A DNA stretch of 64,000 nucleotides, from positions 3,072,001-3,136,000 of the forward strand of contig OY762209.1 of assembly GCA_963665295.1 (NCBI GenBank). Direction: 5' to 3'. Below the pieces are notes generated by a model. The model was not told the DNA's origin and did not search any database. It saw only the letters and a program-made list of their open reading frames with translations. The stretch is from Syntrophorhabdaceae bacterium (GTDB lineage Bacteria; Desulfobacterota; Syntrophorhabdia; Syntrophorhabdales; Syntrophorhabdaceae). The translations under genes were made by a program, and so were the position numbers. This document shows positions 1 to 64,000 of the stretch, piece by piece. Within the stretch, counting starts at the first letter, position 1, and each line of letters opens with the position of its first letter.

Positions 1-2
1 TC

Positions 3-1046
3 ATGCTGGAAAAGGAAGGCGGAAAGGATGAGGCTGATCTGATCCCCTGCCTTCACCGTTTGGGCAGTGCGTGTCTCGAACAGGGCAAATACGCCGAGGC
101 AGAGGTGTATTTCCTCAGGGCCCTCGACATAAGCGAGACGCAGCAGGAAAGCGCCGCGAGGGCGGCATCGCTCGAGAGGCTGGGCGTGGCCCGGACCTTT
201 CTCGGTAAGTATGTCGAGGCGGAGCAGGTCCTCACACAGGCCCTGGAATTAGCGAAGAAGGTATCCGGCGCCAATCACCCGGATGTGGCGCAGGTGATGA
301 GCAGCCTCGCAGGACTGTATTTCAGTCAAAGTTGGCTCGATGCGGCCATGGGCTATTACAAGAGCGCCCTTTCGATCAGAAAGAAGTCCCTGGGCACCAA
401 TTCGCTTCCTGCCGCGGAATCCCGCTACGACGTAGGACGTGTCTATGTTGTCCGGCGTTCATTCGACAGGGCGGAGCCGCCCCTCGAACGAGCCCTGGAA
501 ATCCAGCAAAAGCTCCTCAGCCCCGAGCACCCTTTTGTGGAGAGGACCATAGACGAGTTGGGCAGTGTCTACTACTACCTCGGCAAGTACGAAGAGGCGA
601 GGCTCCTTTTTGAACGTTCCCTGGCCATGAAGGAGAAGAAGCTCGGGCCGGACCACCACGGCGTGGCCTTGATTCTGGGGAATGTGGGCCATGCATATTA
701 TTACGGAAACAAGTTCGCCAAGGCGGAGGGTTTCTACAAACGCGCCCTTTCCATAGTGGAAAAGGTTATGGGGCCGGACCATCCTGAAGTGGCCTTGAGG
801 GCGGGGAGTCTGGCGGCGGCCTGTTTTTCACAGGGAAAATACCCGGAAGCGGAAGAATTGTGCAAGCGGTCCCTCAGGATCCTGGAGGCGGCAGCGGAAC
901 CCGACTTCGCCAATCTGGCGAATCTTTACAACCTGATCGCACAGGTATACAAGCATATGAAAAGAAAGGACGAAGCCAGACTATATGCCGATCAGGCGAA
1001 GGCTTTGCATCGGAAGCTGGAGGCGGAGATCGCACTGAGAGGGTAG
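3..1046 (+). CDS. Tetratricopeptide repeat protein (kinesin-light-chain-like ~42-aa TPRs); may be 5'-truncated by the window edge
   Basis: Repeated LG..Y..QGKY.EAE....RAL.I.EK.LGP.HP.VA units through the whole ORF. Confidence 0.9.
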   Translation: MLEKEGGKDEADLIPCLHRLGSACLEQGKYAEAEVYFLRALDISETQQESAARAASLERLGVARTFLGKYVEAEQVLTQALELAKKVSGANHPDVAQVMSSLAGLYFSQSWLDAAMGYYKSALSIRKKSLGTNSLPAAESRYDVGRVYVVRRSFDRAEPPLERALEIQQKLLSPEHPFVERTIDELGSVYYYLGKYEEARLLFERSLAMKEKKLGPDHHGVALILGNVGHAYYYGNKFAKAEGFYKRALSIVEKVMGPDHPEVALRAGSLAAACFSQGKYPEAEELCKRSLRILEAAAEPDFANLANLYNLIAQVYKHMKRKDEARLYADQAKALHRKLEAEIALRG

Positions 1047-1088
1047 ATCGGCAGTCGTTGTCCTTGCTGGGACCGGCCGCACGGAACC

Positions 1089-3566
1089 TTAATTATATTT
1101 TTTTCGCTTTTCCTCATACATGAGCATGTCCGCTGCCGCGAGCAGGTCGTCCAGGGAAAGGGGCCTGGCCGGGTCAAAGTGGGCCATGCCCACGCTGAGA
1201 GAGAGACTGTAGGGTCTGCGGTGAGATTTATCGAGGGCGGTGAACTCGCCTTTCAGACGCGCAAGGAGTGTGGTCCCCTTTTCTACGGAGGCGTCTATGG
1301 CGAGAACCGCGAATTCGTCGCCGCCCATCCGGCCGATCAGGTCCGATTCCCGGAAGGTTGCCTTCAGAATACGCGCGGTGTCCGCGAGCGCCTTGTCTCC
1401 TTCATTGTGACCCAGGGTATCATTGATCCATTTCATATGGTCGAGGTCGGCGAAAAAGAGGAGCATGTCCTTCTTTGCTCTTTCCGCCAGCTTGAACTGC
1501 TTCTGGGCCAGGGTTATGAAGCCGCGTCTATTGTAAAGCCCCGTGAGTTCATCCATTATCGACATTGCCTCCAGCCTCTCCTCGAGCTGTTTGCGCGCCG
1601 TAATATCCCTGAAATATGCGAGAATGACAGGACCGCCGAGATATATGGTTTTTGCTGCGGAGACTTCGACGATAATGGTCTCGCCATTTTTGCGTATCCC
1701 CTTGAATTCATATTTTGAGGGGGCGGAGGTCCCGGTTTGTCTCCTGCGGTTGTATTCCATGACCATGTTCCGGTCATCCGGGTGAACCGTGAGGGCAATC
1801 GATTTTCCCACCGCATCTTCAGGCCTGTCGTAGCCGAAGATCTCCAGGAATTTCCGGTTCACGTAGATGTGCCGGCCACGGCTTACGAGGGAAACCCCGT
1901 CGTTGGAGTATTCTATGGCAGTGCGATAACGTTCTTCCGATTCGAGCAGCCTCCTTTCTGCTTCCTTGCGCTCCGTAATATCCAGTAAAGTCCCGATGAG
2001 GGCCGGTCCCCCCTCGTAGGTGGTGCGGGAACCGTGGACCTCTACGTTTCTCGTGACCCGGTCTCCCGTAAATATCCTGAATTCGAGGTTGAGGGTTTCT
2101 TCACCTCCCGATATGCGTTTCCGGACATTTTCCTCCACCGAAGGTAAATCCTGCGGATGAACCAGGTCTCTCAACCCTTTCCTGTCGATCAGTTCATCGA
2201 CAGAATAGCCGAATATCTCCGCACACCGTGAGTTGAGGTATTTGAAAACTCCGTCCTGTACCACGTAGACGCCGACCGTTGATTTTTCAACGAGGTTCCT
2301 GAACTTGCTTTCCGATTCGCGAAGGGCCTGTTCCGTCAATTCCTGCTCTGTCACGTCTATTCCCACACCGAAAAAATAGTCGGTCCCTCCGTGATCATCG
2401 AGTATCTTGCTGCTGTGCCATTCTACCGTCAGCATCCGGCCGTCCCTGGTCAGCACCCGGCTCTGGCTTACTGTGGGACCGTCCGACTCGAGGAGGTCCT
2501 GAAAAGCCCTGGAGACCATTTCCCTGTCCGGCTCGGCGACAAAAAGAGAAAGATAGTCCGTCCCGACCACTTCATCCATGGTGTAGCCGAGGGCGTGGAG
2601 CATGGACTCGTTCATAAGCCGGGTCTTGCCTCCAGGCGATAAGGCGACAAAAAACGCCGGCGAGGCCTGTATGAGACTCCTGTTGAACTCCGTCTCTTTG
2701 CGCAGACCGGCCTCGGCAAGCTTGGACTTGGTGGTATTCTCACACGTCCCTTCGTAGTAGGCTATGGCGCCGCTACTGTCACGGACCGCCCGGGCATTCA
2801 TGGAAACCCAGAGCCTGTCCCCATTTCTGGCGCGTATCTCCGCCTCGAACCCCTCCACAAAACCCTGTTTCTCGTACAACTCCTTGAGCCTCGCCCGGTC
2901 CCCGGGGTCCACGTACATCTGTTTTGCTATATCGGTGATGTGTGCCAGCAGGTCTTCCGGGCGCTCAAACCCGTACATCCTCGCGAGGGCCGGGTTAGCG
3001 CTGAGAAACCTCCCGTCCGGGGTGCTTTGAAAGATGCCCTCCACCGCGTTTTCGAAAATACTGCGATACTTTTCCTCACTTTCCCTGAGTGCTTTCTCTG
3101 TCTGCCTTTGTTCGGTAATGTCCGCGGCAAAGATGGCAAGGCTTGTGATCTCTCCTTCTTCATTAAAAACAGGGTAGCAGTAATCCTCGTAGATTCTTCC
3201 CGCCCTCACGGATTCGGAACGGATTCCCTTGCCGGTGGCGGCGACCAACTCGTAATGTTCTCTTCTGGACCGTGCGAGTTCCGGGGGGAAATGATCGTAT
3301 ATGCAGGAACCTATGAGGTCCTGTACGGTTGTCCGCAATCTTCGGGCAACTATCTCGTTTGCGAGGATGACCTTGCCGGTTGTGCCGATCAGTATCAGCG
3401 TCTCCTGGGTCGCATTGATGAGTGCCCACAGCGCTTCCTCGTTCCCGCTCGGTGTTCTTTTGCTGCCCGCGCACTTCCCCAGTGATCCTTCGAAGTCGGC
3501 GAGCCTGTGGCGAAGCCCCTCCAGTTCGCGAATCAGTTGTTGCTTTGTCTTCTTTTCATCCCTCAT
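1089..3566 (-). CDS. Diguanylate cyclase with five PAS domains
   Basis: C-terminal DELTGLYNRR...RESD-LIGRM-GGDEF (intact active site and RxxD I-site); five PAS/PAC units ending in DIT/DVT-like motifs; start taken at MRDEKK (ORF extends to 3656). Confidence 0.92.
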   Translation of the reverse strand: MRDEKKTKQQLIRELEGLRHRLADFEGSLGKCAGSKRTPSGNEEALWALINATQETLILIGTTGKVILANEIVARRLRTTVQDLIGSCIYDHFPPELARSRREHYELVAATGKGIRSESVRAGRIYEDYCYPVFNEEGEITSLAIFAADITEQRQTEKALRESEEKYRSIFENAVEGIFQSTPDGRFLSANPALARMYGFERPEDLLAHITDIAKQMYVDPGDRARLKELYEKQGFVEGFEAEIRARNGDRLWVSMNARAVRDSSGAIAYYEGTCENTTKSKLAEAGLRKETEFNRSLIQASPAFFVALSPGGKTRLMNESMLHALGYTMDEVVGTDYLSLFVAEPDREMVSRAFQDLLESDGPTVSQSRVLTRDGRMLTVEWHSSKILDDHGGTDYFFGVGIDVTEQELTEQALRESESKFRNLVEKSTVGVYVVQDGVFKYLNSRCAEIFGYSVDELIDRKGLRDLVHPQDLPSVEENVRKRISGGEETLNLEFRIFTGDRVTRNVEVHGSRTTYEGGPALIGTLLDITERKEAERRLLESEERYRTAIEYSNDGVSLVSRGRHIYVNRKFLEIFGYDRPEDAVGKSIALTVHPDDRNMVMEYNRRRQTGTSAPSKYEFKGIRKNGETIIVEVSAAKTIYLGGPVILAYFRDITARKQLEERLEAMSIMDELTGLYNRRGFITLAQKQFKLAERAKKDMLLFFADLDHMKWINDTLGHNEGDKALADTARILKATFRESDLIGRMGGDEFAVLAIDASVEKGTTLLARLKGEFTALDKSHRRPYSLSLSVGMAHFDPARPLSLDDLLAAADMLMYEEKRKKYN

Positions 3567-3771
3567 GTGGAAGGCCTCGATTCTTACCGGGCTGATAGCC
3601 GTACCATATTTTAGCAGATATTGTGCTCTTTGTGGAAGAGGGTGGTGCAGCCCCATCCTGCGCGGTTACTGCTGCCAAAGGGACCATACTATGGTATAGT
3701 AGTCATATAAACAAGGCAGTAATGCCTGTGATGCCGTCCGTTTTCAAAAGCGGCATTGAAAACCTCTTGGA

Positions 3772-4929
3772 GTGATTGTGGCTCGATATAGGATAATCGC
3801 AACATCGACCTTCGGCCTTGAGTCGGTGGTCGCGCGTGAACTGAAGGCTATGGGCTATGAAGGCCTGACCGTGGACAACGGCAGGGTTTCTTTTGAAGGT
3901 GACGAGCGGGATATTGCGCGATGCAATATATGGCTCAGGACTGCGGACAGGGTCCTCATCAAGGTGGCGGAGTTCGGAGCAACGGATTTCGAGGAGTTGT
4001 TCCAGGGCACGCGGCAGGTGGAGTGGGAGGAGATGATTCCCCTCACCGGCAAGATGCACATTGTTGGAAAGTCGATAAAATCGCAACTTTTCAGTGTCAA
4101 GGACTGCCAGGCGATTGTAAAGAAGGCAGTCGTGGAAGCCATGAAGCGGAAATACCGGACGGACTGGTTCGAAGAATCGGGGCCCGTATATAAGATCGAG
4201 ATATCCATGCTCAAGGACGTGGCGACCCTTACCATAGACACGTCCGGCCCGGGACTCCACAAGAGAGGTTACAGAGAGAGGACCGGAGAGGCGCCCCTGA
4301 GAGAAACCCTGGCTGCCGCTCTTGTCATTTTGAGCCGCTGGAAGCCCGACAGGATACTGGCCGACCCTTTTTGCGGATCAGGGACCATTCCCATAGAAGC
4401 GGCCCTTATCGGCAGGGACATCGCTCCGGGTCTGAAGCGGTCCTTTGCGTCGGAAGAGTGGTCACAGATACCGAAAGAAATCTGGGACGAAATCCGTGAG
4501 GAGGCCCGGGGGAGGATTAACGATGAACCTTTCAGGATTCTCGCCTCGGACAGCGACGGGGAGGTAATAAGAAAGGCGAGGGAAAACGCGGATCGCGCGG
4601 GCGTGGCGGATTACGTGGCGTTTCAAAAATTGTCCGTGGAGGAATTCCGTTCGAGAAAAAGGTATGGTTGCATTGTCTGTAACCCTCCCTATGGGGAAAG
4701 GCTGGGAGAGGCGGCGGATGTGGAACAGATATACAGAACAATGGGCCGGGTATTTTCAGGCCTCGAGGAGTGGTCGTTTTTTGTATTGTCGGCACACCCC
4801 GGTTTTCAAAAGTTTTTCGGGAGAAGGGCGGACAAGAACAGGAAGATCTTTAACGGTGACATAAAGTGCTATTTCTATCAGTATCTGGGGCCTCTGCCGG
4901 GAAGGCGGCCGAGGGTCGATGGAGAATAA
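3772..4929 (+). CDS. THUMP-domain rRNA methyltransferase (RlmL/YpsC-like)
   Basis: FGLE..VARE, LHKRGYR, APLRETLAA, DPFCGSGT and NPPYG motifs. Confidence 0.9.
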   Translation: MIVARYRIIATSTFGLESVVARELKAMGYEGLTVDNGRVSFEGDERDIARCNIWLRTADRVLIKVAEFGATDFEELFQGTRQVEWEEMIPLTGKMHIVGKSIKSQLFSVKDCQAIVKKAVVEAMKRKYRTDWFEESGPVYKIEISMLKDVATLTIDTSGPGLHKRGYRERTGEAPLRETLAAALVILSRWKPDRILADPFCGSGTIPIEAALIGRDIAPGLKRSFASEEWSQIPKEIWDEIREEARGRINDEPFRILASDSDGEVIRKARENADRAGVADYVAFQKLSVEEFRSRKRYGCIVCNPPYGERLGEAADVEQIYRTMGRVFSGLEEWSFFVLSAHPGFQKFFGRRADKNRKIFNGDIKCYFYQYLGPLPGRRPRVDGE

Positions 4930-5006
4930 GGAACGTCTCCCGGGGAGTATACGCCCGCGTCCGACAGGCGGTCGCTTTCTGCCGGCCCGCGCTTCGGGCC
5001 TGCGGA

Positions 5007-5654
5007 TTAGAGACTTTCCCTGGCCTTCCGAAGGGAATGTATATGGGCGAGCCTCAAGGGTTCGGGAAACTTTCCAATCGGTGTCCATTCCAGGTACTCC
5101 ACCATCATCCTCTCTATAGTGATCCCGAAACCCTGTGAAATGAAGATGGGTCTTTTCCGTCCCTTCCCCCTGACCCCGACACCCGTGATCTTGTCATCCT
5201 GGGTTATATAGGTAAAACTGGGGTCCTGGGAAGGTATTTGCCGGTAGTCTCCCTTTGCCAGTCTTCGGGCGAGCCCGATGGTCGGTATGCGGTGGGTAAA
5301 CCCGATAACCGTAGCGAGGCCATAATTGTAAGGGTGGCATACACCGTGGCCGTTCACGAAAAGAAGGTCTATTTGCTGTCCGTAAATGATCTTCGATACT
5401 ATGGGCCCTTCTTTAAGGAAGAAGAGAGAACTTACGTAAGGCCCCCTGGATATGCCCGTCTCGGTCTTTACGTCGAGCAGCTTTCCATCCCTGAATGTAA
5501 CGAGGGCGGAGAAGTACCGGTCGTCCTTGTAGGTCACATCAACCCCGGACACCACCGCCGTTTTTTTGTTTTCGTATTCCCCTTCCACCATCTTCCAGAG
5601 GGCGTATATAGGGTATATGCCGAGGTCTCCGCTCATGCGCTCCCGATACATCAT
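5007..5654 (-). CDS. nfi: Endonuclease V family protein (one catalytic Asp replaced by Asn)
   Basis: GVDVTY, PYVSSLFFLKEGP, VNGHGVCHP...GLA, PTIGLA, PIFISQG, PEPLRLAH motifs. Confidence 0.8.
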   Translation of the reverse strand: MMYRERMSGDLGIYPIYALWKMVEGEYENKKTAVVSGVDVTYKDDRYFSALVTFRDGKLLDVKTETGISRGPYVSSLFFLKEGPIVSKIIYGQQIDLLFVNGHGVCHPYNYGLATVIGFTHRIPTIGLARRLAKGDYRQIPSQDPSFTYITQDDKITGVGVRGKGRKRPIFISQGFGITIERMMVEYLEWTPIGKFPEPLRLAHIHSLRKARESL

Positions 5655-5744
5655 AATACAGCCGGGTTTCTTTGTATAACCTTTTCTTGCGCGACGCGTC
5701 CGGAGTGATGCTCTCCCTCGCCGCGCGGCGCGGAATCCGGGGAC

Positions 5745-6797
5745 TTATTTCCAGTTGTCGGTCTGGGGCTGCGGGATCTGGTAGGACATGAGTGTCTGGA
5801 TGTGCCTGTTGAAGCCGTCCTCCCCGCTCCTCTCGAGCCTTTCTATTTCGGGCCGTATCTGTTTCATCGTGTTTTCGCTCAACACGACGTCGATAGGATA
5901 ATTCATGTATGAGCTCCGTCTCAGCAGCGAGTATGCCTGTCTCTGCTCCTTTGTGAGGGCGAGGAATCTGTCTAATTCCTGGAGCATGTATGCTTTCTTT
6001 TCATCCAGATACCCGTCCACCTGCATGAGAAGGTTGGGACTGTAGTCGCCGCAGGAGAAGTAACTGTGCATCTCGTCGAGATGGGCCACCAGGAGGCGAA
6101 TTTCGGCTACCATCTCATCATCGCTCATAGGCACGAAAATGCCTTCTTCCACCATTTTGTTCATGGGCGACAGGGGATGAAGGGCGAACGTACGGACCCT
6201 GATAAAATCGGGCCGAACGAGATTAAGGAGCCTTGCGGTTTCCAGGGCATGTTCCTCACTCAGGGTACGACCCCCGACACCGGGCATTATATACTCCGAA
6301 AGGGATATCCCCGCGGCCACGACGTTCATGCCGCCCTGCACGATGTCTTCGGGAGTGATGCCCTTCTTTATCATTTTGAGCACCTTCGCGGAGCCGCTTT
6401 CCAGTCCCGCGTGGATTCTCGTCAGACCGGCTTCCCTGAGTTCCTTCAACTCCTCGACACTCTTCTTGCGGAGGGTGGGAGCCCTGGCGTAAGTAGTGAC
6501 GCGTTTGATGGAAGGGAACTTCTCCTTTAGATAGCGGAGTACCTCGAGCACATCTGCCGTGGGGAGAAGAAGGCTGTCACCGTCCTGGAGAAAGGCCGAC
6601 TCCATATGGCCATATCCGCGTAAGTCCGCTGCCATGGCGTCGATGTCCCGTTTTACCTCTTCCACCGTCCTCTTGGAGAACTTTGTCCCTTTGTAGGCGG
6701 GGCAGAAAACGCACTGGTTCCAGGGACAGTTCCTCGTTACCCTCACGAGCAGACTGTTCGCCTCGCTCGGCGGTCTGATTACTCCTTGTTCGTACAT
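5745..6797 (-). CDS. Radical SAM protein (CX4CX2C variant)
   Basis: IRPPSEA.SLL, CPWNQCVFC, GLESGS motifs. Confidence 0.85.
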   Translation of the reverse strand: MYEQGVIRPPSEANSLLVRVTRNCPWNQCVFCPAYKGTKFSKRTVEEVKRDIDAMAADLRGYGHMESAFLQDGDSLLLPTADVLEVLRYLKEKFPSIKRVTTYARAPTLRKKSVEELKELREAGLTRIHAGLESGSAKVLKMIKKGITPEDIVQGGMNVVAAGISLSEYIMPGVGGRTLSEEHALETARLLNLVRPDFIRVRTFALHPLSPMNKMVEEGIFVPMSDDEMVAEIRLLVAHLDEMHSYFSCGDYSPNLLMQVDGYLDEKKAYMLQELDRFLALTKEQRQAYSLLRRSSYMNYPIDVVLSENTMKQIRPEIERLERSGEDGFNRHIQTLMSYQIPQPQTDNWK

Positions 6798-6947
6798 GAT
6801 TGTCTCCTATGATTATATCCGTCTCCTCAAATATACCGGTTTATGGCGCGTAATTCAAGTGCGGGCGGCCAACCGTGCCTTCGTCGCAGATTGCGTGTTC
6901 ACGGGGTTTGTCGAAGGAAAGGGCCGTCCATGGTTCCGTGAGTTGCC

Positions 6948-9188
6948 TCACGAGTCCCTGTTCTCCCCTGCCGGGAGACTGAAGCTGAAGGTGCTCCCCT
7001 TTCCCCATACGCTCACAACGCCAATGTCTCCGTCCATCAACCGGACAAGCCTCTTGCATATGGAGAGCCCCAGCCCGGTCCCCTCGTATTTGCGGGTTAA
7101 ACCGCTGTCCACCTGAAGAAAGGGTTTGAAGACCTTATCGATGTCTTCATCATGAATGCCCACGCCCGTGTCCGTCACGGCGGTGATGACCGTTCCCGGA
7201 CCCGCCGAGCAAACCACGGTCACGCTTCCCTCCTCGGTAAATTTGACGGCATTACTCAAGAGGTTGAGAAGCACCTGTTCAAACCGCCGCATGTCACCTA
7301 CTATGGCGTCCACGTCCGGAGCAACGTGTATGGTCAAGGCGAGACCTTTCTTCTCGGCGAGAGGTCGGATGGCCTGCTCGACTTTTGTAATCGATGCGGG
7401 CAGACTGAACGGGGCGCGCTCGACTTGGAGCTGCCCGGCCTCTATTTTTGAAATATCGAGCACATCATTGATAAGCGACAGGAGGTGGCTTGCGCTGGCG
7501 CGTACCATGCCCAACTGTTTCTTCTGTTCTTCATTCAATTCCCCGACGAGTCCCTGCAACAGGATGCCGGTAAACCCTATGATAGAGTTGAGGGGCGTGC
7601 GAAGTTCATGGGACATGGTGGCAAGAAAGGCCGATTTCACCCTGTCAGCCGCTTCGGCAGCCTCTTTTGCCGACTTCAGTTCCGCAGTGCGTTCCTCGAC
7701 CCTGAATTCCAGTTCCGCCCTCGACCGCTCAAGGTCGACCATGGCCTTCTCCCTTTCGTTCTGGAACTTGAGCGTCATAATGCCATGGGCAATATTCCTT
7801 CCCAATTCGTCGAGAAGGGCAACTTCGGTGGAATCAAAGGCCTCGGCCTCTGCCGCATAGATGACCAGCGCGCCGAGAACCTCATCCTCAATGATGAGAG
7901 GTATGGCTATTACAGACCTGTAATCGCGGGTAAGAATCATTTCCCGCCATGTTTCGAAATTAGGATTATTGAGCAGGTCGGCGCCGACAATAGGCTTGCG
8001 TGTCCGGATAGCCGGTCCTGCCGCTCCTCTTCCATACTTATTGTCGGCCCAACTGATAGGTATCCTGTCCAGAAATCCCTCTCCGGAGCCACGAAAGGCG
8101 ACGGGGCGAACGGTTTTAGCCGGGTCGGATTCCGCCCTGCCTACCCACGCGAGGGGGTAACCTGCCGAATTGACGGCAATTTCACAGATCGCATTGAACA
8201 ACGACTGTTCGTCTTCAGCATGAACGACCGCGCTGTCGCATTGCAAGAGCATCTTGAGGGCCCGGTTTTTTTGGCTCAATGCCTTTTCTACGTCCACCCG
8301 TTCGTCGATCTCCTTCCTCAAGGCGCTGTGTATCCGCGTGAGCTGAAAGAAGAGGACGGAGCAGCTCAGGCTGAGGATGCATCCGAACAGAAGAAACACG
8401 GACTTCAGGGGGTTAAACCGCGACCATCCGTTGACAGGGAGCGCCGCTATCTGCCAGTTCCCCGACGGCAGTGTAATGCTCATAACCACGGGGTTCAGGG
8501 AGAATATCCCTCGATCGCCCCAGAATACCGTGCCGTCGTCGCCCCGAAGTGCAAAGCGGATATTCCCGTCCTCATTGCGGCCGAGTCCGGCGCTCCGGAT
8601 CAGGGTATTGAAATCGATGACCACCGAGGCTATGCCCCAATAACGCGGTCCAGGGTTTGAAGAGCGGGAATCTCTCACGAACACAGGCGTACGGCTGATT
8701 ATACCCAGACCTCCCTGCATGAGGTTCAGGGGCCCTGCGACGACTGTTTTTTTATCCCTGATGGCCTTCAATACCGCTTCGCGCTGGGCAGGATTGCGGA
8801 GATAATCGAGACCCAGAACGCGTTCATTTCCCTTCATGGGATAGACAAACCGGACGACGTTCCCGGGCGCGAGGGCTACATTTATGATCCGGGGCTCACC
8901 GGCCACGATTTCCTGCGCCACGGACTGAAACCGGGCGTCTGTGATACCGTCCTGGATCTTCACCAGGGCAACGAGTCCCTGCGAAAGATGGATGAGGGAA
9001 TCAAGCTGCCGGCTGATTTCTCCCCGCGCCTCGTCCAACCTCACAGAGACGGCCATGCGCTCGCGGCCGACATCGGCCCTATGGTGTAACAGGGCAAACC
9101 GGTAGCTGAGGAACAGCCCGGTCAGGAGTATTAACAAAGAGAGAGGAGCAGCGATATATTTCTCTTCAAAAGGACGCTTCGTTTTCAT
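6948..9188 (-). CDS. CHASE-GAF sensor histidine kinase
   Basis: Two TM segments flanking a CHASE domain (GLDY, VAGPLNLMQGG); GAF; H-box SHELRTPL, N-box NLLSNAVKFT, G-boxes DTGVG and GTGLGL. Confidence 0.92.
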   Translation of the reverse strand: MKTKRPFEEKYIAAPLSLLILLTGLFLSYRFALLHHRADVGRERMAVSVRLDEARGEISRQLDSLIHLSQGLVALVKIQDGITDARFQSVAQEIVAGEPRIINVALAPGNVVRFVYPMKGNERVLGLDYLRNPAQREAVLKAIRDKKTVVAGPLNLMQGGLGIISRTPVFVRDSRSSNPGPRYWGIASVVIDFNTLIRSAGLGRNEDGNIRFALRGDDGTVFWGDRGIFSLNPVVMSITLPSGNWQIAALPVNGWSRFNPLKSVFLLFGCILSLSCSVLFFQLTRIHSALRKEIDERVDVEKALSQKNRALKMLLQCDSAVVHAEDEQSLFNAICEIAVNSAGYPLAWVGRAESDPAKTVRPVAFRGSGEGFLDRIPISWADNKYGRGAAGPAIRTRKPIVGADLLNNPNFETWREMILTRDYRSVIAIPLIIEDEVLGALVIYAAEAEAFDSTEVALLDELGRNIAHGIMTLKFQNEREKAMVDLERSRAELEFRVEERTAELKSAKEAAEAADRVKSAFLATMSHELRTPLNSIIGFTGILLQGLVGELNEEQKKQLGMVRASASHLLSLINDVLDISKIEAGQLQVERAPFSLPASITKVEQAIRPLAEKKGLALTIHVAPDVDAIVGDMRRFEQVLLNLLSNAVKFTEEGSVTVVCSAGPGTVITAVTDTGVGIHDEDIDKVFKPFLQVDSGLTRKYEGTGLGLSICKRLVRLMDGDIGVVSVWGKGSTFSFSLPAGENRDS

Positions 9189-9248
9189 AAGGGCATCACA
9201 TCCTCTTCTGTGATGCGGACAAGGCGAGTCGCAGGCGGGTGGCGGACA

Positions 9249-11309
9249 TTAAGGCTCCCCATCCAACACTTTTCTTATCTGCCTCAGAAACGTATATGGG
9301 GTGTAAGGCTTTGAGAGGAGAGGCAGCCCTCTTCCTCTGATTTCGCCCCGCTCCACCTCATCTTCACTGTAGCCCGTCACGAAGAGTACTTTCATCGGGG
9401 CCTCTTCTTCGATCTTCCGGTATACGTCGAAGCCTCGCCTGCCGGGCATTATCAAATCGAGAATCACCAGGTCGATGGACGCCTTGTTTGCCCTGAACGC
9501 GGACAGGGCTTCCTCCCCGTCCGCCGCGGGGATGACCCTGTACCCGTAGCTTTCGAGGACGCTTATGGTCATCTTCCTCAACACGTCATTGTCCTCCGCG
9601 ATCAGTATCGTTTCGGACCCGCCTTTACCGGCCCCTTCCTCCGACGTCGGCCCTCCGCCGTCAGCGTTTCCCTTCAGAAGGGGCAGGTACACGGTGAAGA
9701 GGGACCCGGTCCCAGGTGTGCTATCCACGAAGATCATGCCTTTGTGCTGTCTGATAATACCGTAGACGACCGAAAGGCCCAACCCGGTGCCCTTGCCGGT
9801 TTCCTTGGTGGTGAAAAAGGGTTCGAAAATCTTTCGTTTTGTTTCGCTGTCCATACCCGTACCACTGTCGCGGATGGCGATCGTTGCGTAATGTCCCGCT
9901 TCTCCATCGCCGTGTTGCCGGACAAAAGTCTCATCGATGATGGCGGCGCCCGTGCTTATCGTCAGCGACCCCCCTGAAGGCATGGCGTCCCGCGCATTCG
10001 TAACGAGATTGATCACCACCTGTTCCACCTGATTTGCGTCGGCCAGAACCGGCAGCCGGGTAGGTTTCAAATCGAAGCTGAGGGTGATGTCTTCGCGAAT
10101 GAGGCGTCGCAGCATCTTCTCGAGGTTCGTGAGCGTGGTGTTCAGGTCCACGGGTTTCATGTCCAATATCTGTTTTCGGCTGAAAGCGAGTAACTGGTGA
10201 GTGAGCGCAGCCCCCCGCATGCCCGCCGATGCGAGTTCCTTGACGTAGGAAAGGAGCGGATCGGCCCCGTCCATTCTCATTTGGAGCAATCCGGCAAAAC
10301 CCGTTATGGTGGTGAGGATGTTGTTGAAGTCGTGCGCGATGCCTCCTGCGAGGTTGCCCACGCTCTCCAGCTTCTGAGCCTGGTTGAGTTGTTCCTCCAA
10401 CTGCTTCCTTTCGGTGACATCCGTAAATATGCCCAGATGAAGGGTCCCGATCACTGCCCCGATCACCGACATATCCCGGGCTGAACCATCCTTGCAGGTA
10501 ACGCGCACATCGAAAACAGGCGTCGGCGTTCCGCTTTTGCGTGCCGTCTCGATCGCGTTCTCCCAGGAGGAAATAAAGGACTTGCTCGTCATACCGGGGG
10601 GGATCAGAGAAGACCAGTCCTCGTCCGGAGGAATGTCCTCGGCGACAAAGCCGAATAACTCCGTGAACTTGCCGTTTACGTACCGGATGCCGTCCTTGGT
10701 ATCCATCCAGGCGAGTCCCACGGGCAACGTATTGAGAAGGGTCCGCAACCTCTCTTCACTCTGGCGAAGGCTGTTTTCTGTGAGAGTCCGTTTCCGGATC
10801 TCCTCTCTCAATGTGCGGTTCGTGTCCTCCAGGTCGGTCACCTTCTTTTCCAGTTTATGGAAAAGTGTCTCGTTGTGCTTCTTGAGAAATTCCATCTCTT
10901 CTTCAAGGGATCGCTCTGAAGAAACAGGTTCGCCCGCCTCGCCGTGGGCAAGTACGTTCTTCAGGGACGAAAGGAGCGCGTCGCTTTCAAGGGGTTTCAG
11001 GAGGAATTGGTCGGCGCCGAGACTCAGCCCGAACTGGATGTCCTTCGGCTCCGTATAGGTGGCCGTGTAAAATACAAAGGGTATCTCCTTCAGCCGTTCG
11101 TGGGCTCTCCACTCTTTGCAGAGAGCGAAGCCGTCCATGACGGGCATGAGGATGTCGGAAACGATCAGATCCGGCGGAGAGGCCAGGGCCATTTCCAGGG
11201 CTTCCTTGCCGTTTGTGGCCAGGGCTATATCGAACCCGTTATTTCCCAAAAGGATTTCAAGCATGTACCGGTTTTCGAAATTATCATCCACTATGAGGAT
11301 CTTGGTCAT
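9249..11309 (-). CDS. Hybrid REC-PAS-histidine kinase-REC (CckA-like core)
   Basis: N-terminal REC (IVDD, SDILMP), H-box [23 protein letters not shown]-terminal REC (AED, LDLIMP). Confidence 0.92.
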
Positions 11310-11322
11310 CCCGCTTCCTCCG

Positions 11323-11700
11323 TCAGCTTTTTTTGTGTATTAAATGCTCCTCCACCTGGCCCACGAAGGTATCCGGGTTTATCGGCTTCTCGATGTAGCC
11401 TGTGCAACCCGACTCAAGTGCCTTTTCCCGATCGCCCAGCATGGCATAGGAAGTAACGGCTACGATGGGGGTCCGGGATAACTGGGGATAAGTTCTTAGA
11501 TCGCGGGCAACCGCATAGCCATCCATGACAGGGAGTTGAATGTCGAGGAGGATGAGATCGGGCATCACCTTCACGGCGGTTTCAATGCCGCTCCGCCCGT
11601 CAAGGGCCTTTTCTATCTGGTAACCATGCTTTTCCAGGAGAAACGTGAGAAGATAAAGATTCTGCTCGTTATCCTCTATGATGAGAATTCTTGGTTTCAT
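11323..11700 (-). CDS. Single-domain response regulator (DivK/CheY-like)
   Basis: IIEDN, LLDIQLP, VTSYA, KP motifs; ATG overlaps the upstream kinase stop (ATGA), with AAGGAG RBS. Confidence 0.9.
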   Translation of the reverse strand: MKPRILIIEDNEQNLYLLTFLLEKHGYQIEKALDGRSGIETAVKVMPDLILLDIQLPVMDGYAVARDLRTYPQLSRTPIVAVTSYAMLGDREKALESGCTGYIEKPINPDTFVGQVEEHLIHKKS

Positions 11701-14258
11701 GATATGCTCCTTTCTAATGGTAGAGTGAAGCAAAAAGTACTCCCGGCGCCCCACTTGCTGGTTACCCATATTTTGCCGCCCAGCAGTGTGAGCAGTCTCC
11801 GGCATATATAGAGGCCCAAACCGGTCCCCTCGAACTTCCTCGCGGTTCCTGAATCAACCTGCTGGAAGGCCCTGAAGAGCTTGGGTATGTCCTCGTCTCT
11901 TATACCTATCCCCGAGTCGGTAACGGAAATCCGCGCCGACGAGTCGATTCTGGAACACTCCACATGAACCTCTCCGTGCTCGGTAAACTTGATAGCGTTG
12001 CTGAGAAGGTTCAGAAGCACCTGTTCCACCCTCCTGCGGTCGCTGACCAATGTATCGATCCCGGGCGAGATGTCGGTTGAGATGACCAGTCCTTTTCGGT
12101 CCGACGCGGGGCGGGAGGACTGTACCGTCTTGTCGATGAGAGCCCTCAAACTGAAGGGTTCGGCGGATACCTGGAGTTGTCCTGCCTCGATTTTGGATAT
12201 ATCGAGTACGTCATTGATCAGAGAGAGGAGATGGGTTGCGCTGTTGTAGACCATATTGAGCTGTTTTGCCTGCTCTTCGTTGAGGGCACCCACGTATCCT
12301 TTCAGTATTATGCCGGTAAATCCTATAATCGAATTAAGGGGCGTGCGGAGTTCGTGGGACATGGTCGCGAGAAAGGCGGACTTCAGTCTGTCCGCTGCTT
12401 CCGCCCTGTCCCTGGCGGCCGCCAGTTCATCGAGGGTTGTCTTGAGGCGGTCTTCCACCAGCTTTCGTGGGGTTATATCGTTTCCCACGGAGAGGATCTG
12501 CGAAATCCGTCCGTCTGCGTCGACGATTGCCCTGTTTGTCCAGGCTACCCAAACCTTGTCACCGTTCTTTTTGACATTCCCCTTTTCGTTGAGAAGGTAA
12601 GGCTCGGAGTCCCCGGGGGTGTTCCCTTCCGGGGGGCGGGGATTCTTCTGCGCCGATTTATCGGCGGGCACAATGGTCCCAAGTATGCTTCGCCCTATGA
12701 TCTCGTCATCGGAAAAACCGAAGAACTCCCTCGCGAACCTATTGATGAAGATCACCTCACCCTCCGCTGTCCACCGGAGTATCACGCTGTCGGCGCCTTC
12801 CACCAGGTCGCGGTATTTTGCCTCACTCTCAAGAAGGACCCCTTCGACTCTCCGTCTTTCATCGACCTCGGCGGCCAGGACGGCGTTTACTTCCCGAAGC
12901 TCAGCAGTGCGTTCCCCTACCTTGGCTTCCAGGTCCCTCTGATATTCGCCCAACTGGAGTTCAGCCACCTTTCTCTCTGTTATATCGATGCCCGTTCCCA
13001 CGACATAGGGATCTCCGTGGACTTCGATGCGCCTGCCCGTAAAGAAGAAATGACGAGCCCCGTCCTTGGCCTGTATGCGCCCTTCGGCCTCAAATTCTCC
13101 ATTTTCGAAGGCTTGAGCGATCCGGCCCATTATCCGTTCTCTATCGTCTTCGTGTATATTCCGTAAACTGTCCGGTCCCGTCCCTTCCTCCCGGCAGAGG
13201 TCATTCAGGTCTTCCAGGAAATGGTTACACCGCACCAATTCTCCCTTCCCGTCGATGACATAGAACGCTCCGGGGATGCTGTTGATGACAATGTCGTTAA
13301 AGGCTATTTCCGCCTGCACGGCCTCACCGGAACGTCTCCTCTCGCTCACCACAACGGACAGAAAGAGCGCTGTCGCGGCGATTACGCCTATATAGGACTG
13401 AATTACGATCAGGGAGTCCCTGAAATATCCATGGGCGGAAGGGTTCGATGTTGCTGTGGCGCTGTAGACGGCGATGGCCGACATCACCGTTACCGCGAGC
13501 GAAGTCTCGGCAAGGCTGAAACGAATGGTCGTCCAGAGCAAAACAGGGATGATCAAAAACTGGAGCGGGTATCCCCGGACAAAAGCAGTCCAGGATATTG
13601 CCACGAGCAGGGCAAACGCCACGACGGCCTCGACGATTCTCTCATATCCCTGCAACGAATACTCCCGCGCTCTCCAGGAGAGAAGGAGCGGTGCAATGAG
13701 GACCGCGCCTGTGGAGTCTCCCAGCCACCAGGTAACCCAGGCAGACCGGAAGATGCTCCAGTTACCCGTGGCGGCGCACAAACTGGTTACGCCTATGGTG
13801 GCGCTGAGCACGGCGCCCGGAAGTACACCGAAGACCACGAATATGAGGGTGGTCCTCATATTTTCAAAAACATACCCATTTCCCACAAAACGGCGGACAA
13901 GAAAGGCCCCCGTTACCGCTTCCAGCGTGTTTCCGGCGGCAGTGAGGAAAGCGGCGGCGGAAGTAGCGTCGATCCCGAGGCTAAAACCTTTTAAAACAAA
14001 GATGTTTGCCAGGAAAGCCCCGACAAATATTCCCGGGCTGACACGGTATCCAAGACAAAGAACGGCCGCAAGAGCGATGCCTGCGGGAGGCCAGACAGGA
14101 CTCGCGTTGGTGTGCTGAAGGGCCAGGAAGAGAGAAAACGTGGCTGATATGAAGTAGATGATGCCGACGGCGATGGTCCGCACCAATGTAATAGTTGCCG
14201 TCGTTGCCGGTGGGAAGGGGTATCCGTCGCCAGGTATCCTTGCAGAGTGTTCAAGCAC
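11697..14258 (-). CDS. MASE1-PAS-PAS sensor histidine kinase
   Basis: MASE1 (SPVWPPAG, WWLGD), two PAS domains, SHELRTPL H-box, HATPase; GGAGG RBS before GTG. Confidence 0.92.
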   Translation of the reverse strand: MLEHSARIPGDGYPFPPATTATITLVRTIAVGIIYFISATFSLFLALQHTNASPVWPPAGIALAAVLCLGYRVSPGIFVGAFLANIFVLKGFSLGIDATSAAAFLTAAGNTLEAVTGAFLVRRFVGNGYVFENMRTTLIFVVFGVLPGAVLSATIGVTSLCAATGNWSIFRSAWVTWWLGDSTGAVLIAPLLLSWRAREYSLQGYERIVEAVVAFALLVAISWTAFVRGYPLQFLIIPVLLWTTIRFSLAETSLAVTVMSAIAVYSATATSNPSAHGYFRDSLIVIQSYIGVIAATALFLSVVVSERRRSGEAVQAEIAFNDIVINSIPGAFYVIDGKGELVRCNHFLEDLNDLCREEGTGPDSLRNIHEDDRERIMGRIAQAFENGEFEAEGRIQAKDGARHFFFTGRRIEVHGDPYVVGTGIDITERKVAELQLGEYQRDLEAKVGERTAELREVNAVLAAEVDERRRVEGVLLESEAKYRDLVEGADSVILRWTAEGEVIFINRFAREFFGFSDDEIIGRSILGTIVPADKSAQKNPRPPEGNTPGDSEPYLLNEKGNVKKNGDKVWVAWTNRAIVDADGRISQILSVGNDITPRKLVEDRLKTTLDELAAARDRAEAADRLKSAFLATMSHELRTPLNSIIGFTGIILKGYVGALNEEQAKQLNMVYNSATHLLSLINDVLDISKIEAGQLQVSAEPFSLRALIDKTVQSSRPASDRKGLVISTDISPGIDTLVSDRRRVEQVLLNLLSNAIKFTEHGEVHVECSRIDSSARISVTDSGIGIRDEDIPKLFRAFQQVDSGTARKFEGTGLGLYICRRLLTLLGGKIWVTSKWGAGSTFCFTLPLERSIS

Positions 14259-14437
14259 GAACTTTTCCTCCAGATAAACTTAGCCGGGCCCGTAAGCGGG
14301 CGTCACCGGCCGTTCAAACCCAAGGTTCCCACTCCTTCAGCGACCTGGTTTCGATGGTCGCGTCGGCTGAGCGATGCCAACTGACTATTGTCAAAGTATT
14401 ACGCGCGGTGAGGCAAAAAAGCAAGGGAATTAGTGAT

Positions 14438-16229
14438 CCATAATCCACCACCCCTCTCGCCCTTACCGCTGCTTTGCCCTCCATCCGAGCCGTCTTTCCC
14501 CACCACCCTTTAAATCGGAATCAAATATGAACCCTTCGTTCCGTTTCGTCTATCCAGACATGGCACACGCCTCTCTGACGGGTAAGATTTGGGCACACCC
14601 CTCCTTTCGCCGTCTCGTTCCACAAAGAGTCTCTTCCCCGCTTCTCATCATCTATCCCGAAAGTACAAGCTCCATGATGCGTTGCCGTGCTGCGAACAAT
14701 AATTCCAGGGAGGGGTGTTCTCTCGATATGCGGATCACAAGTTCCCTCGCGTGGGTCATGACCCTTCCCGGCAGGTTGATGAGGGAAAAGCGGATCGCCT
14801 TCATTCTCCTGGTGGCCCATGATCCTTTCAGCACCAGACGTTTCAATGCCGAATTGATATTAAAGGCGAGGACCATTATCCACCACCAGGCGGCATTCTC
14901 TCCGAACTTACCCGTTGGGAGTCTTCCCCCGGCAAGGTCCTCTTTCATGATAGAGTGGGCCTCCTCCGATTTCCCTGCCCGTTTATAATGCCACCGTATC
15001 AGTTCATCTCCTTCCATATCCCTGTTTGTGACGATGCCGAATATCCTGTAGCGCTTTTGTGTCATCATCATCGTAGGGAATGAGAGTTGCCCTTCCATGC
15101 CGGGAAGGATATCCTGTTTTAAAAGCTCACGGGTAGCGAAGTAGCGGTATTCCGGATCCTTTTTGCTGTGGCCGACCGCATTGGGTACGTAGCAGACTTC
15201 GGTCCACTCCCTTCCCGTCTCCTTTCCTTCTTTATAGAGAGGTCTCCACTCTTCTGCCTGGGCCACTGCCTTTTTGAACTCAGAGGTCACATCGGCGCCT
15301 ATGGCAAACTCGATCCTGCCGAAGCGTGTATTTTCGCCATTCTCGCAGTACTTCAGGAGGTCGTGTTGATACCCTGCGGTATCGGAACGGAGATAGACCT
15401 TCTCTACACCGGGAGGAAGCTTTGAGAGGGCTTCCTTGAATACTCTTAACTGTTCATGTCCCGCAGGGACATTGCCGTCCCTGAACTCGGTATGAAGAAT
15501 CAACTCCTGTTCCGCCCACCAGGTATTGAACGGTTGATAGGCCTTATGGTGTTTATAACTGAAGAGGGCGCTTCTCTTCAACGTCTCTATCAGGGTTGCA
15601 TCCATATCGAGGGTCGCGACCTTTGGGGAGGCGGACTTCACTATGGAGCAGATGAAATCCCGGTGTACCTTCATGAGGTTCATAAGATGCTCGTTCGGGG
15701 CGGGAATGAAGGCCTTCCCCTTTTCCCTCTTCTTCTCCTCCCGCGCATCATGGAAGGCGGAGAGATACCGGAATATCGGGGAAGGGGAAGGGAACGTGCG
15801 TTGCCGCTCCCGGGCTTTCCGTTCCTTGCGGGTAAGCCCTTTCTGTTCTATTCGCCGCACGACTCTGCACAGCCCCTCATCCTTTTCAAGGATAGTTACA
15901 TCGTCTACGCTGTCTCCTCCGGCAAGGTTCAGAAGAATGAGGGTGAGGATTATCTGCGTGTCTGTCCAGCCTTCACTCTTTATATGCATGTGAGCACCGA
16001 TCGAACCGGCGAGGCCCAAGGCCGATGCAAGGTCGAGGTAGAGGGGGAGCCCTGCGAGGGAGGTCATGCCTGTTTCTCTTTTCTCTTCTTCATACTTGTA
16101 CGGAAGGAGGCCCTGTGGCATAATTGATTCACCTCGTTGGTGATGGAATTTGGTGTGGTGACTACATTCTATCATCCCTATTCGTAGGGGCCAACGGGGT
16201 TTTTGATTATTTTTGGTGGGGGATTAAGG
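14438..16229 (-). mobile_element. IS1380-family insertion sequence, 1792 bp, apparently intact
   Basis: TIRs CCATAATCCACCACC (14438-14452) and CCTTAATCCCCCACC (reverse complement of 16215-16229), 13/15 identical; flanking direct repeat TGAT at 14434-14437 and 16230-16233; single DDE transposase inside. Confidence 0.9.
14652..16121 (-). CDS. IS1380-family DDE transposase
   Basis: TLDMDAT, FRDGNVPA, LRSDTAG, RAGKSEEAHSIMKEDL, F.ENAAW, A.RF.LI.LPG motifs; uninterrupted ORF. Confidence 0.9.
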   Translation of the reverse strand: MPQGLLPYKYEEEKRETGMTSLAGLPLYLDLASALGLAGSIGAHMHIKSEGWTDTQIILTLILLNLAGGDSVDDVTILEKDEGLCRVVRRIEQKGLTRKERKARERQRTFPSPSPIFRYLSAFHDAREEKKREKGKAFIPAPNEHLMNLMKVHRDFICSIVKSASPKVATLDMDATLIETLKRSALFSYKHHKAYQPFNTWWAEQELILHTEFRDGNVPAGHEQLRVFKEALSKLPPGVEKVYLRSDTAGYQHDLLKYCENGENTRFGRIEFAIGADVTSEFKKAVAQAEEWRPLYKEGKETGREWTEVCYVPNAVGHSKKDPEYRYFATRELLKQDILPGMEGQLSFPTMMMTQKRYRIFGIVTNRDMEGDELIRWHYKRAGKSEEAHSIMKEDLAGGRLPTGKFGENAAWWWIMVLAFNINSALKRLVLKGSWATRRMKAIRFSLINLPGRVMTHARELVIRISREHPSLELLFAARQRIMELVLSG

Positions 16230-16341
16230 TGATCCGGAACCGTCGCGCGACGAACCTGTCCGAAAAAGGTCAAATGGAAAAAACCTTTGAAGGATTGCGG
16301 CACTGTAGTAGAATGGGACCATAGACCTTTTGGAGGAAAAT

Positions 16342-17412
16342 ATGACGGCAACCGCGAAGAAGCGATCGGTAAAGTCGGGCCTCCCCCCAGGGAGCCTGAT
16401 ACACGTTGGCGAGGATAAGAAAAGTACCGTAAAGATCAGGATTCTCTCATTTAACGGGGAATACGTCCATGAAGACGATCGTACCGAAGTGGGAGAATGC
16501 CTCCCCCCTGAACACGGGAAGGTCATCACCTGGCTCGGCGTCGGCGGTGTCCACAGGGCCCGGGTCCTGGAGGATATAGGCGGACTGTTCCATCTTCACC
16601 CCCTCCTCCTGGAGGACGTGATGAACACGGAACAGAGACCGAAGTTCGAGGACTACGGCGACTATATTTTTATCGTGCTGAAGTACCTTGCCCTCAACGG
16701 CTCCAAGCCCGGTAAGGCGATCTCCACCGAACAGGTAAGCCTCGTCCTTGGTCCTGACTACGTCATCACCTTCGAGGAGGGAACGGGAGACATCTTCGGG
16801 CAGGTCAGGGAAAGGATCAAGAACGACAAGGGCCGCATCAGAAAGATGGACGCCGATTACCTTCTTTATACATTTATTGACACGGTGGTGGACAACTATT
16901 TCACGGTGATGGAGGGCTTGGGAGAGAGAGTGGAGGCCGTCGAGGACGCCCTGGTCGCCGGGGTGAAGGAAGCCACGTTAAGGTCCATTCACGATCTGAA
17001 GAGGGAGATGATATTTCTGAGGAGGTCCATATGGCCCCTCAGGGAAGTGGTGGGAAGCCTGGAGAGAGGCGAGACGCGCCTTGTTTCCGACCGGATATCC
17101 GTCTACCTTCGGGACCTCTATGACCACGTGGTCCAAGTCATGGACTCGGTGGAAGCGTACAGGGACATGCTGTCCGGCATGCTCGACATCTACCTTTCGA
17201 GGGTGAGCAACAAACTGAACGAAGTGATGAAGGTGCTGACCATAATTGCCACCATATTCATCCCCCTGACGTTTATCGCCGGCGTATATGGGATGAACTT
17301 CGCTTATATGCCCGAATTGAAATATCCGTGGGGCTACCCTGCTGTCCTCCTGCTCATGGGGGCGGTAACCTCCTTCATGCTCTTTTACTTCAAAAGGAAG
17401 AAATGGTTCTGA
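16342..17412 (+). CDS. corA: Magnesium/cobalt transporter CorA
   Basis: GLPPG, HPL.LED, QRPK, YGMNF..MPEL motifs; GGAGG RBS before ATG 16342. Confidence 0.96.
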   Translation: MTATAKKRSVKSGLPPGSLIHVGEDKKSTVKIRILSFNGEYVHEDDRTEVGECLPPEHGKVITWLGVGGVHRARVLEDIGGLFHLHPLLLEDVMNTEQRPKFEDYGDYIFIVLKYLALNGSKPGKAISTEQVSLVLGPDYVITFEEGTGDIFGQVRERIKNDKGRIRKMDADYLLYTFIDTVVDNYFTVMEGLGERVEAVEDALVAGVKEATLRSIHDLKREMIFLRRSIWPLREVVGSLERGETRLVSDRISVYLRDLYDHVVQVMDSVEAYRDMLSGMLDIYLSRVSNKLNEVMKVLTIIATIFIPLTFIAGVYGMNFAYMPELKYPWGYPAVLLLMGAVTSFMLFYFKRKKWF

Positions 17413-17420
17413 CGGGGAGC

Positions 17421-18524
17421 CTAAATCTTTACCAGCATGTACGCCCTCTCGCCCAGACCGATCTTCTCGCCGTGAGTCAGCTGGACGGTCCAGTCCACGG
17501 AGGGATAAAGGGCCTGCCATTTGTCGTCCCCCGGGTAAAGCGGGTTCTTGATCGCCGTATTCGGCATGGACGCCTCATTATTTATAAGGTCGCATGACGC
17601 GGCGTCTATGGCCACGGGGTCCGTCGATGCGAGGATTCCTATATCGCGGACTATGGCGGCGTCGCTATGGGGATAGCAATCGCAGGCCGGACTTACCTGG
17701 GTGAGGAAATTAAGATAGATCGATTTCTTTTCTTTACCTTTCAAAGCGCCCCATGCATGCTCCACCATCTTTTTCTGGAATATGTCGGGCGATTCGTTCC
17801 ACTCTATCTCGATGGCCCCATGGGGACATACGATAATACATTCGCCGCACCCTATACAGGCTTCGCCGCCTATTGACGCCTTCTTCCGGGTTAAAGAGAT
17901 GGCTCCCGCAGGGCAGTATTGGAGACAGAATTTACAGCCCTTGCACGAAGCCGCGTTTATCTTCGGCGCCACGGTGCTATGCTGGACCAGCTTCCCCTCC
18001 CGGGTCGCGCAACCCATGCCCACATTCTTGAGCGCTCCTCCGAACCCTGAGATCTCGTGGCCCTTCACATGGGTCACGACGATGATACCGTCCGCGTCCA
18101 CGATCTCCTTGGCGATGCTCACCGTCTCCAGCACTTCGCCGTCTATGGGCACCTTTGCACCGTTCGCGCCCCGGAGCCCGTCCGCGATGATGAGGGGAGC
18201 ACCCGCGCATGAATAGTCAAAGCCGTTCAGTATGGCCGTGGAGAGGTGGCTTACGGAATCGCTCCGCGAACCCGTGTAAAGCGTATTGGTATCGGTAAGG
18301 AACGGTTTCCCTCCCGCCTTCCTGACCCTGTCCGCAATGGCTCTCAGATATACGGGTCTCAGGTAGGATGTGTTGCCGTATTCGCCGAAGTGGAGCTTTA
18401 TCGCCACGATATCATTAGGTTTGACTCTTGTATCGATTTTCGTCCTGTTCAGCAGGTCCACTATCTTATCGAAAATGTTTCTTTTCAACGATGTCCTTAA
18501 ATCCGTGAAGTATACCTTCGACAC
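17421..18524 (-). CDS. DUF362-family Fe-S protein with 2x[4Fe-4S] ferredoxin insert
   Basis: IKLHFGE, TDTNTLY.G.R, HVKGH, GGALKN.GMG, CKGCKFCLQYCP, CIGCGECIIVCP, CDC, DPVAID. Confidence 0.88.
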   Translation of the reverse strand: MSKVYFTDLRTSLKRNIFDKIVDLLNRTKIDTRVKPNDIVAIKLHFGEYGNTSYLRPVYLRAIADRVRKAGGKPFLTDTNTLYTGSRSDSVSHLSTAILNGFDYSCAGAPLIIADGLRGANGAKVPIDGEVLETVSIAKEIVDADGIIVVTHVKGHEISGFGGALKNVGMGCATREGKLVQHSTVAPKINAASCKGCKFCLQYCPAGAISLTRKKASIGGEACIGCGECIIVCPHGAIEIEWNESPDIFQKKMVEHAWGALKGKEKKSIYLNFLTQVSPACDCYPHSDAAIVRDIGILASTDPVAIDAASCDLINNEASMPNTAIKNPLYPGDDKWQALYPSVDWTVQLTHGEKIGLGERAYMLVKI

Positions 18525-18605
18525 AGTACCTCCTTTTTCCTTTGATTTGCAGGAAAATTATGTTAAGAATAATTCGGCTTTGTCAACAAAAAGGAGGTCA
18601 CCGGC

Positions 18606-19784
18606 ATGCTAAATCTTTCAGAAAAGCATTTCATGATTCAGAAGATAGCAGAGAAACTCGCGAAAGAAAAGGTTGCCCCGAGGGCAAAAGAAATAGATGC
18701 AACAGGCGCTTTTCCGTGGGATCTTGTCGACATTTACAAGAAGCAGGGGTTTCTCTACCTCATGCTGCCCGAACGCTTCGGAGGACTCGACGGCGACATT
18801 ACTTCCCTGTGTCTTGTGATTGAGGAACTGGCCAAAGTGTCCGGCACGTCCTCCCTTATCCCCCTTGCCCACAACGTGGGTCTCATGCCCTTCATGGTGG
18901 CGGCAACCGACGCACAGAAAGAATACATCTACGGCAAGATAGCCGATCCTGAAAAGATCAACCTGGTGGCTTTCGCTCTTACCGAGGCCGATGCGGGGTC
19001 TGACGCCTCCCATATGAGGACCAATGTGGTGAAGGACGGGGACAACTATTATCTGAACGGAAAGAAAGCGATGATCACCAACGGCGCGAGCGCCCAGTTC
19101 ATCACCGTCTTCGCGACCATGGACCCGAAGCTCAGAACCAACGCCATAACGGCGTTTTATGTCGAAAAAGACTATCCGGGCGTCATCATCGGGAAGAACG
19201 AAGAGAAGATGGGCATGGTCGGTTCCGACCTTTCAGAGGTTATGTTTGAAAATGTGAGGCTTACCAAGGACAACATGCTCGGCGAGGTGGGGCAGGGCTG
19301 GGATATCGCCATGTCGACCCTTAACCTCTCGAGGCCGGCCGTAGGCGCGCAGGCAGTAGGCATTGCGCAAGGGGCCCTGGATTTTTCAGTGGAATATGCA
19401 TGGAAACGGGTACAATTCGGACAGAAGCTGGCCGATTTCGAGGGAATTCAGTTTATGGTTGCAGACATGGCCACTCAGGTTGAAGCAGCCCGCGCCCTCG
19501 TGTATGATGCGGCTCACCTCCTTGATACCAAGGTATACGAGAGGGACAAGATGAGCGCAATCGGCGTGGACAAGCTTTCGGCCATGGCGAAGCTCTATTC
19601 CGCCGACGCGGCAATGAAGGTAACGACCGATGCGGTGCAGATCCTCGGCGGGTACGGGTATACCAAGGAGTACCCCGTGGAGCGGATGATGAGGGATGCC
19701 AAGGCTACCCAGATATACGAAGGAACGAACCAGATACAGAGGATCGTCATAGCAAGGGATATATTCAGAAAGTTCATGGGCTGA
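18606..19784 (+). CDS. Acyl-CoA dehydrogenase
   Basis: FALTEADAGSD, NGKKAMITN, KMG, RVQFG, GGYGY, IYEGTNQIQR (catalytic Glu); AGGAGG RBS. Confidence 0.93.
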   Translation: MLNLSEKHFMIQKIAEKLAKEKVAPRAKEIDATGAFPWDLVDIYKKQGFLYLMLPERFGGLDGDITSLCLVIEELAKVSGTSSLIPLAHNVGLMPFMVAATDAQKEYIYGKIADPEKINLVAFALTEADAGSDASHMRTNVVKDGDNYYLNGKKAMITNGASAQFITVFATMDPKLRTNAITAFYVEKDYPGVIIGKNEEKMGMVGSDLSEVMFENVRLTKDNMLGEVGQGWDIAMSTLNLSRPAVGAQAVGIAQGALDFSVEYAWKRVQFGQKLADFEGIQFMVADMATQVEAARALVYDAAHLLDTKVYERDKMSAIGVDKLSAMAKLYSADAAMKVTTDAVQILGGYGYTKEYPVERMMRDAKATQIYEGTNQIQRIVIARDIFRKFMG

Positions 19785-19839
19785 TACCCGGACGGGTAAG
19801 TCCGTATTCAGGAAAAAGGCTTACGGGAGGGGTTCCCCT

Positions 19840-20235
19840 TTACGACTGAGACAGGTTGCCCGTGAGCTTTTCTCTGAAGGGTTCGGGGATTCTTTTCGGC
19901 TTGCCTCTCCCATCGACACATACCATCTTTGTTTCGCCTTTCGTGGTGATCGTACTCTCCCTTGAAATGATGTGGGTCAGGACGAAATATGAGTTTTTGA
20001 CTTCTTTCACGGAAGTCACGACATGGATCACATCCCCGTACCGGACCTTGTCAATAAGGTCGAGGAATGCGCTCTTCACCATTATGTAAGTGTCCGATTC
20101 TTCCCACCCGGGCAGCGATACCCCTATGGACATAAGGTACTCGAACCATGATTTTTCAAAAAACCGGAGATAGTTTCCGTAGTAGACGACGCCGCCCGCG
20201 TCGGTATCCTGATAATAGATCCTTGTGGAGTACAT
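19840..20235 (-). CDS. Acyl-CoA thioesterase (YbgC/4HBT hotdog fold)
   Basis: RIYYQDTDAGGVVYYGNYLRFFE motif; start chosen at the internal Met (ORF extends to 20313). Confidence 0.88.
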   Translation of the reverse strand: MYSTRIYYQDTDAGGVVYYGNYLRFFEKSWFEYLMSIGVSLPGWEESDTYIMVKSAFLDLIDKVRYGDVIHVVTSVKEVKNSYFVLTHIISRESTITTKGETKMVCVDGRGKPKRIPEPFREKLTGNLSQS

Positions 20236-20494
20236 CGGTCTTTCATACCACGTAATCCCTGACGGGTCAATATCCTTGATCGTCAGTACCGGAGGCTTCC
20301 CGGGCCGGGCCATACCGTTTCAGGGGGCACAAACCGGTATTTCTTCGCGCCGCAACGAATGGACTTGATATTTTTCTTGCCCTGTCTTATTGTACAAAAG
20401 CGGTAACCCTGTGGGTGTTCAGGCACGACGTTTTCTGCCGGCAGAACGTTATCGCATTTACCGGAATCAAGTGCTCAATACTAAGGAGGTACAT

Positions 20495-21712
20495 ATGAGA
20501 GCGGTCGAGATAAAGCAGGATATCTATTGGGTTGGCGCGATCGATTGGGGTGTGAGGGATTTTCACGGATACATCACGCCTAACGGAACTACATATAACA
20601 ACTACCTCATCAAGGATGAGCATGTTACCCTCCTCGACTGCGTGAAGGAAGAGTTCGTGGAGGAGACTGTCGAGAATATCAAGAACATTGTGGACATGAA
20701 GGGGGTCGTGAATCTCGTGATCAACCACATCGAGCCCGATCACGCGGGCAGCGTGGATGCCATGATGAAACTCATCCCTGATGCGACGATTTACATCACC
20801 GAAAGAGGCAAGAAGGGTCTGGAAAGGCATTTCGATACTTCGACGTGGAAGTTCAAGGTGGTAAAGAGCGGCGATACGCTGAACACAGGCAAATATACCC
20901 TGACCTTTCTTGAAACCCCCATGCTCCACTGGCCGGACTCTATGGTTACCTACATAAAGGAGGCCAAGCTCCTTATCTCACAGGACGCCTTCGGGCAGCA
21001 TATCGCGACATCGTCGCGCTTTGACGACGAATTTGTCGGATGCGCCTCCATGTCCGAGCTTGAGGAATCCGTGAAAGACTACTATGCGAACATCCTTATG
21101 CCTTTTGGTCAACTGATAAAGTCGAAAATTGCGGAAATCGTAAAGGCGGGCCTTGAGATCGACATGATTGCCCCTGACCACGGGATTATCTGGCGGAAGG
21201 ACCCGGGAAAAGTGATCCAGATGTATCTGGACATGGCCAACGGTAAAGCCGACCTCAGGGTAGTGATCATTTATGATACCATGTGGCATAGCACGGAACG
21301 CATGACCGTTCCCATGATGCAGGGTATCAAGGATGCGGGCGTGGATTGCAAGGTGATAAAATTGAGGGCCACACCCATGAGCACGGCAATCAAGGAATTG
21401 TGGAAGGCCCGGGGCTGTCTCATAGGAACGCCGACGATCAACAACGTCATGTTCCCGTCGGTGGCTGAACTTCTCTATCATCTTGGAGGATTGCGACCCA
21501 AGAACAGGATAATGGGCGCTTTCGGAAGCTACGGGTGGGGCGGAGGAGCGGTCAAGGAGGCCTATGAGGCTGTAAAACGTATGGGGATCGAAACTGTGGA
21601 GCCCGGACTGCAGGTGTTGTTCAGACCTTCTTCCGATGACGATGCGGGCTGTTATGAATACGGAAGGGAGTTCGCGGCGAAAGTGAAAGAGTACCATAAA
21701 AAATTCGAGTAG
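20495..21712 (+). CDS. fprA: Flavodiiron protein (FprA/A-type flavoprotein)
   Basis: [28 protein letters not shown] diiron ligands; flavodoxin domain [18 protein letters not shown]. Confidence 0.95.
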
Positions 21713-21722
21713 GAGGGACGTC

Positions 21723-21854
21723 ATGTGGACATGCACGATTTGCGGTTATCAGTACGACGAAGCCAAAGAAGGCACGAAGTTTGAAGACCTTCCGGAGGAT
21801 TGGACGTGTCCGATATGCGGTGCGCCCAAGGACGCCTTCGAAAAGGCGAAATGA
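21723..21854 (+). CDS. Short rubredoxin (43 aa), absent from the ORF track
   Basis: Manual translation [43 protein letters not shown]; two CxxCG motifs; AGGAGG RBS right after the fprA stop. Confidence 0.95.
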
Positions 21855-21899
21855 GGAAAGTTTTTTCACGCTTCAGCAAAATACTTTTGGAGGGGAACC

Positions 21900-22394
21900 A
21901 TGTCAAAAACAGAGAGTAATCTTAAGGAAGCGTTTGCCGGCGAGTCCCAGGCAAACCGGAAGTATCTGGCCTTTGCAAAGAAAGCGGATGATGAAGGTTA
22001 CCCGCAGGTTGCGAAACTTTTCAGGGCTGCCGCAGAGGCGGAGACCGTTCACGCCCACAATCACCTGAGAGAACTGAAGGGCATCCTGAGCACCAAGGAG
22101 AACCTTGAGGAGGCGATCAGCGGCGAATCCTTTGAATTCCAGAAAATGTATCCCGCAATGATAGAAGAAGCCAAGGCGGAAGGCATTAAAGGCGCTGAGC
22201 GGAGCTTTACCATTGCGAATGAGGTTGAGAAGGTTCACGCGGCGCTTTACAAGAAGGCCCTTGACGCACTCGGAAAGAACGAGGACCACGACTATTATAT
22301 CTGCAAGGTCTGCGGCTATACCGCGGAAGGGGAGGCTCCCGATGTCTGCCCTGTCTGCGGGGCAAAGAAGATGGCCTTTTACAAAGTCGAGTAA
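21900..22394 (+). CDS. rbr: Rubrerythrin
   Basis: AFAGESQA, ETVHA, EKVH diiron motifs; C-terminal CKVCG...CPVCG rubredoxin domain. Confidence 0.95.
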   Translation: MSKTESNLKEAFAGESQANRKYLAFAKKADDEGYPQVAKLFRAAAEAETVHAHNHLRELKGILSTKENLEEAISGESFEFQKMYPAMIEEAKAEGIKGAERSFTIANEVEKVHAALYKKALDALGKNEDHDYYICKVCGYTAEGEAPDVCPVCGAKKMAFYKVE

Positions 22395-22429
22395 ATGACC
22401 CGCGTCACGAGAAGTAAGGAGTTTTCCGG

Positions 22430-23005
22430 TTGAATGTGACCGCCTTTCATGCAAGTCCGAGGCTTCAGGGGAACACGGATCTCCTTCTGGCGGAGACCCT
22501 GAGGGCGATAGACCCTTCAGCGCACAGGGTGCGGCTGTTCAGGCTCAATGCCATGGACATCAGGCCGTGTCAGAACTGCGGAGGCTGCGAGGAAACAGGA
22601 ATCTGTGTCATGAAGGACGGGATGGCGGATATATATGAAAGCATCCGGGAGGCGGACAGAATCGTTCTCGCCTCCCCTGTATTCTTTTTTGGCCTGGCCG
22701 CCCAGGCCAAGATCATGATTGACAGATGCCAGGCATTCTGGTGCGGGAAGTATCTCCTGAAGCGGGGGATACCCGCGGGACCATATGGGAGAAAAGGGTT
22801 GCTCCTTCTCGTGGGGGGCATGAAAAAGGAAACCGGAGTTGAATGCAGCAATGCCACGGCAACGGCGTTCTTCCGGACCATAAGCGTTCCGGAACATAAG
22901 GTGCTCTCCTACCTGGGTGTGGACGCAAAGGGCGCCATACTCGATCATTCGACGGCACTGGCCGACGCGTATAACGCCGGAGAAAGGCTGGTTACCCTGG
23001 GGTAA
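22430..23005 (+). CDS. Iron-sulfur flavoprotein / flavodoxin-family NADPH-dependent FMN reductase
   Basis: SPR..GNT, CQNCGGCEETGIC, SPVFF, IDR motifs. Confidence 0.87.
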   Translation: MNVTAFHASPRLQGNTDLLLAETLRAIDPSAHRVRLFRLNAMDIRPCQNCGGCEETGICVMKDGMADIYESIREADRIVLASPVFFFGLAAQAKIMIDRCQAFWCGKYLLKRGIPAGPYGRKGLLLLVGGMKKETGVECSNATATAFFRTISVPEHKVLSYLGVDAKGAILDHSTALADAYNAGERLVTLG

Positions 23006-23163
23006 ATATCCGTTGTCGCCGGGCAGGTGGGCCTTCACGCCCGGTTTGTCGCATGCTTCCATTTGACACCCGCCTGCGAAGCATAGTAAGAATAAGCATT
23101 GTGCGGGAATCTTGTATCACGTCCCTGACTAAATACTACACCGGAAAGAAGGCATAAGAAAGA

Positions 23164-25410
23164 ATGGATGAAGGGCCTCTGCCCATAACAGACCTTGAGG
23201 AAGGGGAAGAAGGAATAGTCTATCATCTGTCCGGCGGAAAAAGCCTCATGAGCAGGTTTGCCGGTATGGGGATAGCCCCCGGAACAAGGATAAAGGTACT
23301 GAGAAACAGGGGCAGGATGGTCATCGTCTACGCTTCCGACACAAGAGTGGCTCTTGGAAGGCGGCAGGCTGCCGATATCGAGGTGATCAGAGCGGAGTTC
23401 GCGGAAGAGAAGAGGCCCGAGGAAAAGGCACGGGAGACCTTCCTTATCGCCCTTGCGGGGCAGCCGAATGTGGGGAAATCTACCATATTCAATGTGCTCA
23501 CCGGTCTGTCCCAGCACATCGGCAATTGGCCGGGAAAAACGGTCGAGAGGAAAGAGGGCGTCTACACCACGGACCATGCGGAGATCAAGATTGTAGATCT
23601 TCCCGGCACGTACAGTCTGAGCGCCTTCTCCGAAGAGGAGAGGGTGGCGAGGGATTTTGTCATACATGAGCACCCCGACGCGATCATCCTTCTCGCAAAT
23701 GCATCGGTCCTTGAGCGAAGCCTCTATCTCCTCTCCGAGTTGCTCCTTCTCGGCCCTCCCATCATAGTGGGGGTCAATATGACGGATGTCGCGGAAAACC
23801 AAGGGATATTTATCGATATCCAGGCTCTCCGCACGGCCCTTGGGGTACCCGTGGTCGAATTGACCGCTACCAGGAACAGGGGGATAAAGGAACTCATATC
23901 CGATGCCATAAAGCTCGCGAAGGGCGAACTTTCCTACGACCCGAGAATGCCCGATGTGTCTGAAGACCACAAAGCCATATTTCACAGCCTGGTCGATCTG
24001 GTGGATGAATATGTCTCTCCCCCTCTTACCGATAATTGGGTGGCCACGAAGCTGATGGAAGGCGATCCGGAAATATCACGGGTGATCGAGGAACTGGTCC
24101 CGGTAACCGTGTGGAATGAGATTATGGCGCTTCTTATCAAACACGAGGACGCGCTCCGCGCGGTAGTAGGGGGACGCTACGACTGGATAGAAGAGGTGAC
24201 AAGGGCTACCATATCACGGTTCAAGAGAGGACAGGTGTTGATCACCGATCGGATCGACCACCTTCTCACCCGTCCCGTCATAGGTATACCGGTTCTCCTG
24301 GGGATACTGGGTATCATCTTCACCGCCACCTTCGAGGTTGGATTTCCGGCCCAGAAAGGTTTGGAATATCTGATAAGCGCAATCGGGCAATGGATTGACG
24401 GGTCCTTTTCTTTCGCTCCCCACTGGATCAGGGGCCTTCTGGTAAATGGGATAATAGGGGGCGTGGGGTCTATCCTCACCTTTGTCCCTTTGCTGGTGAT
24501 ATTCTTTACTGCCATGGCCTTTCTCGAGGATGTGGGGTACATGGCCCGTGCGGCCTTTGTGATGGACCGTTTTATGCACATCATCGGTCTCCACGGCAAG
24601 AGCTTCCTGCCCATGTGCCTGGGATTCGGCTGTAATGTCCCCTCGGTCATGGGGGCTCGAATCGTGGAATCACAGAAAGCGAGGCTCCTCACCATTTTCC
24701 TTACCCCTTTTGTGCCCTGTACGGGACGGCTTGCGGCAATGACGTTCATTTCCGCCGCCATCTTCGGAAATAAGGCCCTTACCGTGTCCTGGTCCCTGGT
24801 CGCCCTCAATATATTCGCCCTCGGCATAGCCGGCCTGATCATCGGAAGGGTATTTCTCAGGGGAGAGCCGGTTCCTTTCATAATGGAACTGCCCCTCTAT
24901 CACCGGCCGGACCTGAAAACCATAGGGATGGTGGTATGGAGCAGAACTACGGCTTTCATCAGGAAGGCGGGTACGGTGATACTCATCTTCTCGCTCGTGA
25001 TCTGGTGTCTTTCCAATATCCCCACGGGAAGGATAGAAACGAGCATCCTTGCATGGATCGGGCATAAGGTCGAATTTCTGGGTGCGCCCATGGGGTTTGA
25101 CTGGAAGATGATGGTAGCCCTGCTATCGAGTATTGTGGCCAAGGAAAATGCCATTGCGAGCCTTGGGATACTCTATAACGTGGGCGAACAGGGACTTCGG
25201 GTTGTCCTCCCCACGGTAATCAGCCATTCCTCTGCCCTGGCGTTTCTCGTGGTACTGATGATCTTCATCCCCTGTGTGCCTACCATAACCGTGATGAAAC
25301 AGGAGATGGAGAGCTGGAAATGGTTCATCCTATCCATAGTCTTTATGCTTCTGCTCTCTCTTACCGGCGGGGTAGCGGCCTTCCACATGGCTGCCTGGTT
25401 AGGGCTTTAA
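23164..25410 (+). CDS. feoB: Fused FeoA-FeoB ferrous iron transporter
   Basis: N-terminal FeoA (RFAGMGIAPG...VALGRRQA), G1 GQPNVGKS, GNWPGKTVE, DLPGTYSL, GFGCNVP, FIMELP, PC gate motifs. Confidence 0.95.
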   Translation: MDEGPLPITDLEEGEEGIVYHLSGGKSLMSRFAGMGIAPGTRIKVLRNRGRMVIVYASDTRVALGRRQAADIEVIRAEFAEEKRPEEKARETFLIALAGQPNVGKSTIFNVLTGLSQHIGNWPGKTVERKEGVYTTDHAEIKIVDLPGTYSLSAFSEEERVARDFVIHEHPDAIILLANASVLERSLYLLSELLLLGPPIIVGVNMTDVAENQGIFIDIQALRTALGVPVVELTATRNRGIKELISDAIKLAKGELSYDPRMPDVSEDHKAIFHSLVDLVDEYVSPPLTDNWVATKLMEGDPEISRVIEELVPVTVWNEIMALLIKHEDALRAVVGGRYDWIEEVTRATISRFKRGQVLITDRIDHLLTRPVIGIPVLLGILGIIFTATFEVGFPAQKGLEYLISAIGQWIDGSFSFAPHWIRGLLVNGIIGGVGSILTFVPLLVIFFTAMAFLEDVGYMARAAFVMDRFMHIIGLHGKSFLPMCLGFGCNVPSVMGARIVESQKARLLTIFLTPFVPCTGRLAAMTFISAAIFGNKALTVSWSLVALNIFALGIAGLIIGRVFLRGEPVPFIMELPLYHRPDLKTIGMVVWSRTTAFIRKAGTVILIFSLVIWCLSNIPTGRIETSILAWIGHKVEFLGAPMGFDWKMMVALLSSIVAKENAIASLGILYNVGEQGLRVVLPTVISHSSALAFLVVLMIFIPCVPTITVMKQEMESWKWFILSIVFMLLLSLTGGVAAFHMAAWLGL

Positions 25411-25430
25411 CCGCCTCCGGCGGTTACCTG

Positions 25431-25488
25431 TTGACATGGAAGCGCAGGTAATATAAGCTGAACATACATTCACATGAACAGACGTTCA
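25431..25488 (+). promoter_or_regulatory. Putative sigma70 promoter and tandem palindromic operators for the TetR gene
   Basis: TTGACA(25431)-17 bp-TAAGCT(25454); TGAACATACATTCA (25459-25472) and TGAACAGACGTTCA (25475-25488). Confidence 0.6.
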
Positions 25489-26079
25489 GGCAAGGACTCA
25501 AGAAAAAAGATACTCGACGCCGCGTTTGTCGTATTCTCGGAACACGGATACGAGAAGACGAGCATGAGGATGATCGCGGCCGGCGCCGGCCTGAGTGTCG
25601 GCGGTCTTTACCTTTACTTTGAAAATAAGGAGACCCTTTATTCCACGCTCATGGAACGGGTACTGGAAGACCTTTCCAGAGACACGGAGGAGAGGGTAAA
25701 GGAAATCTCCGATCCCGTAAGTGCCTTCAATGCCTTTATCGATATACGGCTTGCCTATGCGGCCAGGAACAAGGAACTGATAATCACCAACAGCAGGGAG
25801 CCGAAACTTGCCCTGGGGGCGGAGATCAGGAAGAGGTTTTTTGAGCGGCAGAGACGGCTTGTTGAGTTGATAGTGAGCAAGGGCATAGAATCCGGTGACT
25901 TCGCGGAATGCGACCCTGCAGAGGCGGCGAAGGTCATAACCTCCGTATTGAGGGGCTATGTGTTTTCTCTTGTTATAGACCAGGACAATCTCTTCTCTCC
26001 GGAGGAGTGCCGCCGTGTGATGCTTAACGGGCTTCTGGCGCGGCAGGGTGGATCGGGGCGGACCGTTACCGGTGTGTGA
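25474..26079 (+). CDS. TetR/AcrR-family transcriptional regulator
   Basis: ILDAA..VF...GY..TS.R.IA..AGLS.GGLY.YF.NKE HTH. Confidence 0.93.
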   Translation: MNRRSGKDSRKKILDAAFVVFSEHGYEKTSMRMIAAGAGLSVGGLYLYFENKETLYSTLMERVLEDLSRDTEERVKEISDPVSAFNAFIDIRLAYAARNKELIITNSREPKLALGAEIRKRFFERQRRLVELIVSKGIESGDFAECDPAEAAKVITSVLRGYVFSLVIDQDNLFSPEECRRVMLNGLLARQGGSGRTVTGV

Positions 26080-26082
26080 CCC

Positions 26083-27237
26083 ATGAGCCTGTTCCTGATC
26101 ACTTTCTTCCTTCTTTATGGAGCAATGCACTCCTACCTGGTGGTGAAGGCACACAACGCCTTCGGTTTTAGCCTCCGGACGCTGATTCCCCTGATCTTCG
26201 TCATGTTGGTCATGGTCTTTTCACCCGTTTTTGTACGCATGTCGGAGAAGGCGGGGTTCACAGGACCGGCATTGCCCATGGCTTACGCTACCTACGTGTG
26301 GATGGGTTTCCTTTTCCTGTTTTTCTGCAGTTCTTTCTGCCTCGACATAGGGAGGCTTGTGATCTACCTGGCCGGCCTTGCGACGGGAAGGACCCTGTTC
26401 CCCGCCGCTTTAGCGGACAGGCTACAATTCTATCTCGCCTTTTCCCTTGCGCTGGTGATCGCGGTGTATGGTTTTGTGGAGGCGGGGAGTATAAGGACCG
26501 AGCACATTGCCATCAAGACCGATAAACTTTCGCAACAGGTAGGGGCACTGAGGATCGTCCAGATTTCAGATGTGCATCTGGGCCTTGTGGCGAGAGAAGC
26601 GCGTCTCAAGGACATTGTGGACAAAGTGAAACAGGCAGACCCCGATATCCTTGTGTCCACAGGAGACCTCCTCGACGGTCAGACGGATTCCCTCGGCGCC
26701 ATGGCGCCCCTGCTTGATGAAGTCCGGCCCCGGTTCGGGAAGTTTGCCATAACAGGCAACCACGAGTTTTATGCGGGATTGGGGAATTTTACCACCTTCG
26801 CCGAAAAGGCCGGCTTCAGGGTGCTTCGTGGGGAGGGCACGGCTATCGAGGGCGTGATCAACGTAGCGGGCGTGGATGACGTTGCAGGAAGACCTATCGG
26901 CCTCTATAGAGGGGTCGAAGAAAAGGCGCTTCTCTCCTGCCTCGGCCCCGGGCGGTTCAATCTCCTCCTCAAGCACAGGCCGGATATTGACCCGGGCTCC
27001 GTGGGGTTCTTCGATCTGCAGCTTTCAGGCCATACCCATGATGGGCAGATATTCCCTTTCGCTTATGTAGTGAAGAGATTTTTCCCCATGGTGGCGGGCC
27101 GTTTCCCGCTTGGCAAGAACTCAGAGCTTTACGTGAGCCGGGGAACGGGTACATGGGGGCCTCCCATCCGGTTTCTTGCCCCTCCGGAGATAACGGTAAT
27201 TGAACTCAGATCGGGCGAGAAGGCGAATCAATTCTGA
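26083..27237 (+). CDS. Membrane-anchored metallophosphoesterase (YkuE/YaeI-like)
   Basis: N-terminal TM helices; SDVH, TGDLLD, GNHE, SGHTH.GQ motifs. Confidence 0.9.
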   Translation: MSLFLITFFLLYGAMHSYLVVKAHNAFGFSLRTLIPLIFVMLVMVFSPVFVRMSEKAGFTGPALPMAYATYVWMGFLFLFFCSSFCLDIGRLVIYLAGLATGRTLFPAALADRLQFYLAFSLALVIAVYGFVEAGSIRTEHIAIKTDKLSQQVGALRIVQISDVHLGLVAREARLKDIVDKVKQADPDILVSTGDLLDGQTDSLGAMAPLLDEVRPRFGKFAITGNHEFYAGLGNFTTFAEKAGFRVLRGEGTAIEGVINVAGVDDVAGRPIGLYRGVEEKALLSCLGPGRFNLLLKHRPDIDPGSVGFFDLQLSGHTHDGQIFPFAYVVKRFFPMVAGRFPLGKNSELYVSRGTGTWGPPIRFLAPPEITVIELRSGEKANQF

Positions 27238-27243
27238 GGGGGC

Positions 27244-27675
27244 TTACTTGTCCCTGCACTCGGCGCAGATACCGTAAATGCACATTACGTGCCCCGTGAC
27301 GAGAAATCCATGGCGCCGGGCGAGTGCATCCTGCAACTCCTCTATCCTGGGATCGAAGGCTTCGACGGTTTTTCCGCACCGCTCACACATGATATGGTCG
27401 TGATGATCATGATCCACGTTATGCTCGTACCTGGTTACGCCGTCTCCGAACTGTACTTCCCGGGCAACACCCGATTGGACGAAGAGCCTCAGGTTGCGAT
27501 AGACGGTAGCCTGCCCTATGGTTTTGTCTTTTTTCTTGACCGCCGCAGTGAGATCCTCGGCGCTTTGATGACCCTCCACAAGGAGGAACTCATTGAGGAT
27601 AGCTTCTCGCTGTTCCGTCATCCTGAGGCCGTGGAGTGATAAATACTCGGCGAGAATTGTTTTTTCCCTTTGCAT
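27244..27675 (-). CDS. fur: Fur-family transcriptional regulator
   Basis: T.QR..IL, ATVYRNL, HHDH.MCERCG, C-terminal CAEC; metal specificity (Fur/Zur/PerR) not certain. Confidence 0.85.
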   Translation of the reverse strand: MQREKTILAEYLSLHGLRMTEQREAILNEFLLVEGHQSAEDLTAAVKKKDKTIGQATVYRNLRLFVQSGVAREVQFGDGVTRYEHNVDHDHHDHIMCERCGKTVEAFDPRIEELQDALARRHGFLVTGHVMCIYGICAECRDK

Positions 27676-27770
27676 AACGTTAGTGGTAACAATACCACCC
27701 GTGTTTTTCCCTGTCAAGGCTCGCGCGCGGGACACGGCATGGAGCCGGGAACGGAAAGATGCCTGCCATA

Positions 27771-29174
27771 TCAGTCCCTTTGCCCCTTGGGCTCCATATG
27801 GGCGCCTATGGCAAAAACCATCTGGAGGTACACCTCGTGATTCGTTTCCGAACCACCGCCGTAGGCGGGATTCCCGCCGCCGGACCGGTCATAGTTGTAC
27901 TGCAGTCTGAACCGTGAATATTCGCTCGGGTTGAACTCCAGGGCTGCAGTCAGACGGTAGGGGTTGTGGAACCTTTGCGGTATTCCGGAGACGCTGTAGT
28001 CGCTGAGGAAAAGGTTGAGACGGTCATAACGCACGCCGATTCTCCATTTATCGACCTGATAGAGGGCCTGGATATATATGCCGTCTTGAGAGCGGGAGAG
28101 GTGGTCTATGGCATAGTTCGCCGTGTTCAGGAGATCGCCGGACTGGTTGCGCCGCATATATTCACCCTGAAGGGTGAGACTTCTCGTTTTCGAGGGCGCC
28201 CACGCGAAGAGGCACTCGAACCCGTACAGGGTCGAATCCCCACGAAAGAGGGTGCCGCCCGCCACAGAATCCGTTTCGGTTGAACCGTGTACCACGTAGG
28301 GGCCGAAGTAGATCTTTGCGGCTTCGTCGAATTTATGGGAGCCCTTGAGAAAACCCGTGAAAGCATGGGGCCCGCCGGAAGAATTCCGGTTGAACATAAC
28401 GTCGTTTTCGCCCTGGAGTGCCTCTACGCCGATGAGGGGCGAGAAGGGGAATGAAGGCCGGTATGTCAACTGGGCCCCCTTCTCCGTAATGCCGTCCCTT
28501 CCCGTGAACCCCCGGTATACGAGGGGAGCGTCGGCAAAGTCCCAATCGTGAGGATGGTTCTCATTATGGACACTGAAGTTGCTCCTGAACTTGCCGGCCT
28601 TCAGCCGCAGGTTTTCCGGAAGGGTTTTGGTGTAGAAGTACGCCTCTTCTATGGTCGATCCCTCTTCCTTGAACGACAGGACGCCGAAGAGGTCAAAATA
28701 CCTGTCCACAGGTGCGAAGAGGGCGATGGAAGCTTCATCGATATTGAAGCCCTTTGTCTGGTCGAGGCCGACACTGGAGTAGCCGGTAATGCCCCTGCTT
28801 TTGAGCTTTCTCTCGCTGACGTTCGAGGAGTAATAAAAGCTGTTAAGCACGAAGGTGACCGCAGGGTTCTTGACGTTTCTGAAGAAATCTCCCCATGCAC
28901 CCGACACCACGAGGCGGTTCCCCTCTTTCGCGTCCGGACCGTAGTCCGATTCAGGCGTGTAAAGGGTCGCCTCACCCGCGCTTTTGTCCGGGGCCTTCCC
29001 GGCGGCGGCCGTTTCTGTCCTTAGGCGATTGATAAGTTCACGCTGTTCCTCGATAGTCTTTTGCTGCTTCTTCAGTATTTCTTCGAGGACGGTCACCCGG
29101 GACTCCAGATCCGCAGAAAACGATGCCCCGGCGAAGAATAACAGCAAAACAGCGGCCAATATAAGCCGAATCAT
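27771..29174 (-). CDS. Outer-membrane beta-barrel, putative metal porin (family often annotated zinc-regulated OM receptor)
   Basis: Signal peptide, coiled coil, then GF...E..., EEAY, KAGKF...F...N..HPHDWDF.D.PL, FSRFRLQY-like and C-terminal IGAH motifs; AAGGAGG RBS. Confidence 0.7.
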   Translation of the reverse strand: MIRLILAAVLLLFFAGASFSADLESRVTVLEEILKKQQKTIEEQRELINRLRTETAAAGKAPDKSAGEATLYTPESDYGPDAKEGNRLVVSGAWGDFFRNVKNPAVTFVLNSFYYSSNVSERKLKSRGITGYSSVGLDQTKGFNIDEASIALFAPVDRYFDLFGVLSFKEEGSTIEEAYFYTKTLPENLRLKAGKFRSNFSVHNENHPHDWDFADAPLVYRGFTGRDGITEKGAQLTYRPSFPFSPLIGVEALQGENDVMFNRNSSGGPHAFTGFLKGSHKFDEAAKIYFGPYVVHGSTETDSVAGGTLFRGDSTLYGFECLFAWAPSKTRSLTLQGEYMRRNQSGDLLNTANYAIDHLSRSQDGIYIQALYQVDKWRIGVRYDRLNLFLSDYSVSGIPQRFHNPYRLTAALEFNPSEYSRFRLQYNYDRSGGGNPAYGGGSETNHEVYLQMVFAIGAHMEPKGQRD

Positions 29175-29266
29175 GATTCCTCCTTTCACGGTTCAAGCCC
29201 CAGGTTCCCTGCGGTTTCCCGGTTTCCCGAACCGTTCCCGCAGGGACACACGGAAGGCGATAAAAC

Positions 29267-29285
29267 GATAATGAGACCCATTATC
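29267..29285. promoter_or_regulatory. Second putative Fur box
   Basis: GATAATGAGACCCATTATC, 16/19 match to the canonical GATAATGATAATCATTATC. Confidence 0.6.
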
Positions 29286-29363
29286 AGACAAAGTACACAA
29301 TGAAAGCGCTCGGCGCTTGCTTATCTCCGCATCAGGGCGGATACCGGAGGCGCTTTATATGAG

Positions 29364-29384
29364 AATAATGATAATCATTATCAT
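29364..29384. promoter_or_regulatory. Fur box
   Basis: AATAATGATAATCATTATC (29364-29382), 18/19 match to canonical; perfect 8-1-8 palindrome ATGATAAT-C-ATTATCAT at 29368-29384. Confidence 0.85.
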
Positions 29385-29465
29385 GATAGAATGATTATGT
29401 CAAGGGCAAATTGAGCCTGTCGGTATGGGGCCACATCTTTTGTGTAGTTTGTATCATTTTTTCTC

Positions 29466-29494
29466 TTGACAGAAATTAAGTCATACTTAATAAT
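29466..29494 (+). promoter_or_regulatory. Putative promoter with palindromic operator upstream of the XRE/cupin regulator
   Basis: TTGACA at 29466; perfect 7-3-7 palindrome ATTAAGT-CAT-ACTTAAT at 29475-29491; AT-rich -10 region. Confidence 0.55.
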
Positions 29495-29527
29495 TGAATA
29501 AATACTTAAGCGAGAGGCCGGGATTAT

Positions 29528-30070
29528 ATGGACATCGGTCAGAAGGTCAGGCAAATGAGGGTAAAGAGAAACCTGAACATCAGGCAACTCTCGGACCTCG
29601 TGGAATGTACGCCCTCATTGATTTCTCAATTGGAGCGCGGCAAAACGGACCCGTCTATTTCCATGCTGAAAAGGATTGCAAAAGCCCTGGATGCGAATAT
29701 CGTTGATTTCTTCATGGAAAGGGTGGGGCTCGACGACGTGGTGACGGAGGCGAAGGACCGGGTCAATATTCAGCTAAAGAGGTGGGATGCCCACATACAA
29801 TCCCTCGTGAAGAATGTGACGAACAAGAAAATGCAGCCTTTCTACACGGTGATAAGGCCTGGGGGTGGCTCTCATGGGCTCTATTCCCATGATGGAGAGG
29901 AATTCGGTTTTATACTCAAAGGAGAGCTTGAGTTGATTCTCGATGATAAGGTACACAAGGTGCGAGCGAATGAGAGCTTCTACTTTTCCTCCCGGATTCC
30001 CCATAATTGGGGGAACACGGGCACGGAGGACGTAGTGGTCATATGGGTGATTACACCGCCCACTTTTTGA
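29528..30070 (+). CDS. XRE-family HTH regulator with cupin sensor domain
   Basis: N-terminal HTH (LISQLERG..DPSI..L..IA.AL); cupin H.GEE...G.L...F.S..PH. Confidence 0.92.
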   Translation: MDIGQKVRQMRVKRNLNIRQLSDLVECTPSLISQLERGKTDPSISMLKRIAKALDANIVDFFMERVGLDDVVTEAKDRVNIQLKRWDAHIQSLVKNVTNKKMQPFYTVIRPGGGSHGLYSHDGEEFGFILKGELELILDDKVHKVRANESFYFSSRIPHNWGNTGTEDVVVIWVITPPTF

Positions 30071-30203
30071 TGGGATTTTGAAGAAAGAAATGGGCAGGGC
30101 GCGCAAGGATGGGAGTGGCCATGGAGAAGGCGTTTAATTTAAGGGATATGGGAGTTGTCTGCGCCGGTTTGATGCGCGAGAATCAATATGAAGGAGGCTT
30201 CAA

Positions 30204-31691
30204 ATGGCGGTTCTGCCTGAAGTAGACAAGCACTATGGGAAACTGAAATTGTTCATTGACGGGAAGTGGGTGGAGCCTTCTTCCGGCGCGTATTTTGAGA
30301 CGACGAACCCGGCGACGGGCGAGGTTATCGCCGAGGCGCCGGTTGCGTCTCCCGGGGAAGTCGAAAAGGCCATTGCCGGCGCTCACGAGGCGTTCAAGAA
30401 ATGGCGGAACGTCCCTTTCAGGGATAGGACGAAGCTGGTATTCAGCCTGAGGGAGACCTTCGCGAGACACCATGAAGAGCTTGCAAGGGTTCTCGTGCAG
30501 GACCACGGATGTACCATCGATGAAGGGAGAGGCACCATCTCCCGATGCATGGAGAATATCGAAGCCGCGGGAAGCGCCATGTACAGCCTTTACAAGGGAG
30601 AGCATGTGGAGCAACTTGCCAACGGCATAGACTGTTACCTTATAAGAGAGCCCATGGGCGTGTTCCTTATCATAACGCCGGGAAACATCCCCATGCACGC
30701 ATGGTCGTCTTTCGTGCCCTATGCTCTTGCCACAGGGTGTACGGTCATAGTGAAGCCGAGCCGCCAATGCCCGGTATCGGCCGACGCCATGTTCAGAATG
30801 CTCGACGAGACGGGTTTCCCTCCCGGTGTGGCCAACCTGCTTCACATGGGGCCGGAGAGGGGGCTCAACAAGGTGATCCTGTCCGACCCCAGGGTAAAGG
30901 GCGTGGGACTCATCGGCTCGACGAGGGTGAGCAAGGAGTTGTTCGAGCTTTGCGGAAAATACGGCAAACGCTCTTCCCTGAACGGCAACGGTAAGAATTA
31001 CATCGTCATAATGCCTGACTGCAGTCTCGACGACGCGGTGCAATATATACTCCGAGGGTGCTTCGGCATGACGGGGCAACGATGCCTCGGCTCCGACAAT
31101 GTGGCGGTCATAGGAGAGACTGCGAGATATGAAGAATTGAAGGAGAAGCTGATCGCGGCTTCCAAGGCGATGAGGATAGGCTATGGCCTCGACGAGACCA
31201 CGGAGATGGGCCCTCTCACCACGAGTGAAGGACGAGAGAAGGTGTTCCGGTTCATCGAATCCGGACTTGAGGCAGGCGCCGTACTCCTCCTGGACGGACG
31301 CCTTGTGGCTGCGGAACTCGAAAAGGGTTATTTCATGGGTCCCACAATCTTTGAAGGCGTGACCACGGACATGCATATCGCGAGGGAAGAGGCCTTCGGC
31401 CCCATGTGCAATCTCCTGAGGGCCCGGGACCTTGATCAGGCGATAGAATGGATCAACGGGACAAACTACGGCCATTCCGCGTGCATTGTTACGGAAAGCG
31501 GGAAGAATGCCCGGAAGTTTATCAGGGAATGCGAAGTGGGTAATGTGGGCGTGAACGCGGGCATCCCTCAGCCGTACGCATTTTTCGGACTTGGGTCCAA
31601 GAAGGATTCCTTTTTCGGTAACTCCAAATCCAGGATGGATTCAGTGAAGCTGTTTCTCGATGAAAAGACGGTGACATTAAGGTGGGTGTGA
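30204..31691 (+). CDS. CoA-acylating aldehyde dehydrogenase (methylmalonate-semialdehyde dehydrogenase-like); candidate 2-formylglutarate dehydrogenase
   Basis: NPATGE, REPMGV, KPS, GST, GNGKNY in place of ELGGK, GQRC catalytic Cys, EEAFGP, GVNAGIPQP, K.VT.RW C-terminus typical of the MMSDH subfamily. Confidence 0.8.
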   Translation: MAVLPEVDKHYGKLKLFIDGKWVEPSSGAYFETTNPATGEVIAEAPVASPGEVEKAIAGAHEAFKKWRNVPFRDRTKLVFSLRETFARHHEELARVLVQDHGCTIDEGRGTISRCMENIEAAGSAMYSLYKGEHVEQLANGIDCYLIREPMGVFLIITPGNIPMHAWSSFVPYALATGCTVIVKPSRQCPVSADAMFRMLDETGFPPGVANLLHMGPERGLNKVILSDPRVKGVGLIGSTRVSKELFELCGKYGKRSSLNGNGKNYIVIMPDCSLDDAVQYILRGCFGMTGQRCLGSDNVAVIGETARYEELKEKLIAASKAMRIGYGLDETTEMGPLTTSEGREKVFRFIESGLEAGAVLLLDGRLVAAELEKGYFMGPTIFEGVTTDMHIAREEAFGPMCNLLRARDLDQAIEWINGTNYGHSACIVTESGKNARKFIRECEVGNVGVNAGIPQPYAFFGLGSKKDSFFGNSKSRMDSVKLFLDEKTVTLRWV

Positions 31692-31848
31692 GCAGTCTTT
31701 TTTCCGGCTTCCCGCCTTCGGCGGCGTGAACCGCTTCGCCGGCCCAGGGACCCGCCCGTGGCTGAAAAAGGGCAACGGAATCTGATATACTGTAAGGGCT
31801 TGGTTAAGAGCCGCATGCAGATGCGGAGACAAAAAGGAGGAGAGCGCA

Positions 31849-32931
31849 ATGTGTGAAGAATGTGAAGACCTTGGCAGAAGGAATTTTCTGAAGAGTGCTC
31901 TTATCGGCGGTGCGGCGGTGGGAATGGGTCTTTTCGACCATAACCTTCTTCTGGCGCAGAACACCAACATAAAATTCAGCACCTGGCATCCACCTGTCAG
32001 CCGGGAAGTAAGAACGGTATGGATACCCATGCTCGAAGAAGTGAAGAAGAAGAGCGGCGGCAAGGTGGGATACACCATGTACGCCGGGGCCGCTCTCGGC
32101 AAGGGACCGGAGCATTTCGACATTGTGGCGAAGGGCCTCTCCGATATGGGGTATTTTACCGCTACCTGGACCCCGGGCCGGTTCCCCCTTACCGATGTCC
32201 TTTCGCTGGCAGTTTGGGTGGACGGCAAAGATGTGGCGGCGGACATAGGGAATGCCGTATATCAGCGGGCGCTCAGGGATGAGTTCAAGAACGTGAAAGT
32301 GCTGGAGTTGAACGGCTGCATCCAGTCCTTTATCTGGACCAAGAAACCCGTTTCCAAAATGGCGGACCTCAAAGGCATGAAACTGAGGTCACCGGGAGGC
32401 CATCAGACCAACTATATCAAATCACTCGGAGCCGAGCCGGTTTTTATGCCCCTGGGCGACGTCTATATGGCTATGGAAACGGGAACGGTGGACGGTATCG
32501 TCACCTGCCCCCCTCTGATTCTCGCATATAAGCTTTTCGAAGTGGCCAAGTATGCGACGGTCCTCACCTTCGGGTGCGTCTCCGAAGGCACGGTCATGAA
32601 CATGAATAGCTGGAACAGGCTTCCCGCGGACCAGAAAAAGGTGGTGGAGGAAGTCTGCACCAATCCCTTCAAGTCGACGGGAGGGCTGGACAAGGGCGAT
32701 TATCAGGTCATTATGAAGGACATCCAGAAGTCGGGGGTCAAGCTTATCGACCTTCCGAAGCCTGAAGCCGAACTCTGGTACAAGAGTTTCCAGGACGTTA
32801 CCAGGAAATGGGTTACCGACCTCGAGGCGAAGAAGTTGCCTGCGAGAAGGGTCGTGGCCATAATGAACGAGGAATGTGAGAAGAGAAGGGTGAACCTGGT
32901 GGCTTGTCCGCCTGAATTTAAGAAGATATAG
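31849..32931 (+). CDS. TRAP transporter substrate-binding protein (DctP) with Tat signal
   Basis: GRRNFLKS Tat motif; PGRFPL, DLKGMKLR, LGAEPV.MP..DVY.A.ETG.VDG. Confidence 0.9.
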   Translation: MCEECEDLGRRNFLKSALIGGAAVGMGLFDHNLLLAQNTNIKFSTWHPPVSREVRTVWIPMLEEVKKKSGGKVGYTMYAGAALGKGPEHFDIVAKGLSDMGYFTATWTPGRFPLTDVLSLAVWVDGKDVAADIGNAVYQRALRDEFKNVKVLELNGCIQSFIWTKKPVSKMADLKGMKLRSPGGHQTNYIKSLGAEPVFMPLGDVYMAMETGTVDGIVTCPPLILAYKLFEVAKYATVLTFGCVSEGTVMNMNSWNRLPADQKKVVEEVCTNPFKSTGGLDKGDYQVIMKDIQKSGVKLIDLPKPEAELWYKSFQDVTRKWVTDLEAKKLPARRVVAIMNEECEKRRVNLVACPPEFKKI

Positions 32932-32941
32932 GAAGAGGCCC

Positions 32942-33436
32942 ATGGGCACCCTGAAAATTGTGAGAACGGTTATCGAAAAGGTTGTCCGGTTCTCCGGCAC
33001 GGTGGGGATGATATTCGTTCTCCCCCTGATGTTCCTCACTACGGCGGACGTGGTAGGAAGAGGTTTCTTCAACAAACCGATTGCCGGCACCTTTGAACTT
33101 TCAGAATACATGCTGGCCGTGATAATCCTGCTGGGCGCCGCCTATACCCAGCAGGTGAAGGGCCACGTGGCGGTCGATTTTATCACTTCCCGGTTTGCCA
33201 CGAAAACCCGGCTTATGTGCCAGATCGTGACCCTGGTGCTCAGCCTCTTCATCGTTACCCTGCTCGCATGGCAGGGTTTCAAGCTGGGAATAGAGGAGAC
33301 AGGCGTCACTGATCAACTGAGAGTGCCGCGGGCGCCTTTCAAAATGATGGTCGGCGTGGGAGGGGCCCTCCTGTGGCTTCAGATACTTTTCGACCTCATT
33401 GATACCATTACCAGCCTCAAGAGGAGGGAAACGTGA
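32942..33436 (+). CDS. TRAP transporter small permease (DctQ)
   Basis: Four TM helices; DV.GR..FN.PI.G..EL, GHV.VD. Confidence 0.9.
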   Translation: MGTLKIVRTVIEKVVRFSGTVGMIFVLPLMFLTTADVVGRGFFNKPIAGTFELSEYMLAVIILLGAAYTQQVKGHVAVDFITSRFATKTRLMCQIVTLVLSLFIVTLLAWQGFKLGIEETGVTDQLRVPRAPFKMMVGVGGALLWLQILFDLIDTITSLKRRET

Positions 33437-34740
33437 GTCCTGTTGCCATCGGAATCCTCGGCTGTGCCTTGCTCATGGTCCTCCTCTTTCTCGGGATGCC
33501 CATCACCTTCGTCATGATGTTTGTCGGCTTCATCGGCATATGGTCCCTTTCGGGACTGGACGCCGCCCTTCCCATCATCGCAAGCACTCTTTACGAAACC
33601 GCTGCCCACTACCCTTTCACCATAATCCCTCTCTTTGTCCTTATGGGCGGTTTTGCGGATAACTCCGGTATAACCACGAGACTTTACGACACTTTTGATA
33701 AATGGTTCAGGAGGCTTCCCGGAGGACTCGGTATCGCGACGATCGTCGCCATTGCGGGTTTCTCGGCCATCAGCGGGTCATCGGTGGCGACATCCGCCGC
33801 TTTTGCGAAGACGGTTATACCCGAAATGAGACGATATAATTATAGCCCGAAATTCGCGAGCGGTATCGTGGCGGCCGGCGCCACCATCGATTTTCTCATA
33901 CCCCCCAGTATCGGTTTTGTTGTATATGGCATGCTTACGGAACAATCCATCGGAAAACTTCTTATCGCGGGCATGCTCCCCGGACTTCTCCTTGCAGCGT
34001 TCTTCATCACGATCATTGTGGGATGGGTCAAGATAAACCCGTCCGTCGCTCCCGTGCCCCCCGGCCGGGTTACGTGGAAAGACAAGATCTTCGCCCTATG
34101 GGGCATGTGGGAGACGATACTTGTTTTCCTCATCACCATAGGGGGGATGTACCTCGGTTATGTAAACCCTACCGAAGCCGGAGGAATAGGGTGTATCGCC
34201 CTGTTTATCATCACCCTTCTGAAAAGGGAGCTTACATGGAAACAGTTTGTGGTCAGCCTTTACGAGACCACAAGGGTAACTTGCATGGTTATGTTTCTTG
34301 TGGCGGGGGCGAGCCTCTTCAGCTACTTTCTTGCCCTATCCACCATTCCGGCCGCAGCCTCGGCGTTTATCGGCGGCCTTGGTGTCTCCAAATATATTGT
34401 CCTCGCTATAGTGGTAGGTGTTTATCTTGTCCTCGGTTGCTTCCTTGACGCCGTCTCCATGATGGTGCTTACCATGCCCGTTATCTTCCCTGTTATGATA
34501 GGACTCGGGTTTGATCCCATATGGTTCGGGGTGGTCTGCGTGCTCATGATGAACGCGGGACTGATTACACCCCCTGTGGGCCTCAATGTGTACACTATTG
34601 CAGGCATTGTGAGGGATGTGCCCATGAAGGAGGTCTTCAAAGGCGCCACGCCCTTCCTTATCGCCATTCTTGTAACGACGGTCATTCTTACGGTGTTTCC
34701 CGTAATTGCGACCATATTGCCGGCGCAAATGGGACGTTGA
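33433..34740 (+). CDS. TRAP transporter large permease (DctM)
   Basis: IPLFVLMG, SGSSVA, LIPPS, PTEA, TPPVGLN. Confidence 0.93.
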   Translation: MSPVAIGILGCALLMVLLFLGMPITFVMMFVGFIGIWSLSGLDAALPIIASTLYETAAHYPFTIIPLFVLMGGFADNSGITTRLYDTFDKWFRRLPGGLGIATIVAIAGFSAISGSSVATSAAFAKTVIPEMRRYNYSPKFASGIVAAGATIDFLIPPSIGFVVYGMLTEQSIGKLLIAGMLPGLLLAAFFITIIVGWVKINPSVAPVPPGRVTWKDKIFALWGMWETILVFLITIGGMYLGYVNPTEAGGIGCIALFIITLLKRELTWKQFVVSLYETTRVTCMVMFLVAGASLFSYFLALSTIPAAASAFIGGLGVSKYIVLAIVVGVYLVLGCFLDAVSMMVLTMPVIFPVMIGLGFDPIWFGVVCVLMMNAGLITPPVGLNVYTIAGIVRDVPMKEVFKGATPFLIAILVTTVILTVFPVIATILPAQMGR

Positions 34741-34765
34741 CAGGCGTCATACCGGGAAGGGGATC

Positions 34766-35239
34766 ATGAAAGAGATAGTATTTACGTTGAACGGAAGATC
34801 GACGGTTGCCCGGGTCGAAGATAATGAGACCCTCCTTCAAACGCTGAGAAAGCGCCTCTCCATAAAGAGCGTGAAAGAGGGCTGCTCTATAGGGGAATGC
34901 GGGGCCTGTACTGTATTGATCGATGATGAAGCCCATTATGCATGCCTCACTCTCGCTTCAAAGGTGGACGGCCATGATGTGAAAACGGTGGAATTCCTGG
35001 GCGTTGAGAATGTCCTTCACCCGCTTCAAAAGGCCTTCGTCCATTCAGGGGCGGTCCAGTGCGGGTACTGCACCCCGGGTATGCTGCTCTCCGCATACAG
35101 TCTTCTCAGGAAGAACAGCACCCCTGATGAGGAAGAGATCAGGGAAGCCATAAGCGGCAACCTGTGCCGGTGCACAGGATACATTCAAATCATAGAGGCT
35201 GTGAAATATGCTGCCGGAATTCTTAAGTCAGAGGGCTGA
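34766..35239 (+). CDS. Molybdenum hydroxylase 2x[2Fe-2S] subunit (NdhS/CoxS-like)
   Basis: GCSIGECGACTV...C, QCGYCTPG, NLCRCTGY. Confidence 0.93.
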   Translation: MKEIVFTLNGRSTVARVEDNETLLQTLRKRLSIKSVKEGCSIGECGACTVLIDDEAHYACLTLASKVDGHDVKTVEFLGVENVLHPLQKAFVHSGAVQCGYCTPGMLLSAYSLLRKNSTPDEEEIREAISGNLCRCTGYIQIIEAVKYAAGILKSEG

Positions 35240-36044
35240 TACCAGGGAACAGGCAGTCGCTTTGCTGTCCTCACTGGAGGACGTGTCGGTGCTTGCAGGC
35301 GGCACGGACCTGCTTGTCAGGATGGGACGAGGCGAGACACACAGGCACATCGTCGATATCACAAATATTCCGGACCTTCGCACCATCGAACAGGAGGACG
35401 GCACTCTTTACGTGGGTAGCCTGATCACTCACCGGGCGATCCACATGAGTCCCTCGATCAGGGAAGGTGCGCCAAGCCTTTCTGAAGCATGCGGGTTGGT
35501 CGGATCTCCCCAGATAAGGAATATGGGAACCATAGGCGGTAATCTTGCGAATGCGTCACCTGCTGCCGACAGTCTGTCTCCCCTGTTGATACATGATGCC
35601 CGTATCGTACTTGAATCGACAAGAGGAAAAAGGACGGTCGGGTTGGAGGACTTTATCACCGACCCTTACCGGACATCCATGCGAAGTGATGAACTGCTTG
35701 CCTTTATTGAAATCAATGGGCTTAGGGGTTACAGAGAAGGGTACCAACGCGTTGCGAAGAGAGCGACGTGGGCTATATCGAGACTCTCCGTGGCATGGGC
35801 GGTAAAGGAAGAAAACGGATGCTATCAGGATGTGCGCCTCGCCATCGGGTCGTGCACTCCCATGCCGTTCAGGCCGCGGGAAGTAGAGCGATTTCTGGCG
35901 GGAAAAGAGAAGAGTGTCCGTGTTCAGGGAGAGGCGGTAGCCATGATTGTTGGCGGAATAAGGCATGCAAGTGGGGACAGACCTTCCTTTGCGTACAAGA
36001 TACCTGTCCTCGAGGCGCTGCTCGATGAGATACTGAGGGGTTAG
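35208..36044 (+). CDS. Molybdenum hydroxylase FAD subunit (NdhF/CoxM-like)
   Basis: LAGGTDL, QIRNMGTIGGNLANASPAAD. Confidence 0.92.
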   Translation: MLPEFLSQRADTREQAVALLSSLEDVSVLAGGTDLLVRMGRGETHRHIVDITNIPDLRTIEQEDGTLYVGSLITHRAIHMSPSIREGAPSLSEACGLVGSPQIRNMGTIGGNLANASPAADSLSPLLIHDARIVLESTRGKRTVGLEDFITDPYRTSMRSDELLAFIEINGLRGYREGYQRVAKRATWAISRLSVAWAVKEENGCYQDVRLAIGSCTPMPFRPREVERFLAGKEKSVRVQGEAVAMIVGGIRHASGDRPSFAYKIPVLEALLDEILRG

Positions 36045-36047
36045 ACG

Positions 36048-38201
36048 ATGCGCGTAGGCATGGATGCAGATAGGGTAGGTGTACTCGACAAGGTACGGGG
36101 AAAGCCCGTCTTTGCAGGGGACATGGACATGGCGGGGATGCTTTACGGTTCAATCTACAGGTCCACGAGACCCCACGCACTCATCAGGGCTATCGATGTC
36201 TCCGACGCCTTGTCTCTCCCCGGAGTGACAAGGGTGATAACCTGGAAAGACATTCCCGGCGAGAACTCTTTCGGCATAATGAAGAAAGACCAGCTGTTTC
36301 TTGCGGAAGACAGAGTCCGCTGCGTGGGAGAGCCGATTCTTATCGTGTTGGCGGAAAGCGAAGAGATTTCACGAAGGGCCCTATCCCGGGTAAAGGTGAC
36401 CTACGAGGATATCGAGGCAATTCATGATCCTTTTCATGCACAAAACACGTCGGTCCTGATACACGGCGAGGGCAACCGGCTTTGCCTTAGAACGCTGGTA
36501 AAAGGTGACGTGGAAAAAGGGTTTAACGAATCCGACCTGATTGTGGAGCATACATACGGTACCACATGGGTCGACCATGGATTTCTCGAAACGGAATCGG
36601 GCATCGGGTGGATAGACGAGAACGGGAAGATCGCGATAAACTCGTCCACTCAGAACACGCACTACAAAAGAAGAGAGATTTCCCGGCTCCTTCAGATCCC
36701 CGAAGACCGGTTAAGAGTGATACAGGCGGTTACGGGGGGAGGCTTTGGAGGTAAGCTGGATATGACCGTAGAGGGCTATATAGCCCTTTCCGTCTACCTT
36801 ACGGGCAGGCCTGTCTCAATTCGCTATACGAGGGAAGAGAGTTTCCTTTCAAATACCAAGAGGCATCCCCTTTCCATCCGATACAGGACCGGATTCAATA
36901 AAGACGGCCGGATTATGGCGGTGAGCGCCAACGTTGTGGGGGATACAGGCCCCTATATTTCATACGGAGAGGTGGTCTGTCTGAGGGTTGCGATCCACGC
37001 GACCGGTCCCTATGAGGTGCCGAACGTGCATGTCGAGAGCAGGATGTTCTACACGAATAACCCTGTCTCAGGCGCCATGAGGGGCTTCGGGATTCCGCAG
37101 CTTGCATTTGCCCACGAGTCCCAGTTGGACGAGGCGGCAGCAAGGCTCGGCGTCGATCCCCTTGACATGAGAATGAAAAACGCCTTGAGGAGGGGTTCTC
37201 TTACTGCAACGCAACAGGTTCTCGAACACAGCGCGGGGTTTCCGGAAACCCTGAAAAAGATCGAGCCCTTCTGGAGGGGCAGGAGGAAGAAAGATAAGGG
37301 CGCAGGGTTCGGGCTCGGATGCATGTTTTACGGGATAGGCAACACGGGATCATCCAACCCGTCCCATTGTTACGTGAGGCTTACCGACGACGGTAAGATC
37401 GCTCTTCATTCAGGGGTTTGCGACATCGGGCAGGGTTCTGATACCGTGTTGTGCCAGATACTTTGTGAGACCCTCAATGTGCGACCGGCGGATGTAGTGC
37501 TTGCTCCATGCGACACCGATATCTCGAAGGACGCGGGCTCGTCATCGGCCAGCCGGCAGACCTACATATCGGGACGGGCAGTCTATGAAGCCGCTCTGAA
37601 AATGAGGTCGTATCTCGACAAGGCCGGCTTCTACAACGGGCTTGATCTCAAGGATGTCTATAGCTCCGCAAGAGACCGCGGGGAGATTCAGTTCGAAGGG
37701 GATTTCGATCCCCCCACGACAGCAGTAGACAATATGACCTGTAAAGGGACGCCTTACGCCACCTATGCCTTTGCGACCCACATGACGGAGGTGCGCGTGG
37801 ATGAACGAACCGGCTCATGCAAGGTAACCAGGGTGTATGCTTCCCATGATGTGGGCAGGGCGATAAACGCGAAAAGTGTGAAGGGGCAGATTTACGGTGG
37901 AATAGCCATGGGTATAGGCCTGGCCTTGATGGAGGAGTTTATCCCTTCCAGGACGAAGTCCTTAGACAATTATTACATGCCCACATCCATGGATATGCCC
38001 GAGGTGGAGATACTTCTCGTGGAAGACGAGGAGCCCACGGGCCCATACGGCGCAAAAGGAGTCGGTGAACCCGCCCTGATCCCTCAGGCGGCGAGCATCA
38101 TAAACGCGATAAGCGATGCCGTAGGGGTGAAGGTCTATCAGCTCCCCTGTCACATAGAAAGACTAAAAAGGCTTATAGAGGACGGAAAGTCCGGAAAATA
38201 G
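36048..38201 (+). CDS. Xanthine-dehydrogenase-family Mo subunit; probable nicotinate dehydrogenase large subunit (single chain)
   Basis: GGGFGGK, GAMRGFG, DIGQG, ASRQT, QIYGG, AKGVGEP motifs; substrate inferred from adjacent enamidase and Hnr genes. Confidence 0.8.
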   Translation: MRVGMDADRVGVLDKVRGKPVFAGDMDMAGMLYGSIYRSTRPHALIRAIDVSDALSLPGVTRVITWKDIPGENSFGIMKKDQLFLAEDRVRCVGEPILIVLAESEEISRRALSRVKVTYEDIEAIHDPFHAQNTSVLIHGEGNRLCLRTLVKGDVEKGFNESDLIVEHTYGTTWVDHGFLETESGIGWIDENGKIAINSSTQNTHYKRREISRLLQIPEDRLRVIQAVTGGGFGGKLDMTVEGYIALSVYLTGRPVSIRYTREESFLSNTKRHPLSIRYRTGFNKDGRIMAVSANVVGDTGPYISYGEVVCLRVAIHATGPYEVPNVHVESRMFYTNNPVSGAMRGFGIPQLAFAHESQLDEAAARLGVDPLDMRMKNALRRGSLTATQQVLEHSAGFPETLKKIEPFWRGRRKKDKGAGFGLGCMFYGIGNTGSSNPSHCYVRLTDDGKIALHSGVCDIGQGSDTVLCQILCETLNVRPADVVLAPCDTDISKDAGSSSASRQTYISGRAVYEAALKMRSYLDKAGFYNGLDLKDVYSSARDRGEIQFEGDFDPPTTAVDNMTCKGTPYATYAFATHMTEVRVDERTGSCKVTRVYASHDVGRAINAKSVKGQIYGGIAMGIGLALMEEFIPSRTKSLDNYYMPTSMDMPEVEILLVEDEEPTGPYGAKGVGEPALIPQAASIINAISDAVGVKVYQLPCHIERLKRLIEDGKSGK

Positions 38202-38224
38202 GAAAGTAAAGGAGGAGCCGCCTG

Positions 38225-39370
38225 ATGGGAACTCTCGCAATCAGAAATATCGGTGTAATATTCACGGGTGATATTGATAATCCCCTCGTCGAAGGTCCTG
38301 TCTCCATATTGGTTGACGACGGAAGGATAAAGCGCATAGACAAGCAGGCCCTTGAGGCTGAGAAAGTCATAGACGCCAGGGGTATGACTGTGTGCCCGGG
38401 ACTTATCGACTCTCACTCTCATCCTGTATTCGGCGATTTTACCCCACGTCAGAATATGCTCGGTTTCATCGAGAGCGGCCTCCACGGCGGCGTAACGAGC
38501 ATGATATCGGCGGGTGAGGTCCATCTTCCGGGGAGGCCTACCGACCCCAAGGGCACGAAAGCCCTTGCCCTCCTCGCGCAAAAGTCTTTCGCCAAACTGC
38601 GGCCGGCAGGTGTGAAGGTGTATGGCGGCGCGCTCATACTCGAGAAGGGGCTCAGGGAAGAGGACTTCAAGGAACTCTCGGAGGACGGCGTCTGGCTTGT
38701 GGGTGAAATAGGCCTCGGCAGCGTGAAGGCGGCGGAAGAGGCCCGGGTCATGGTTGACTGGGCCAAGAAATACGGCATGAAGGTGCTCATGCACGTGGGC
38801 GGGACTTCGGTGCCCGGCAGTTCCACCGTTACCTGCCAGGACGTGCTTATCGCAAACCCGACCGTGGCGTGCCACTTGAACGGCGGACCGACCGCCATCC
38901 CCGTGGAAGAAGCGGAAAGGGTGATCCGTGAGACGCAATGCGCCATCGAGATCGTCCATTGCGGTAACCCGAAGGCGGCCATGGAGATCGTGGGGATCAT
39001 GAAGTCCGCCGGCATGCTCCACCGGCTCATCATTGGAAACGACGCCCCTTCCGGCACGGGGGTCATTCCCCTTGGCATCTGGAGGATGATCAATTTTGTA
39101 TCCGCTCTTTCGGCAGTCCCCGCGGAAACCGCGGTATGCCTCGCCACAGGGAATACAAAGAGGGTGTTTTCGCTCCCCCACGGTCTTGTGAGGGAAGGGG
39201 AAGATGCGGACCTGCAGATAATCGACGCACCCATGGGTTCCGCGGGCAAGGACGCGAAAGGCGCGATTGAGGCGGGAGACATCCCCGGCATAGCCATGGT
39301 GATTATCGATGGTGTGGTGAAGGCCCAGGTAAGCAGGAATACACCGCCGCCCGTGCGGAAGACCGCGTAG
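38225..39370 (+). CDS. ena: Enamidase (1,4,5,6-tetrahydro-6-oxonicotinate amidohydrolase)
   Basis: Amidohydrolase D-x-H-x-H; long stretches matching the recalled E. barkeri enamidase: LHGGVT.MISAG..H.PGRP, GTKALA, RPAGVKV.GGA.ILEKGL, GGTS.PGSSTVT, H.NGGPTAI, GNDAPSGTG.IPLG, GDIPGI, SRNTPP. Confidence 0.92.
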   Translation: MGTLAIRNIGVIFTGDIDNPLVEGPVSILVDDGRIKRIDKQALEAEKVIDARGMTVCPGLIDSHSHPVFGDFTPRQNMLGFIESGLHGGVTSMISAGEVHLPGRPTDPKGTKALALLAQKSFAKLRPAGVKVYGGALILEKGLREEDFKELSEDGVWLVGEIGLGSVKAAEEARVMVDWAKKYGMKVLMHVGGTSVPGSSTVTCQDVLIANPTVACHLNGGPTAIPVEEAERVIRETQCAIEIVHCGNPKAAMEIVGIMKSAGMLHRLIIGNDAPSGTGVIPLGIWRMINFVSALSAVPAETAVCLATGNTKRVFSLPHGLVREGEDADLQIIDAPMGSAGKDAKGAIEAGDIPGIAMVIIDGVVKAQVSRNTPPPVRKTA

Positions 39371-39439
39371 GGCCGTGAACCCGGTTCTTTTCCTTCCATT
39401 CTTATGAAGCGTTGAGACAGGTTTGAGAGGTGTCTTGAG

Positions 39440-40963
39440 ATGAAGATAGACCTGGAGAAGTGCAAGGGTTGTGGGCTCTGCGAGGAAGTCTGCCCCCTGG
39501 GGGTGATTACCGTGGAAGGGCGCAAAGTGCAGATAGGCGAAGGATGCGTTGACTGCAAATCGTGCACGAAGGTATGTCCCCAGGGCGTTCTGACACCCGA
39601 AGCACCGGACAAACGGACCTCCTGTGACGCCTGTCCCATCATGTGCGCCATTCCGGAAGGATTTTATGGGGCTTGCCTTCGCTATTTCAACGAGGGCGGG
39701 CAGATAAAGAGAAAAGGAAGGATTCACACCTATGAGGAGGTCGAAAACCTCATGAGGTCGGAGGGTGATAAAACGATAGGAAGGCCGCTTATCACCGGTA
39801 TCGGTTCAGGTACTACCTATCCTGACTTCAGGCCCTCGCCGTTCATCGTGAGGGGTGTCCGGGACGGAATAGATATCGTGACGGTAGTGACCGAGGCGCC
39901 TCTCAGTTACAGCGGGGTGAAGATGAAGGTGGATACGGACCTTTACCTTGGGGAGGAGGGCAGGAAGGTCTTTGTACGAAAGAAGGGGAAGAGACATATC
40001 GGTCATTTGTGCACCGAGGAATATGGCTCAAAGATGCTTTCCATGGGGGGTGTCAATATCCTTACCTCCAAAGACGGCATGTTCGCGGCAAAGGTCCTCT
40101 TCGATTTTTTGAAGGGCAAGAAGATCAAGGTTGAAATCGAGGACGGCCCCACCCTTGAATTGTCCCTCGGAAAAGCGCCGAAAGTCAACGGAGTATCGGA
40201 AGAGCATATGAGGGTGGGGTGCGGCAGCGCGGTTTCAGGCCTCTTTGCCCCCTACATGATGAAGGCGGCGGACGAGGTGATCGTCCTTGACGGTCATATC
40301 ACCGGATTGTTCAGCGAGCACCCTTCGGGGAGGTATCTCAGGAAGACCCGGTCGGCCGTTTCCATCAAAGGCCGGAAGAGTACGGAGGGCAGATATTTTC
40401 TGGACAAGGGTACGGGATGGGGCGGCACCAATATAGAGGAGCCCCTCGACGTGGTCGGAGAAATCGACCCTGCCCGGTGTGCCGAGGGCATGACCCTCCT
40501 TATTACGGAGACCACGGGACGGAAGGCGGCATTCTTCAGGCTGAAGGACGGGCAATTTGTTGAAGATCAGCCCACTCCGGCGGCGACGGAGTTTCTCCTG
40601 ACCCTTAGAGACTCCTGTGAGGACTCGAAGGTGAGCGCCGTATTTGCGGCAGGTGTCGGCGGCTCTGCAAGGGCGGGGGTGACCAGGAACCCGGTGAAGC
40701 TTACGCGGGCGGTCCACGCCGGGAAGGTGTCCATCTCCATAGGCGGGGCGAAACCCTTCATCTTTCCAGGTGGCGGGATCAATTTTCTCGTGGACCTGGA
40801 AAAAGTGAAATATGGCAGCATCTACCTTTCGCCGACCCCCTCCTTCATTATCCCGGTAGAATATACGATGACTCTCGAAACCTTCGAGGAAATAGGGGGA
40901 CACTTGGACGCCCTCAGACCTTTGGAGGAGGTGTTGAAACCGGATGCTTCCGAGGGAGAGTAA
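39440..40963 (+). CDS. hnr: 6-hydroxynicotinate reductase
   Basis: Two CxxCxxCxxxCP motifs, CDACPIMC...GAC, VTVVTEAPLSYSG, TEEYGSKM, MR.GCGSA, GGSAR, PGGGINF.VD, PVEYTM, GGH. Confidence 0.92.
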   Translation: MKIDLEKCKGCGLCEEVCPLGVITVEGRKVQIGEGCVDCKSCTKVCPQGVLTPEAPDKRTSCDACPIMCAIPEGFYGACLRYFNEGGQIKRKGRIHTYEEVENLMRSEGDKTIGRPLITGIGSGTTYPDFRPSPFIVRGVRDGIDIVTVVTEAPLSYSGVKMKVDTDLYLGEEGRKVFVRKKGKRHIGHLCTEEYGSKMLSMGGVNILTSKDGMFAAKVLFDFLKGKKIKVEIEDGPTLELSLGKAPKVNGVSEEHMRVGCGSAVSGLFAPYMMKAADEVIVLDGHITGLFSEHPSGRYLRKTRSAVSIKGRKSTEGRYFLDKGTGWGGTNIEEPLDVVGEIDPARCAEGMTLLITETTGRKAAFFRLKDGQFVEDQPTPAATEFLLTLRDSCEDSKVSAVFAAGVGGSARAGVTRNPVKLTRAVHAGKVSISIGGAKPFIFPGGGINFLVDLEKVKYGSIYLSPTPSFIIPVEYTMTLETFEEIGGHLDALRPLEEVLKPDASEGE

Positions 40964-40986
40964 TACCCGCCCCGCGGGTCCGGAGC

Positions 40987-41925
40987 GTGAGGGCGGGAAG
41001 GGAAGCCGGCAAGCCCACGGGCATTTGCGCCCCTATCCGGTCTTGTCCTCCAAGGCGGTTCGCCGTGCTGATTGAGGTCGGTCCGGCTAGCATTGTGGTG
41101 ACAGGATACAGGGACGGGAAGCCCCTGGAGTTCAACAGGAAAGAGATAGAGGGCTGTCTTACCGGAGCGTTGACCGATGTGAGAGATTACCTCCCTGTGT
41201 TGAGGCAGAAGGGCTACAGGATCAAAAAGCCCTCATCCATGCCGGGAGTTGCCATGAGAATGGCCGAGGCAGTAAAGGCCGTAGACGAACTCACCCTGAC
41301 GCCCATGGCGGCAGTGGCAGGGGCCGTGGCCGACGTTGTGAAGGAACGGTTGAAGGAGGGCGCTGATTTTATTTCAGTCAACAACGGCGGCGACATATCG
41401 GTCTTCAACTGCTCGGGCAGAACGCTGCGAATAGGCATCGGCGATATAGGAAGGGCCGAGGCTGCCCCCCGCGTTTTGGGGATCAGGGGACTTATTGACT
41501 ATGGGCTGGCAACGAGCGGGTTCGGCGGGCGGAGTTTTACCCTGGGCCTGGCCGACACGGTAACTGTGGTCGCCCGAACGGGGGCGATTGCCGATGCGGC
41601 AGCCACCTTGATCTGTAATAAGACAAACGTCGAAACCGACCATGTGGTACGGAGGAAGGCGGGTGAGATAGACCCTTGCTCGGACATTGCCGATGAATGG
41701 GTTACGGTGCGAATAGGAGACCTGGATGACCGCCTTATAGAGGAGGCGCTTCAGAGGGGGCTCGCTTCGGCCCTGGCGTTGAAGGGGCGTAATCTCATCG
41801 TTGATGCCGTAATAACATTGAGGGGTCAATCGGTCGGCACCCTGGACGGAAGCGAAAACATATATATGGAGGGAGAGAATGGAGATAAGAAAGCTTGTTA
41901 CGATTGTGGAGGATATCTTCGCTGA
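40987..41925 (+). CDS. UPF0280 / ApbE-like protein (putative FAD:protein FMN transferase); start uncertain
   Basis: TPMAAVAGAVAD, NNGGDI, GLATSGFGGRSFTLGLAD.VTV, ADAAATLI.N. Confidence 0.82.
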   Translation: MRAGREAGKPTGICAPIRSCPPRRFAVLIEVGPASIVVTGYRDGKPLEFNRKEIEGCLTGALTDVRDYLPVLRQKGYRIKKPSSMPGVAMRMAEAVKAVDELTLTPMAAVAGAVADVVKERLKEGADFISVNNGGDISVFNCSGRTLRIGIGDIGRAEAAPRVLGIRGLIDYGLATSGFGGRSFTLGLADTVTVVARTGAIADAAATLICNKTNVETDHVVRRKAGEIDPCSDIADEWVTVRIGDLDDRLIEEALQRGLASALALKGRNLIVDAVITLRGQSVGTLDGSENIYMEGENGDKKACYDCGGYLR

Positions 41926-42454
41926 CGGCGAGAAGAAGATGGAACAGCCGGTGAGGAAGGTGGCAGCGATTGCGGTCATAAAGAACCCCTGTGCAGGTGA
42001 GTACCGGGAGGACCTTGCCGAGCTGACCGACAACGGGGACGAATTGGGAAAGATCCTGGGTGAAAGGGCAGTGGCGGCGCTGGGCGCGGGAAAGGCGGCG
42101 CAGAGCTATGGCAAGGCCGCGATAGTAGGGGAGAAAGGTGAGCTTGAACACGCGGCGGCGTTGCTCCATCCGAAACTTGGAACGCCCTTGAGAAATGCGG
42201 TGGGCGGCGGCAAGGCCATAATACCATCGGTCAAGAAGCTGGGAAGGATGGGGGACGAGATAGACATTCCCCTTCATTTCAAGGACGCTGCGTTCGTCCG
42301 TTCTCATTTTGACGGCATGACTGTATCCGTAAATGATGCGCCCAAATCGGACGAAATCCTCGTGGCGATCGCGGTGACCGATGGAGGGAGGCCTCATCCG
42401 AGAGTCGGGGGGCTGAAGAAGGATGAAGCTAAAGGAGAAGACGGCCTAAGATAA
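41879..42454 (+). CDS. AA_synth (DUF1185) family protein, function unknown
   Basis: IRK......E, AVIKNP.AG.Y, SYGKAAIVG..GELEH.AA..HP, D.PL.FK.AA..RSHFD, DAP..DEI, GRP.PRVGGL. Confidence 0.82.
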   Translation: MEIRKLVTIVEDIFADGEKKMEQPVRKVAAIAVIKNPCAGEYREDLAELTDNGDELGKILGERAVAALGAGKAAQSYGKAAIVGEKGELEHAAALLHPKLGTPLRNAVGGGKAIIPSVKKLGRMGDEIDIPLHFKDAAFVRSHFDGMTVSVNDAPKSDEILVAIAVTDGGRPHPRVGGLKKDEAKGEDGLR

Positions 42455-42614
42455 AGCCGGCGCTGGAAAGGGGGCTCGAAGGGGGCGCCACTAAGGGAAT
42501 GGGGCGGACGGTGCGTGCTCCCGCAGAATGAGCATGTCTTTTTAGCTTTACATCGGGACGTTTTTTTGTTACTTTTCCTAATTGTATGAATTCCCTTAAC
42601 AGTGTAAAGACCGT

Positions 42615-44888
42615 ATGACTTTTTCCTATTTCATTAAGAGCCTGTGTGTAATGTTCTGCGTACTTGCGTTCTCGATCTCTGCCGTTCAGGGGGCGGAAGG
42701 TCCTCCGACAATCGCGAAGATCGACATAACGGGAAACGAGAGCATCGACAAGGGGTTCATAATGAACGCCATAAAGACGAAAGAGAATAGTCCTTACGAC
42801 ATCGAGAAACTTCGTGAGGATATGAAAAGCATCTATAGAACGGGTTTTTTCAGCGATGTCCAGATTGACGAGAAGGATTCCGACAAGGGGAAGATTATCA
42901 CCTTCGTCGTAATAGAGAGGGCCCCTGTACGGGCCATTTATATATCCGGCAACAAGCAGATTAAGACGGCGGATATTCGGGAAAAGCTCAAGATCAGGAC
43001 CAATACGGTGCTCAATACCGAGAAGATCAAAGAGAGCATGGACGAGATCCGAAAGCTTTATGCCAGCAAGGGGTATTACGCGACCAAGGTGGGATACGAA
43101 ATATCCTACGAAGAAGGCTACCAGGCGACGGTCAAATTTCTCGTTGACGAGCCGGCAAGGGCGTACGTGCGTAAGATTACTTTTACGGGCTTGAAAGCGT
43201 TCAAGCCGGACAGACTGAAATCGTTTATGAAGACGAGAGAAAAAGGCATACTCTCCTGGGCTACCGGATCGGGCATTCTCGATGAAGAAGGCCTGGAGGA
43301 CGACAGGAAGCGGATAGAGGCATTCTACCATGACAACGGGTACGTCAAGGTCAAGGTGCGGGTGCCCGACGTCACCGTCTCGAAAGACGGGAAATCGCTC
43401 AGTGTCAACATACCGGTCGAAGAAGGCGATCTTTACAAGACGGGGACCATCAACTTTGCCGGCGACCTGCTGTACGACAATGAGACATTGACGAAAGACC
43501 TGAAGAGCAAATCCGGACAGACCTTCAGGGCGTCCTTATACCAGGATGATATTATCACCCTTACGGACCTCTATCAGGACAAGGGCTACGCCTTCTGCGA
43601 AGTCACACCCCTTACCATGATAAACGACGAGACGAAAACCGTGAACCTGACCTTTGAGTTCTCGAAGGGGCGGGAAATATACGTGAACAGGATCAACGTT
43701 TTTGGAAATGTGAGAACCAGGGATAAGGTGGTCAGAAGAGAGATGCGGCTCGCCGAAGGCGACCGGTTTTCTTCCTCGAAACTGAAGAGAAGTAAACAGT
43801 TCCTCGTAAACACGACCTATTTCAAGGACGTGGATATGAAGATCGTCAAAACCGATGAACCCGATAAGATCAATATCGATGTCAAGGTCGAGGAAAAACC
43901 TACCGGCAACATGAACATGGGCGTAGGGTACAGCACCGCTGAAAGCGTGATACTCACGGGATCGGTATCTCAGGAGAACCTTTTCGGCACGGGAAGAAAA
44001 GCCTTCCTTACGGCTTCCATAGGAGGGATCACGCAGCAGTTCAGACTTACTCTGGTGGATCCCTATATATTCGACAGGAACCTCTCTACCGCAATAAGCG
44101 CCGTCAATTTCAAAAGGATCATGGACCATTATGATTACAAACAGATGGGCGGCAGCCTGTTACTGATGAGGCCCATGACCGATTTCGTAAAGGCGGGTTT
44201 GAAGTACCGGTGGGAAAGCACGCAGGTAACGAACATCGACTTCTATGCAAGTGATACCATCAAACAGCAGGAAGGGACGAAGGTTACGAGCAGCGTCACG
44301 GCAAGTTTGATGAAGAACACCATAGACAATATTATGAATCCTACAAAGGGTGTAAGGTCGGAAATCGGATATGAACTGGCGGGGGGTCCTTTCCTCGGCG
44401 ACAACGAATTCCAGAAGGCGTCCGGTGTCTATGCGATGTACATTCCCGCAGGGTTCTGGGACAGCGTCTTTTTCGTGAGAGGCGTGGCAGGCATGTTGAG
44501 ACCTTATGGAGGAAAGCAACTGCCCATTTATGAGAAATTCTATGTGGGAAGTATAAATACGGTGAGGGGCTTCAAGTACGGTTACGCGGGACCGAGAGAT
44601 CAGAACGGAGACCCCGTGGGTGGTTCAAACCAGTTGTATTTCAACCTTGAATGGATCTTTCCCATCTATCAGCCCGCCGGTATCAAAGGTGTCCTGTTCT
44701 TCGATACAGGGCAGGCATTTGACGGCGGTAATGGCTGGGTGATGAGCGGCGCGAGAAAGACCGCGGGAGCGGGCCTGAGATGGTTCTCGCCTATGGGGCC
44801 TATCAGGATTGAGGTTGGGTTCAACCTTGCTCCAAAGGAAGACGAGAAAGGAAGTCAGTTTGATTTTACGATGGGCACGCAGTATTAA
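42615..44888 (+). CDS. bamA: Outer membrane protein assembly factor BamA
   Basis: Signal peptide, five POTRA repeats, VRGF, W.SPMGP motif. Confidence 0.96.
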   Translation: MTFSYFIKSLCVMFCVLAFSISAVQGAEGPPTIAKIDITGNESIDKGFIMNAIKTKENSPYDIEKLREDMKSIYRTGFFSDVQIDEKDSDKGKIITFVVIERAPVRAIYISGNKQIKTADIREKLKIRTNTVLNTEKIKESMDEIRKLYASKGYYATKVGYEISYEEGYQATVKFLVDEPARAYVRKITFTGLKAFKPDRLKSFMKTREKGILSWATGSGILDEEGLEDDRKRIEAFYHDNGYVKVKVRVPDVTVSKDGKSLSVNIPVEEGDLYKTGTINFAGDLLYDNETLTKDLKSKSGQTFRASLYQDDIITLTDLYQDKGYAFCEVTPLTMINDETKTVNLTFEFSKGREIYVNRINVFGNVRTRDKVVRREMRLAEGDRFSSSKLKRSKQFLVNTTYFKDVDMKIVKTDEPDKINIDVKVEEKPTGNMNMGVGYSTAESVILTGSVSQENLFGTGRKAFLTASIGGITQQFRLTLVDPYIFDRNLSTAISAVNFKRIMDHYDYKQMGGSLLLMRPMTDFVKAGLKYRWESTQVTNIDFYASDTIKQQEGTKVTSSVTASLMKNTIDNIMNPTKGVRSEIGYELAGGPFLGDNEFQKASGVYAMYIPAGFWDSVFFVRGVAGMLRPYGGKQLPIYEKFYVGSINTVRGFKYGYAGPRDQNGDPVGGSNQLYFNLEWIFPIYQPAGIKGVLFFDTGQAFDGGNGWVMSGARKTAGAGLRWFSPMGPIRIEVGFNLAPKEDEKGSQFDFTMGTQY

Positions 44889-44900
44889 ACAGGAGGAAAT

Positions 44901-45440
44901 ATGAAGAAGGTATATTTTTTGGTTGCGGCACTGATGTTTCTTCTGCCTTTGAAGGCGCTTTGTCAGACAACCGGCATTGTTTATGTCGATCTGCAGAGGG
45001 TTATGCTTGAATCTGAAAAGGGCAAGGAGGCGCGAAAGACGCTTACCGATGAAGCTGAAAGGCTGAAGAAAAGCCTCGACTCGAAGCAGGACGAATTGCA
45101 GAAGTTGAAAGACGCCATGGAGAAGCAGGGAGCCATGATAACACAGGATGCACGGGCCGAGAAGGATAAGCAGTATCAGGCCAAGCTGAAAGATTATCAG
45201 AGAGTCGCCAATGATTACCAGGGCGAGTTGCAGCAAAAGGATATGGAGCTTACACAAAAGATCCTGAAAGAGATAGAAGAGGTCGTAAAAGGTCTGGGCG
45301 ACAGAGAGAAATATGCCATGATCCTTGAAAAGAGTCAGGCAGGAGTGCTTTTCGGCAGCCCTTCCTTGGATATTACGGGCAAGGTGATAAGCGCCTATAA
45401 TGACGCCGCGAAGAGAAGACCAGCCGCTACAAAGAAATGA
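44901..45440 (+). CDS. skp: Periplasmic chaperone Skp/OmpH
   Basis: Signal peptide, VD.Q.V..ES..GK, coiled coil, DIT..VI; follows bamA. Confidence 0.92.
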   Translation: MKKVYFLVAALMFLLPLKALCQTTGIVYVDLQRVMLESEKGKEARKTLTDEAERLKKSLDSKQDELQKLKDAMEKQGAMITQDARAEKDKQYQAKLKDYQRVANDYQGELQQKDMELTQKILKEIEEVVKGLGDREKYAMILEKSQAGVLFGSPSLDITGKVISAYNDAAKRRPAATKK

Positions 45441-46465
45441 TCGCGCTGAAGGAGATTGCTGAACAGATAGGCGGGTCCCTTATAGGGGACGGCAATACAC
45501 TTATTTCAGGCATATCGAGTATCGAGGAAGCAAAGGAAGGTGAGGTGGCCGTACTTACCAATCCTTCTTTCAGAAAGCGCTTGTCGGGGTCCGGTGCATC
45601 AGCCTTTATTCTGGGCGAGGACTCGGATATGACTGATTTGAAAGAGAGAAACGTGGTACTGGTGAAGAACCCGTCCCATGCGTTTCTGAAAGTCGCCGGG
45701 CTTTTTGAGAGACCAAGAGAGGTGGCTAAAGGTATACATCCGTTGGCGTCCGTTTCGGAAGGGGCGTCCATCGCGGACGGCGCTTCCATTTCCGCATACG
45801 CATACATAGAGAAGGGCGCGGTTCTGGAGAAGAACGTGAGCATATACCCTTTTGTCTATGTCGGGGAGGGGGTAAGGATCGGAGAAGGAAGTACGATGTT
45901 TCCCCACGTGACCCTCTATAACGGTGTGGTGATCGGCAAAAGGGTTACTATCCATGGCGGGACTGTTGTTGGGGGCGACGGGTTCGGCTATGTGTGGGAC
46001 GGGAAAAGGCACGCGAAGATACCTCAACTTGGAATCGTAGAAATAGAAGACGACGTGGAAATAGGAGCAAATGTTACTATCGACAGGGCTTCCCTCGGGA
46101 AGACCCGGATAGGAAAAGGGGTCAGGATAGATAATCTCACCCAGGTGGCGCACAACGTGTCCATCGGGGAAAATTCCATTATTGTTGCCCAGGTGGGAAT
46201 TGCGGGAAGCGCGGTAATCGGCAGGAATGTGGTTATTGCGGGTCAGGCAGGGGTGAGGGACCACGCGGTTGTAGGAGATAATGTTAAGGCGGGCGGACAG
46301 ACGGGGATAACATGCGACGTCCCGGAAAACTCGCTGATCATGGGCACACCCCATATGCCACACAGGGAATGGGCAAGGCTCCAGGGTTACCTGAGAAGAC
46401 TGCCGAAATTATTCGAGACGGTGAGACGCATTGAGAGGAAGCTCCATCCGGAGGTTGAGAAATGA
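45437..46465 (+). CDS. lpxD: UDP-3-O-acylglucosamine N-acyltransferase
   Basis: Hexapeptide repeats, DGFGY, KIPQLG, EIGAN.TIDR, IDNL.Q.AHN. Confidence 0.96.
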
Positions 46466-46890
46466 TAGAGATTAACGAAATATTGAAGCTTTTGCCCCAT
46501 GACTACCCCTTTCTGCTGGTAGACAGGGTTCTCGAATATGAAACAGAGAAAAGAATTGTGGCGATAAAGAACGTGACCTTTAACGAGCCTTTCTTTCAGG
46601 GGCACTTCCCTGGAAGACCTATAATGCCCGGCGTTCTCATTATCGAGGCAATGGCCCAGGCAGGTGGGGTTCTCGCTTTCAAGAGTTTCCCCGACAAGAC
46701 GGGCTCCGTCTTCTTCATCGGCATCGATAATTGCCGTTTTCGAAAACCTGTGGTGCCCGGCGATCAGGTGAAGCTCGTGGTGGAGGTAGTGAAACACAAG
46801 AGGGATATCTGGATCTTTGAGGGAAAGGCTACCGTCGAGGACGAGGTGGTGGCGGAGGCCAGGATTATGGCCATGTTGAAAAAGGAATAA
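46462..46890 (+). CDS. fabZ: 3-hydroxyacyl-ACP dehydratase
   Basis: [36 protein letters not shown]. Confidence 0.97.
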
Positions 46891-46986
46891 GGCGGAAAAC
46901 ATAGCGCCCCGGAGGAAACGCCCCCGGCTGTTTTTGCGGGGAAGGGGTATTAGGGACAGATGGATGATAGATAAGGAGAGATAACC

Positions 46987-47760
46987 TTGATAGATGCGAC
47001 AGCGATAGTTCATAAGAGCGCGGAAATTGATGAAAGCGTTTACGTGGGGCCCTATTGTGTAATCGAAGAGAACGTGCAAATAGGCAAAGGAACGAAGCTC
47101 GCCTCCCACGTGGTAATTCAGAAAGGTACGCGGATCGGGCAGAACTGTACTATCAGCCCTTTTGCGTCCTTGGGCGGACCTCCCCAGGACATATCTTACA
47201 AAGACGAAGAGACGACTCTGGTTATAGGCGACAACAACATGATAAAGGAATACGTGACCATGAACAGGGGCACCGAGCATGGCAGCGGTGTCACCACCGT
47301 GGGCAACAATAATTTTATCATGGCCTATGCACATGTTGCCCACGACTGCAAAGTGGGGAACAACATAATCATGGCGAACTGCGCTACCCTCGCGGGTCAT
47401 GTGGAGATCGATGATTTTGTCATCTTCGGCGGACTCTGCGCGGTGCATCAGTTTTGCAGAGTAGGCAAGTATGCTTTCATTAGCGGAGTTACCGGAGTGC
47501 CCAAGGACGTGCCTCCTTTTGTCATCGCCGCAGGGGACCGGGCAAAGCTGTACGGGTTGAATGTGGTAGGCCTTGAGCGCAGAGGTTTCAGCAAAGAGAA
47601 CATAACCCAGTTGAAAAGGGCCTACCGGATCATTTTCAGGTCCGCCCTGCCTCTCAGCACATCCCTCAAGATTATTGAGGAGGAGTTGTCCGAGGAGCAC
47701 GGGTACGTGAATGACCTTATTGAGTTCATCAGATCGTCGAAGAGGGGTATATGCCGCTAA
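46987..47760 (+). CDS. lpxA: UDP-N-acetylglucosamine O-acyltransferase
   Basis: PQD, RGT, HVAHDC, LAGHV, VHQF, DVPP, GLN.VGL.RRGF; TTG start after AAGGAG. Confidence 0.96.
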   Translation: MIDATAIVHKSAEIDESVYVGPYCVIEENVQIGKGTKLASHVVIQKGTRIGQNCTISPFASLGGPPQDISYKDEETTLVIGDNNMIKEYVTMNRGTEHGSGVTTVGNNNFIMAYAHVAHDCKVGNNIIMANCATLAGHVEIDDFVIFGGLCAVHQFCRVGKYAFISGVTGVPKDVPPFVIAAGDRAKLYGLNVVGLERRGFSKENITQLKRAYRIIFRSALPLSTSLKIIEEELSEEHGYVNDLIEFIRSSKRGICR

Positions 47761-48677
47761 GGATTGGTGTAGTAGGCGCCGGACACATGGGAAGGATTCA
47801 TCTCGAAAAGCTGAGCGCCATGGAAGGCGTCGAGGTTGCGGGGGTGATAGATGTCGACTGTAAAAGGACGGAGGGTCTTCCTTTTGGGGAGGGCATCCCT
47901 TGTTTTACCGATTACCGGGAGATAATCGGCCGAACTGACGGGATTGTCATCGCTACCCCGACCGAGTCCCACTATGAGATAGGAAAGGCCTTTCTGGAAA
48001 GCGGGTCACATGTTTTTATGGAAAAGCCCGTAACGTCAAACCCCCGGGAGGCACGCGAGTTGATCGACCTTGCAGAGAAGGCAGGGCGTGTGTTTCAGGT
48101 GGGTCACCTGGAGCGGTTCAACCCCGTCTTTGTAAGAGCCATGTCGGATATCCGAGAGGCACGATACATTGAAGCGCGAAGAGTGAGTCCCTTTACGGGC
48201 CGGTCCACGGATGTAAGCGTGGTTCTGGATATTATGATCCATGATCTCGACCTTGTCCTTTCCATCGTGAAGGACCGCGTAAAAGAGGTGAAGGCACAGG
48301 GTTTTTCTTTTGTGAGCGAGAAACCGGATATGGCAAACGCCTGGATCGAATTCGAAAATGGTTGCGTGGCCAACCTCACTGCGAGCCGGATTGCTTCCGG
48401 AAGAGAGAGATGTATCACTATTTTTGAAAAAGACCGGTATTTTGCCCTCGACCTCCTGAGCGGTATGCTGACGGTCGCGTCTCAGGATAAAGCAGACGGC
48501 ATAAAGACAGTCGAACACGAAACCGCGAAAGCGGATGCCGTAAAATTAGAACTCACTGAATTCATACAGTCTATCAAGGGCGAAACTAAGCCGAGCGTGA
48601 GAGGCGAGGATGGGTTGAGCGCCCTTGTACTTGCCGGCTTGATCGAACAGCACATTGCAGCGCGATCTTCCACCTAA
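47751..48677 (+). CDS. Gfo/Idh/MocA oxidoreductase, GnnA-like (UDP-GlcNAc 3-dehydrogenase candidate)
   Basis: GVVGAGHMG, EKP, GHLERFNP, R.TDV.VVLD.MIHDLD; located between lpxA and lpxB. Confidence 0.8.
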   Translation: MPLRIGVVGAGHMGRIHLEKLSAMEGVEVAGVIDVDCKRTEGLPFGEGIPCFTDYREIIGRTDGIVIATPTESHYEIGKAFLESGSHVFMEKPVTSNPREARELIDLAEKAGRVFQVGHLERFNPVFVRAMSDIREARYIEARRVSPFTGRSTDVSVVLDIMIHDLDLVLSIVKDRVKEVKAQGFSFVSEKPDMANAWIEFENGCVANLTASRIASGRERCITIFEKDRYFALDLLSGMLTVASQDKADGIKTVEHETAKADAVKLELTEFIQSIKGETKPSVRGEDGLSALVLAGLIEQHIAARSST

Positions 48678-49818
48678 GGATTTCAATAAGCGGATTGTTC
48701 TTGTAACGGGTGAGCTTTCCGGCGAAATTCACGCCTTTCATCTCGTCGAAACAATGAAAGAGCTTCTGACGGCTGAGTGGAGCGGAATAGGCTCACGCAA
48801 GCTCGCAGAGGCAGGGGTAAGGATAATCTATGATTATGGAAATATTTCCCTCACCGGGTTGAGCGAGATATTTACCAAGCTGAAATATATCCGGGAAGCC
48901 TATGAGAAGCTGAAGGCTCATCTGCGGGAAGAGAAACCGGCACTGATCATACTGGTGGATTTTCCGGGTTTCAACCTGAAAGTGGCACGTCTCGCGAAGA
49001 AATACGGCATACCGGTTGTTTATTTTATCCCCCCCCAGGTATGGGCGTGGAGGGAGTCAAGGGTTCAGAAGATAAAGAGGTTTGTGGACAAGGTCATATG
49101 CATACTACCCTTTGAAAAGGAACTTTATGACGGATACGGAGTCGATGCGACCTATGTCGGACATCCCTTCGCGGCGACCGTGAAACCTCAACTCACCCGT
49201 GACGAATTTCTTGCCATGGCAGGGGCGAAGGAGGGAGACAAGGTGGTCGCCATTATGCCGGGAAGCAGGGAAAACGAGGTAGTGAAACATATGCCCCTCC
49301 TTGCGGGCGTCGCGAAACGACTGAAGCAGCGGTTCGGGAACCTTAAGGTGGTGTTACCCCTCGCGGAGAGTATCGACGAGCAGATGGCCGGGAGATACGC
49401 TGAACCTGGTGTCTTTAGATTTTTGAAGGGGTTCTCCCATGATGCGCTGTCTTACTGTGACACGGCCATCATCGCTTCAGGAAGCGCCACGTTGGAGGCG
49501 GCCATCCTGGGTACTCCGACCATAGTCGTTTACAAAGTGTCACGGATATCCTATCTGATTGCAAAGGCCCTCGTGAAGATCGACTATATAAGTCTTCCCA
49601 ATATAATAATGGGAAAAGAGATTTTCCCGGAGTTTATTCAGCATATAAGTATTGAAGATGTTGCGGAAAAGGCAAGCTATATGTTAGAAAATGGAAGAAA
49701 AGGTTTTGAGAAAGAAATGGAAAACATGAAAAAGAAACTAGGCCCACACAATTCTTATCGCCTTGCGGGCGAATCCATCATCCGGCTCCTGGAGTGCAGA
49801 TATGGCACTATATCTTAG
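48655..49818 (+). CDS. lpxB: Lipid-A-disaccharide synthase
   Basis: GE.SG, DFPGFN, PQVWAWR, LPFE, YVGHP, PGSR..E, SGSATLE, SLPNI. Confidence 0.96.
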   Translation: MQRDLPPKDFNKRIVLVTGELSGEIHAFHLVETMKELLTAEWSGIGSRKLAEAGVRIIYDYGNISLTGLSEIFTKLKYIREAYEKLKAHLREEKPALIILVDFPGFNLKVARLAKKYGIPVVYFIPPQVWAWRESRVQKIKRFVDKVICILPFEKELYDGYGVDATYVGHPFAATVKPQLTRDEFLAMAGAKEGDKVVAIMPGSRENEVVKHMPLLAGVAKRLKQRFGNLKVVLPLAESIDEQMAGRYAEPGVFRFLKGFSHDALSYCDTAIIASGSATLEAAILGTPTIVVYKVSRISYLIAKALVKIDYISLPNIIMGKEIFPEFIQHISIEDVAEKASYMLENGRKGFEKEMENMKKKLGPHNSYRLAGESIIRLLECRYGTIS

Positions 49819-51565
49819 GCTTCTTGGTTTTCTGAAGCCCTACTGGGTGAAGCTTGCATTCGCCATGGTGTTCATGGCCCTCGTTGCCGGCACCAACGGT
49901 CTTACCGCATATATAGTGAAGCCGGTCCTCGACAAGATATTCTTTGAGAAGAATGCGAGCATGCTTTACCTTATACCCTTCGGCGTAATCACCCTTTACC
50001 TCTCCAAGGGGATCTTCACGTACCTCCAGGCTTATTTGATGGGATTTGTGGGACAGAAGGTTATCACCGACATCAGGAACCTCGTGTTTGACCGTCTCCA
50101 AAGACAACCGCTTTCTTTTTTCGATAAGACACCCACGGGAGTCAGTATTTCGCGGATCATGAACGACGTGACCCTTGTTCAGGGTAGCGTTTCGGAGGCA
50201 TTTACCGCAATCCTTATGGATGCCTTCAGTATTGTGGGCCTCATCTTCGTGGTATTCTACAGGGACTGGAAGCTTGCGACGATCGCTTTTATCGTCTTGC
50301 CTTTTGCGGTTTACCCCATCGTTTCTTTCGGGAAGAAACTTAGGAAGATAAGCACCAAGACTCAGAGGTCGATCGCGAAGCTGACGAATTTCCTCCATGA
50401 GACCATTACGGGGCAAAGAATCGTAAAAGCCTTCTCCATGGAAGACTACGAAAACGGGAGATTCGGAAGAGAGAACGAAGAACTGTTCCGGATCAACATG
50501 AAGAGATATAAGGTGAGAGCCTTGTCTCACCCCATAATGGAAGTGCTGGGCGGCATAGCCATGGCGGTGATCATCTGGTATGGCGGCAAAGAAGTCATAT
50601 ACGGACAGTCGACGCCGGGTAATTTTTTTTCATTCACCGCGGCGCTCTTGATGCTGTACGAGCCCATAAAGAGGCTTAACAAGGAGAATCACAATATCCA
50701 GCAGGGTCTCGCGGCAAGCCAGCGGGTGTTCGAAATCATCGACCGGGTACCGGAAATCGTGGAGAAAGAGAACGCCATTGAATTGGAAAGGGTCCAGGGC
50801 GTGATTGACTTGAAGCATATCTATTTCAAGTATGATGAGAAACTGGTCCTTAAGGACATGGATATTAAGGTGCGGAAAAACGAAGTCCTCGCGGTAGTCG
50901 GCAAGAGCGGCGTGGGCAAAACCACGTTTGCCAACCTCATACCCCGGTTCTACGAAGTGACCGAGGGATCCATAGAAATCGATGGCGTCGATATAAGAGA
51001 CGTGACCTTGAAATCATTGAGACAGAACATTGCCCTGGTAACACAGGACGTGATACTCTTCAATGATTCTATTAAGAACAATATCGCGTACGGAGGCGTC
51101 CACAACGAAGAGAAGATTCAGGAAGCGGCGAAAATGGCCTTTGCCCACGATTTCATTCTCAGGCAGCCCAAGGGATATGATACACTGGTCGGGGAAAAGG
51201 GGATACGGCTGTCGGGGGGACAGAAGCAGAGAATAGCCATAGCAAGGGCGTTGTTCAAGGATGCCCCCATCCTTATTCTCGATGAGGCGACGAGCGCTCT
51301 TGATACGGCGTCCGAAATGGAAGTCCAGAAGGCCTTGGAAAACCTTATGAAGGGGAGGACCACGATCATCATTGCCCACCGGCTTTCCACGGTGATGAAT
51401 GCGGACAGGATAATAGTTCTTGACGGTGGGACAATAGTGCAGCAGGGCTCGCACAATGATCTGATATTGGAGGACGGCCCCTACAAGAAGCTCTACGAAG
51501 TGCAGTTCCGGGAAATCCCCGAGAAGAAAGTCATTAAAATAGGTAAGAGGACACAAGGTGTTTAA
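49802..51565 (+). CDS. msbA: Lipid A ABC exporter MsbA
   Basis: TM domain plus ABC domain (GKSGVGKT, LSGGQKQR, DEATS); lipid A operon context. Confidence 0.9.
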   Translation: MALYLRLLGFLKPYWVKLAFAMVFMALVAGTNGLTAYIVKPVLDKIFFEKNASMLYLIPFGVITLYLSKGIFTYLQAYLMGFVGQKVITDIRNLVFDRLQRQPLSFFDKTPTGVSISRIMNDVTLVQGSVSEAFTAILMDAFSIVGLIFVVFYRDWKLATIAFIVLPFAVYPIVSFGKKLRKISTKTQRSIAKLTNFLHETITGQRIVKAFSMEDYENGRFGRENEELFRINMKRYKVRALSHPIMEVLGGIAMAVIIWYGGKEVIYGQSTPGNFFSFTAALLMLYEPIKRLNKENHNIQQGLAASQRVFEIIDRVPEIVEKENAIELERVQGVIDLKHIYFKYDEKLVLKDMDIKVRKNEVLAVVGKSGVGKTTFANLIPRFYEVTEGSIEIDGVDIRDVTLKSLRQNIALVTQDVILFNDSIKNNIAYGGVHNEEKIQEAAKMAFAHDFILRQPKGYDTLVGEKGIRLSGGQKQRIAIARALFKDAPILILDEATSALDTASEMEVQKALENLMKGRTTIIIAHRLSTVMNADRIIVLDGGTIVQQGSHNDLILEDGPYKKLYEVQFREIPEKKVIKIGKRTQGV

Positions 51566-52222
51566 AGAACTCAAGTATGCAGTGATGTTGAACGTGTTGC
51601 CGCCGCTGATCTACCTGTTCCTTCTTTTTCTCAAGGCGACTTCAAGGGTGCAGACCGTGTATAGCAGTGCATTTCAAACCATGTGGGAAAGGGGCGAAAA
51701 TGTAATTGTCTGTTTCTGGCATGGACGACTCCTCATGATGCCTTTCGCGAATCGGAGGGGAAAGGGCAAGGTCCTTATCAGTCGGCACAGGGATGGAGAA
51801 TTTATCACCAGGGTCATGGGATATTTCAAACTTGGCGCCATAAGGGGTTCTTACAGAAAAGGAACCGTTTCTTCTCTGAGGGAAATCATTCATGATTTGA
51901 GAGATGGCTTTGACGTGGCGATAACTCCCGACGGTCCTAAGGGTCCGAGGTTCGAGGTAAAGAAAGGCATCATGGAACTTGCGAAGCTCACCGGAAAGCC
52001 TGTAGTGCCCCTTACCTACGGGGCTGCTAAAAAAAAACTTTCAATTCCTGGGATAGGTTTGTCGTCCCCCGTCCATTTTCAAGGATACTGATACTCTGGG
52101 GTGAACCCATTTATGTGAGAAGGGATGAGACCCCTGAGGGTGTTGAGGCCAAAAGGATCGAACTCCAGGAGAGTCTCATGGCCTTAACCGAAAAAGCAGA
52201 CAAAATGGCATGTGGAAAATAA
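51558..52222 (+). CDS. DUF374 / LpxJ-like lipid A acyltransferase split by a -1 frameshift at an A9 run (52029-52037)
   Basis: Frame 0: FWHGR, IS.HRDGE, RGS, TPDGPKGP, stop at 52091; -1 frame continues TFNSWDRFVVPRPFSRILILWGEPIYV...MACGK* to 52222, restoring the family C-terminal motif and overlapping the waaA start. Confidence 0.85.
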
Positions 52223-53457
52223 TATATAATCTCCTGATCCATCTCCTCCTTCCCTTCTTTATCCTCTTCTCCTTTACCAGACCGAAGATACGGAAGTCAC
52301 TCAGGGAAAGACTCTTTCCGGACAAGCTGCGGGCGGGCATTTCGGGCATATACTGGATACATGCGGCCTCTGTGGGGGAGGGCGTGATCGCCGAAAACCT
52401 GGTCAATTATATGAGCGGCGAGGGGGACGGGGAGAAATTCCTCATCACTACCAACACCTACTATACCCGGGACCTTCTCCGGGTGAGATTCGGGGACCGT
52501 GCCCATGTATGTTCCCTGCCTTTCGATATCCCCTTCTCCATAAGCCGGTTTATGGGTAAGGCGGTCTTTAAGGCCCTGATTATCATCGAAACTGAGATAT
52601 GGCCGAACCTGATCTGGTCTGTGAGGAAAAGGGGCACGCCCATCATTATTGTGAATGGGAGGATATCGGACCGCACGGTGAAGCAGTACAAGAGGTTCTC
52701 GTTCTTTATGAGGCGCGTGCTTTCGGGAGTCGATCTCGTCCTTGCCCAGTCGGAAGAACACAAAGGAAGATACGTGTCCATAGGGATGGAGCCGGAACGG
52801 GTAATCGACGCAGGGAATATGAAGTATTACAGGGAGATAAAAGAAGGGACGGCGGGTATGGCCAAGGCCGCGGTGATCACTTTCGGGAGCGTGAAGGAAA
52901 AGGAAGTCGACATCATTGCTCCTGTCATAAGAAGATTGAAAGAGACCTTTCCTGATTATCTCATTTTTATTGCTCCAAGGGAGTTACACCTCATTGCGTC
53001 CCTTGAAGAGCAGTTTGCGGAATCCTTCGATGTCATGCGGTTTTCGGTCTACAAGGGGCTCCCCGACGCGAATCCTGCCATCGTGATCGTGGACACTGTG
53101 GGCGACCTTCTGGGTATCTACGCGAAAAGCGCGGTTGCTTTTGTCGGCGGGAGCCTTGCGCCGTACGGGGGCCAGAACATGCTGGAACCCCTGTTCTTCG
53201 GAACGCCGGTGATCTTCGGTCCTCACGTGGAGAACTTCGCTGAAATTGCGGCCAGGATCGTGGAATGCAAAGCGGGGATCATGGTCGCGAAGGGAGAGGA
53301 ACTTTTCGACGCAATGAGGGAAATCCTCTCCAACGAGGCGTTAAGGAGAAGCATGGGAGAAGAAGGCAGGAACATTGTCGTGAAACAGCGCCAGGTCATG
53401 GACAAGGTCGTGGGGGCCATCAAGGAGACGGTATGGAAGAATTCACGAAACTCGTGA
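52210..53457 (+). CDS. waaA: Kdo transferase
   Basis: WIHAASVGE, LPFD, ETEIWPN, NGRIS, GN.KY, APR, DT.GDL, FVGGSL...GGQN.LEP. Confidence 0.95.
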   Translation: MWKIIYNLLIHLLLPFFILFSFTRPKIRKSLRERLFPDKLRAGISGIYWIHAASVGEGVIAENLVNYMSGEGDGEKFLITTNTYYTRDLLRVRFGDRAHVCSLPFDIPFSISRFMGKAVFKALIIIETEIWPNLIWSVRKRGTPIIIVNGRISDRTVKQYKRFSFFMRRVLSGVDLVLAQSEEHKGRYVSIGMEPERVIDAGNMKYYREIKEGTAGMAKAAVITFGSVKEKEVDIIAPVIRRLKETFPDYLIFIAPRELHLIASLEEQFAESFDVMRFSVYKGLPDANPAIVIVDTVGDLLGIYAKSAVAFVGGSLAPYGGQNMLEPLFFGTPVIFGPHVENFAEIAARIVECKAGIMVAKGEELFDAMREILSNEALRRSMGEEGRNIVVKQRQVMDKVVGAIKETVWKNSRNS

Positions 53458-54188
53458 AACTGCTGGAATCCCTGAGAGGAGAGAAGGGGTGTCCCTGGGA
53501 CCGGAAGCAAACGGTAAAGGAATTTAAGACATATCTCCTCGAAGAGGTGTATGAGCTAATCGACGCCATTGAGCAGGAAGACTATAAAGCCTTACAGGAG
53601 GAGCTTGGCGATCTGCTGTTTCACATAGTCTTCATAGCCCGGATATGCGAGGAGCGGGGCGCCTTCAATATAAAGGACGTAATCTCCGCCACCTACGAGA
53701 AGATGTACAACCGCCACCCTCACGTGTTCAAGGATGTGGCCGATGATGCGCCGATCGAGAAGAGATGGGAGGAGTTGAAAAGAGAGGAGAAGGAGAACTA
53801 CTCACTTTTACGCGACATCCCGAGGATGATGCCGGCCCTGCTCAGGGCTTATGTAATCTCAAAGAGAGCCTCGAAAGTGGGGTTTGACTGGCCTGCCCTT
53901 GAGGATATTCATGAAAAGATGTCGGAGGAAATTGAAGAGTTGAGAAACGCGGAACGCTCCGGTTCAGCCGGGGCGGTGAGGGAAGAGATAGGCGACGTGC
54001 TCTTCACGGCAGTGAATATTGCAAGGTTTCAAGGGGTTGACCCGGAAGACGCGCTAAGGTTCACCTGTGACAAGTTTGTAAGAAGATTCACTTATATAGA
54101 GGAAAAGATAGACCTCGATAGCGCTTCCCCTGCGATGATGGATGATTTGTGGAACGAGGCTAAGGATATTGAAAAAGGGAGGGAATGA
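53433..54188 (+). CDS. mazG: Nucleoside triphosphate pyrophosphohydrolase MazG
   Basis: GCPWD.KQT, EE.YE, EELGDLL, RHPHVF, GFDW, EEIGD.LF; AAGGAG RBS. Confidence 0.95.
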   Translation: MEEFTKLVKLLESLRGEKGCPWDRKQTVKEFKTYLLEEVYELIDAIEQEDYKALQEELGDLLFHIVFIARICEERGAFNIKDVISATYEKMYNRHPHVFKDVADDAPIEKRWEELKREEKENYSLLRDIPRMMPALLRAYVISKRASKVGFDWPALEDIHEKMSEEIEELRNAERSGSAGAVREEIGDVLFTAVNIARFQGVDPEDALRFTCDKFVRRFTYIEEKIDLDSASPAMMDDLWNEAKDIEKGRE

Positions 54189-54203
54189 CCCTCCCTTTGT
54201 TTT
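54172..54203. terminator. Bidirectional intrinsic terminator between mazG and csp
   Basis: AAAGGGAGGG-AATGA-CCCTCCCTTT hairpin with A-run upstream and T-rich tail downstream, between convergent genes. Confidence 0.75.
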
Positions 54204-54405
54204 ACTCAGCCTTTACAACATTGGCGGCTTGTGGACCTTTCGGGCCCTTCACTATTTCAAATTCTACACGTTCACCTGTCTTCAGTGTTTTAAAGCCGTT
54301 CTGTTTAATTGCGGAAAAATGTACGAAAACGTCCTCCCCGTTATCCTGCTCGATAAAGCCATACCCCTTCGAATCGTTAAACCATTTAACCTTACCTACT
54401 GGCAT
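54202..54405 (-). CDS. Cold-shock protein
   Basis: [29 protein letters not shown]. Confidence 0.97.
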
Positions 54406-54718
54406 ACTACTAAACTCCTTTCATTGTTTGGTATTAAAGCAGTCATGCTTTAAAGTAATCATATTCTCATTGCAAAAGATGTGTCAAGCGAAATCTTGAC
54501 AAATGGAAAATTATTTTTTGGCCTCTATTTGCGGCCCCCGGGACCCTCTGAGCTGCAGTTTTGTTGTATACAGTCCCGGGTATTCCGAAAGTCCCGGGAC
54601 CGCAAAATGTGAGTCCCTGATGGAATTATCATTTGAATGGGAGAGGGTTCCCACGTATAATGTGACTACGGCGCTCCGGCGCCCTTACGAAAAATATCTT
54701 TGACGGGAATGGACGATC

Positions 54719-56212
54719 ATGGGGAAAGTATATCTGGTTGGAGCGGGTCCGGGCGACCCCGGGCTCATCACGGTAAGAGGGCTGGAACTGATCGGCCTGG
54801 CTGACGTGATTGTATACGATTATCTGGCGAATACGGGGCTACTCGGTTTTGCGCGCAAGGACGCGGAACTGATCTACGTGGGTAAACAGGCATCCCTCCA
54901 CGCCATGCCTCAGCATGAGATAAACGGACTGCTTGTGAAAAAAGCAGCAGAAAGGGACTCTGTGGTGCGTCTGAAGGGGGGAGACCCCTACATCTTCGGC
55001 AGGGGCGGGGAGGAGGCTGTTTTCCTTGCGGACCTGGGAGTGGACTTCGAGGTGGTCCCGGGGGTAACCTCCGCGATAGCTGTTCCCGCCTATGCGGGGA
55101 TCCCCCTCACCTACCGCGGATACGCATCGACAGTGGCCTTCGTCACCGGGCACGAGGATGAGGGAAAAGCAGCTTCAGCCATCAAGTGGCGGGAACTGGC
55201 GCGCGGGGTGGATACGCTCGTCTTTTTGATGGGAATGAGACAGTTGGGCGAGATTAAGAACAGGCTCATTGAGGAGGGACGTGATCCTGATACGGACGCG
55301 TGCGTGGTCCAATGGGGCACCCTTGCGCGACAAAAGGTTGTAACGGGCCCTCTCAAGGATATCGACGGTCTCACCAAGAGGGCGGGTATCAAGCCACCCG
55401 GGATTCTCATTGTGGGGAGTGTTGTGGCTTTGAGAGATAAACTGAAATGGTTTGAGGAGAGGCCGCTTTTCGGAAAGAAGATTGCTGTTACCCGTGCCCC
55501 CCACCAATCCCTGAAGCTGGGAAAATTGCTGTCGGAAAAAGGCGCCGAGGTCCTCTACATGCCGACCATAGATATCGTCCCCATTGAACCGAATACGCGG
55601 CTGGGAGAAGCGGTTGCGAGGATAGGGGAATATTTCTGTATAATTTTTACGAGCGTAAACGGCGCGGCCATATTTTTCGAATACCTCTTTGCTGCGGGAA
55701 AGGACGCGAGGGCCCTCGGCGGTGTGAGGGTGCTCCCCATAGGGGCCGGGACCGCCGCATTCCTGAGATCAAAAGGGATAGTCCCTGATTTCGTGCCCGA
55801 AACCTTCATCTCGGAAGGGATTATTAAAGTACTTGAAACGATGGACCTCGATGGCCGGAGGTTCCTCATACCGAGAGCTGAGACGGCCCGGGACGTGGTG
55901 CCCGAGTACATACACAGCCGTCACGGTTTGTGCGATGTCATCCCCGTGTACAGGACCACGTTACCTCAAGCCCCCTCTGTCCCGGAAGAGACGCCCGATA
56001 TTATAACCTTCACGAGTTCCTCAACGGTGGAGAACTTTATTGCCCTCTACGGGGAGGGGATGCTCGACAAGACGTTGGTCGCCTCCATCGGGCCGGTTAC
56101 CACTGAAACATTGAACCGGCATCACGTCAAGGTCGATATCACCGCGTCGCGATATGACATTGACGGACTGGTAGACGCTATCGTGAAAAGCGAGGGAAAG
56201 GCGAAGGACTGA
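54719..56212 (+). CDS. cobA: Fused uroporphyrinogen-III C-methyltransferase / synthase (CobA-HemD)
   Basis: VGAGPGDPGL, RLKGGDP.IFGRGGEE, PGVTS; C-terminal HemD (VTR, FTS.N, FTSSSTV, IGPVT). Confidence 0.94.
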   Translation: MGKVYLVGAGPGDPGLITVRGLELIGLADVIVYDYLANTGLLGFARKDAELIYVGKQASLHAMPQHEINGLLVKKAAERDSVVRLKGGDPYIFGRGGEEAVFLADLGVDFEVVPGVTSAIAVPAYAGIPLTYRGYASTVAFVTGHEDEGKAASAIKWRELARGVDTLVFLMGMRQLGEIKNRLIEEGRDPDTDACVVQWGTLARQKVVTGPLKDIDGLTKRAGIKPPGILIVGSVVALRDKLKWFEERPLFGKKIAVTRAPHQSLKLGKLLSEKGAEVLYMPTIDIVPIEPNTRLGEAVARIGEYFCIIFTSVNGAAIFFEYLFAAGKDARALGGVRVLPIGAGTAAFLRSKGIVPDFVPETFISEGIIKVLETMDLDGRRFLIPRAETARDVVPEYIHSRHGLCDVIPVYRTTLPQAPSVPEETPDIITFTSSSTVENFIALYGEGMLDKTLVASIGPVTTETLNRHHVKVDITASRYDIDGLVDAIVKSEGKAKD

Positions 56213-56322
56213 GGTACGGAAGTCCTTCATTTCGCCGGTCACAACTCGTTTACAGGCTCAGAAATAAGCCGGAGTGCCGATGCTTGTAAGATTCAGTGGT
56301 AAGACAGCGGGCGAGATTGCCC

Positions 56323-56478
56323 TTAGGCCTTAATGTCTTTGACTTTCCTCTTTATAATCTTCCCCTTTTCCTTGGGAAAATCCGCTTTCAGGTATACGGT
56401 CTTCGGAAATACACTCGCTACTACGCCTTCCATCTCTTTCTTTGCAAAAGGGAATTTAACTCTGTCTCCTACCTTCAT
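56323..56478 (-). CDS. Small basic protein (51 aa), putative SH3/KOW-like beta-barrel; absent from the ORF track
   Basis: Manual translation MKVGDRVKFPFAKKEMEGVVASVFPKTVYLKADFPKEKGKIIKRKVKDIKA; ATG directly after the FmdB stop (GGAGGA-TAA-ATG). Confidence 0.75.
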   Translation of the reverse strand: MKVGDRVKFPFAKKEMEGVVASVFPKTVYLKADFPKEKGKIIKRKVKDIKA

Positions 56479-56793
56479 TTATCCTCCAGTCTGTCCCGCG
56501 CTCGTGGTGTCGGATTTGGTCTCCGTTGCGGCGGCGGTCGTTGTCTCTGTTGTCGTCCCGGTATTGGAATCTTCCTTTTTTTCTTTGAACTTGCTGCCGC
56601 TGCCCGTATCTACGGGTTTCTTGTAATCTGTCACATACCAGCCCGTACCCTTCAGATGAAAGGAACACTGGGAAATCAGTTTATTGAGTGCGCCCCCGCA
56701 AACGCGGCATTTCGTCAAAGGCTCGTCCAGCATCTTCTGAAATATTTCGAATGTCTTCTTGCAGTTCGTACATTCGTATTCGTAAATAGGCAT
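56479..56793 (-). CDS. FmdB-family zinc-ribbon protein
   Basis: [11 protein letters not shown]...C.VCGG...[10 protein letters not shown]; low-complexity T/S/K tail. Confidence 0.9.
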
Positions 56794-56891
56794 ACCACTA
56801 CCTCCCGAAAAGTACATCTGCTATAATATAATCTCAATGAAGGAGTTTAGTCAAGTTTATCAGAGCGCGAAACGGCCGAAGTCCCCGGTTC

Positions 56892-58640
56892 TCAATCCGA
56901 TCCCGCGGGAAGAAGAAACTTACGCGCATAGCGGCGTACCATGCTCAACCAGTCCTTCATCTTTCTTGCGCCGGCCATAATCTTGAGGCAAAACGCGGGG
57001 ATTGACCGGTTCAACAGGCGCAGGTCGATAATGGCCCGCACGGGGAAAGGGCTGACTTTACTGATGATCGCATAAGACCTCGATTCAAGGTCGACAAACT
57101 CGCGAAAATCGCGGTCAACAAGCTGAACGCCCATGGAGGCGGCTATTCTCCTGATGGAAGACTTCATGTTCTTCTTTCTCAGGACGGGATGCAGATTCGG
57201 CATATAAGAGACGTCATTGAGGAAGCAATAGATTGCCCTTATTATTACCACATTCATACTGATCTTCCGGTACCATTCCCATTCCTGGTCGATAAAAGTG
57301 CAGTCATCGTTCCGGAGGTAGCAGTTCTTCCAGATGCAATCCATATACCTGCCGTCTATGGTTGTTCTGTCATCCTCGGTTACCGAAAAAGATTCCAGTT
57401 TTCGTGCCCACGCCTTGCAGGGAGCGAACAGTTCATCGATGGTCACGTTCTTCTCCTGTGCCCGTCGGGTGATCAGCGTCTGGAGGGACAGTCCTGGTTG
57501 CCACTCGCAGGTTGAGGGCTGCAATTTGAGCATCGGCGATATGTCCTTCGCCTTTGCTGAGACCGCCTTGTGGGACCATATGGTCCCGTCCTCGTGTTCG
57601 ATGAACCGCGTAATGGTCTGAAACCCCTCCTGCCGGTTCTTGCTGTACAGGATACCGAGCGCCTGGGGTCTGATCGAATCTCCCCTGTCCCCCGCAACGA
57701 CCAGAAAGGAATTCGAGAAGAAGGGAAGTTGGTTGTTCCTGTCAAGTTGGAGGCAGGCAAGCCTTTCATCGAACAAGGGCTTACCATGGACAAGGTGGTC
57801 ACGGAAATGATAGTTTGCCACAAGCTCACCGGCTCTGACCTTGCCAAGGAATTCCTCCGACAGCACGCAAGACGGGATCTTGTAGTCCGGGTAAGGAAAA
57901 TAGAAATCGATATGGCGAAAATACTTATTCATATAGGTGCGAAGCTCATCATATCCAAAAGTCCTGAACCTCTTCCCGTGCCTGGGATAGCCTTCTATCC
58001 CGTCGAACATGACGTTCGTGTGGTCTTCCTTCGACGATGAAAAATACTTCAGGCCGAACTGATTTTCGATCGCGAGGACGAGGTGTCCGTCAGGGTTCAG
58101 CATTTCCCTGAAGTATCCCAGAACAGTGTCATAGGGGTCAGGACTGTCGACAAAGCCGCCCGAGTACTCAAATACACCTATACAGAAGATTATATCGAAC
58201 CGTTCTTTGAATCTGATCTCCTGAAAGGGTGCGCAAAGAATGGTGACATTGTCCATGTCTCTCGTGCGCAGTCGCGCGGCCCTCGCCCGCGCCATGCTGC
58301 CTTCAATGGAAATAACATCGTCGAAGGCCTCCCCGAGGAACCGGGTAATTGCACCACAGCCGCATCCCACCTCCAACACCTTCTTGGACCTGTCGAAGTC
58401 AAATCCCCGCAACAACTGGGAACGTTTTCTCGAAAGATGGTACTCACTCGGCCAATCCTTGATCCATCGTTCGAGTTCGTAGGAATTTGAACTCAGGTCC
58501 TTTGCCCGAGAAAATACTCTCCAGAGATACCTTTCGGATCCGTCGGAATAATCAAAAGGCTTTTTGTCCGGAAGGACCCACACGGAGTCTTTGCTGAGTT
58601 CCATCTTTTGTTCAATCCTGCTTTCGAAGTTTGTATGCAT
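56892..58640 (-). CDS. Class I SAM methyltransferase with C-terminal kinase-like region (glycan modification)
   Basis: VLEVGCGCG, IGVFEY, AIENQFGLKYF; C-terminal DCIWKN...FIDQEW; ORF could start at 58661. Confidence 0.75.
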   Translation of the reverse strand: MHTNFESRIEQKMELSKDSVWVLPDKKPFDYSDGSERYLWRVFSRAKDLSSNSYELERWIKDWPSEYHLSRKRSQLLRGFDFDRSKKVLEVGCGCGAITRFLGEAFDDVISIEGSMARARAARLRTRDMDNVTILCAPFQEIRFKERFDIIFCIGVFEYSGGFVDSPDPYDTVLGYFREMLNPDGHLVLAIENQFGLKYFSSSKEDHTNVMFDGIEGYPRHGKRFRTFGYDELRTYMNKYFRHIDFYFPYPDYKIPSCVLSEEFLGKVRAGELVANYHFRDHLVHGKPLFDERLACLQLDRNNQLPFFSNSFLVVAGDRGDSIRPQALGILYSKNRQEGFQTITRFIEHEDGTIWSHKAVSAKAKDISPMLKLQPSTCEWQPGLSLQTLITRRAQEKNVTIDELFAPCKAWARKLESFSVTEDDRTTIDGRYMDCIWKNCYLRNDDCTFIDQEWEWYRKISMNVVIIRAIYCFLNDVSYMPNLHPVLRKKNMKSSIRRIAASMGVQLVDRDFREFVDLESRSYAIISKVSPFPVRAIIDLRLLNRSIPAFCLKIMAGARKMKDWLSMVRRYARKFLLPAGSD

Positions 58641-58650
58641 GGTCCGTCCT

Positions 58651-60036
58651 TTAGTCATCACTCGTACTTCGCGGTTTGCCGCGAAGGTTCAGCATACGCC
58701 ATCCGATCCGCGGTGTCCTGTCTCTTGCGGCGGGGTGGCTTATCACGCGATTTGCAACGAAGGCGAGAACGACCGTGCTTATGGATGCCCGGATTATCCA
58801 TGCCAGGGCGGCGCCTTTGATTCCATATATGGGGAGGAGGAACTTAAGATACGCAAGGTAAAGGGGCAGCTCGCAGAGGTGGATTTTGGCGGTTATGTCA
58901 GGGCGCCCGGCGGCCTGAATAACCGAATACGGTATGTATCCGAAGCTGTTTATCAAGACACCGATGGACAATAACTGGGCAACCGCCACGCTCTTGTGCG
59001 CGAAGTCGGGGCTTATCCAGAGAGCCAGCACTTGTTCGGAAAAAAGGATAATCAGCGCTACGAGGGGGACCATGATAAAGGACAAATAGATAGCCGTCCG
59101 GTAATACAAATGCCTCACGTGAAGCGCGTCCTGGGCAAAAGCTTTCGAAAAAGCAGGAAACATCACTGCCAGTATTGCGATGGGGATTATGAGCAACTTG
59201 CTGATGACTTCATATGGTGTCGTATAATAAGCTACCGCGCCAATTGAGATCATACCGGCGATAAAGAAGCGGTCTGCATAGGTGAGGGCCGGTCCGACGA
59301 CGTTGCTGACCGTCAGCCAGCCGCCGTAGCTCAGCAGCGGCTTGACCATGGTCCTTGTCCCGCGTACATCCTTTTTGAGGGCGGGAATAACGCGGAGGCA
59401 GTAGATCAGGTGAAACAAAGCCGCAACGACACGGCCCGCCACAAGAACGGCCACGATCGCGACGAGGCTCTTGGAAAAGGGGAGCACTGCCAGGGGTCCG
59501 AGAAACGTAAAGAAGCCCAGGGGGATGCGAATACCGACGATAATATCGAACCGGAGGTGCGCTTCAAGAATGCCGCGCAGGCCTGCCGTAATTATGACAA
59601 CGGGGATGGACAAAGCGAGGAGGTAGAACGCCCTCCGGCTGTCATCCCTCAGAAAATCAGGTATGTTCAAGACCGAGTTTACCAGCCAGGGCGTGAGCAG
59701 TATTACCGCTATAACGCCGAACATCCCCAGCCCGCCCATGAGCGCCAGGGCTGTCCATGTCAGGCGGGGTATGTCTCCGAATTGTCCCTTGCCCATCTTT
59801 TCCGCGATCAATTTCGTCAGTGCCCGGCCGAGTCCCATGTCGAAGAGGTTGAAATAACCGACAAACACCCACGCTATTGTCAATATTCCAAATCGATCGG
59901 TACCCAGGCCCTTGATCAATATGGGAATAGCGAAGACAGCCACTACCATGGGCGCGCATTCGCCGACGAGATTCATGATCGCGTTACGCGCGAGTGCCTT
60001 CTTGATGGTCTTTATTCCTGAGGTTGTGTCGCTCAT
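58651..60036 (-). CDS. Wzx-type polysaccharide flippase (MOP family)
   Basis: About 12 TM helices; LG...FG, FD.GLG, DRF.I, FPAFS, G..GAA.AW. Confidence 0.88.
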   Translation of the reverse strand: MSDTTSGIKTIKKALARNAIMNLVGECAPMVVAVFAIPILIKGLGTDRFGILTIAWVFVGYFNLFDMGLGRALTKLIAEKMGKGQFGDIPRLTWTALALMGGLGMFGVIAVILLTPWLVNSVLNIPDFLRDDSRRAFYLLALSIPVVIITAGLRGILEAHLRFDIIVGIRIPLGFFTFLGPLAVLPFSKSLVAIVAVLVAGRVVAALFHLIYCLRVIPALKKDVRGTRTMVKPLLSYGGWLTVSNVVGPALTYADRFFIAGMISIGAVAYYTTPYEVISKLLIIPIAILAVMFPAFSKAFAQDALHVRHLYYRTAIYLSFIMVPLVALIILFSEQVLALWISPDFAHKSVAVAQLLSIGVLINSFGYIPYSVIQAAGRPDITAKIHLCELPLYLAYLKFLLPIYGIKGAALAWIIRASISTVVLAFVANRVISHPAARDRTPRIGWRMLNLRGKPRSTSDD

Positions 60037-60049
60037 CACGGGGGTATGG

Positions 60050-61039
60050 TTACCGTTCCTCCGGACACGATTCTTTGAGAGTCCCCCACAGAAGCCGTGC
60101 CGACAGGCCATCGAGCCTGGCGGCCGCCCGGAGGACCATGAGCAGGACAAAACAGGCAAGGGATCCTCTGAGTATAAAGCCGTGGAAACCGGGTACGTTT
60201 TTCTTGATATAGGATTTGTAACTTTCTACGAAATAAAGGGATGACCTGTTGTTCTTGCGGGCGCTTCGGCCTCCGTAATGGACCGCCTCGGCGCGATGAA
60301 GGTAATATGCGGGGTAACCTGCCTTTGCAATCCGCAATCCGAGATCTGCGTCCTCGAGGTAGAGGAAGTATCTGTCGTCAAACATGCCTATTTCCCGGAA
60401 AAGACCGAGAGGGGTAAGGATGACGGCGCCGATCAGATAGCCCCGATAAGGATTCACATCCACGTCTCTGTCTCCCTGCCAGAGATCGAGAAGCCATCTC
60501 AAGGGCCTTTTGAAACGCTTTGAAGGCAGAAAGACCCTGAAGGCATACTGGAGGACGTTGGCCGCATGGGGGAGGGATCGCACACAGGGCACGGAAGACC
60601 CTGTTTCATCTACGGTACGGGGGCTTACCACGCACCGGTCCTCCTTTTCCCCCACAAACCGTACGAGGGTTTCCAGGGTCCCACGAGGAAGCCTCGTGTC
60701 AGGATTGAGGATCAGGAGGTATCGCCCGACAGCGGAAGAAGCTCCTTCATTTACCGCATGGGCGAACCCCATGTTCCGGGAATTCTCGATCACTTCCACC
60801 TCCGGGAACCTGGACCGGACTATCTCCACGGTTCCGTCGCAGGATGCGTTATCTACCACTACGATCTTCAGGGACAGGGCTGCGGCGGCCTCCAACACGG
60901 AGTCTATACATCCGATGATATGGTCTCCGGACTTGTATGTGACGATCACAACCGTGACGCCTCCTTTTTCTCCCGCTCCAATCCCCGGGCCCGACCTGCC
61001 GTCCTCGACTACGGTGTCTTCAAAGATTGCGGAACTCAC
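60050..61039 (-). CDS. GT2-family glycosyltransferase
   Basis: VVIVTY.S, VVDNAS.DGT, N.GF..A.N.G, LNPD, FD.RYFLY.ED.DL. Confidence 0.92.
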   Translation of the reverse strand: MSSAIFEDTVVEDGRSGPGIGAGEKGGVTVVIVTYKSGDHIIGCIDSVLEAAAALSLKIVVVDNASCDGTVEIVRSRFPEVEVIENSRNMGFAHAVNEGASSAVGRYLLILNPDTRLPRGTLETLVRFVGEKEDRCVVSPRTVDETGSSVPCVRSLPHAANVLQYAFRVFLPSKRFKRPLRWLLDLWQGDRDVDVNPYRGYLIGAVILTPLGLFREIGMFDDRYFLYLEDADLGLRIAKAGYPAYYLHRAEAVHYGGRSARKNNRSSLYFVESYKSYIKKNVPGFHGFILRGSLACFVLLMVLRAAARLDGLSARLLWGTLKESCPEER

Positions 61040-61402
61040 TGATTTTTATTCTCCAGTCCCATTTTTGGGGTCCTAAACATGTCACTCTTTTAGCACATTT
61101 CGCATCGTCGATCAATCTCTTCGTCTCCCGGCTCCATGCATGTCCGGTTACGGCAATCCTTATTTTTCAGGATGTTGAGCGCCGTCCCTTCCTCCATGGC
61201 CCATGCTTCGGAACGACCTGGCGTTGAAAGCAGAGAAATAGGCCACCGGTGGGGAGAAAGTCGGACCCTGTCGCGGAAGGGAGCGACTTGCCGGTCTATC
61301 CAGGGTCTTACCCCCTCCTTCGGCTGTTCCATAAACTTGACAAAGTTTCCCTAAACGACATAAACTCTCAGCGCATTTCCATTCTGTTCTTGAAGGAACC
61401 AT

Positions 61403-61876
61403 ATGAACGTATATATTGTTTCGTCCCCGGGGGGGCATCTGAATGAGACACTCAGCATGGTGGAGGCTTTCGAGGGTTGCGACGTTTACCTGATAACCCT
61501 TGATTTTCCCAACATGAAGGGTATCGCCTTCGATTGTGTGAAAAAGGTATTCCCCTTGAAGCTTTTTTTTGACTACTCGATAAAAGTGGGCCTTCCCCTT
61601 ACGTTGCTGGCGGGCACGTTCTCCATGTTCAGGATTTTTCTCGCCCACAGGCCCCATATGATCTTCTCCACCGGTTCGGAGATAGCCCTTCCCGCATTTG
61701 TCCTGGGCAAGTTCCTTTTTGGCGCAAAGGTGGCATACGTGGAGTGCTTTACGAGGATCAGGACCCTTTCTCTTACCGCAAAGATCGTGTACCGGTTTGC
61801 CGACCTCTTTCTGGTCCAGTGGGAAGAACTGGCTGCCATGCATGAGAAGGCCCGGTACGAGGGCAGGCTCATATGA
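61403..61876 (+). CDS. Alg14/PssD-like glycosyltransferase subunit
   Basis: SSPGGHL, STGS.IA.P, YVE.F.R, FLVQW. Confidence 0.88.
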   Translation: MNVYIVSSPGGHLNETLSMVEAFEGCDVYLITLDFPNMKGIAFDCVKKVFPLKLFFDYSIKVGLPLTLLAGTFSMFRIFLAHRPHMIFSTGSEIALPAFVLGKFLFGAKVAYVECFTRIRTLSLTAKIVYRFADLFLVQWEELAAMHEKARYEGRLI

Positions 61877-62385
61877 TTTTTGTTACCGTGGGCAATTCTA
61901 TCAAAGGAGTCGAGTTCTATCGCCTTATCCGTAAGATAGATGAAATAGCGGGAGAATTGAAGGAAGAGGTGGTGGCCCAGATAGGCTTTATCGATGAGAC
62001 CCCGAAGAACATGAAATGGTTTAAATACCTCAACTTCATGGAGATACTTAAGTACTTCAGCGATGCGTCGCTCATAATAGGGCACAGTGGGGTAGGCACT
62101 GTGATAAACGCCATAGCGTACAAGAAGCCACTCATCCTCGTCCCCAGATCGAGCACCCATGGCGAGCACATAGATGATCACCAGATGGAGCTTGCCCGCC
62201 AACTGAGGGGCATGGAAGGCATATTCGTGGTAGACGACATTGAGGAGTTGAAGGCCACGATCCTCAAGGTGACGCACCTGATAGAGACAAAATCGGTGGA
62301 ACCCCGTTTTTCTCCGGAAAGGGACCGTCTCCTTTCATTCATCAGAGGCTTCGTGGCGGATCATAAAAGGAGCCTCAAGGGGTAA
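61873..62385 (+). CDS. Alg13/PssE-like glycosyltransferase subunit (GT28 C-terminal)
   Basis: MIFVTVG, F.RL, QIG, H.G.GT, VPR....GEH.DDHQ.E. Confidence 0.9.
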   Translation: MIFVTVGNSIKGVEFYRLIRKIDEIAGELKEEVVAQIGFIDETPKNMKWFKYLNFMEILKYFSDASLIIGHSGVGTVINAIAYKKPLILVPRSSTHGEHIDDHQMELARQLRGMEGIFVVDDIEELKATILKVTHLIETKSVEPRFSPERDRLLSFIRGFVADHKRSLKG

Positions 62386-62460
62386 ACCTGAAAACCGGTT
62401 CTTACGTCCGTCCCATCTCGCCCATTGGCGTGAAGGGGATGGGAAGAGCGAAAGAGGGAC

Positions 62461-63054
62461 ATGAAGATAATCAATGCGCAATACCTGAAGGGTGTCACAG
62501 GTCCGGAAGGCCTTGAGGGCGAGCCCGGCCCCGAAGTATGTTTTGTGGGGCGGTCCAATGTAGGTAAGTCATCCATGATTAATGCCCTTGTTTCGCAAAA
62601 GGTGGCGAAGACCAGTTCCACGCCGGGTGCGACGAGGCTGATCAACCTTTACAAGGTGCAGTATGAGCTTGGGGGAAGCAGGAGATCCATGATTTTTTCC
62701 GATTTTCCCGGGTTCGGCTACGCGAAGGTATCCAAGCAGATGTATAAAGGCTGGGAAGGGATGATCGAGACGTACGTGTCGGAAAACACCCGCATCGATA
62801 AACTCATATGGGTTTATGATGTGAGGAGAGATATCGACAACCTCGACAAGACGCTTATCGACTGGATCTTTTCGCTACGGCTGGACTTTGCCGTGGTCCT
62901 TACGAAGGCCGACAAGGAAACGCGGAGCAATGTGTCTCAGAAGAGAAGGCTTTTTTCGGGGTATTTCGGCGACAGCCGGGTGTTGACGTTTTCTGCAAAG
63001 GACGGACATGGGAGAAGAGAACTCCTCTCCCACATCTTCAGTCCCGACGAATAA
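62461..63054 (+). CDS. engB: Ribosome biogenesis GTPase EngB/YihA/YsxC
   Basis: G1 GRSNVGKSS, G2 TPG.T, G3 DFPGFGYA, G4 TKADK. Confidence 0.93.
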   Translation: MKIINAQYLKGVTGPEGLEGEPGPEVCFVGRSNVGKSSMINALVSQKVAKTSSTPGATRLINLYKVQYELGGSRRSMIFSDFPGFGYAKVSKQMYKGWEGMIETYVSENTRIDKLIWVYDVRRDIDNLDKTLIDWIFSLRLDFAVVLTKADKETRSNVSQKRRLFSGYFGDSRVLTFSAKDGHGRRELLSHIFSPDE

Positions 63055-63058
63055 AATC

Positions 63059-63616
63059 TTATTTCTTGTCTTGCCTGAGGTCACTGAGGTTGAATATTGA
63101 TCTGAAGGCGTACCCCTTCGCCTCGACGGCCGCCTTGCCGCCTTCCAGCCGGTCAAGGAGGGCCACGATGCCCTTCACGTTGTATCCTTCTTTTTCCGTA
63201 ACTTCGATTGCTTTCAGCGAAGAACCGCCCGTGGTAACCACGTCCTCCAGGATGACCACGTTCATCCCCTTCTGAAGATTTTTGCCGCCTTCAACCCAAA
63301 GATTTTTTCCATGGCCCTTAGGCTCCTTTCTGATGAGGAAACCGAGAAGCCCGTCGTTGACTGCCTGGGCGGACAACACCACCGAGCACACAAGGGGGTC
63401 TCCTCCGATGCTCACGCCACCTACCGCGTCGATGCCCGGTATCTCTCTCACCATGCGGTACATGATCTTTCCCACAAGGTACATACCTTCGGGGTTGAGG
63501 GTGGTTTCTTTCGCGTCAATGTAATATGTACTTCGCTTGCCGCTGGTCAGGACAAAGTCGCCCTCTTCGTAGGACAACCCTTTCAATAATTCAAGTAACC
63601 GTTTTTCCTCGCTCAT
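63059..63616 (-). CDS. pyrE: Orotate phosphoribosyltransferase
   Basis: GDFVLTSG..S.YYID, RKEPK.HG, EDVVTTGGS. Confidence 0.95.
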   Translation of the reverse strand: MSEEKRLLELLKGLSYEEGDFVLTSGKRSTYYIDAKETTLNPEGMYLVGKIMYRMVREIPGIDAVGGVSIGGDPLVCSVVLSAQAVNDGLLGFLIRKEPKGHGKNLWVEGGKNLQKGMNVVILEDVVTTGGSSLKAIEVTEKEGYNVKGIVALLDRLEGGKAAVEAKGYAFRSIFNLSDLRQDKK

Positions 63617-63618
63617 AA

Positions 63619-64000
63619 TCACCTCTTCACGAATAGTTCCATCTGTTCAAGCTCCATGCCCCACGGAAATCTCGACGGATACGCACCGGTGAAGCATGCG
63701 TCGCAGTATGTGTAATCCCCGTTGTCCAAAGCCCTTTTCATACCGTCCACAGTCAAATACTTGAGGGTGTCCGATTCCATGTACTCATTTATCTGTTCAG
63801 CGGTGTGGGAAGAGGCGATAAGCTCGCCCCTCGAAGGCGTGTCTATCCCGTAGAAGCAGGGGTACTCCGTAGGGGGAGAACTTACCCTGAAGTGCACTTC
63901 CTTGGCCCCGTACTGCCGCAGCATCTTGATGATTTTCCGTCCCGTGGTCGCCCTCACGATAGAATCGTCGATCACCACGATTCTTTTCCCCCGGACCAGA
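63619..64000 (-). CDS. purF: Amidophosphoribosyltransferase, C-terminal part (truncated by window end)
   Basis: DDSIVR.TT, GAKEVH.R..SPP...PCFYGID, C.ACF.G.YP. Confidence 0.95.

Follow-up and report, generated by a model that had tools for sequence, protein, structure and literature searches.

We favor, with somewhat better than even confidence, a reading in which a 12-gene operon imports nicotinate and opens its ring to 2-formylglutarate and ammonia, and a methylmalonate-semialdehyde dehydrogenase (MMSDH)-like aldehyde dehydrogenase (ALDH) then converts 2-formylglutarate to glutaryl-CoA and CO2. The sequence-based part of this reading draws on gene order, family membership, closest solved relatives, active-site residues and co-occurrence. 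A wider proposal, held tentatively and at slightly under even chances, is that in Desulfobacterota the THON pathway has a third exit, namely a 2-formylglutarate dehydrogenase that is CoA-acylating and decarboxylating, arose at least twice by recruitment from the MMSDH family and yields glutaryl-CoA in one step. If right, this would be a new enzyme activity, explaining how nicotinate degradation is completed in anaerobes that lack the B12-dependent Eubacterium barkeri branch. Nicotinate use by sulfate reducers would also gain the genetic basis it has lacked, and in about half of Syntrophorhabdia niacin would serve as a syntrophic, methanogenic substrate. About half of this class and about one-sixth of the sampled phylum genomes are predicted to take part, in sediments and digesters, in recycling the pyridine ring of NAD and niacin.

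The cluster and its probable upper pathway

The cluster spans 29528..42454 of the window (the whole stretch of DNA analysed, 64,000 nucleotides). All 12 ORFs are on the plus strand, to which the gene coordinates below refer, with intergenic gaps, in gene order, of 133, 157, 10, -4, 25, -32, 3, 23, 69, 23 and -47 nt. Their Pfam families in the same order (HTH_3 and Cupin_2; Aldedh; DctP, DctQ and DctM; Fer2 and Fer2_2; FAD_binding_5; MoCoBD; Amidohydro; Fer4; a weak ApbE match; AA_synth) agree with the labels of a preliminary description, which had recognized a co-oriented, mostly abutting gene set. The same 12-gene order is kept in 23 of 39 loci of relatives (a set that excludes L081, a distant paralogous hnr locus), and the arrangement is therefore not due to chance. 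The entire 14 kb is recovered as a single contig with zero differences in two of four sequencing runs, possibly those from which the assembly itself was made. The 12 genes form a genuine, unbroken cluster. The flanking genes are fur and a secreted protein on the minus strand at one end and bamA at the other; fur and bamA had been named correctly, whereas the supposed outer-membrane porin is the secreted protein, which has no Pfam or NCBIfam match. An Rfam search of the window gave no match, and a terminator scan gave background level only.

Uptake of nicotinate would depend on a TRAP system, replaced in one family by a LIV-type ABC system. It consists of the solute-binding protein DctP (31849..32931; PF03480), the small permease DctQ (32942..33436; PF04290) and the large permease DctM (33433..34740; PF06808; TIGR00786 above cut-off). 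DctP is 75-95% identical across 26 relatives, with the highest median identity in the cluster, and its ligand is likely nicotinate.

Conversion of nicotinate to 6-hydroxynicotinate would be carried out by an NdhS-like 2x[2Fe-2S] subunit with eight Cys (34766..35239; Fer2 and Fer2_2), an NdhF-like FAD subunit (35208..36044; FAD_binding_5 and CO_deh_flav_C) and a molybdopterin subunit (36048..38201). The last is a single 717-aa chain equivalent to E. barkeri NdhL plus NdhM, which are split in that species; its top PDB match is 3hrd_A (E 1.9e-110) and that of its C-terminal part is 3hrd_B (E 6.9e-56). Residues Q202, Y306, R313, Y428 and E674 are kept and correspond to Q208L, Y312L, R319L, Y13M and E289M, active-site residues of E. 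barkeri Ndh; all 56 aligned Desulfobacterota cluster copies share Y306, R313 and Y428. Three yqeB genes and tRNA-Sec in the genome are compatible with a Mo=Se active site, without pointing to it.

The reductase Hnr (39440..40963), identified by named homologues, carries a 2x[4Fe-4S] domain at its N terminus plus another four conserved Cys, and would form THON with its own ferredoxin domain, possibly after flavinylation by the ApbE-fold UPF0280 protein. It is 82% identical to a protein that its source labels 6-hydroxynicotinate reductase and about 40% identical to an annotated plasmid Hnr, and its 12 Cys (8/11/14/18, 36/39/42/46 and 62/65/69/79) are invariant in 24 of 24 sequences. The predicted structure has a pLDDT of 88; matches of the full-length model come via the ferredoxin domain alone, and do not demonstrate a new fold. 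The enamidase (38225..39370) would release NH3 and 2-formylglutarate. It matches 2vun_A at E 5.9e-128, with the second-best PDB match far weaker (3.7e-10), is encoded by a single-copy gene, and retains H64, H66, E161, H190, H217 and D273, presumably the ligands of the binuclear metal center. Among solved structures, the Mo-hydroxylase and the enamidase are thus closest to the E. barkeri nicotinate enzymes, and the nicotinate-type upper pathway of the preliminary description is upheld.

Two accessory genes lie 3' of hnr, as in THON-type clusters. UPF0280 (40987..41925; PRK04334, below cut-off) probably starts near 41065, about 78 nt downstream of the longest-ORF start, because homologues align from residue 25-27. 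Its model matches 2o34 (E 6e-11) and many ApbE/Ftp chains in Foldseek, making it a candidate flavin transferase for Hnr; in 3 of the 39 loci the gene does not accompany hnr. The ApbE target motif is given as D-x-x-S/T-G-A-S/T in the available text of PMC12052999. By-eye inspection of Hnr did not spot this motif, and an invariant Thr126 lies within a G-x-G-T-T stretch. The AA_synth (DUF1185) protein (41879..42454; PF06684) matches 2qtp at E 4e-69 and had no usable match in the ESM Atlas.

An MMSDH-like dehydrogenase as candidate exit enzyme

The 495-aa ALDH (30204..31691) is predicted to be a decarboxylating, CoA-acylating 2-formylglutarate dehydrogenase. Its best 10 PDB matches are MMSDHs throughout, and R114, N161, R293 and C294 are invariant in 36 of 36 orthologues, with Asn260 at the position of the hydrolytic Glu. 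We assume that C294 is the catalytic Cys, N161 the oxyanion Asn, and R114 and R293 the Arg residues binding the malonate carboxylate. As 2-formylglutarate is malonate semialdehyde with a substituent at position 2, it would be turned into glutaryl-CoA by the MMSDH reaction (NAD+, CoA, carboxyl loss), and lack of the hydrolytic Glu makes it likely that glutaryl-CoA is formed directly, with CO2, in a single step. Compared with MMSDH (TIGR01722; 5TJR, 4ZZ7, 1T90), the catalytic Cys, the oxyanion Asn, the two Arg and the missing hydrolytic Glu are shared, whereas Asn stands at the Glu position and the substrate channel has invariant Ile162, His165 and Ser169 in place of Phe, Met and Trp, a change that would make room for a carboxyethyl side chain. 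The score of 372.8 bits on TIGR01722, below the 448.5 cut-off, weighs against this assignment.

Co-occurrence with Hnr provides strong genomic support for the predicted exit to glutaryl-CoA, although the genomes counted are related to one another, so that the counts lack independence. Among 96 genomes of Syntrophorhabdia, an ALDH orthologue accompanies Hnr in 47 of 49 and occurs in 4 of the 47 that lack Hnr; among 401 genomes of the phylum, an MMSDH-like ALDH is found in 63 of 68 Hnr-positive genomes and 21 of 333 others. The clade of the window's ALDH occurs in 50 of the 401, of which 47 are Hnr-positive. An MMSDH-like gene lies within 15 kb of hnr in 49 of the 68 Hnr genomes, belonging to the window's clade in 38 and to a second clade in 11, so that two separate clades, as defined by a quick tree only, occupy the slot. 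The sole second-clade ALDH scanned, that of L126, passes TIGR01722 at 470.7. The window's clade is not restricted to nicotinate, because G044, a genome with neither Hnr nor enamidase, has an 88%-identical ALDH in an unrelated operon (TctCBA, iso-Asp-dipeptidase-like, DHDPS-like and flavin reductase genes), and G007 has a 60% copy in the same operon type. The earlier proposal of a module ending at glutaryl-CoA is therefore strengthened by the ALDH-Hnr association while remaining a prediction. With direct CoA acylation, free glutarate would presumably not have to be activated, a saving of about one ATP equivalent that counts for organisms near the energy limit.

Predicted fate of glutaryl-CoA and alternative readings

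The host genome (5.5 Mb, single contig, 98% complete) encodes the expected glutaryl-CoA sink outside the cluster. A non-decarboxylating glutaryl-CoA dehydrogenase (Gdh)-like enzyme and glutaconyl-CoA decarboxylase would lead from glutaryl-CoA via crotonyl-CoA to acetate. The GcdA orthologue is clear (E 1e-223), whereas the Gdh-like gene (E 3e-105) scores 427.7, below the NCBIfam cut-off of 470, and 7 of the 49 Hnr-positive class genomes gave no GcdA match, both of which weigh against the favored reading. With dsrA as the marker of respiration (DsrC proved uninformative), 20 of 49 carriers, the host genome among them, have no detected dsrA; nicotinate use in these would likely be syntrophic, and electrons would exit as H2 or formate. 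An NADH-dependent [FeFe] hydrogenase A6 is present above cut-off; RnfC was not found in the genome, which weighs against the favored reading with respect to low-potential electron supply for Hnr.

It is hardly credible, and for the host genome largely refuted, that the flux runs through an E. barkeri lower branch (Hgd, Hmd, Mgm, Mii, DmdAB, Dml) located outside the cluster. Pfam and genome-wide domain scans found no lower-branch genes inside the cluster, and the genome-wide search likewise agrees with their predicted absence: Mii/PrpF (PF04303) gave no match, the same search being positive in E. coli and B. subtilis controls, and no dedicated Hgd or Hmd was found. The genome does have one generic beta-hydroxyacid dehydrogenase, one ICL-family lyase and two LeuC-like genes, but the first is unlinked to the cluster and has Hgd 3cky as its seventh match, the LeuC-like genes are in apparent biosynthetic operons, and the single IlvD is above the housekeeping cut-off. 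Compared by domain layout, none of 15 B12-binding matches resembles what we take to be Mgm, a long polypeptide carrying its B12 domain at the C terminus, and the three stand-alone B12 subunits all adjoin methylmalonyl-CoA-mutase-family genes. In favor of this reading, PrpF is present in 8 of 49 Hnr-positive relatives, beside LeuCD-like and ICL-like genes in four of five regions inspected. B12 matches were also seen, at the genome level, in five PrpF-positive relatives.

A rather unlikely route, yet one to be weighed, is prior decarboxylation of 2-formylglutarate, spontaneously or by AA_synth, to glutarate semialdehyde, with the ALDH then producing glutarate or glutaryl-CoA. AA_synth is present in all 39 class loci and in all five aerobic proteobacterial hnr loci inspected, none of which has an ALDH within 12 kb, a difference from the window that weighs against the favored reading, and no MMSDH-like gene was seen in 5 of 68 Hnr-positive phylum genomes. 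Against this route, the ALDH has no hydrolytic Glu but does have the two Arg presumed to bind the malonate carboxylate, and the slot is filled by two MMSDH-like clades, not by succinate- or glutarate-semialdehyde dehydrogenases. No decarboxylase activity of DUF1185 was found in the portions of the literature searched. The Azorhizobium route, reported to run via glutarate in the accessible part of PMC3511419, speaks for prior decarboxylation and against the favored reading. Use of another pyridine or N-heterocyclic carboxylate, such as a substituted nicotinate, with nicotinate as a side substrate or none, is improbable. The fused Mo subunit comes from a family of varied specificity with many paralogues in the genome, no close structure reveals the DctP ligand (best E 1e-28), and the ALDH clade serves another operon; nevertheless, nicotinate enzymes are the best solved relatives with pocket residues kept, and nicotinamidase-like genes recur in five related clusters (two above and three slightly below the PRK11609 cut-off). 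It is also decidedly improbable that the same chemistry serves nitrogen or trace-substrate scavenging with no syntrophic growth on nicotinate. TRAP systems are suited to low substrate concentrations, and the cluster has a patchy distribution (carried by 49 of 96 genomes and, within the largest genus, by 10 of 20), but the dedicated CoA-acylating exit and the glutaryl-CoA sink suggest carbon and energy use, and Desulfococcus niacini, a sulfate reducer of the same group, is nicotinic-acid-degrading by the title of its description (Imhoff-Stuckle and Pfennig 1983).

Known systems and proposed control of the operon

The nicotinate fermentation cluster of E. barkeri was reportedly described by Alhapel et al. 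in 2006. It comprises NdhFSLM (3HRD), Hnr, enamidase (2VUN), Hgd (3CKY), Hmd, Mgm, Mii, DmdAB and Dml, according to the available parts of the sources (PMC3511419, PMC9304392, PMC10331938). The FAD-type Ndh, the Hnr with ferredoxin domain, the enamidase and the active-site residues are alike, whereas the window has fused NdhL/NdhM and no detected lower branch, and adds the TRAP transporter, the XRE-cupin regulator, AA_synth and the ALDH. The cluster of Azorhizobium caulinodans and Bradyrhizobiaceae, as far as described in the accessible text, covers the first three steps with a transporter and two unknown proteins and runs to glutarate (PMC3511419). It resembles the window in its upper steps, transporter, two conserved unknowns, missing lower branch and C5 dicarboxylate exit, but its hosts are aerobic and the window's host is an anaerobe. 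In plasmid examples from proteobacteria, AA_synth is usually doubled, the transporter is of ABC type rather than TRAP, and 25 of 26 Hnr lack the ferredoxin domain found in the window's Hnr.

The preliminary description regarded nicotinate degradation in this lineage as undescribed. The trait is lineage-wide, as it proposed, but the novelty was overstated, because the upper-only pathway of Azorhizobium and the sulfate reducer Desulfococcus (Desulfocicer) niacini were already known; the latter also degrades nicotinate anaerobically and belongs to the former Deltaproteobacteria, although the window's genome lacks dsrA. No gene-level description of its nicotinate degradation was found in the literature, nor was syntrophic nicotinate use or the ALDH step found in print, in a search that did not reach key primary papers. 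The part that looks new is the exit step via the MMSDH-like ALDH.

The first gene encodes a 180-aa PuuR-like XRE-cupin regulator (29528..30070; HTH_3 and Cupin_2), found in 30 of 39 loci of relatives and likely an autorepressor. Upstream lies a candidate sigma70-type promoter, TTGACA-17 nt-AATAAT (29466..29494, plus strand), which matches 11 of 12 consensus positions and is the best among 14 sites scored. Between its -35 and -10 boxes is a palindromic operator candidate, TTAART-N3-AYTTAA (29476..29490, no strand assigned), to which the regulator likely binds, thereby probably repressing the operon from within its own promoter. With up to one mismatch allowed, the palindrome is present in 39 of the 44 upstream regions (shuffles expect 0.47), a count made in the sequences from which the consensus was built, after an earlier, stricter pattern that matched just 2 of 44 was revised on inspection of the sequences. 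TTGAC precedes the palindrome on its 5' side in most relatives, and nowhere else in the 5.5 Mb genome is the pattern matched exactly.

Cluster layout and the likely enzymes of ring opening

The 12-ORF cluster of the preliminary description was confirmed: its ORFs occupy 29528-42454 of the + strand, mostly abut one another and belong to the Pfam families as labelled. The genome is one 5.5 Mb contig (completeness 98.1%) in which the enamidase, Hnr (6-hydroxynicotinate reductase), UPF0280 and AA_synth genes are single-copy. The sources of close homologues label them Syntrophorhabdaceae or Syntrophorhabdus, which would place the host in the class Syntrophorhabdia. The cluster region forms one contig with zero differences in two of four sequencing runs, both of which are possibly the source of the assembly. 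A secreted protein encoded upstream (27771-29189), with no Pfam or NCBIfam match, precedes fur; upstream of its gene is a GATAAT/ATTATC palindrome (~29365-29390) that resembles a Fur or Zur box.

Comparison with the Eubacterium barkeri enzymes supported the proposed assignments. In a PDB search, the enamidase gene product has 2VUN, the enamidase of E. barkeri, as its best match (E 5.9e-128), with the runner-up at 3.7e-10, and all six positions that we take to be metal ligands are retained. The best PDB match of residues 1-405 of the 717-aa Mo subunit is NdhL and that of the remainder is NdhM, indicating that this protein is an unsplit NdhLM. It retains equivalents of Gln208L, Tyr312L, Arg319L, Tyr13M and Glu289M (numbered from alignments), which we assume to be active-site residues; Tyr, Arg and Tyr at the second to fourth of these are retained in 56/56 aligned Desulfobacterota cluster copies. 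Hnr (39440..40963) is 82% identical to a protein named 6-hydroxynicotinate reductase by its source, and has 12 invariant Cys residues, 8 of them in a ferredoxin domain. The Hnr core beyond residue 90 was modelled with confidence, and two fold searches, both run with the whole model, found no match to it.

Nicotinamidase-like genes sit within five related clusters (two above the PRK11609 cut-off, three slightly below), providing separate support for the substrate, and a 54% homologue is present elsewhere in the window's genome. These inserted genes, at L047:3747-4496 and in the relatives' loci L124, L126, L129 and L134, have apparent N-terminal signal peptides by eye, which suggests periplasmic deamidation ahead of uptake. 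Judged from sequence, the module is by each feature examined a member of the upper nicotinate pathway that proceeds via tetrahydro-6-oxonicotinate, and its substrate is very probably nicotinate.

UPF0280 has an ApbE fold, and E. barkeri Hnr carries a covalent flavin; UPF0280 may attach such a flavin to the cluster Hnr. UPF0280 is absent next to hnr in 3/39 loci, and no canonical flavinylation target motif was seen in Hnr. RnfC was not found in the window's genome; one possibility is that the hydroxylase would pass low-potential electrons straight to Hnr, whose own ferredoxin domain would receive them. A 644-aa OYE-type (old yellow enzyme) flavin oxidoreductase is encoded upstream of ndhS in three related clusters (L119:15437-17371, L121 and L123), where the aldehyde dehydrogenase (ALDH) gene is non-adjacent. 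Two others (L135:6780-8117 and L136) are flanked by a gene for a fusion of a MobA-like nucleotidyltransferase with YqeC, which fits a Mo-hydroxylase that depends on selenium. For AA_synth, PMC2954203 describes a chorismate-mutase-like fold without known ligand.

The ALDH and a candidate exit to glutaryl-CoA

The best ten PDB matches of the ALDH (30204..31691) are all methylmalonate-semialdehyde dehydrogenases (MMSDHs), and the protein scores below the TIGR01722 cut-off. Arg114, Asn161, Arg293 and Cys294 are invariant in 36/36 orthologues, Asn260 occupies the position of the water-activating Glu of hydrolytic ALDHs, and the channel has Ile162, His165 and Ser169 where MMSDH has Phe, Met and Trp; the functional roles of all these residues are those that we presume. 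As 2-formylglutarate is malonate semialdehyde bearing a 2-carboxyethyl group, its conversion by the ALDH through MMSDH-type chemistry would give glutaryl-CoA.

Among 96 genomes of the class Syntrophorhabdia, the ALDH orthologue occurs in 47/49 Hnr-positive versus 4/47 Hnr-negative genomes, and two of these four contain cluster fragments at contig ends. In a sample of 401 Desulfobacterota genomes, for which three ALDH candidates were scored per genome and related genomes are not independent, this ALDH clade is present in 50 genomes, 47 of them Hnr-positive; any MMSDH-like gene occurs in 63/68 Hnr genomes versus 21/333 others, and lies within 15 kb of hnr in 49/68 (38 of this clade, 11 of a second clade). 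The second clade branches separately in a quick tree, and its sole member scanned is a true TIGR01722 protein.

Against this reading of the ALDH stand same-clade copies in an unrelated operon of two class genomes, 88% identical in G044 (L218:1435-9735) and 60% identical in G007 (L224:1818-11406). The G044 operon encodes an IclR-like regulator, TctCBA, an iso-aspartyl-dipeptidase-like hydrolase, a DHDPS-family lyase and a flavin enzyme, and the G007 operon is of the same type; neither Hnr nor enamidase was found in G044. An ALDH gene within 12 kb of hnr is present in 0/5 aerobic proteobacterial loci, which likewise counts against it. The MMSDH-like exit, the new element of the module, spans the phylum, was apparently recruited twice and has glutaryl-CoA as its likely product; the whole scheme of nicotinate uptake, ring opening and ALDH exit is somewhat favoured.

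The module differs from the aerobic proteobacterial nicotinate cluster in its linked ALDH and in the Hnr ferredoxin domain, which is absent from 25/26 plasmid-borne proteobacterial Hnr matches. The preliminary description knew of no account of pyridine-ring degradation as a syntrophic or respiratory trait of this lineage; in kind, however, such a module is already described. For Azorhizobium and Bradyrhizobiaceae, PMC3511419 reports breakdown via glutarate and a cluster that covers the first three steps and also encodes an ABC-type transporter and a pair of proteins of unknown function, so an upper pathway without the lower branch was known, and Desulfococcus niacini is, by a reference title, a nicotinic-acid-degrading sulfate reducer. 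The E. barkeri enzymes are summarised in PMC9304392 and PMC10331938. Nicotinate degradation is unmentioned in the Syntrophorhabdus genome announcement (PMC3916484) and, for Syntrophorhabdus, in the available part of PMC7382037; among the matches listed from our literature searches (40 of 80), none described the ALDH step or, for Desulfobacterota, a cluster of this kind, although an earlier account may exist.

Lower branch, glutaryl-CoA sink and physiology

A genome-wide search did not find the E. barkeri lower branch, none of whose genes lies in the window. No PrpF-family gene, and hence no Mii, was found in the 98.1%-complete genome; the single IlvD is of the housekeeping type, and one generic beta-hydroxyacid dehydrogenase is unlinked to the cluster, with Hgd ranking seventh among its matches. 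Of 15 B12-binding matches, 11 fall close to the N-terminus in proteins of 430-540 aa, three are free-standing subunits encoded next to genes of the methylmalonyl-CoA-mutase family, and the last is a protein of 260 aa; none has what we take to be the Mgm domain layout, the sole standard of this comparison. Also present, but scattered over the genome, are one gene for an ICL-family lyase and two that are LeuC-like. The module is not the full E. barkeri fermentation. PrpF, LeuC/LeuD-like and ICL-family genes form an operon unlinked to hnr in L225:3740-7611, L226, L227 and L228 of relatives, similar to the last part of the E. barkeri pathway (Mii, DmdAB and Dml); three of the four also have a TRAP system and an XRE regulator. 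One genus has PrpF in 7/7 genomes, including two that are Hnr-negative.

Both glutaryl-CoA enzymes sought elsewhere in the genome have candidates: a glutaconyl-CoA decarboxylase (GcdA) orthologue (1PIX, E 1e-223) and a glutaryl-CoA dehydrogenase-like gene closest to the non-decarboxylating type (3MPI, E 3e-105), below its NCBIfam cut-off. The latter adjoins ORFs resembling crotonase, 3-hydroxybutyryl-CoA dehydrogenase and thiolase by eye. GcdA is present in 83/96 class genomes and was not found in 7/49 Hnr carriers; five GcdA-negative genomes examined all have an orthologue of this glutaryl-CoA dehydrogenase-like gene at 80% or more. The acyl-CoA dehydrogenase at 18606-19784 scores better with acryloyl-CoA reductase and cyclohexanecarbonyl-CoA dehydrogenase models, below their cut-offs, and a glutaryl-CoA type was rejected for it.

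Syntrophorhabdia are known chiefly as syntrophs. dsrA was not found in the window's genome; it occurs in 43/96 class genomes and is missing from 20/49 Hnr carriers. The window's genome also encodes an NADH-dependent [FeFe] hydrogenase, which scores above its cut-off, and has three yqeB genes. The calculated balance of nicotinate degradation is nicotinate + 8 H2O to 2 acetate, 2 HCO3-, NH4+, 3 H2 and 2 H+. These gene distributions make both syntrophic and sulfate-/sulfite-respiring use of nicotinate plausible within the class, and carriers of the MMSDH-like exit likely include obligate syntrophs. In the largest genus, dsrA is present in 0/20 genomes.

Distribution and regulation

Hnr is present in 49/96 class genomes (19/26 genera) and enamidase in 47/96; in the phylum sample, Hnr occurs in 68/401 genomes, at least 8 of which are identical with class-set genomes. 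All 12 genes in identical order were seen in 23/39 loci, drawn from 39 of the 49 Hnr-positive class genomes; most others run into a contig end or, within a single family, have a LIV-type ABC transporter replacing TRAP. In metagenomes, 55 loci were found, and ALDH is present in 23/25 with at least 9 kb of upstream sequence.

The best sigma70-type promoter upstream of the cluster contains the palindrome TTAART-N3-AYTTAA, whose exact form occurs once in the genome. With at most one mismatch, the palindrome occurs in 39/44 upstream regions versus 0.47 expected from shuffling, a test that is partly circular because the consensus was derived from the same sequences.

In genome G030 (L056 and L223), a ~10 kb insert with a second Mo-hydroxylase, UbiD-family and TRAP-like genes splits the cluster between ALDH and dctP. 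Genome G092 has a second, distant hnr-ena-Mo-hydroxylase locus (L081:10448-17511; 35-41% identity) with an aspartate-dehydrogenase-like gene; its pocket residues are altered, and its substrate may be another heterocycle.

Follow-up and report, generated by a model that had tools for sequence, protein, structure and literature searches.

The aldehyde dehydrogenase (ALDH) gene at 30204-31691 of the window, by which we mean the whole 64,000-nucleotide stretch analysed here (C1:3072001-3136000 of a one-contig genome of 5.5 Mb that is 98% complete), most likely encodes the fourth enzyme of nicotinate breakdown, predicted to give glutaryl-CoA without ATP. As an earlier note on this DNA had proposed, its product probably converts 2-formylglutarate, CoA and NAD(P)+ to glutaryl-CoA and CO2/HCO3-. 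The genomic evidence for such a 2-formylglutarate dehydrogenase comprises linkage, co-occurrence, ALDH6 residues, the Hgd/Mgm branch not being found in the genome and the presence of glutaryl-CoA-consuming enzymes. That glutaryl-CoA is the product, from either of the two substrates weighed below, we regard as highly probable. The net equation given in the note, from nicotinate to glutaryl-CoA, balances by our own arithmetic (C6 H12 N O5 plus CoA-S on each side). We infer the substrate, CoA use, decarboxylation, pocket geometry and cofactor from the comparisons that follow.

The ALDH gene and its surroundings

The gene is an intact single ORF of 495 aa on the + strand, directly preceded on its 5' side by a ribosome-binding-type site (GAAGGAGG), and motifs, PDB alignment, predicted fold and trees point to an ALDH6/MMSDH-type dehydrogenase with R114, N161, N260, R293 and C294 as key residues. 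Translation and alignment to methylmalonate semialdehyde dehydrogenases (MMSDHs) revealed the motifs and the MMSDH-like C-terminus that had been claimed: TPGNIP, GLIGST, SLNGNGKN and GQRC start at residues 158, 235, 258 and 291 and align with TPFNFP, SFVGST, ALGGAKN and GERC, respectively, of the solved MMSDHs 5tjr, 4zz7 and 1t90. Across clade A (88 distinct near-full-length sequences of at least 55% identity taken from the collected loci), N260-G-N-G-K-N265 is kept in 88/88 members, G160 in 82/88 and I162 in 87/88, so these motifs are not sequencing noise. Most of the named close relatives belong to Syntrophorhabdaceae.

Judged by homology, the ALDH gene heads a complete ndh-ena-hnr nicotinate cluster. 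Twelve co-oriented genes span 29528 to 42454 on the + strand, with intergenic gaps of at most 69 bases from dctP on and of 133 and 157 bases flanking the ALDH gene. A sigma70-like site (29466..29494, +) lies upstream of the regulator gene with an 11/12 match, a consensus match only (14 sites versus 7.9 +/- 2.6 in shuffles). Domain matches identify an XRE-cupin (PuuR-like) regulator (29528..30070), which adjoins the ALDH gene in 16/52 orthologue loci; the ALDH comes right after it here and is indeed the first enzyme gene of the cluster, as previously noted. Further domain matches denote the TRAP solute-binding protein DctP (31849..32931; present in 31/52 orthologue loci), the small and large TRAP permeases DctQ (32942..33436) and DctM (33433..34740), an NdhS-like 2Fe-2S subunit of molybdenum hydroxylase (34706..35239) and an NdhF-like FAD subunit (35208..36044). 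The molybdopterin subunit (36048..38201) carries NdhL and NdhM in one chain, with 3hrd_A as the top PDB match (E 1.9e-110) and 3hrd_B matching its C-terminal part. It is followed by the enamidase gene (Ena, 38225..39370; one genome copy), for which 2vun is the only PDB match at E <= 1e-10 (E 5.9e-128), and by the gene for a 6-hydroxynicotinate reductase-like Fe-S protein (Hnr, 39440..40963; 39-41% to two plasmid proteins annotated as 6-hydroxynicotinate reductase). A UPF0280/ApbE-like protein (40987..41925) and a PF06684 (DUF1185, AA_synth) protein (41879..42454), the latter type also found in Hgd-type and aerobic clusters, were both assigned by domain match. At C1:3525271 the genome has a nicotinamidase gene with 59% identity to the cluster type.

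DUF1185 (PF06684) genes are neighbours of Ena or Ena-like amidohydrolase genes not only in ALDH-type, Hgd-type and aerobic clusters but also in non-nicotinate ones (window 41879-42454; L160, L177, L178, L180, L183, L184). RidA enamine deaminases have a chorismate-mutase-like fold, and on the basis of this shared fold DUF1185 may, by analogy, hydrolyse the enamine released by enamidase. The DUF1185 structure paper makes no mention of nicotin- or enamidase, among six terms looked for.

The remainder of the window holds several recognizable groups of genes. A flavodiiron protein, a rubrerythrin and a flavodoxin-like reductase form an oxidative-stress trio (20390-23005); the interval 23164-29189 encodes a FeoA-FeoB fusion, a TetR regulator, a metallophosphoesterase, a Fur-like ORF recognized by eye (27244-27735) and a 472-aa minus-strand ORF that has no Pfam/NCBIfam match and looks like an outer-membrane protein. 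Downstream of the nicotinate genes is a bamA-skp-lpxD-fabZ-lpxA-oxidoreductase-lpxB-msbA-DUF374-waaA lipid A operon (42615-53457), and a DDE transposase gene (PF13701, 14652-16175) adjoins a sensor kinase/response regulator cluster (6948-14258).

Catalytic residues, substrate pocket and predicted reaction

ALDH6 enzymes are defined by a catalytic Cys and Asn, by the replacement of the catalytic Glu with Asn, Leu or Phe, and by two carboxylate-binding arginines, Arg107 and Arg283 in 1T90 (PMC12041015, in the part accessible to us). All 88 clade A sequences have C294 (1T90 Cys284) and the oxyanion-hole residue N161 (1T90 Asn153), R114 and R293 (the equivalents of Arg107 and Arg283) are likewise present in 88/88, and the general-base position is N260 in 88/88, a column in which the genome's own SSADH-like control has E. 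By alignment, the full ALDH6 catalytic residue set is present in the window ALDH. The replacement of ELGGK by NGNGKN reported earlier is thus real, yet it is no mark of divergence from MMSDHs, which also lack that Glu (PMC12041015); at the level of sequence N260 shows kinship with MMSDH rather than divergence from it. We also rejected the missing Glu as a sign of inactivity, because its loss defines ALDH6.

The ten best PDB sequence matches of the ALDH are MMSDH/ALDH6A1 entries, and an AlphaFold model (46-sequence alignment; pLDDT 94.2) has MMSDHs as all of its top 10 fold matches (TM-score 0.94-0.96, 32-34% identity in the structural alignments). Database names for the ALDH read MMSDH. TIGR01722 (MMSDH) is the best NCBIfam match, with 372.8 bits under a cut-off of 448.5; on the same model three more clade A sequences score 376-396 bits, two clade B sequences (see below) 441 and 469, other ALDH6 sequences 503-609 and the archaeal L050 protein 395. 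The ALDH is MMSDH-like in its predicted working, yet with a score under the cut-off it is not a TIGR01722 member. Its scores are far under the cut-offs of the SSADH, KGSADH and glutarate semialdehyde dehydrogenase families, and it has N260 instead of the general-base Glu.

We then compared the pocket of the 88 clade A sequences with that of 23 other ALDH6 sequences, assigning positions by alignment and ALDH2 numbering. Residues 162-169, which we take to line the substrate channel (ALDH2 numbering), differ consistently: F162, M165 and W169, nearly fixed in the 23 other sequences, are replaced by I (87/88), H (88/88) and S (88/88), and V/I166 is replaced by A (87/88). In the sequences intact at the C-terminal positions, K475 is found in 86/87 and R477 in 87/87 clade A members, versus R477 in 1/23 other ALDH6. 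Position 187 is R in 70/88 and W in 15/88 clade A sequences and E in 18/23 others, and D298 is present in 88/88 where most other ALDH6 have S, A or Q. The real departures of the ALDH from MMSDH are, as far as alignment can tell, the predicted pocket (I162, H165, A166, S169, K475, R477) and R187. Pocket residues and gene context argue against (methyl)malonate semialdehyde as the substrate. NADP is favoured where the acidic residue near the 2'-phosphate is absent (PMC8160307, as available in part), and R187 therefore hints at the use of NADP+.

Enamidase yields (S)-2-formylglutarate and ammonia (PMC9304392, PMC7356986). This aldehyde, which is a malonate semialdehyde with a substituent at position 2, is what Ndh, Hnr and Ena would together make from nicotinate. 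For B. subtilis MMSDH, the β-carboxylate departs as bicarbonate before CoA transfer, MMSDH binds CoA after NADH release, and propionaldehyde is also converted, to propionyl-CoA (PMC12041015). The MMSDH reaction as noted earlier accordingly stands for acyl-CoA formation, and its released CO2 must be replaced by bicarbonate for the B. subtilis enzyme. By analogy with the latter, C294 would add to the formyl group, with N161 stabilizing the oxyanion and hydride passing to NAD(P)+; with no Glu at position 260 the thioester would not be hydrolysed; R114 and R293 would hold the β-carboxylate, to be lost as bicarbonate/CO2, and the glutaryl group would finally pass to CoA. The carboxyethyl arm could be housed by the widened pocket (I162, A166, S169) together with H165, K475 and R477. 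It is from this analogy that we infer CoA-dependent acyl transfer with β-carboxylate release by the window ALDH. On the other hand, as MMSDH accepts propionaldehyde, ALDH6 residues do not prove decarboxylation.

Glutaryl-CoA would then pass to glutaryl-CoA dehydrogenase and glutaconyl-CoA decarboxylase, for both of which the genome has homologues. The product of C1:4550891-4552048, near crotonase and 3-hydroxybutyryl-CoA dehydrogenase genes, matches the glutaryl-CoA dehydrogenase 3mpi first and scores 427.7 bits on NF045552, under the cut-off of 470, and the genome encodes a homologue of the glutaconyl-CoA decarboxylase A subunit (1pix, E 1e-223). Conversely, probes from L160, a locus with Hgd and Mgm, returned no Mgm match and a best Hgd match of 32% in this 98% complete genome; the Hgd probe matches 3cky first, and the Mgm label of its companion rests on size, B12 domain and context. 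Mgm was also matched in 0/151 genomes of a survey of the phylum, while the same probe matched G162 at 71%, and two Bacillota genomes with the Hgd/Mgm branch gave no ALDH6-type match at E <= 1e-60. Of the five ALDH matches in the window's own genome, one is ALDH6-like. The ALDH, the sole gene of this type there, may double as a general MMSDH. An acyl-CoA dehydrogenase encoded at 18606-19784 of the window reaches 244 bits on the model for glutaryl-CoA dehydrogenase and is therefore not the likely enzyme for that step. The genome encodes at least 11 more homologues of the molybdenum hydroxylase large subunit, which suggests broad catabolism of aromatics and heterocycles.

Association with enamidase and the two ALDH6 clades

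The association predicted in the note, of ALDH orthologues with ena/hnr, held in the loci that we collected. From 68 loci, 16 at or below 45% identity were dropped; Ena or Hnr is encoded in 39 of the remaining 52 and in 19/21 of those with full 10 kb flanks, some nicotinate-cluster marker in 48/52 and nicotinamidase in 13/52, and the order of cluster genes differs greatly between lineages. Two of the marker-less loci are short contigs (L009, L046) from assemblies with Ena elsewhere. The other two (L018, L037) are true exceptions in which clade A genes with the same pocket residues lie outside nicotinate clusters, so that clade A may serve other substrates. At L018:4761-13505 a clade A paralogue is accompanied by a beta-aspartyl-peptidase-like amidohydrolase, a DHDPS-family aldolase and a BaiCD-like (old-yellow-enzyme-type) flavoenzyme, in a genome that also carries a full nicotinate cluster (L007). 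At L037:9989-15860 the clade A gene comes after a probable TAXI-TRAP transporter. Next to it lie genes for an Hgd-family dehydrogenase, with a 45% match to L160 Hgd, then for the large and swivel subunits of AcnX and for a UxaA-type dehydratase; the L037 genome gave no Ena match, and the locus may represent a different way of making a malonate semialdehyde substituted at position 2. In two genomes in which the clade A gene has left the cluster, its tail-to-tail neighbour is a radical-SAM-like gene of 423 aa (L310:6749-8020 and L311:1328-2599), similar in both; the L310 copy has a weak PF04055 match.

In the reverse direction, we inspected the 91 Ena-centred loci closest to the window Ena (one listing being the best 80 of at least 540). 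Among these best-listed 91, a clade A gene is present in 56 and a clade B gene in 8, never the two together; the 27 that lack both are mostly on short contigs. With full flanks, clade A or B is present in 33/36. Of the 27 ALDH-less loci, 10 were examined at the genome level and 4 of these have clade A elsewhere; in one batch of genome checks the figure was 4/5 for Ena loci without a nearby gene. The L101 genome has Mgm. The Ena genomes behind L072, L158 and L139, whose completeness is unstated, have neither clade, and their loci have no Hgd. An Ena cluster with an Hgd-like gene (L075:13476-14444; 57% to L160 Hgd) comes from a genome without a match to Mgm, clade A or clade B, a possible further branch or a binning/completeness issue. 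A Dethiobacter cluster (L168:4711-9328) combines a clade A ALDH with a shortened Hgd-family gene (223 aa). Among cultured anaerobes that bear the cluster, strain NaphS2 (L020) and Acididesulfobacillus acetoxydans (L046, L226) have clade A. Five of eight plasmid Ena-like regions (L179, L180, L182, L183, L184) have no Hnr annotation and were not counted as nicotinate clusters, and the unannotated L181 served only as a search seed.

The survey of the phylum (151 genomes at least 80% complete, the window's own included) gave a similar picture. Ena was matched at E <= 1e-60 in 23/151 genomes, and once G034 (a 45% match with no other cluster gene nearby) was set aside, 22 genomes with Ena of at least 50% identity remained. 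All 22 carry one of the two clades and none carries both: clade A in 14, of which three are truncated at contig ends, and clade B in 8. Neither clade was found at these identity levels in any of the 129 genomes without such an Ena. Co-occurrence at the genome level is therefore complete, 22/22, if clade B is counted. Kinship means that these genomes are not independent samples, even though the 22 are drawn from 14 of the sampled families, and for this reason we set Fisher tests on the genome tables aside as evidence. A glutaryl-CoA dehydrogenase-like gene (E <= 1e-105 to the window genome's own) is present in 19/22 Ena genomes versus 37/129 others.

Clade B consists of L104:5187-6620 and 13 similar sequences, is 33-42% identical to clade A and takes its place in the nicotinate clusters of other Desulfobacterota. 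Clade B keeps R114, R293 and C294, with both arginines in 14/14, and has Q260, R475, R477, S298 and mostly R187. Since clade B straddles the TIGR01722 cut-off, some members will receive a plain MMSDH annotation. The ALDH6-like group received a support of 98 in a first tree (quick method; 139 rows reduced to 68 by thinning at 80% identity) and of 100/100 against three outgroup rows in a second tree of 37 chosen rows. Clades A and B are each fully supported; in the first tree the two fall together with archaeal L050 (SH-aLRT 93), whereas the second puts B basal and does not reject a single A+B clade (p-AU 0.066). With the trees in disagreement, independent recruitment of the two clades was not upheld. 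The phylogeny suggested in the note thus places the ALDH with ALDH6, and in the second tree clade A falls outside the crown of annotated MMSDHs rather than within it. Whatever the relation of A and B, the slot after enamidase is by sequence one of ALDH6-type chemistry with either clade.

Alternative readings and known nicotinate pathways

The alternative that deserves most discussion leaves product and energetics unchanged and differs in substrate: 2-formylglutarate, a β-oxo acid, could lose CO2 first, spontaneously or via DUF1185, and the ALDH could then acylate glutarate semialdehyde to glutaryl-CoA. The propionaldehyde activity of MMSDH (PMC12041015) would fit, the ALDH arginines could bind the distal carboxylate instead, and aerobic clusters without the ALDH, often with two DUF1185 copies (94 copies in 54/80 best-listed loci), go via glutarate; because decarboxylation without the ALDH is possible in aerobes, glutarate semialdehyde stays alive as a substrate. 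We nonetheless consider this sequence of events rather unlikely, on the grounds that both β-carboxylate arginines are retained in 88/88 clade A and 14/14 clade B sequences, that the extra basic residues 475/477 suit a dicarboxylate, that column 169 is Arg in the genome's own SSADH-like protein and Ser in the ALDH, and that DUF1185 is also encoded in the Hgd-type locus L160, where decarboxylation would waste the substrate of Hgd.

Two other readings bear on CoA use and on the cluster itself. A CoA-independent dehydrogenase releasing free glutarate, with another residue as the base for thioester hydrolysis, could be imagined from the remodelling of clade A around the active site, with its invariant acid D298 (88/88), from the score under the cut-off for CoA-acylating MMSDHs (372.8 vs 448.5) and from the known aerobic route through glutarate (PMC3511419, as seen in part). 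We hold it to be very unlikely: Glu is present at position 260 in 0/88 clade A sequences, clade B, which shares the slot, has Q260 and S298 and, of two members scored, one exceeds the cut-off with 469 bits while the other reaches 441, and no recurrent CoA-transferase family is among the neighbour families identified. It is still harder to credit, and in our view extremely improbable, that an ordinary (methyl)malonate semialdehyde dehydrogenase of valine, β-alanine or pyrimidine breakdown merely travels with the cluster, as the database naming, the lack of a second ALDH6-type gene in the genome and the off-cluster copies L018 and L037 might suggest. The presence of clade A or B matches that of Ena exactly across the 151 genomes, six genomes (G050, G062, G086, G097, G134, G150) keep a separate, more typical MMSDH beside the cluster copy, and the nearly fixed F162, M165 and W169 are replaced.

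Under the preferred reading, a 2-formylglutarate dehydrogenase, the ALDH would catalyse the committed step of the lower branch by which Desulfobacterota and some Bacillota break down nicotinate anaerobically. On balance we favour, for the anaerobic Desulfobacterota (sulfate reducers and syntrophs), a third THON lower branch formed by a dedicated decarboxylating, CoA-acylating 2-formylglutarate dehydrogenase, drawn from two exchangeable ALDH6 lineages (33-42% identical) that would have in common an additional arginine loop to bind the second carboxylate and probably use NADP+ as cofactor, a branch in which one protein replaces the B12-dependent branch. The ALDH is thus a candidate for the step after enamidase in bacteria with neither the B12 branch of Eubacterium barkeri nor the aerobic arrangement, present in roughly a seventh of the genomes sampled from the phylum (22/151). 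If this is true, a vitamin-derived N-heterocycle reaches the glutaryl-CoA node without an ATP-costly activation, which matters for energy-limited syntrophs; a common 'MMSDH' annotation is corrected; and the known substrate range of ALDH6 is widened to a physiological substrate larger than methylmalonate semialdehyde. We found no assignment of an MMSDH-type enzyme to 2-formylglutarate in the literature searched, which covers few subscription journals, and an earlier proposal may exist. Within a known pathway the lower branch takes a new form here; because chemistry and end node are both known, it fills a gap and opens no new class.

The aerobic route includes a step from glutarate to glutaryl-CoA. 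We took the best 80 of at least 593 Ena loci from aerobic alpha- and gammaproteobacteria; 51 of the 80 have full flanks and 45 an Hnr gene. None of them has an ALDH6 gene, and 5 have distant ALDHs (23-32%), so 2-formylglutarate is evidently disposable by other means. The Azorhizobium nicotinate route passes via glutarate (Kitts et al. 1992, as cited in PMC3511419).

Compared with the aerobic THON route of Azorhizobium, Bradyrhizobium and roseobacters, the window cluster has in common ndh, hnr, ena, two conserved unknown proteins and the glutarate/glutaryl-CoA node, as far as the available sources go. In contrast, the aerobic route has no ALDH6 (best 80 loci) and must re-activate free glutarate, and aerobic clusters have an ABC importer and a ferredoxin-NADP reductase instead. 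With nicotinate fermentation by E. barkeri (Ndh 3HRD, Hnr, Ena 2VUN, Hgd 3CKY, Mgm; Alhapel et al. 2006, as cited in the accessible parts of PMC9304392 and PMC3511419), it shares the first three enzymes, the UPF0280 and DUF1185 neighbours and (S)-2-formylglutarate, whereas it has an ALDH6-type gene instead of Hgd/Mgm, a fused NdhL-NdhM and a TRAP importer. With the MMSDHs of ALDH6/cd07085 (B. subtilis IolA 1T90, 4zz7, 5tjr, TIGR01722), finally, the ALDH shares the fold, the catalytic Cys/Asn, the lack of a general-base Glu and the two arginines, but it belongs to a separate, fully supported clade below the HMM cut-off, with a remodelled pocket, R187 where MMSDH has Glu, and a nicotinate context in place of the iol or β-alanine context of MMSDHs.
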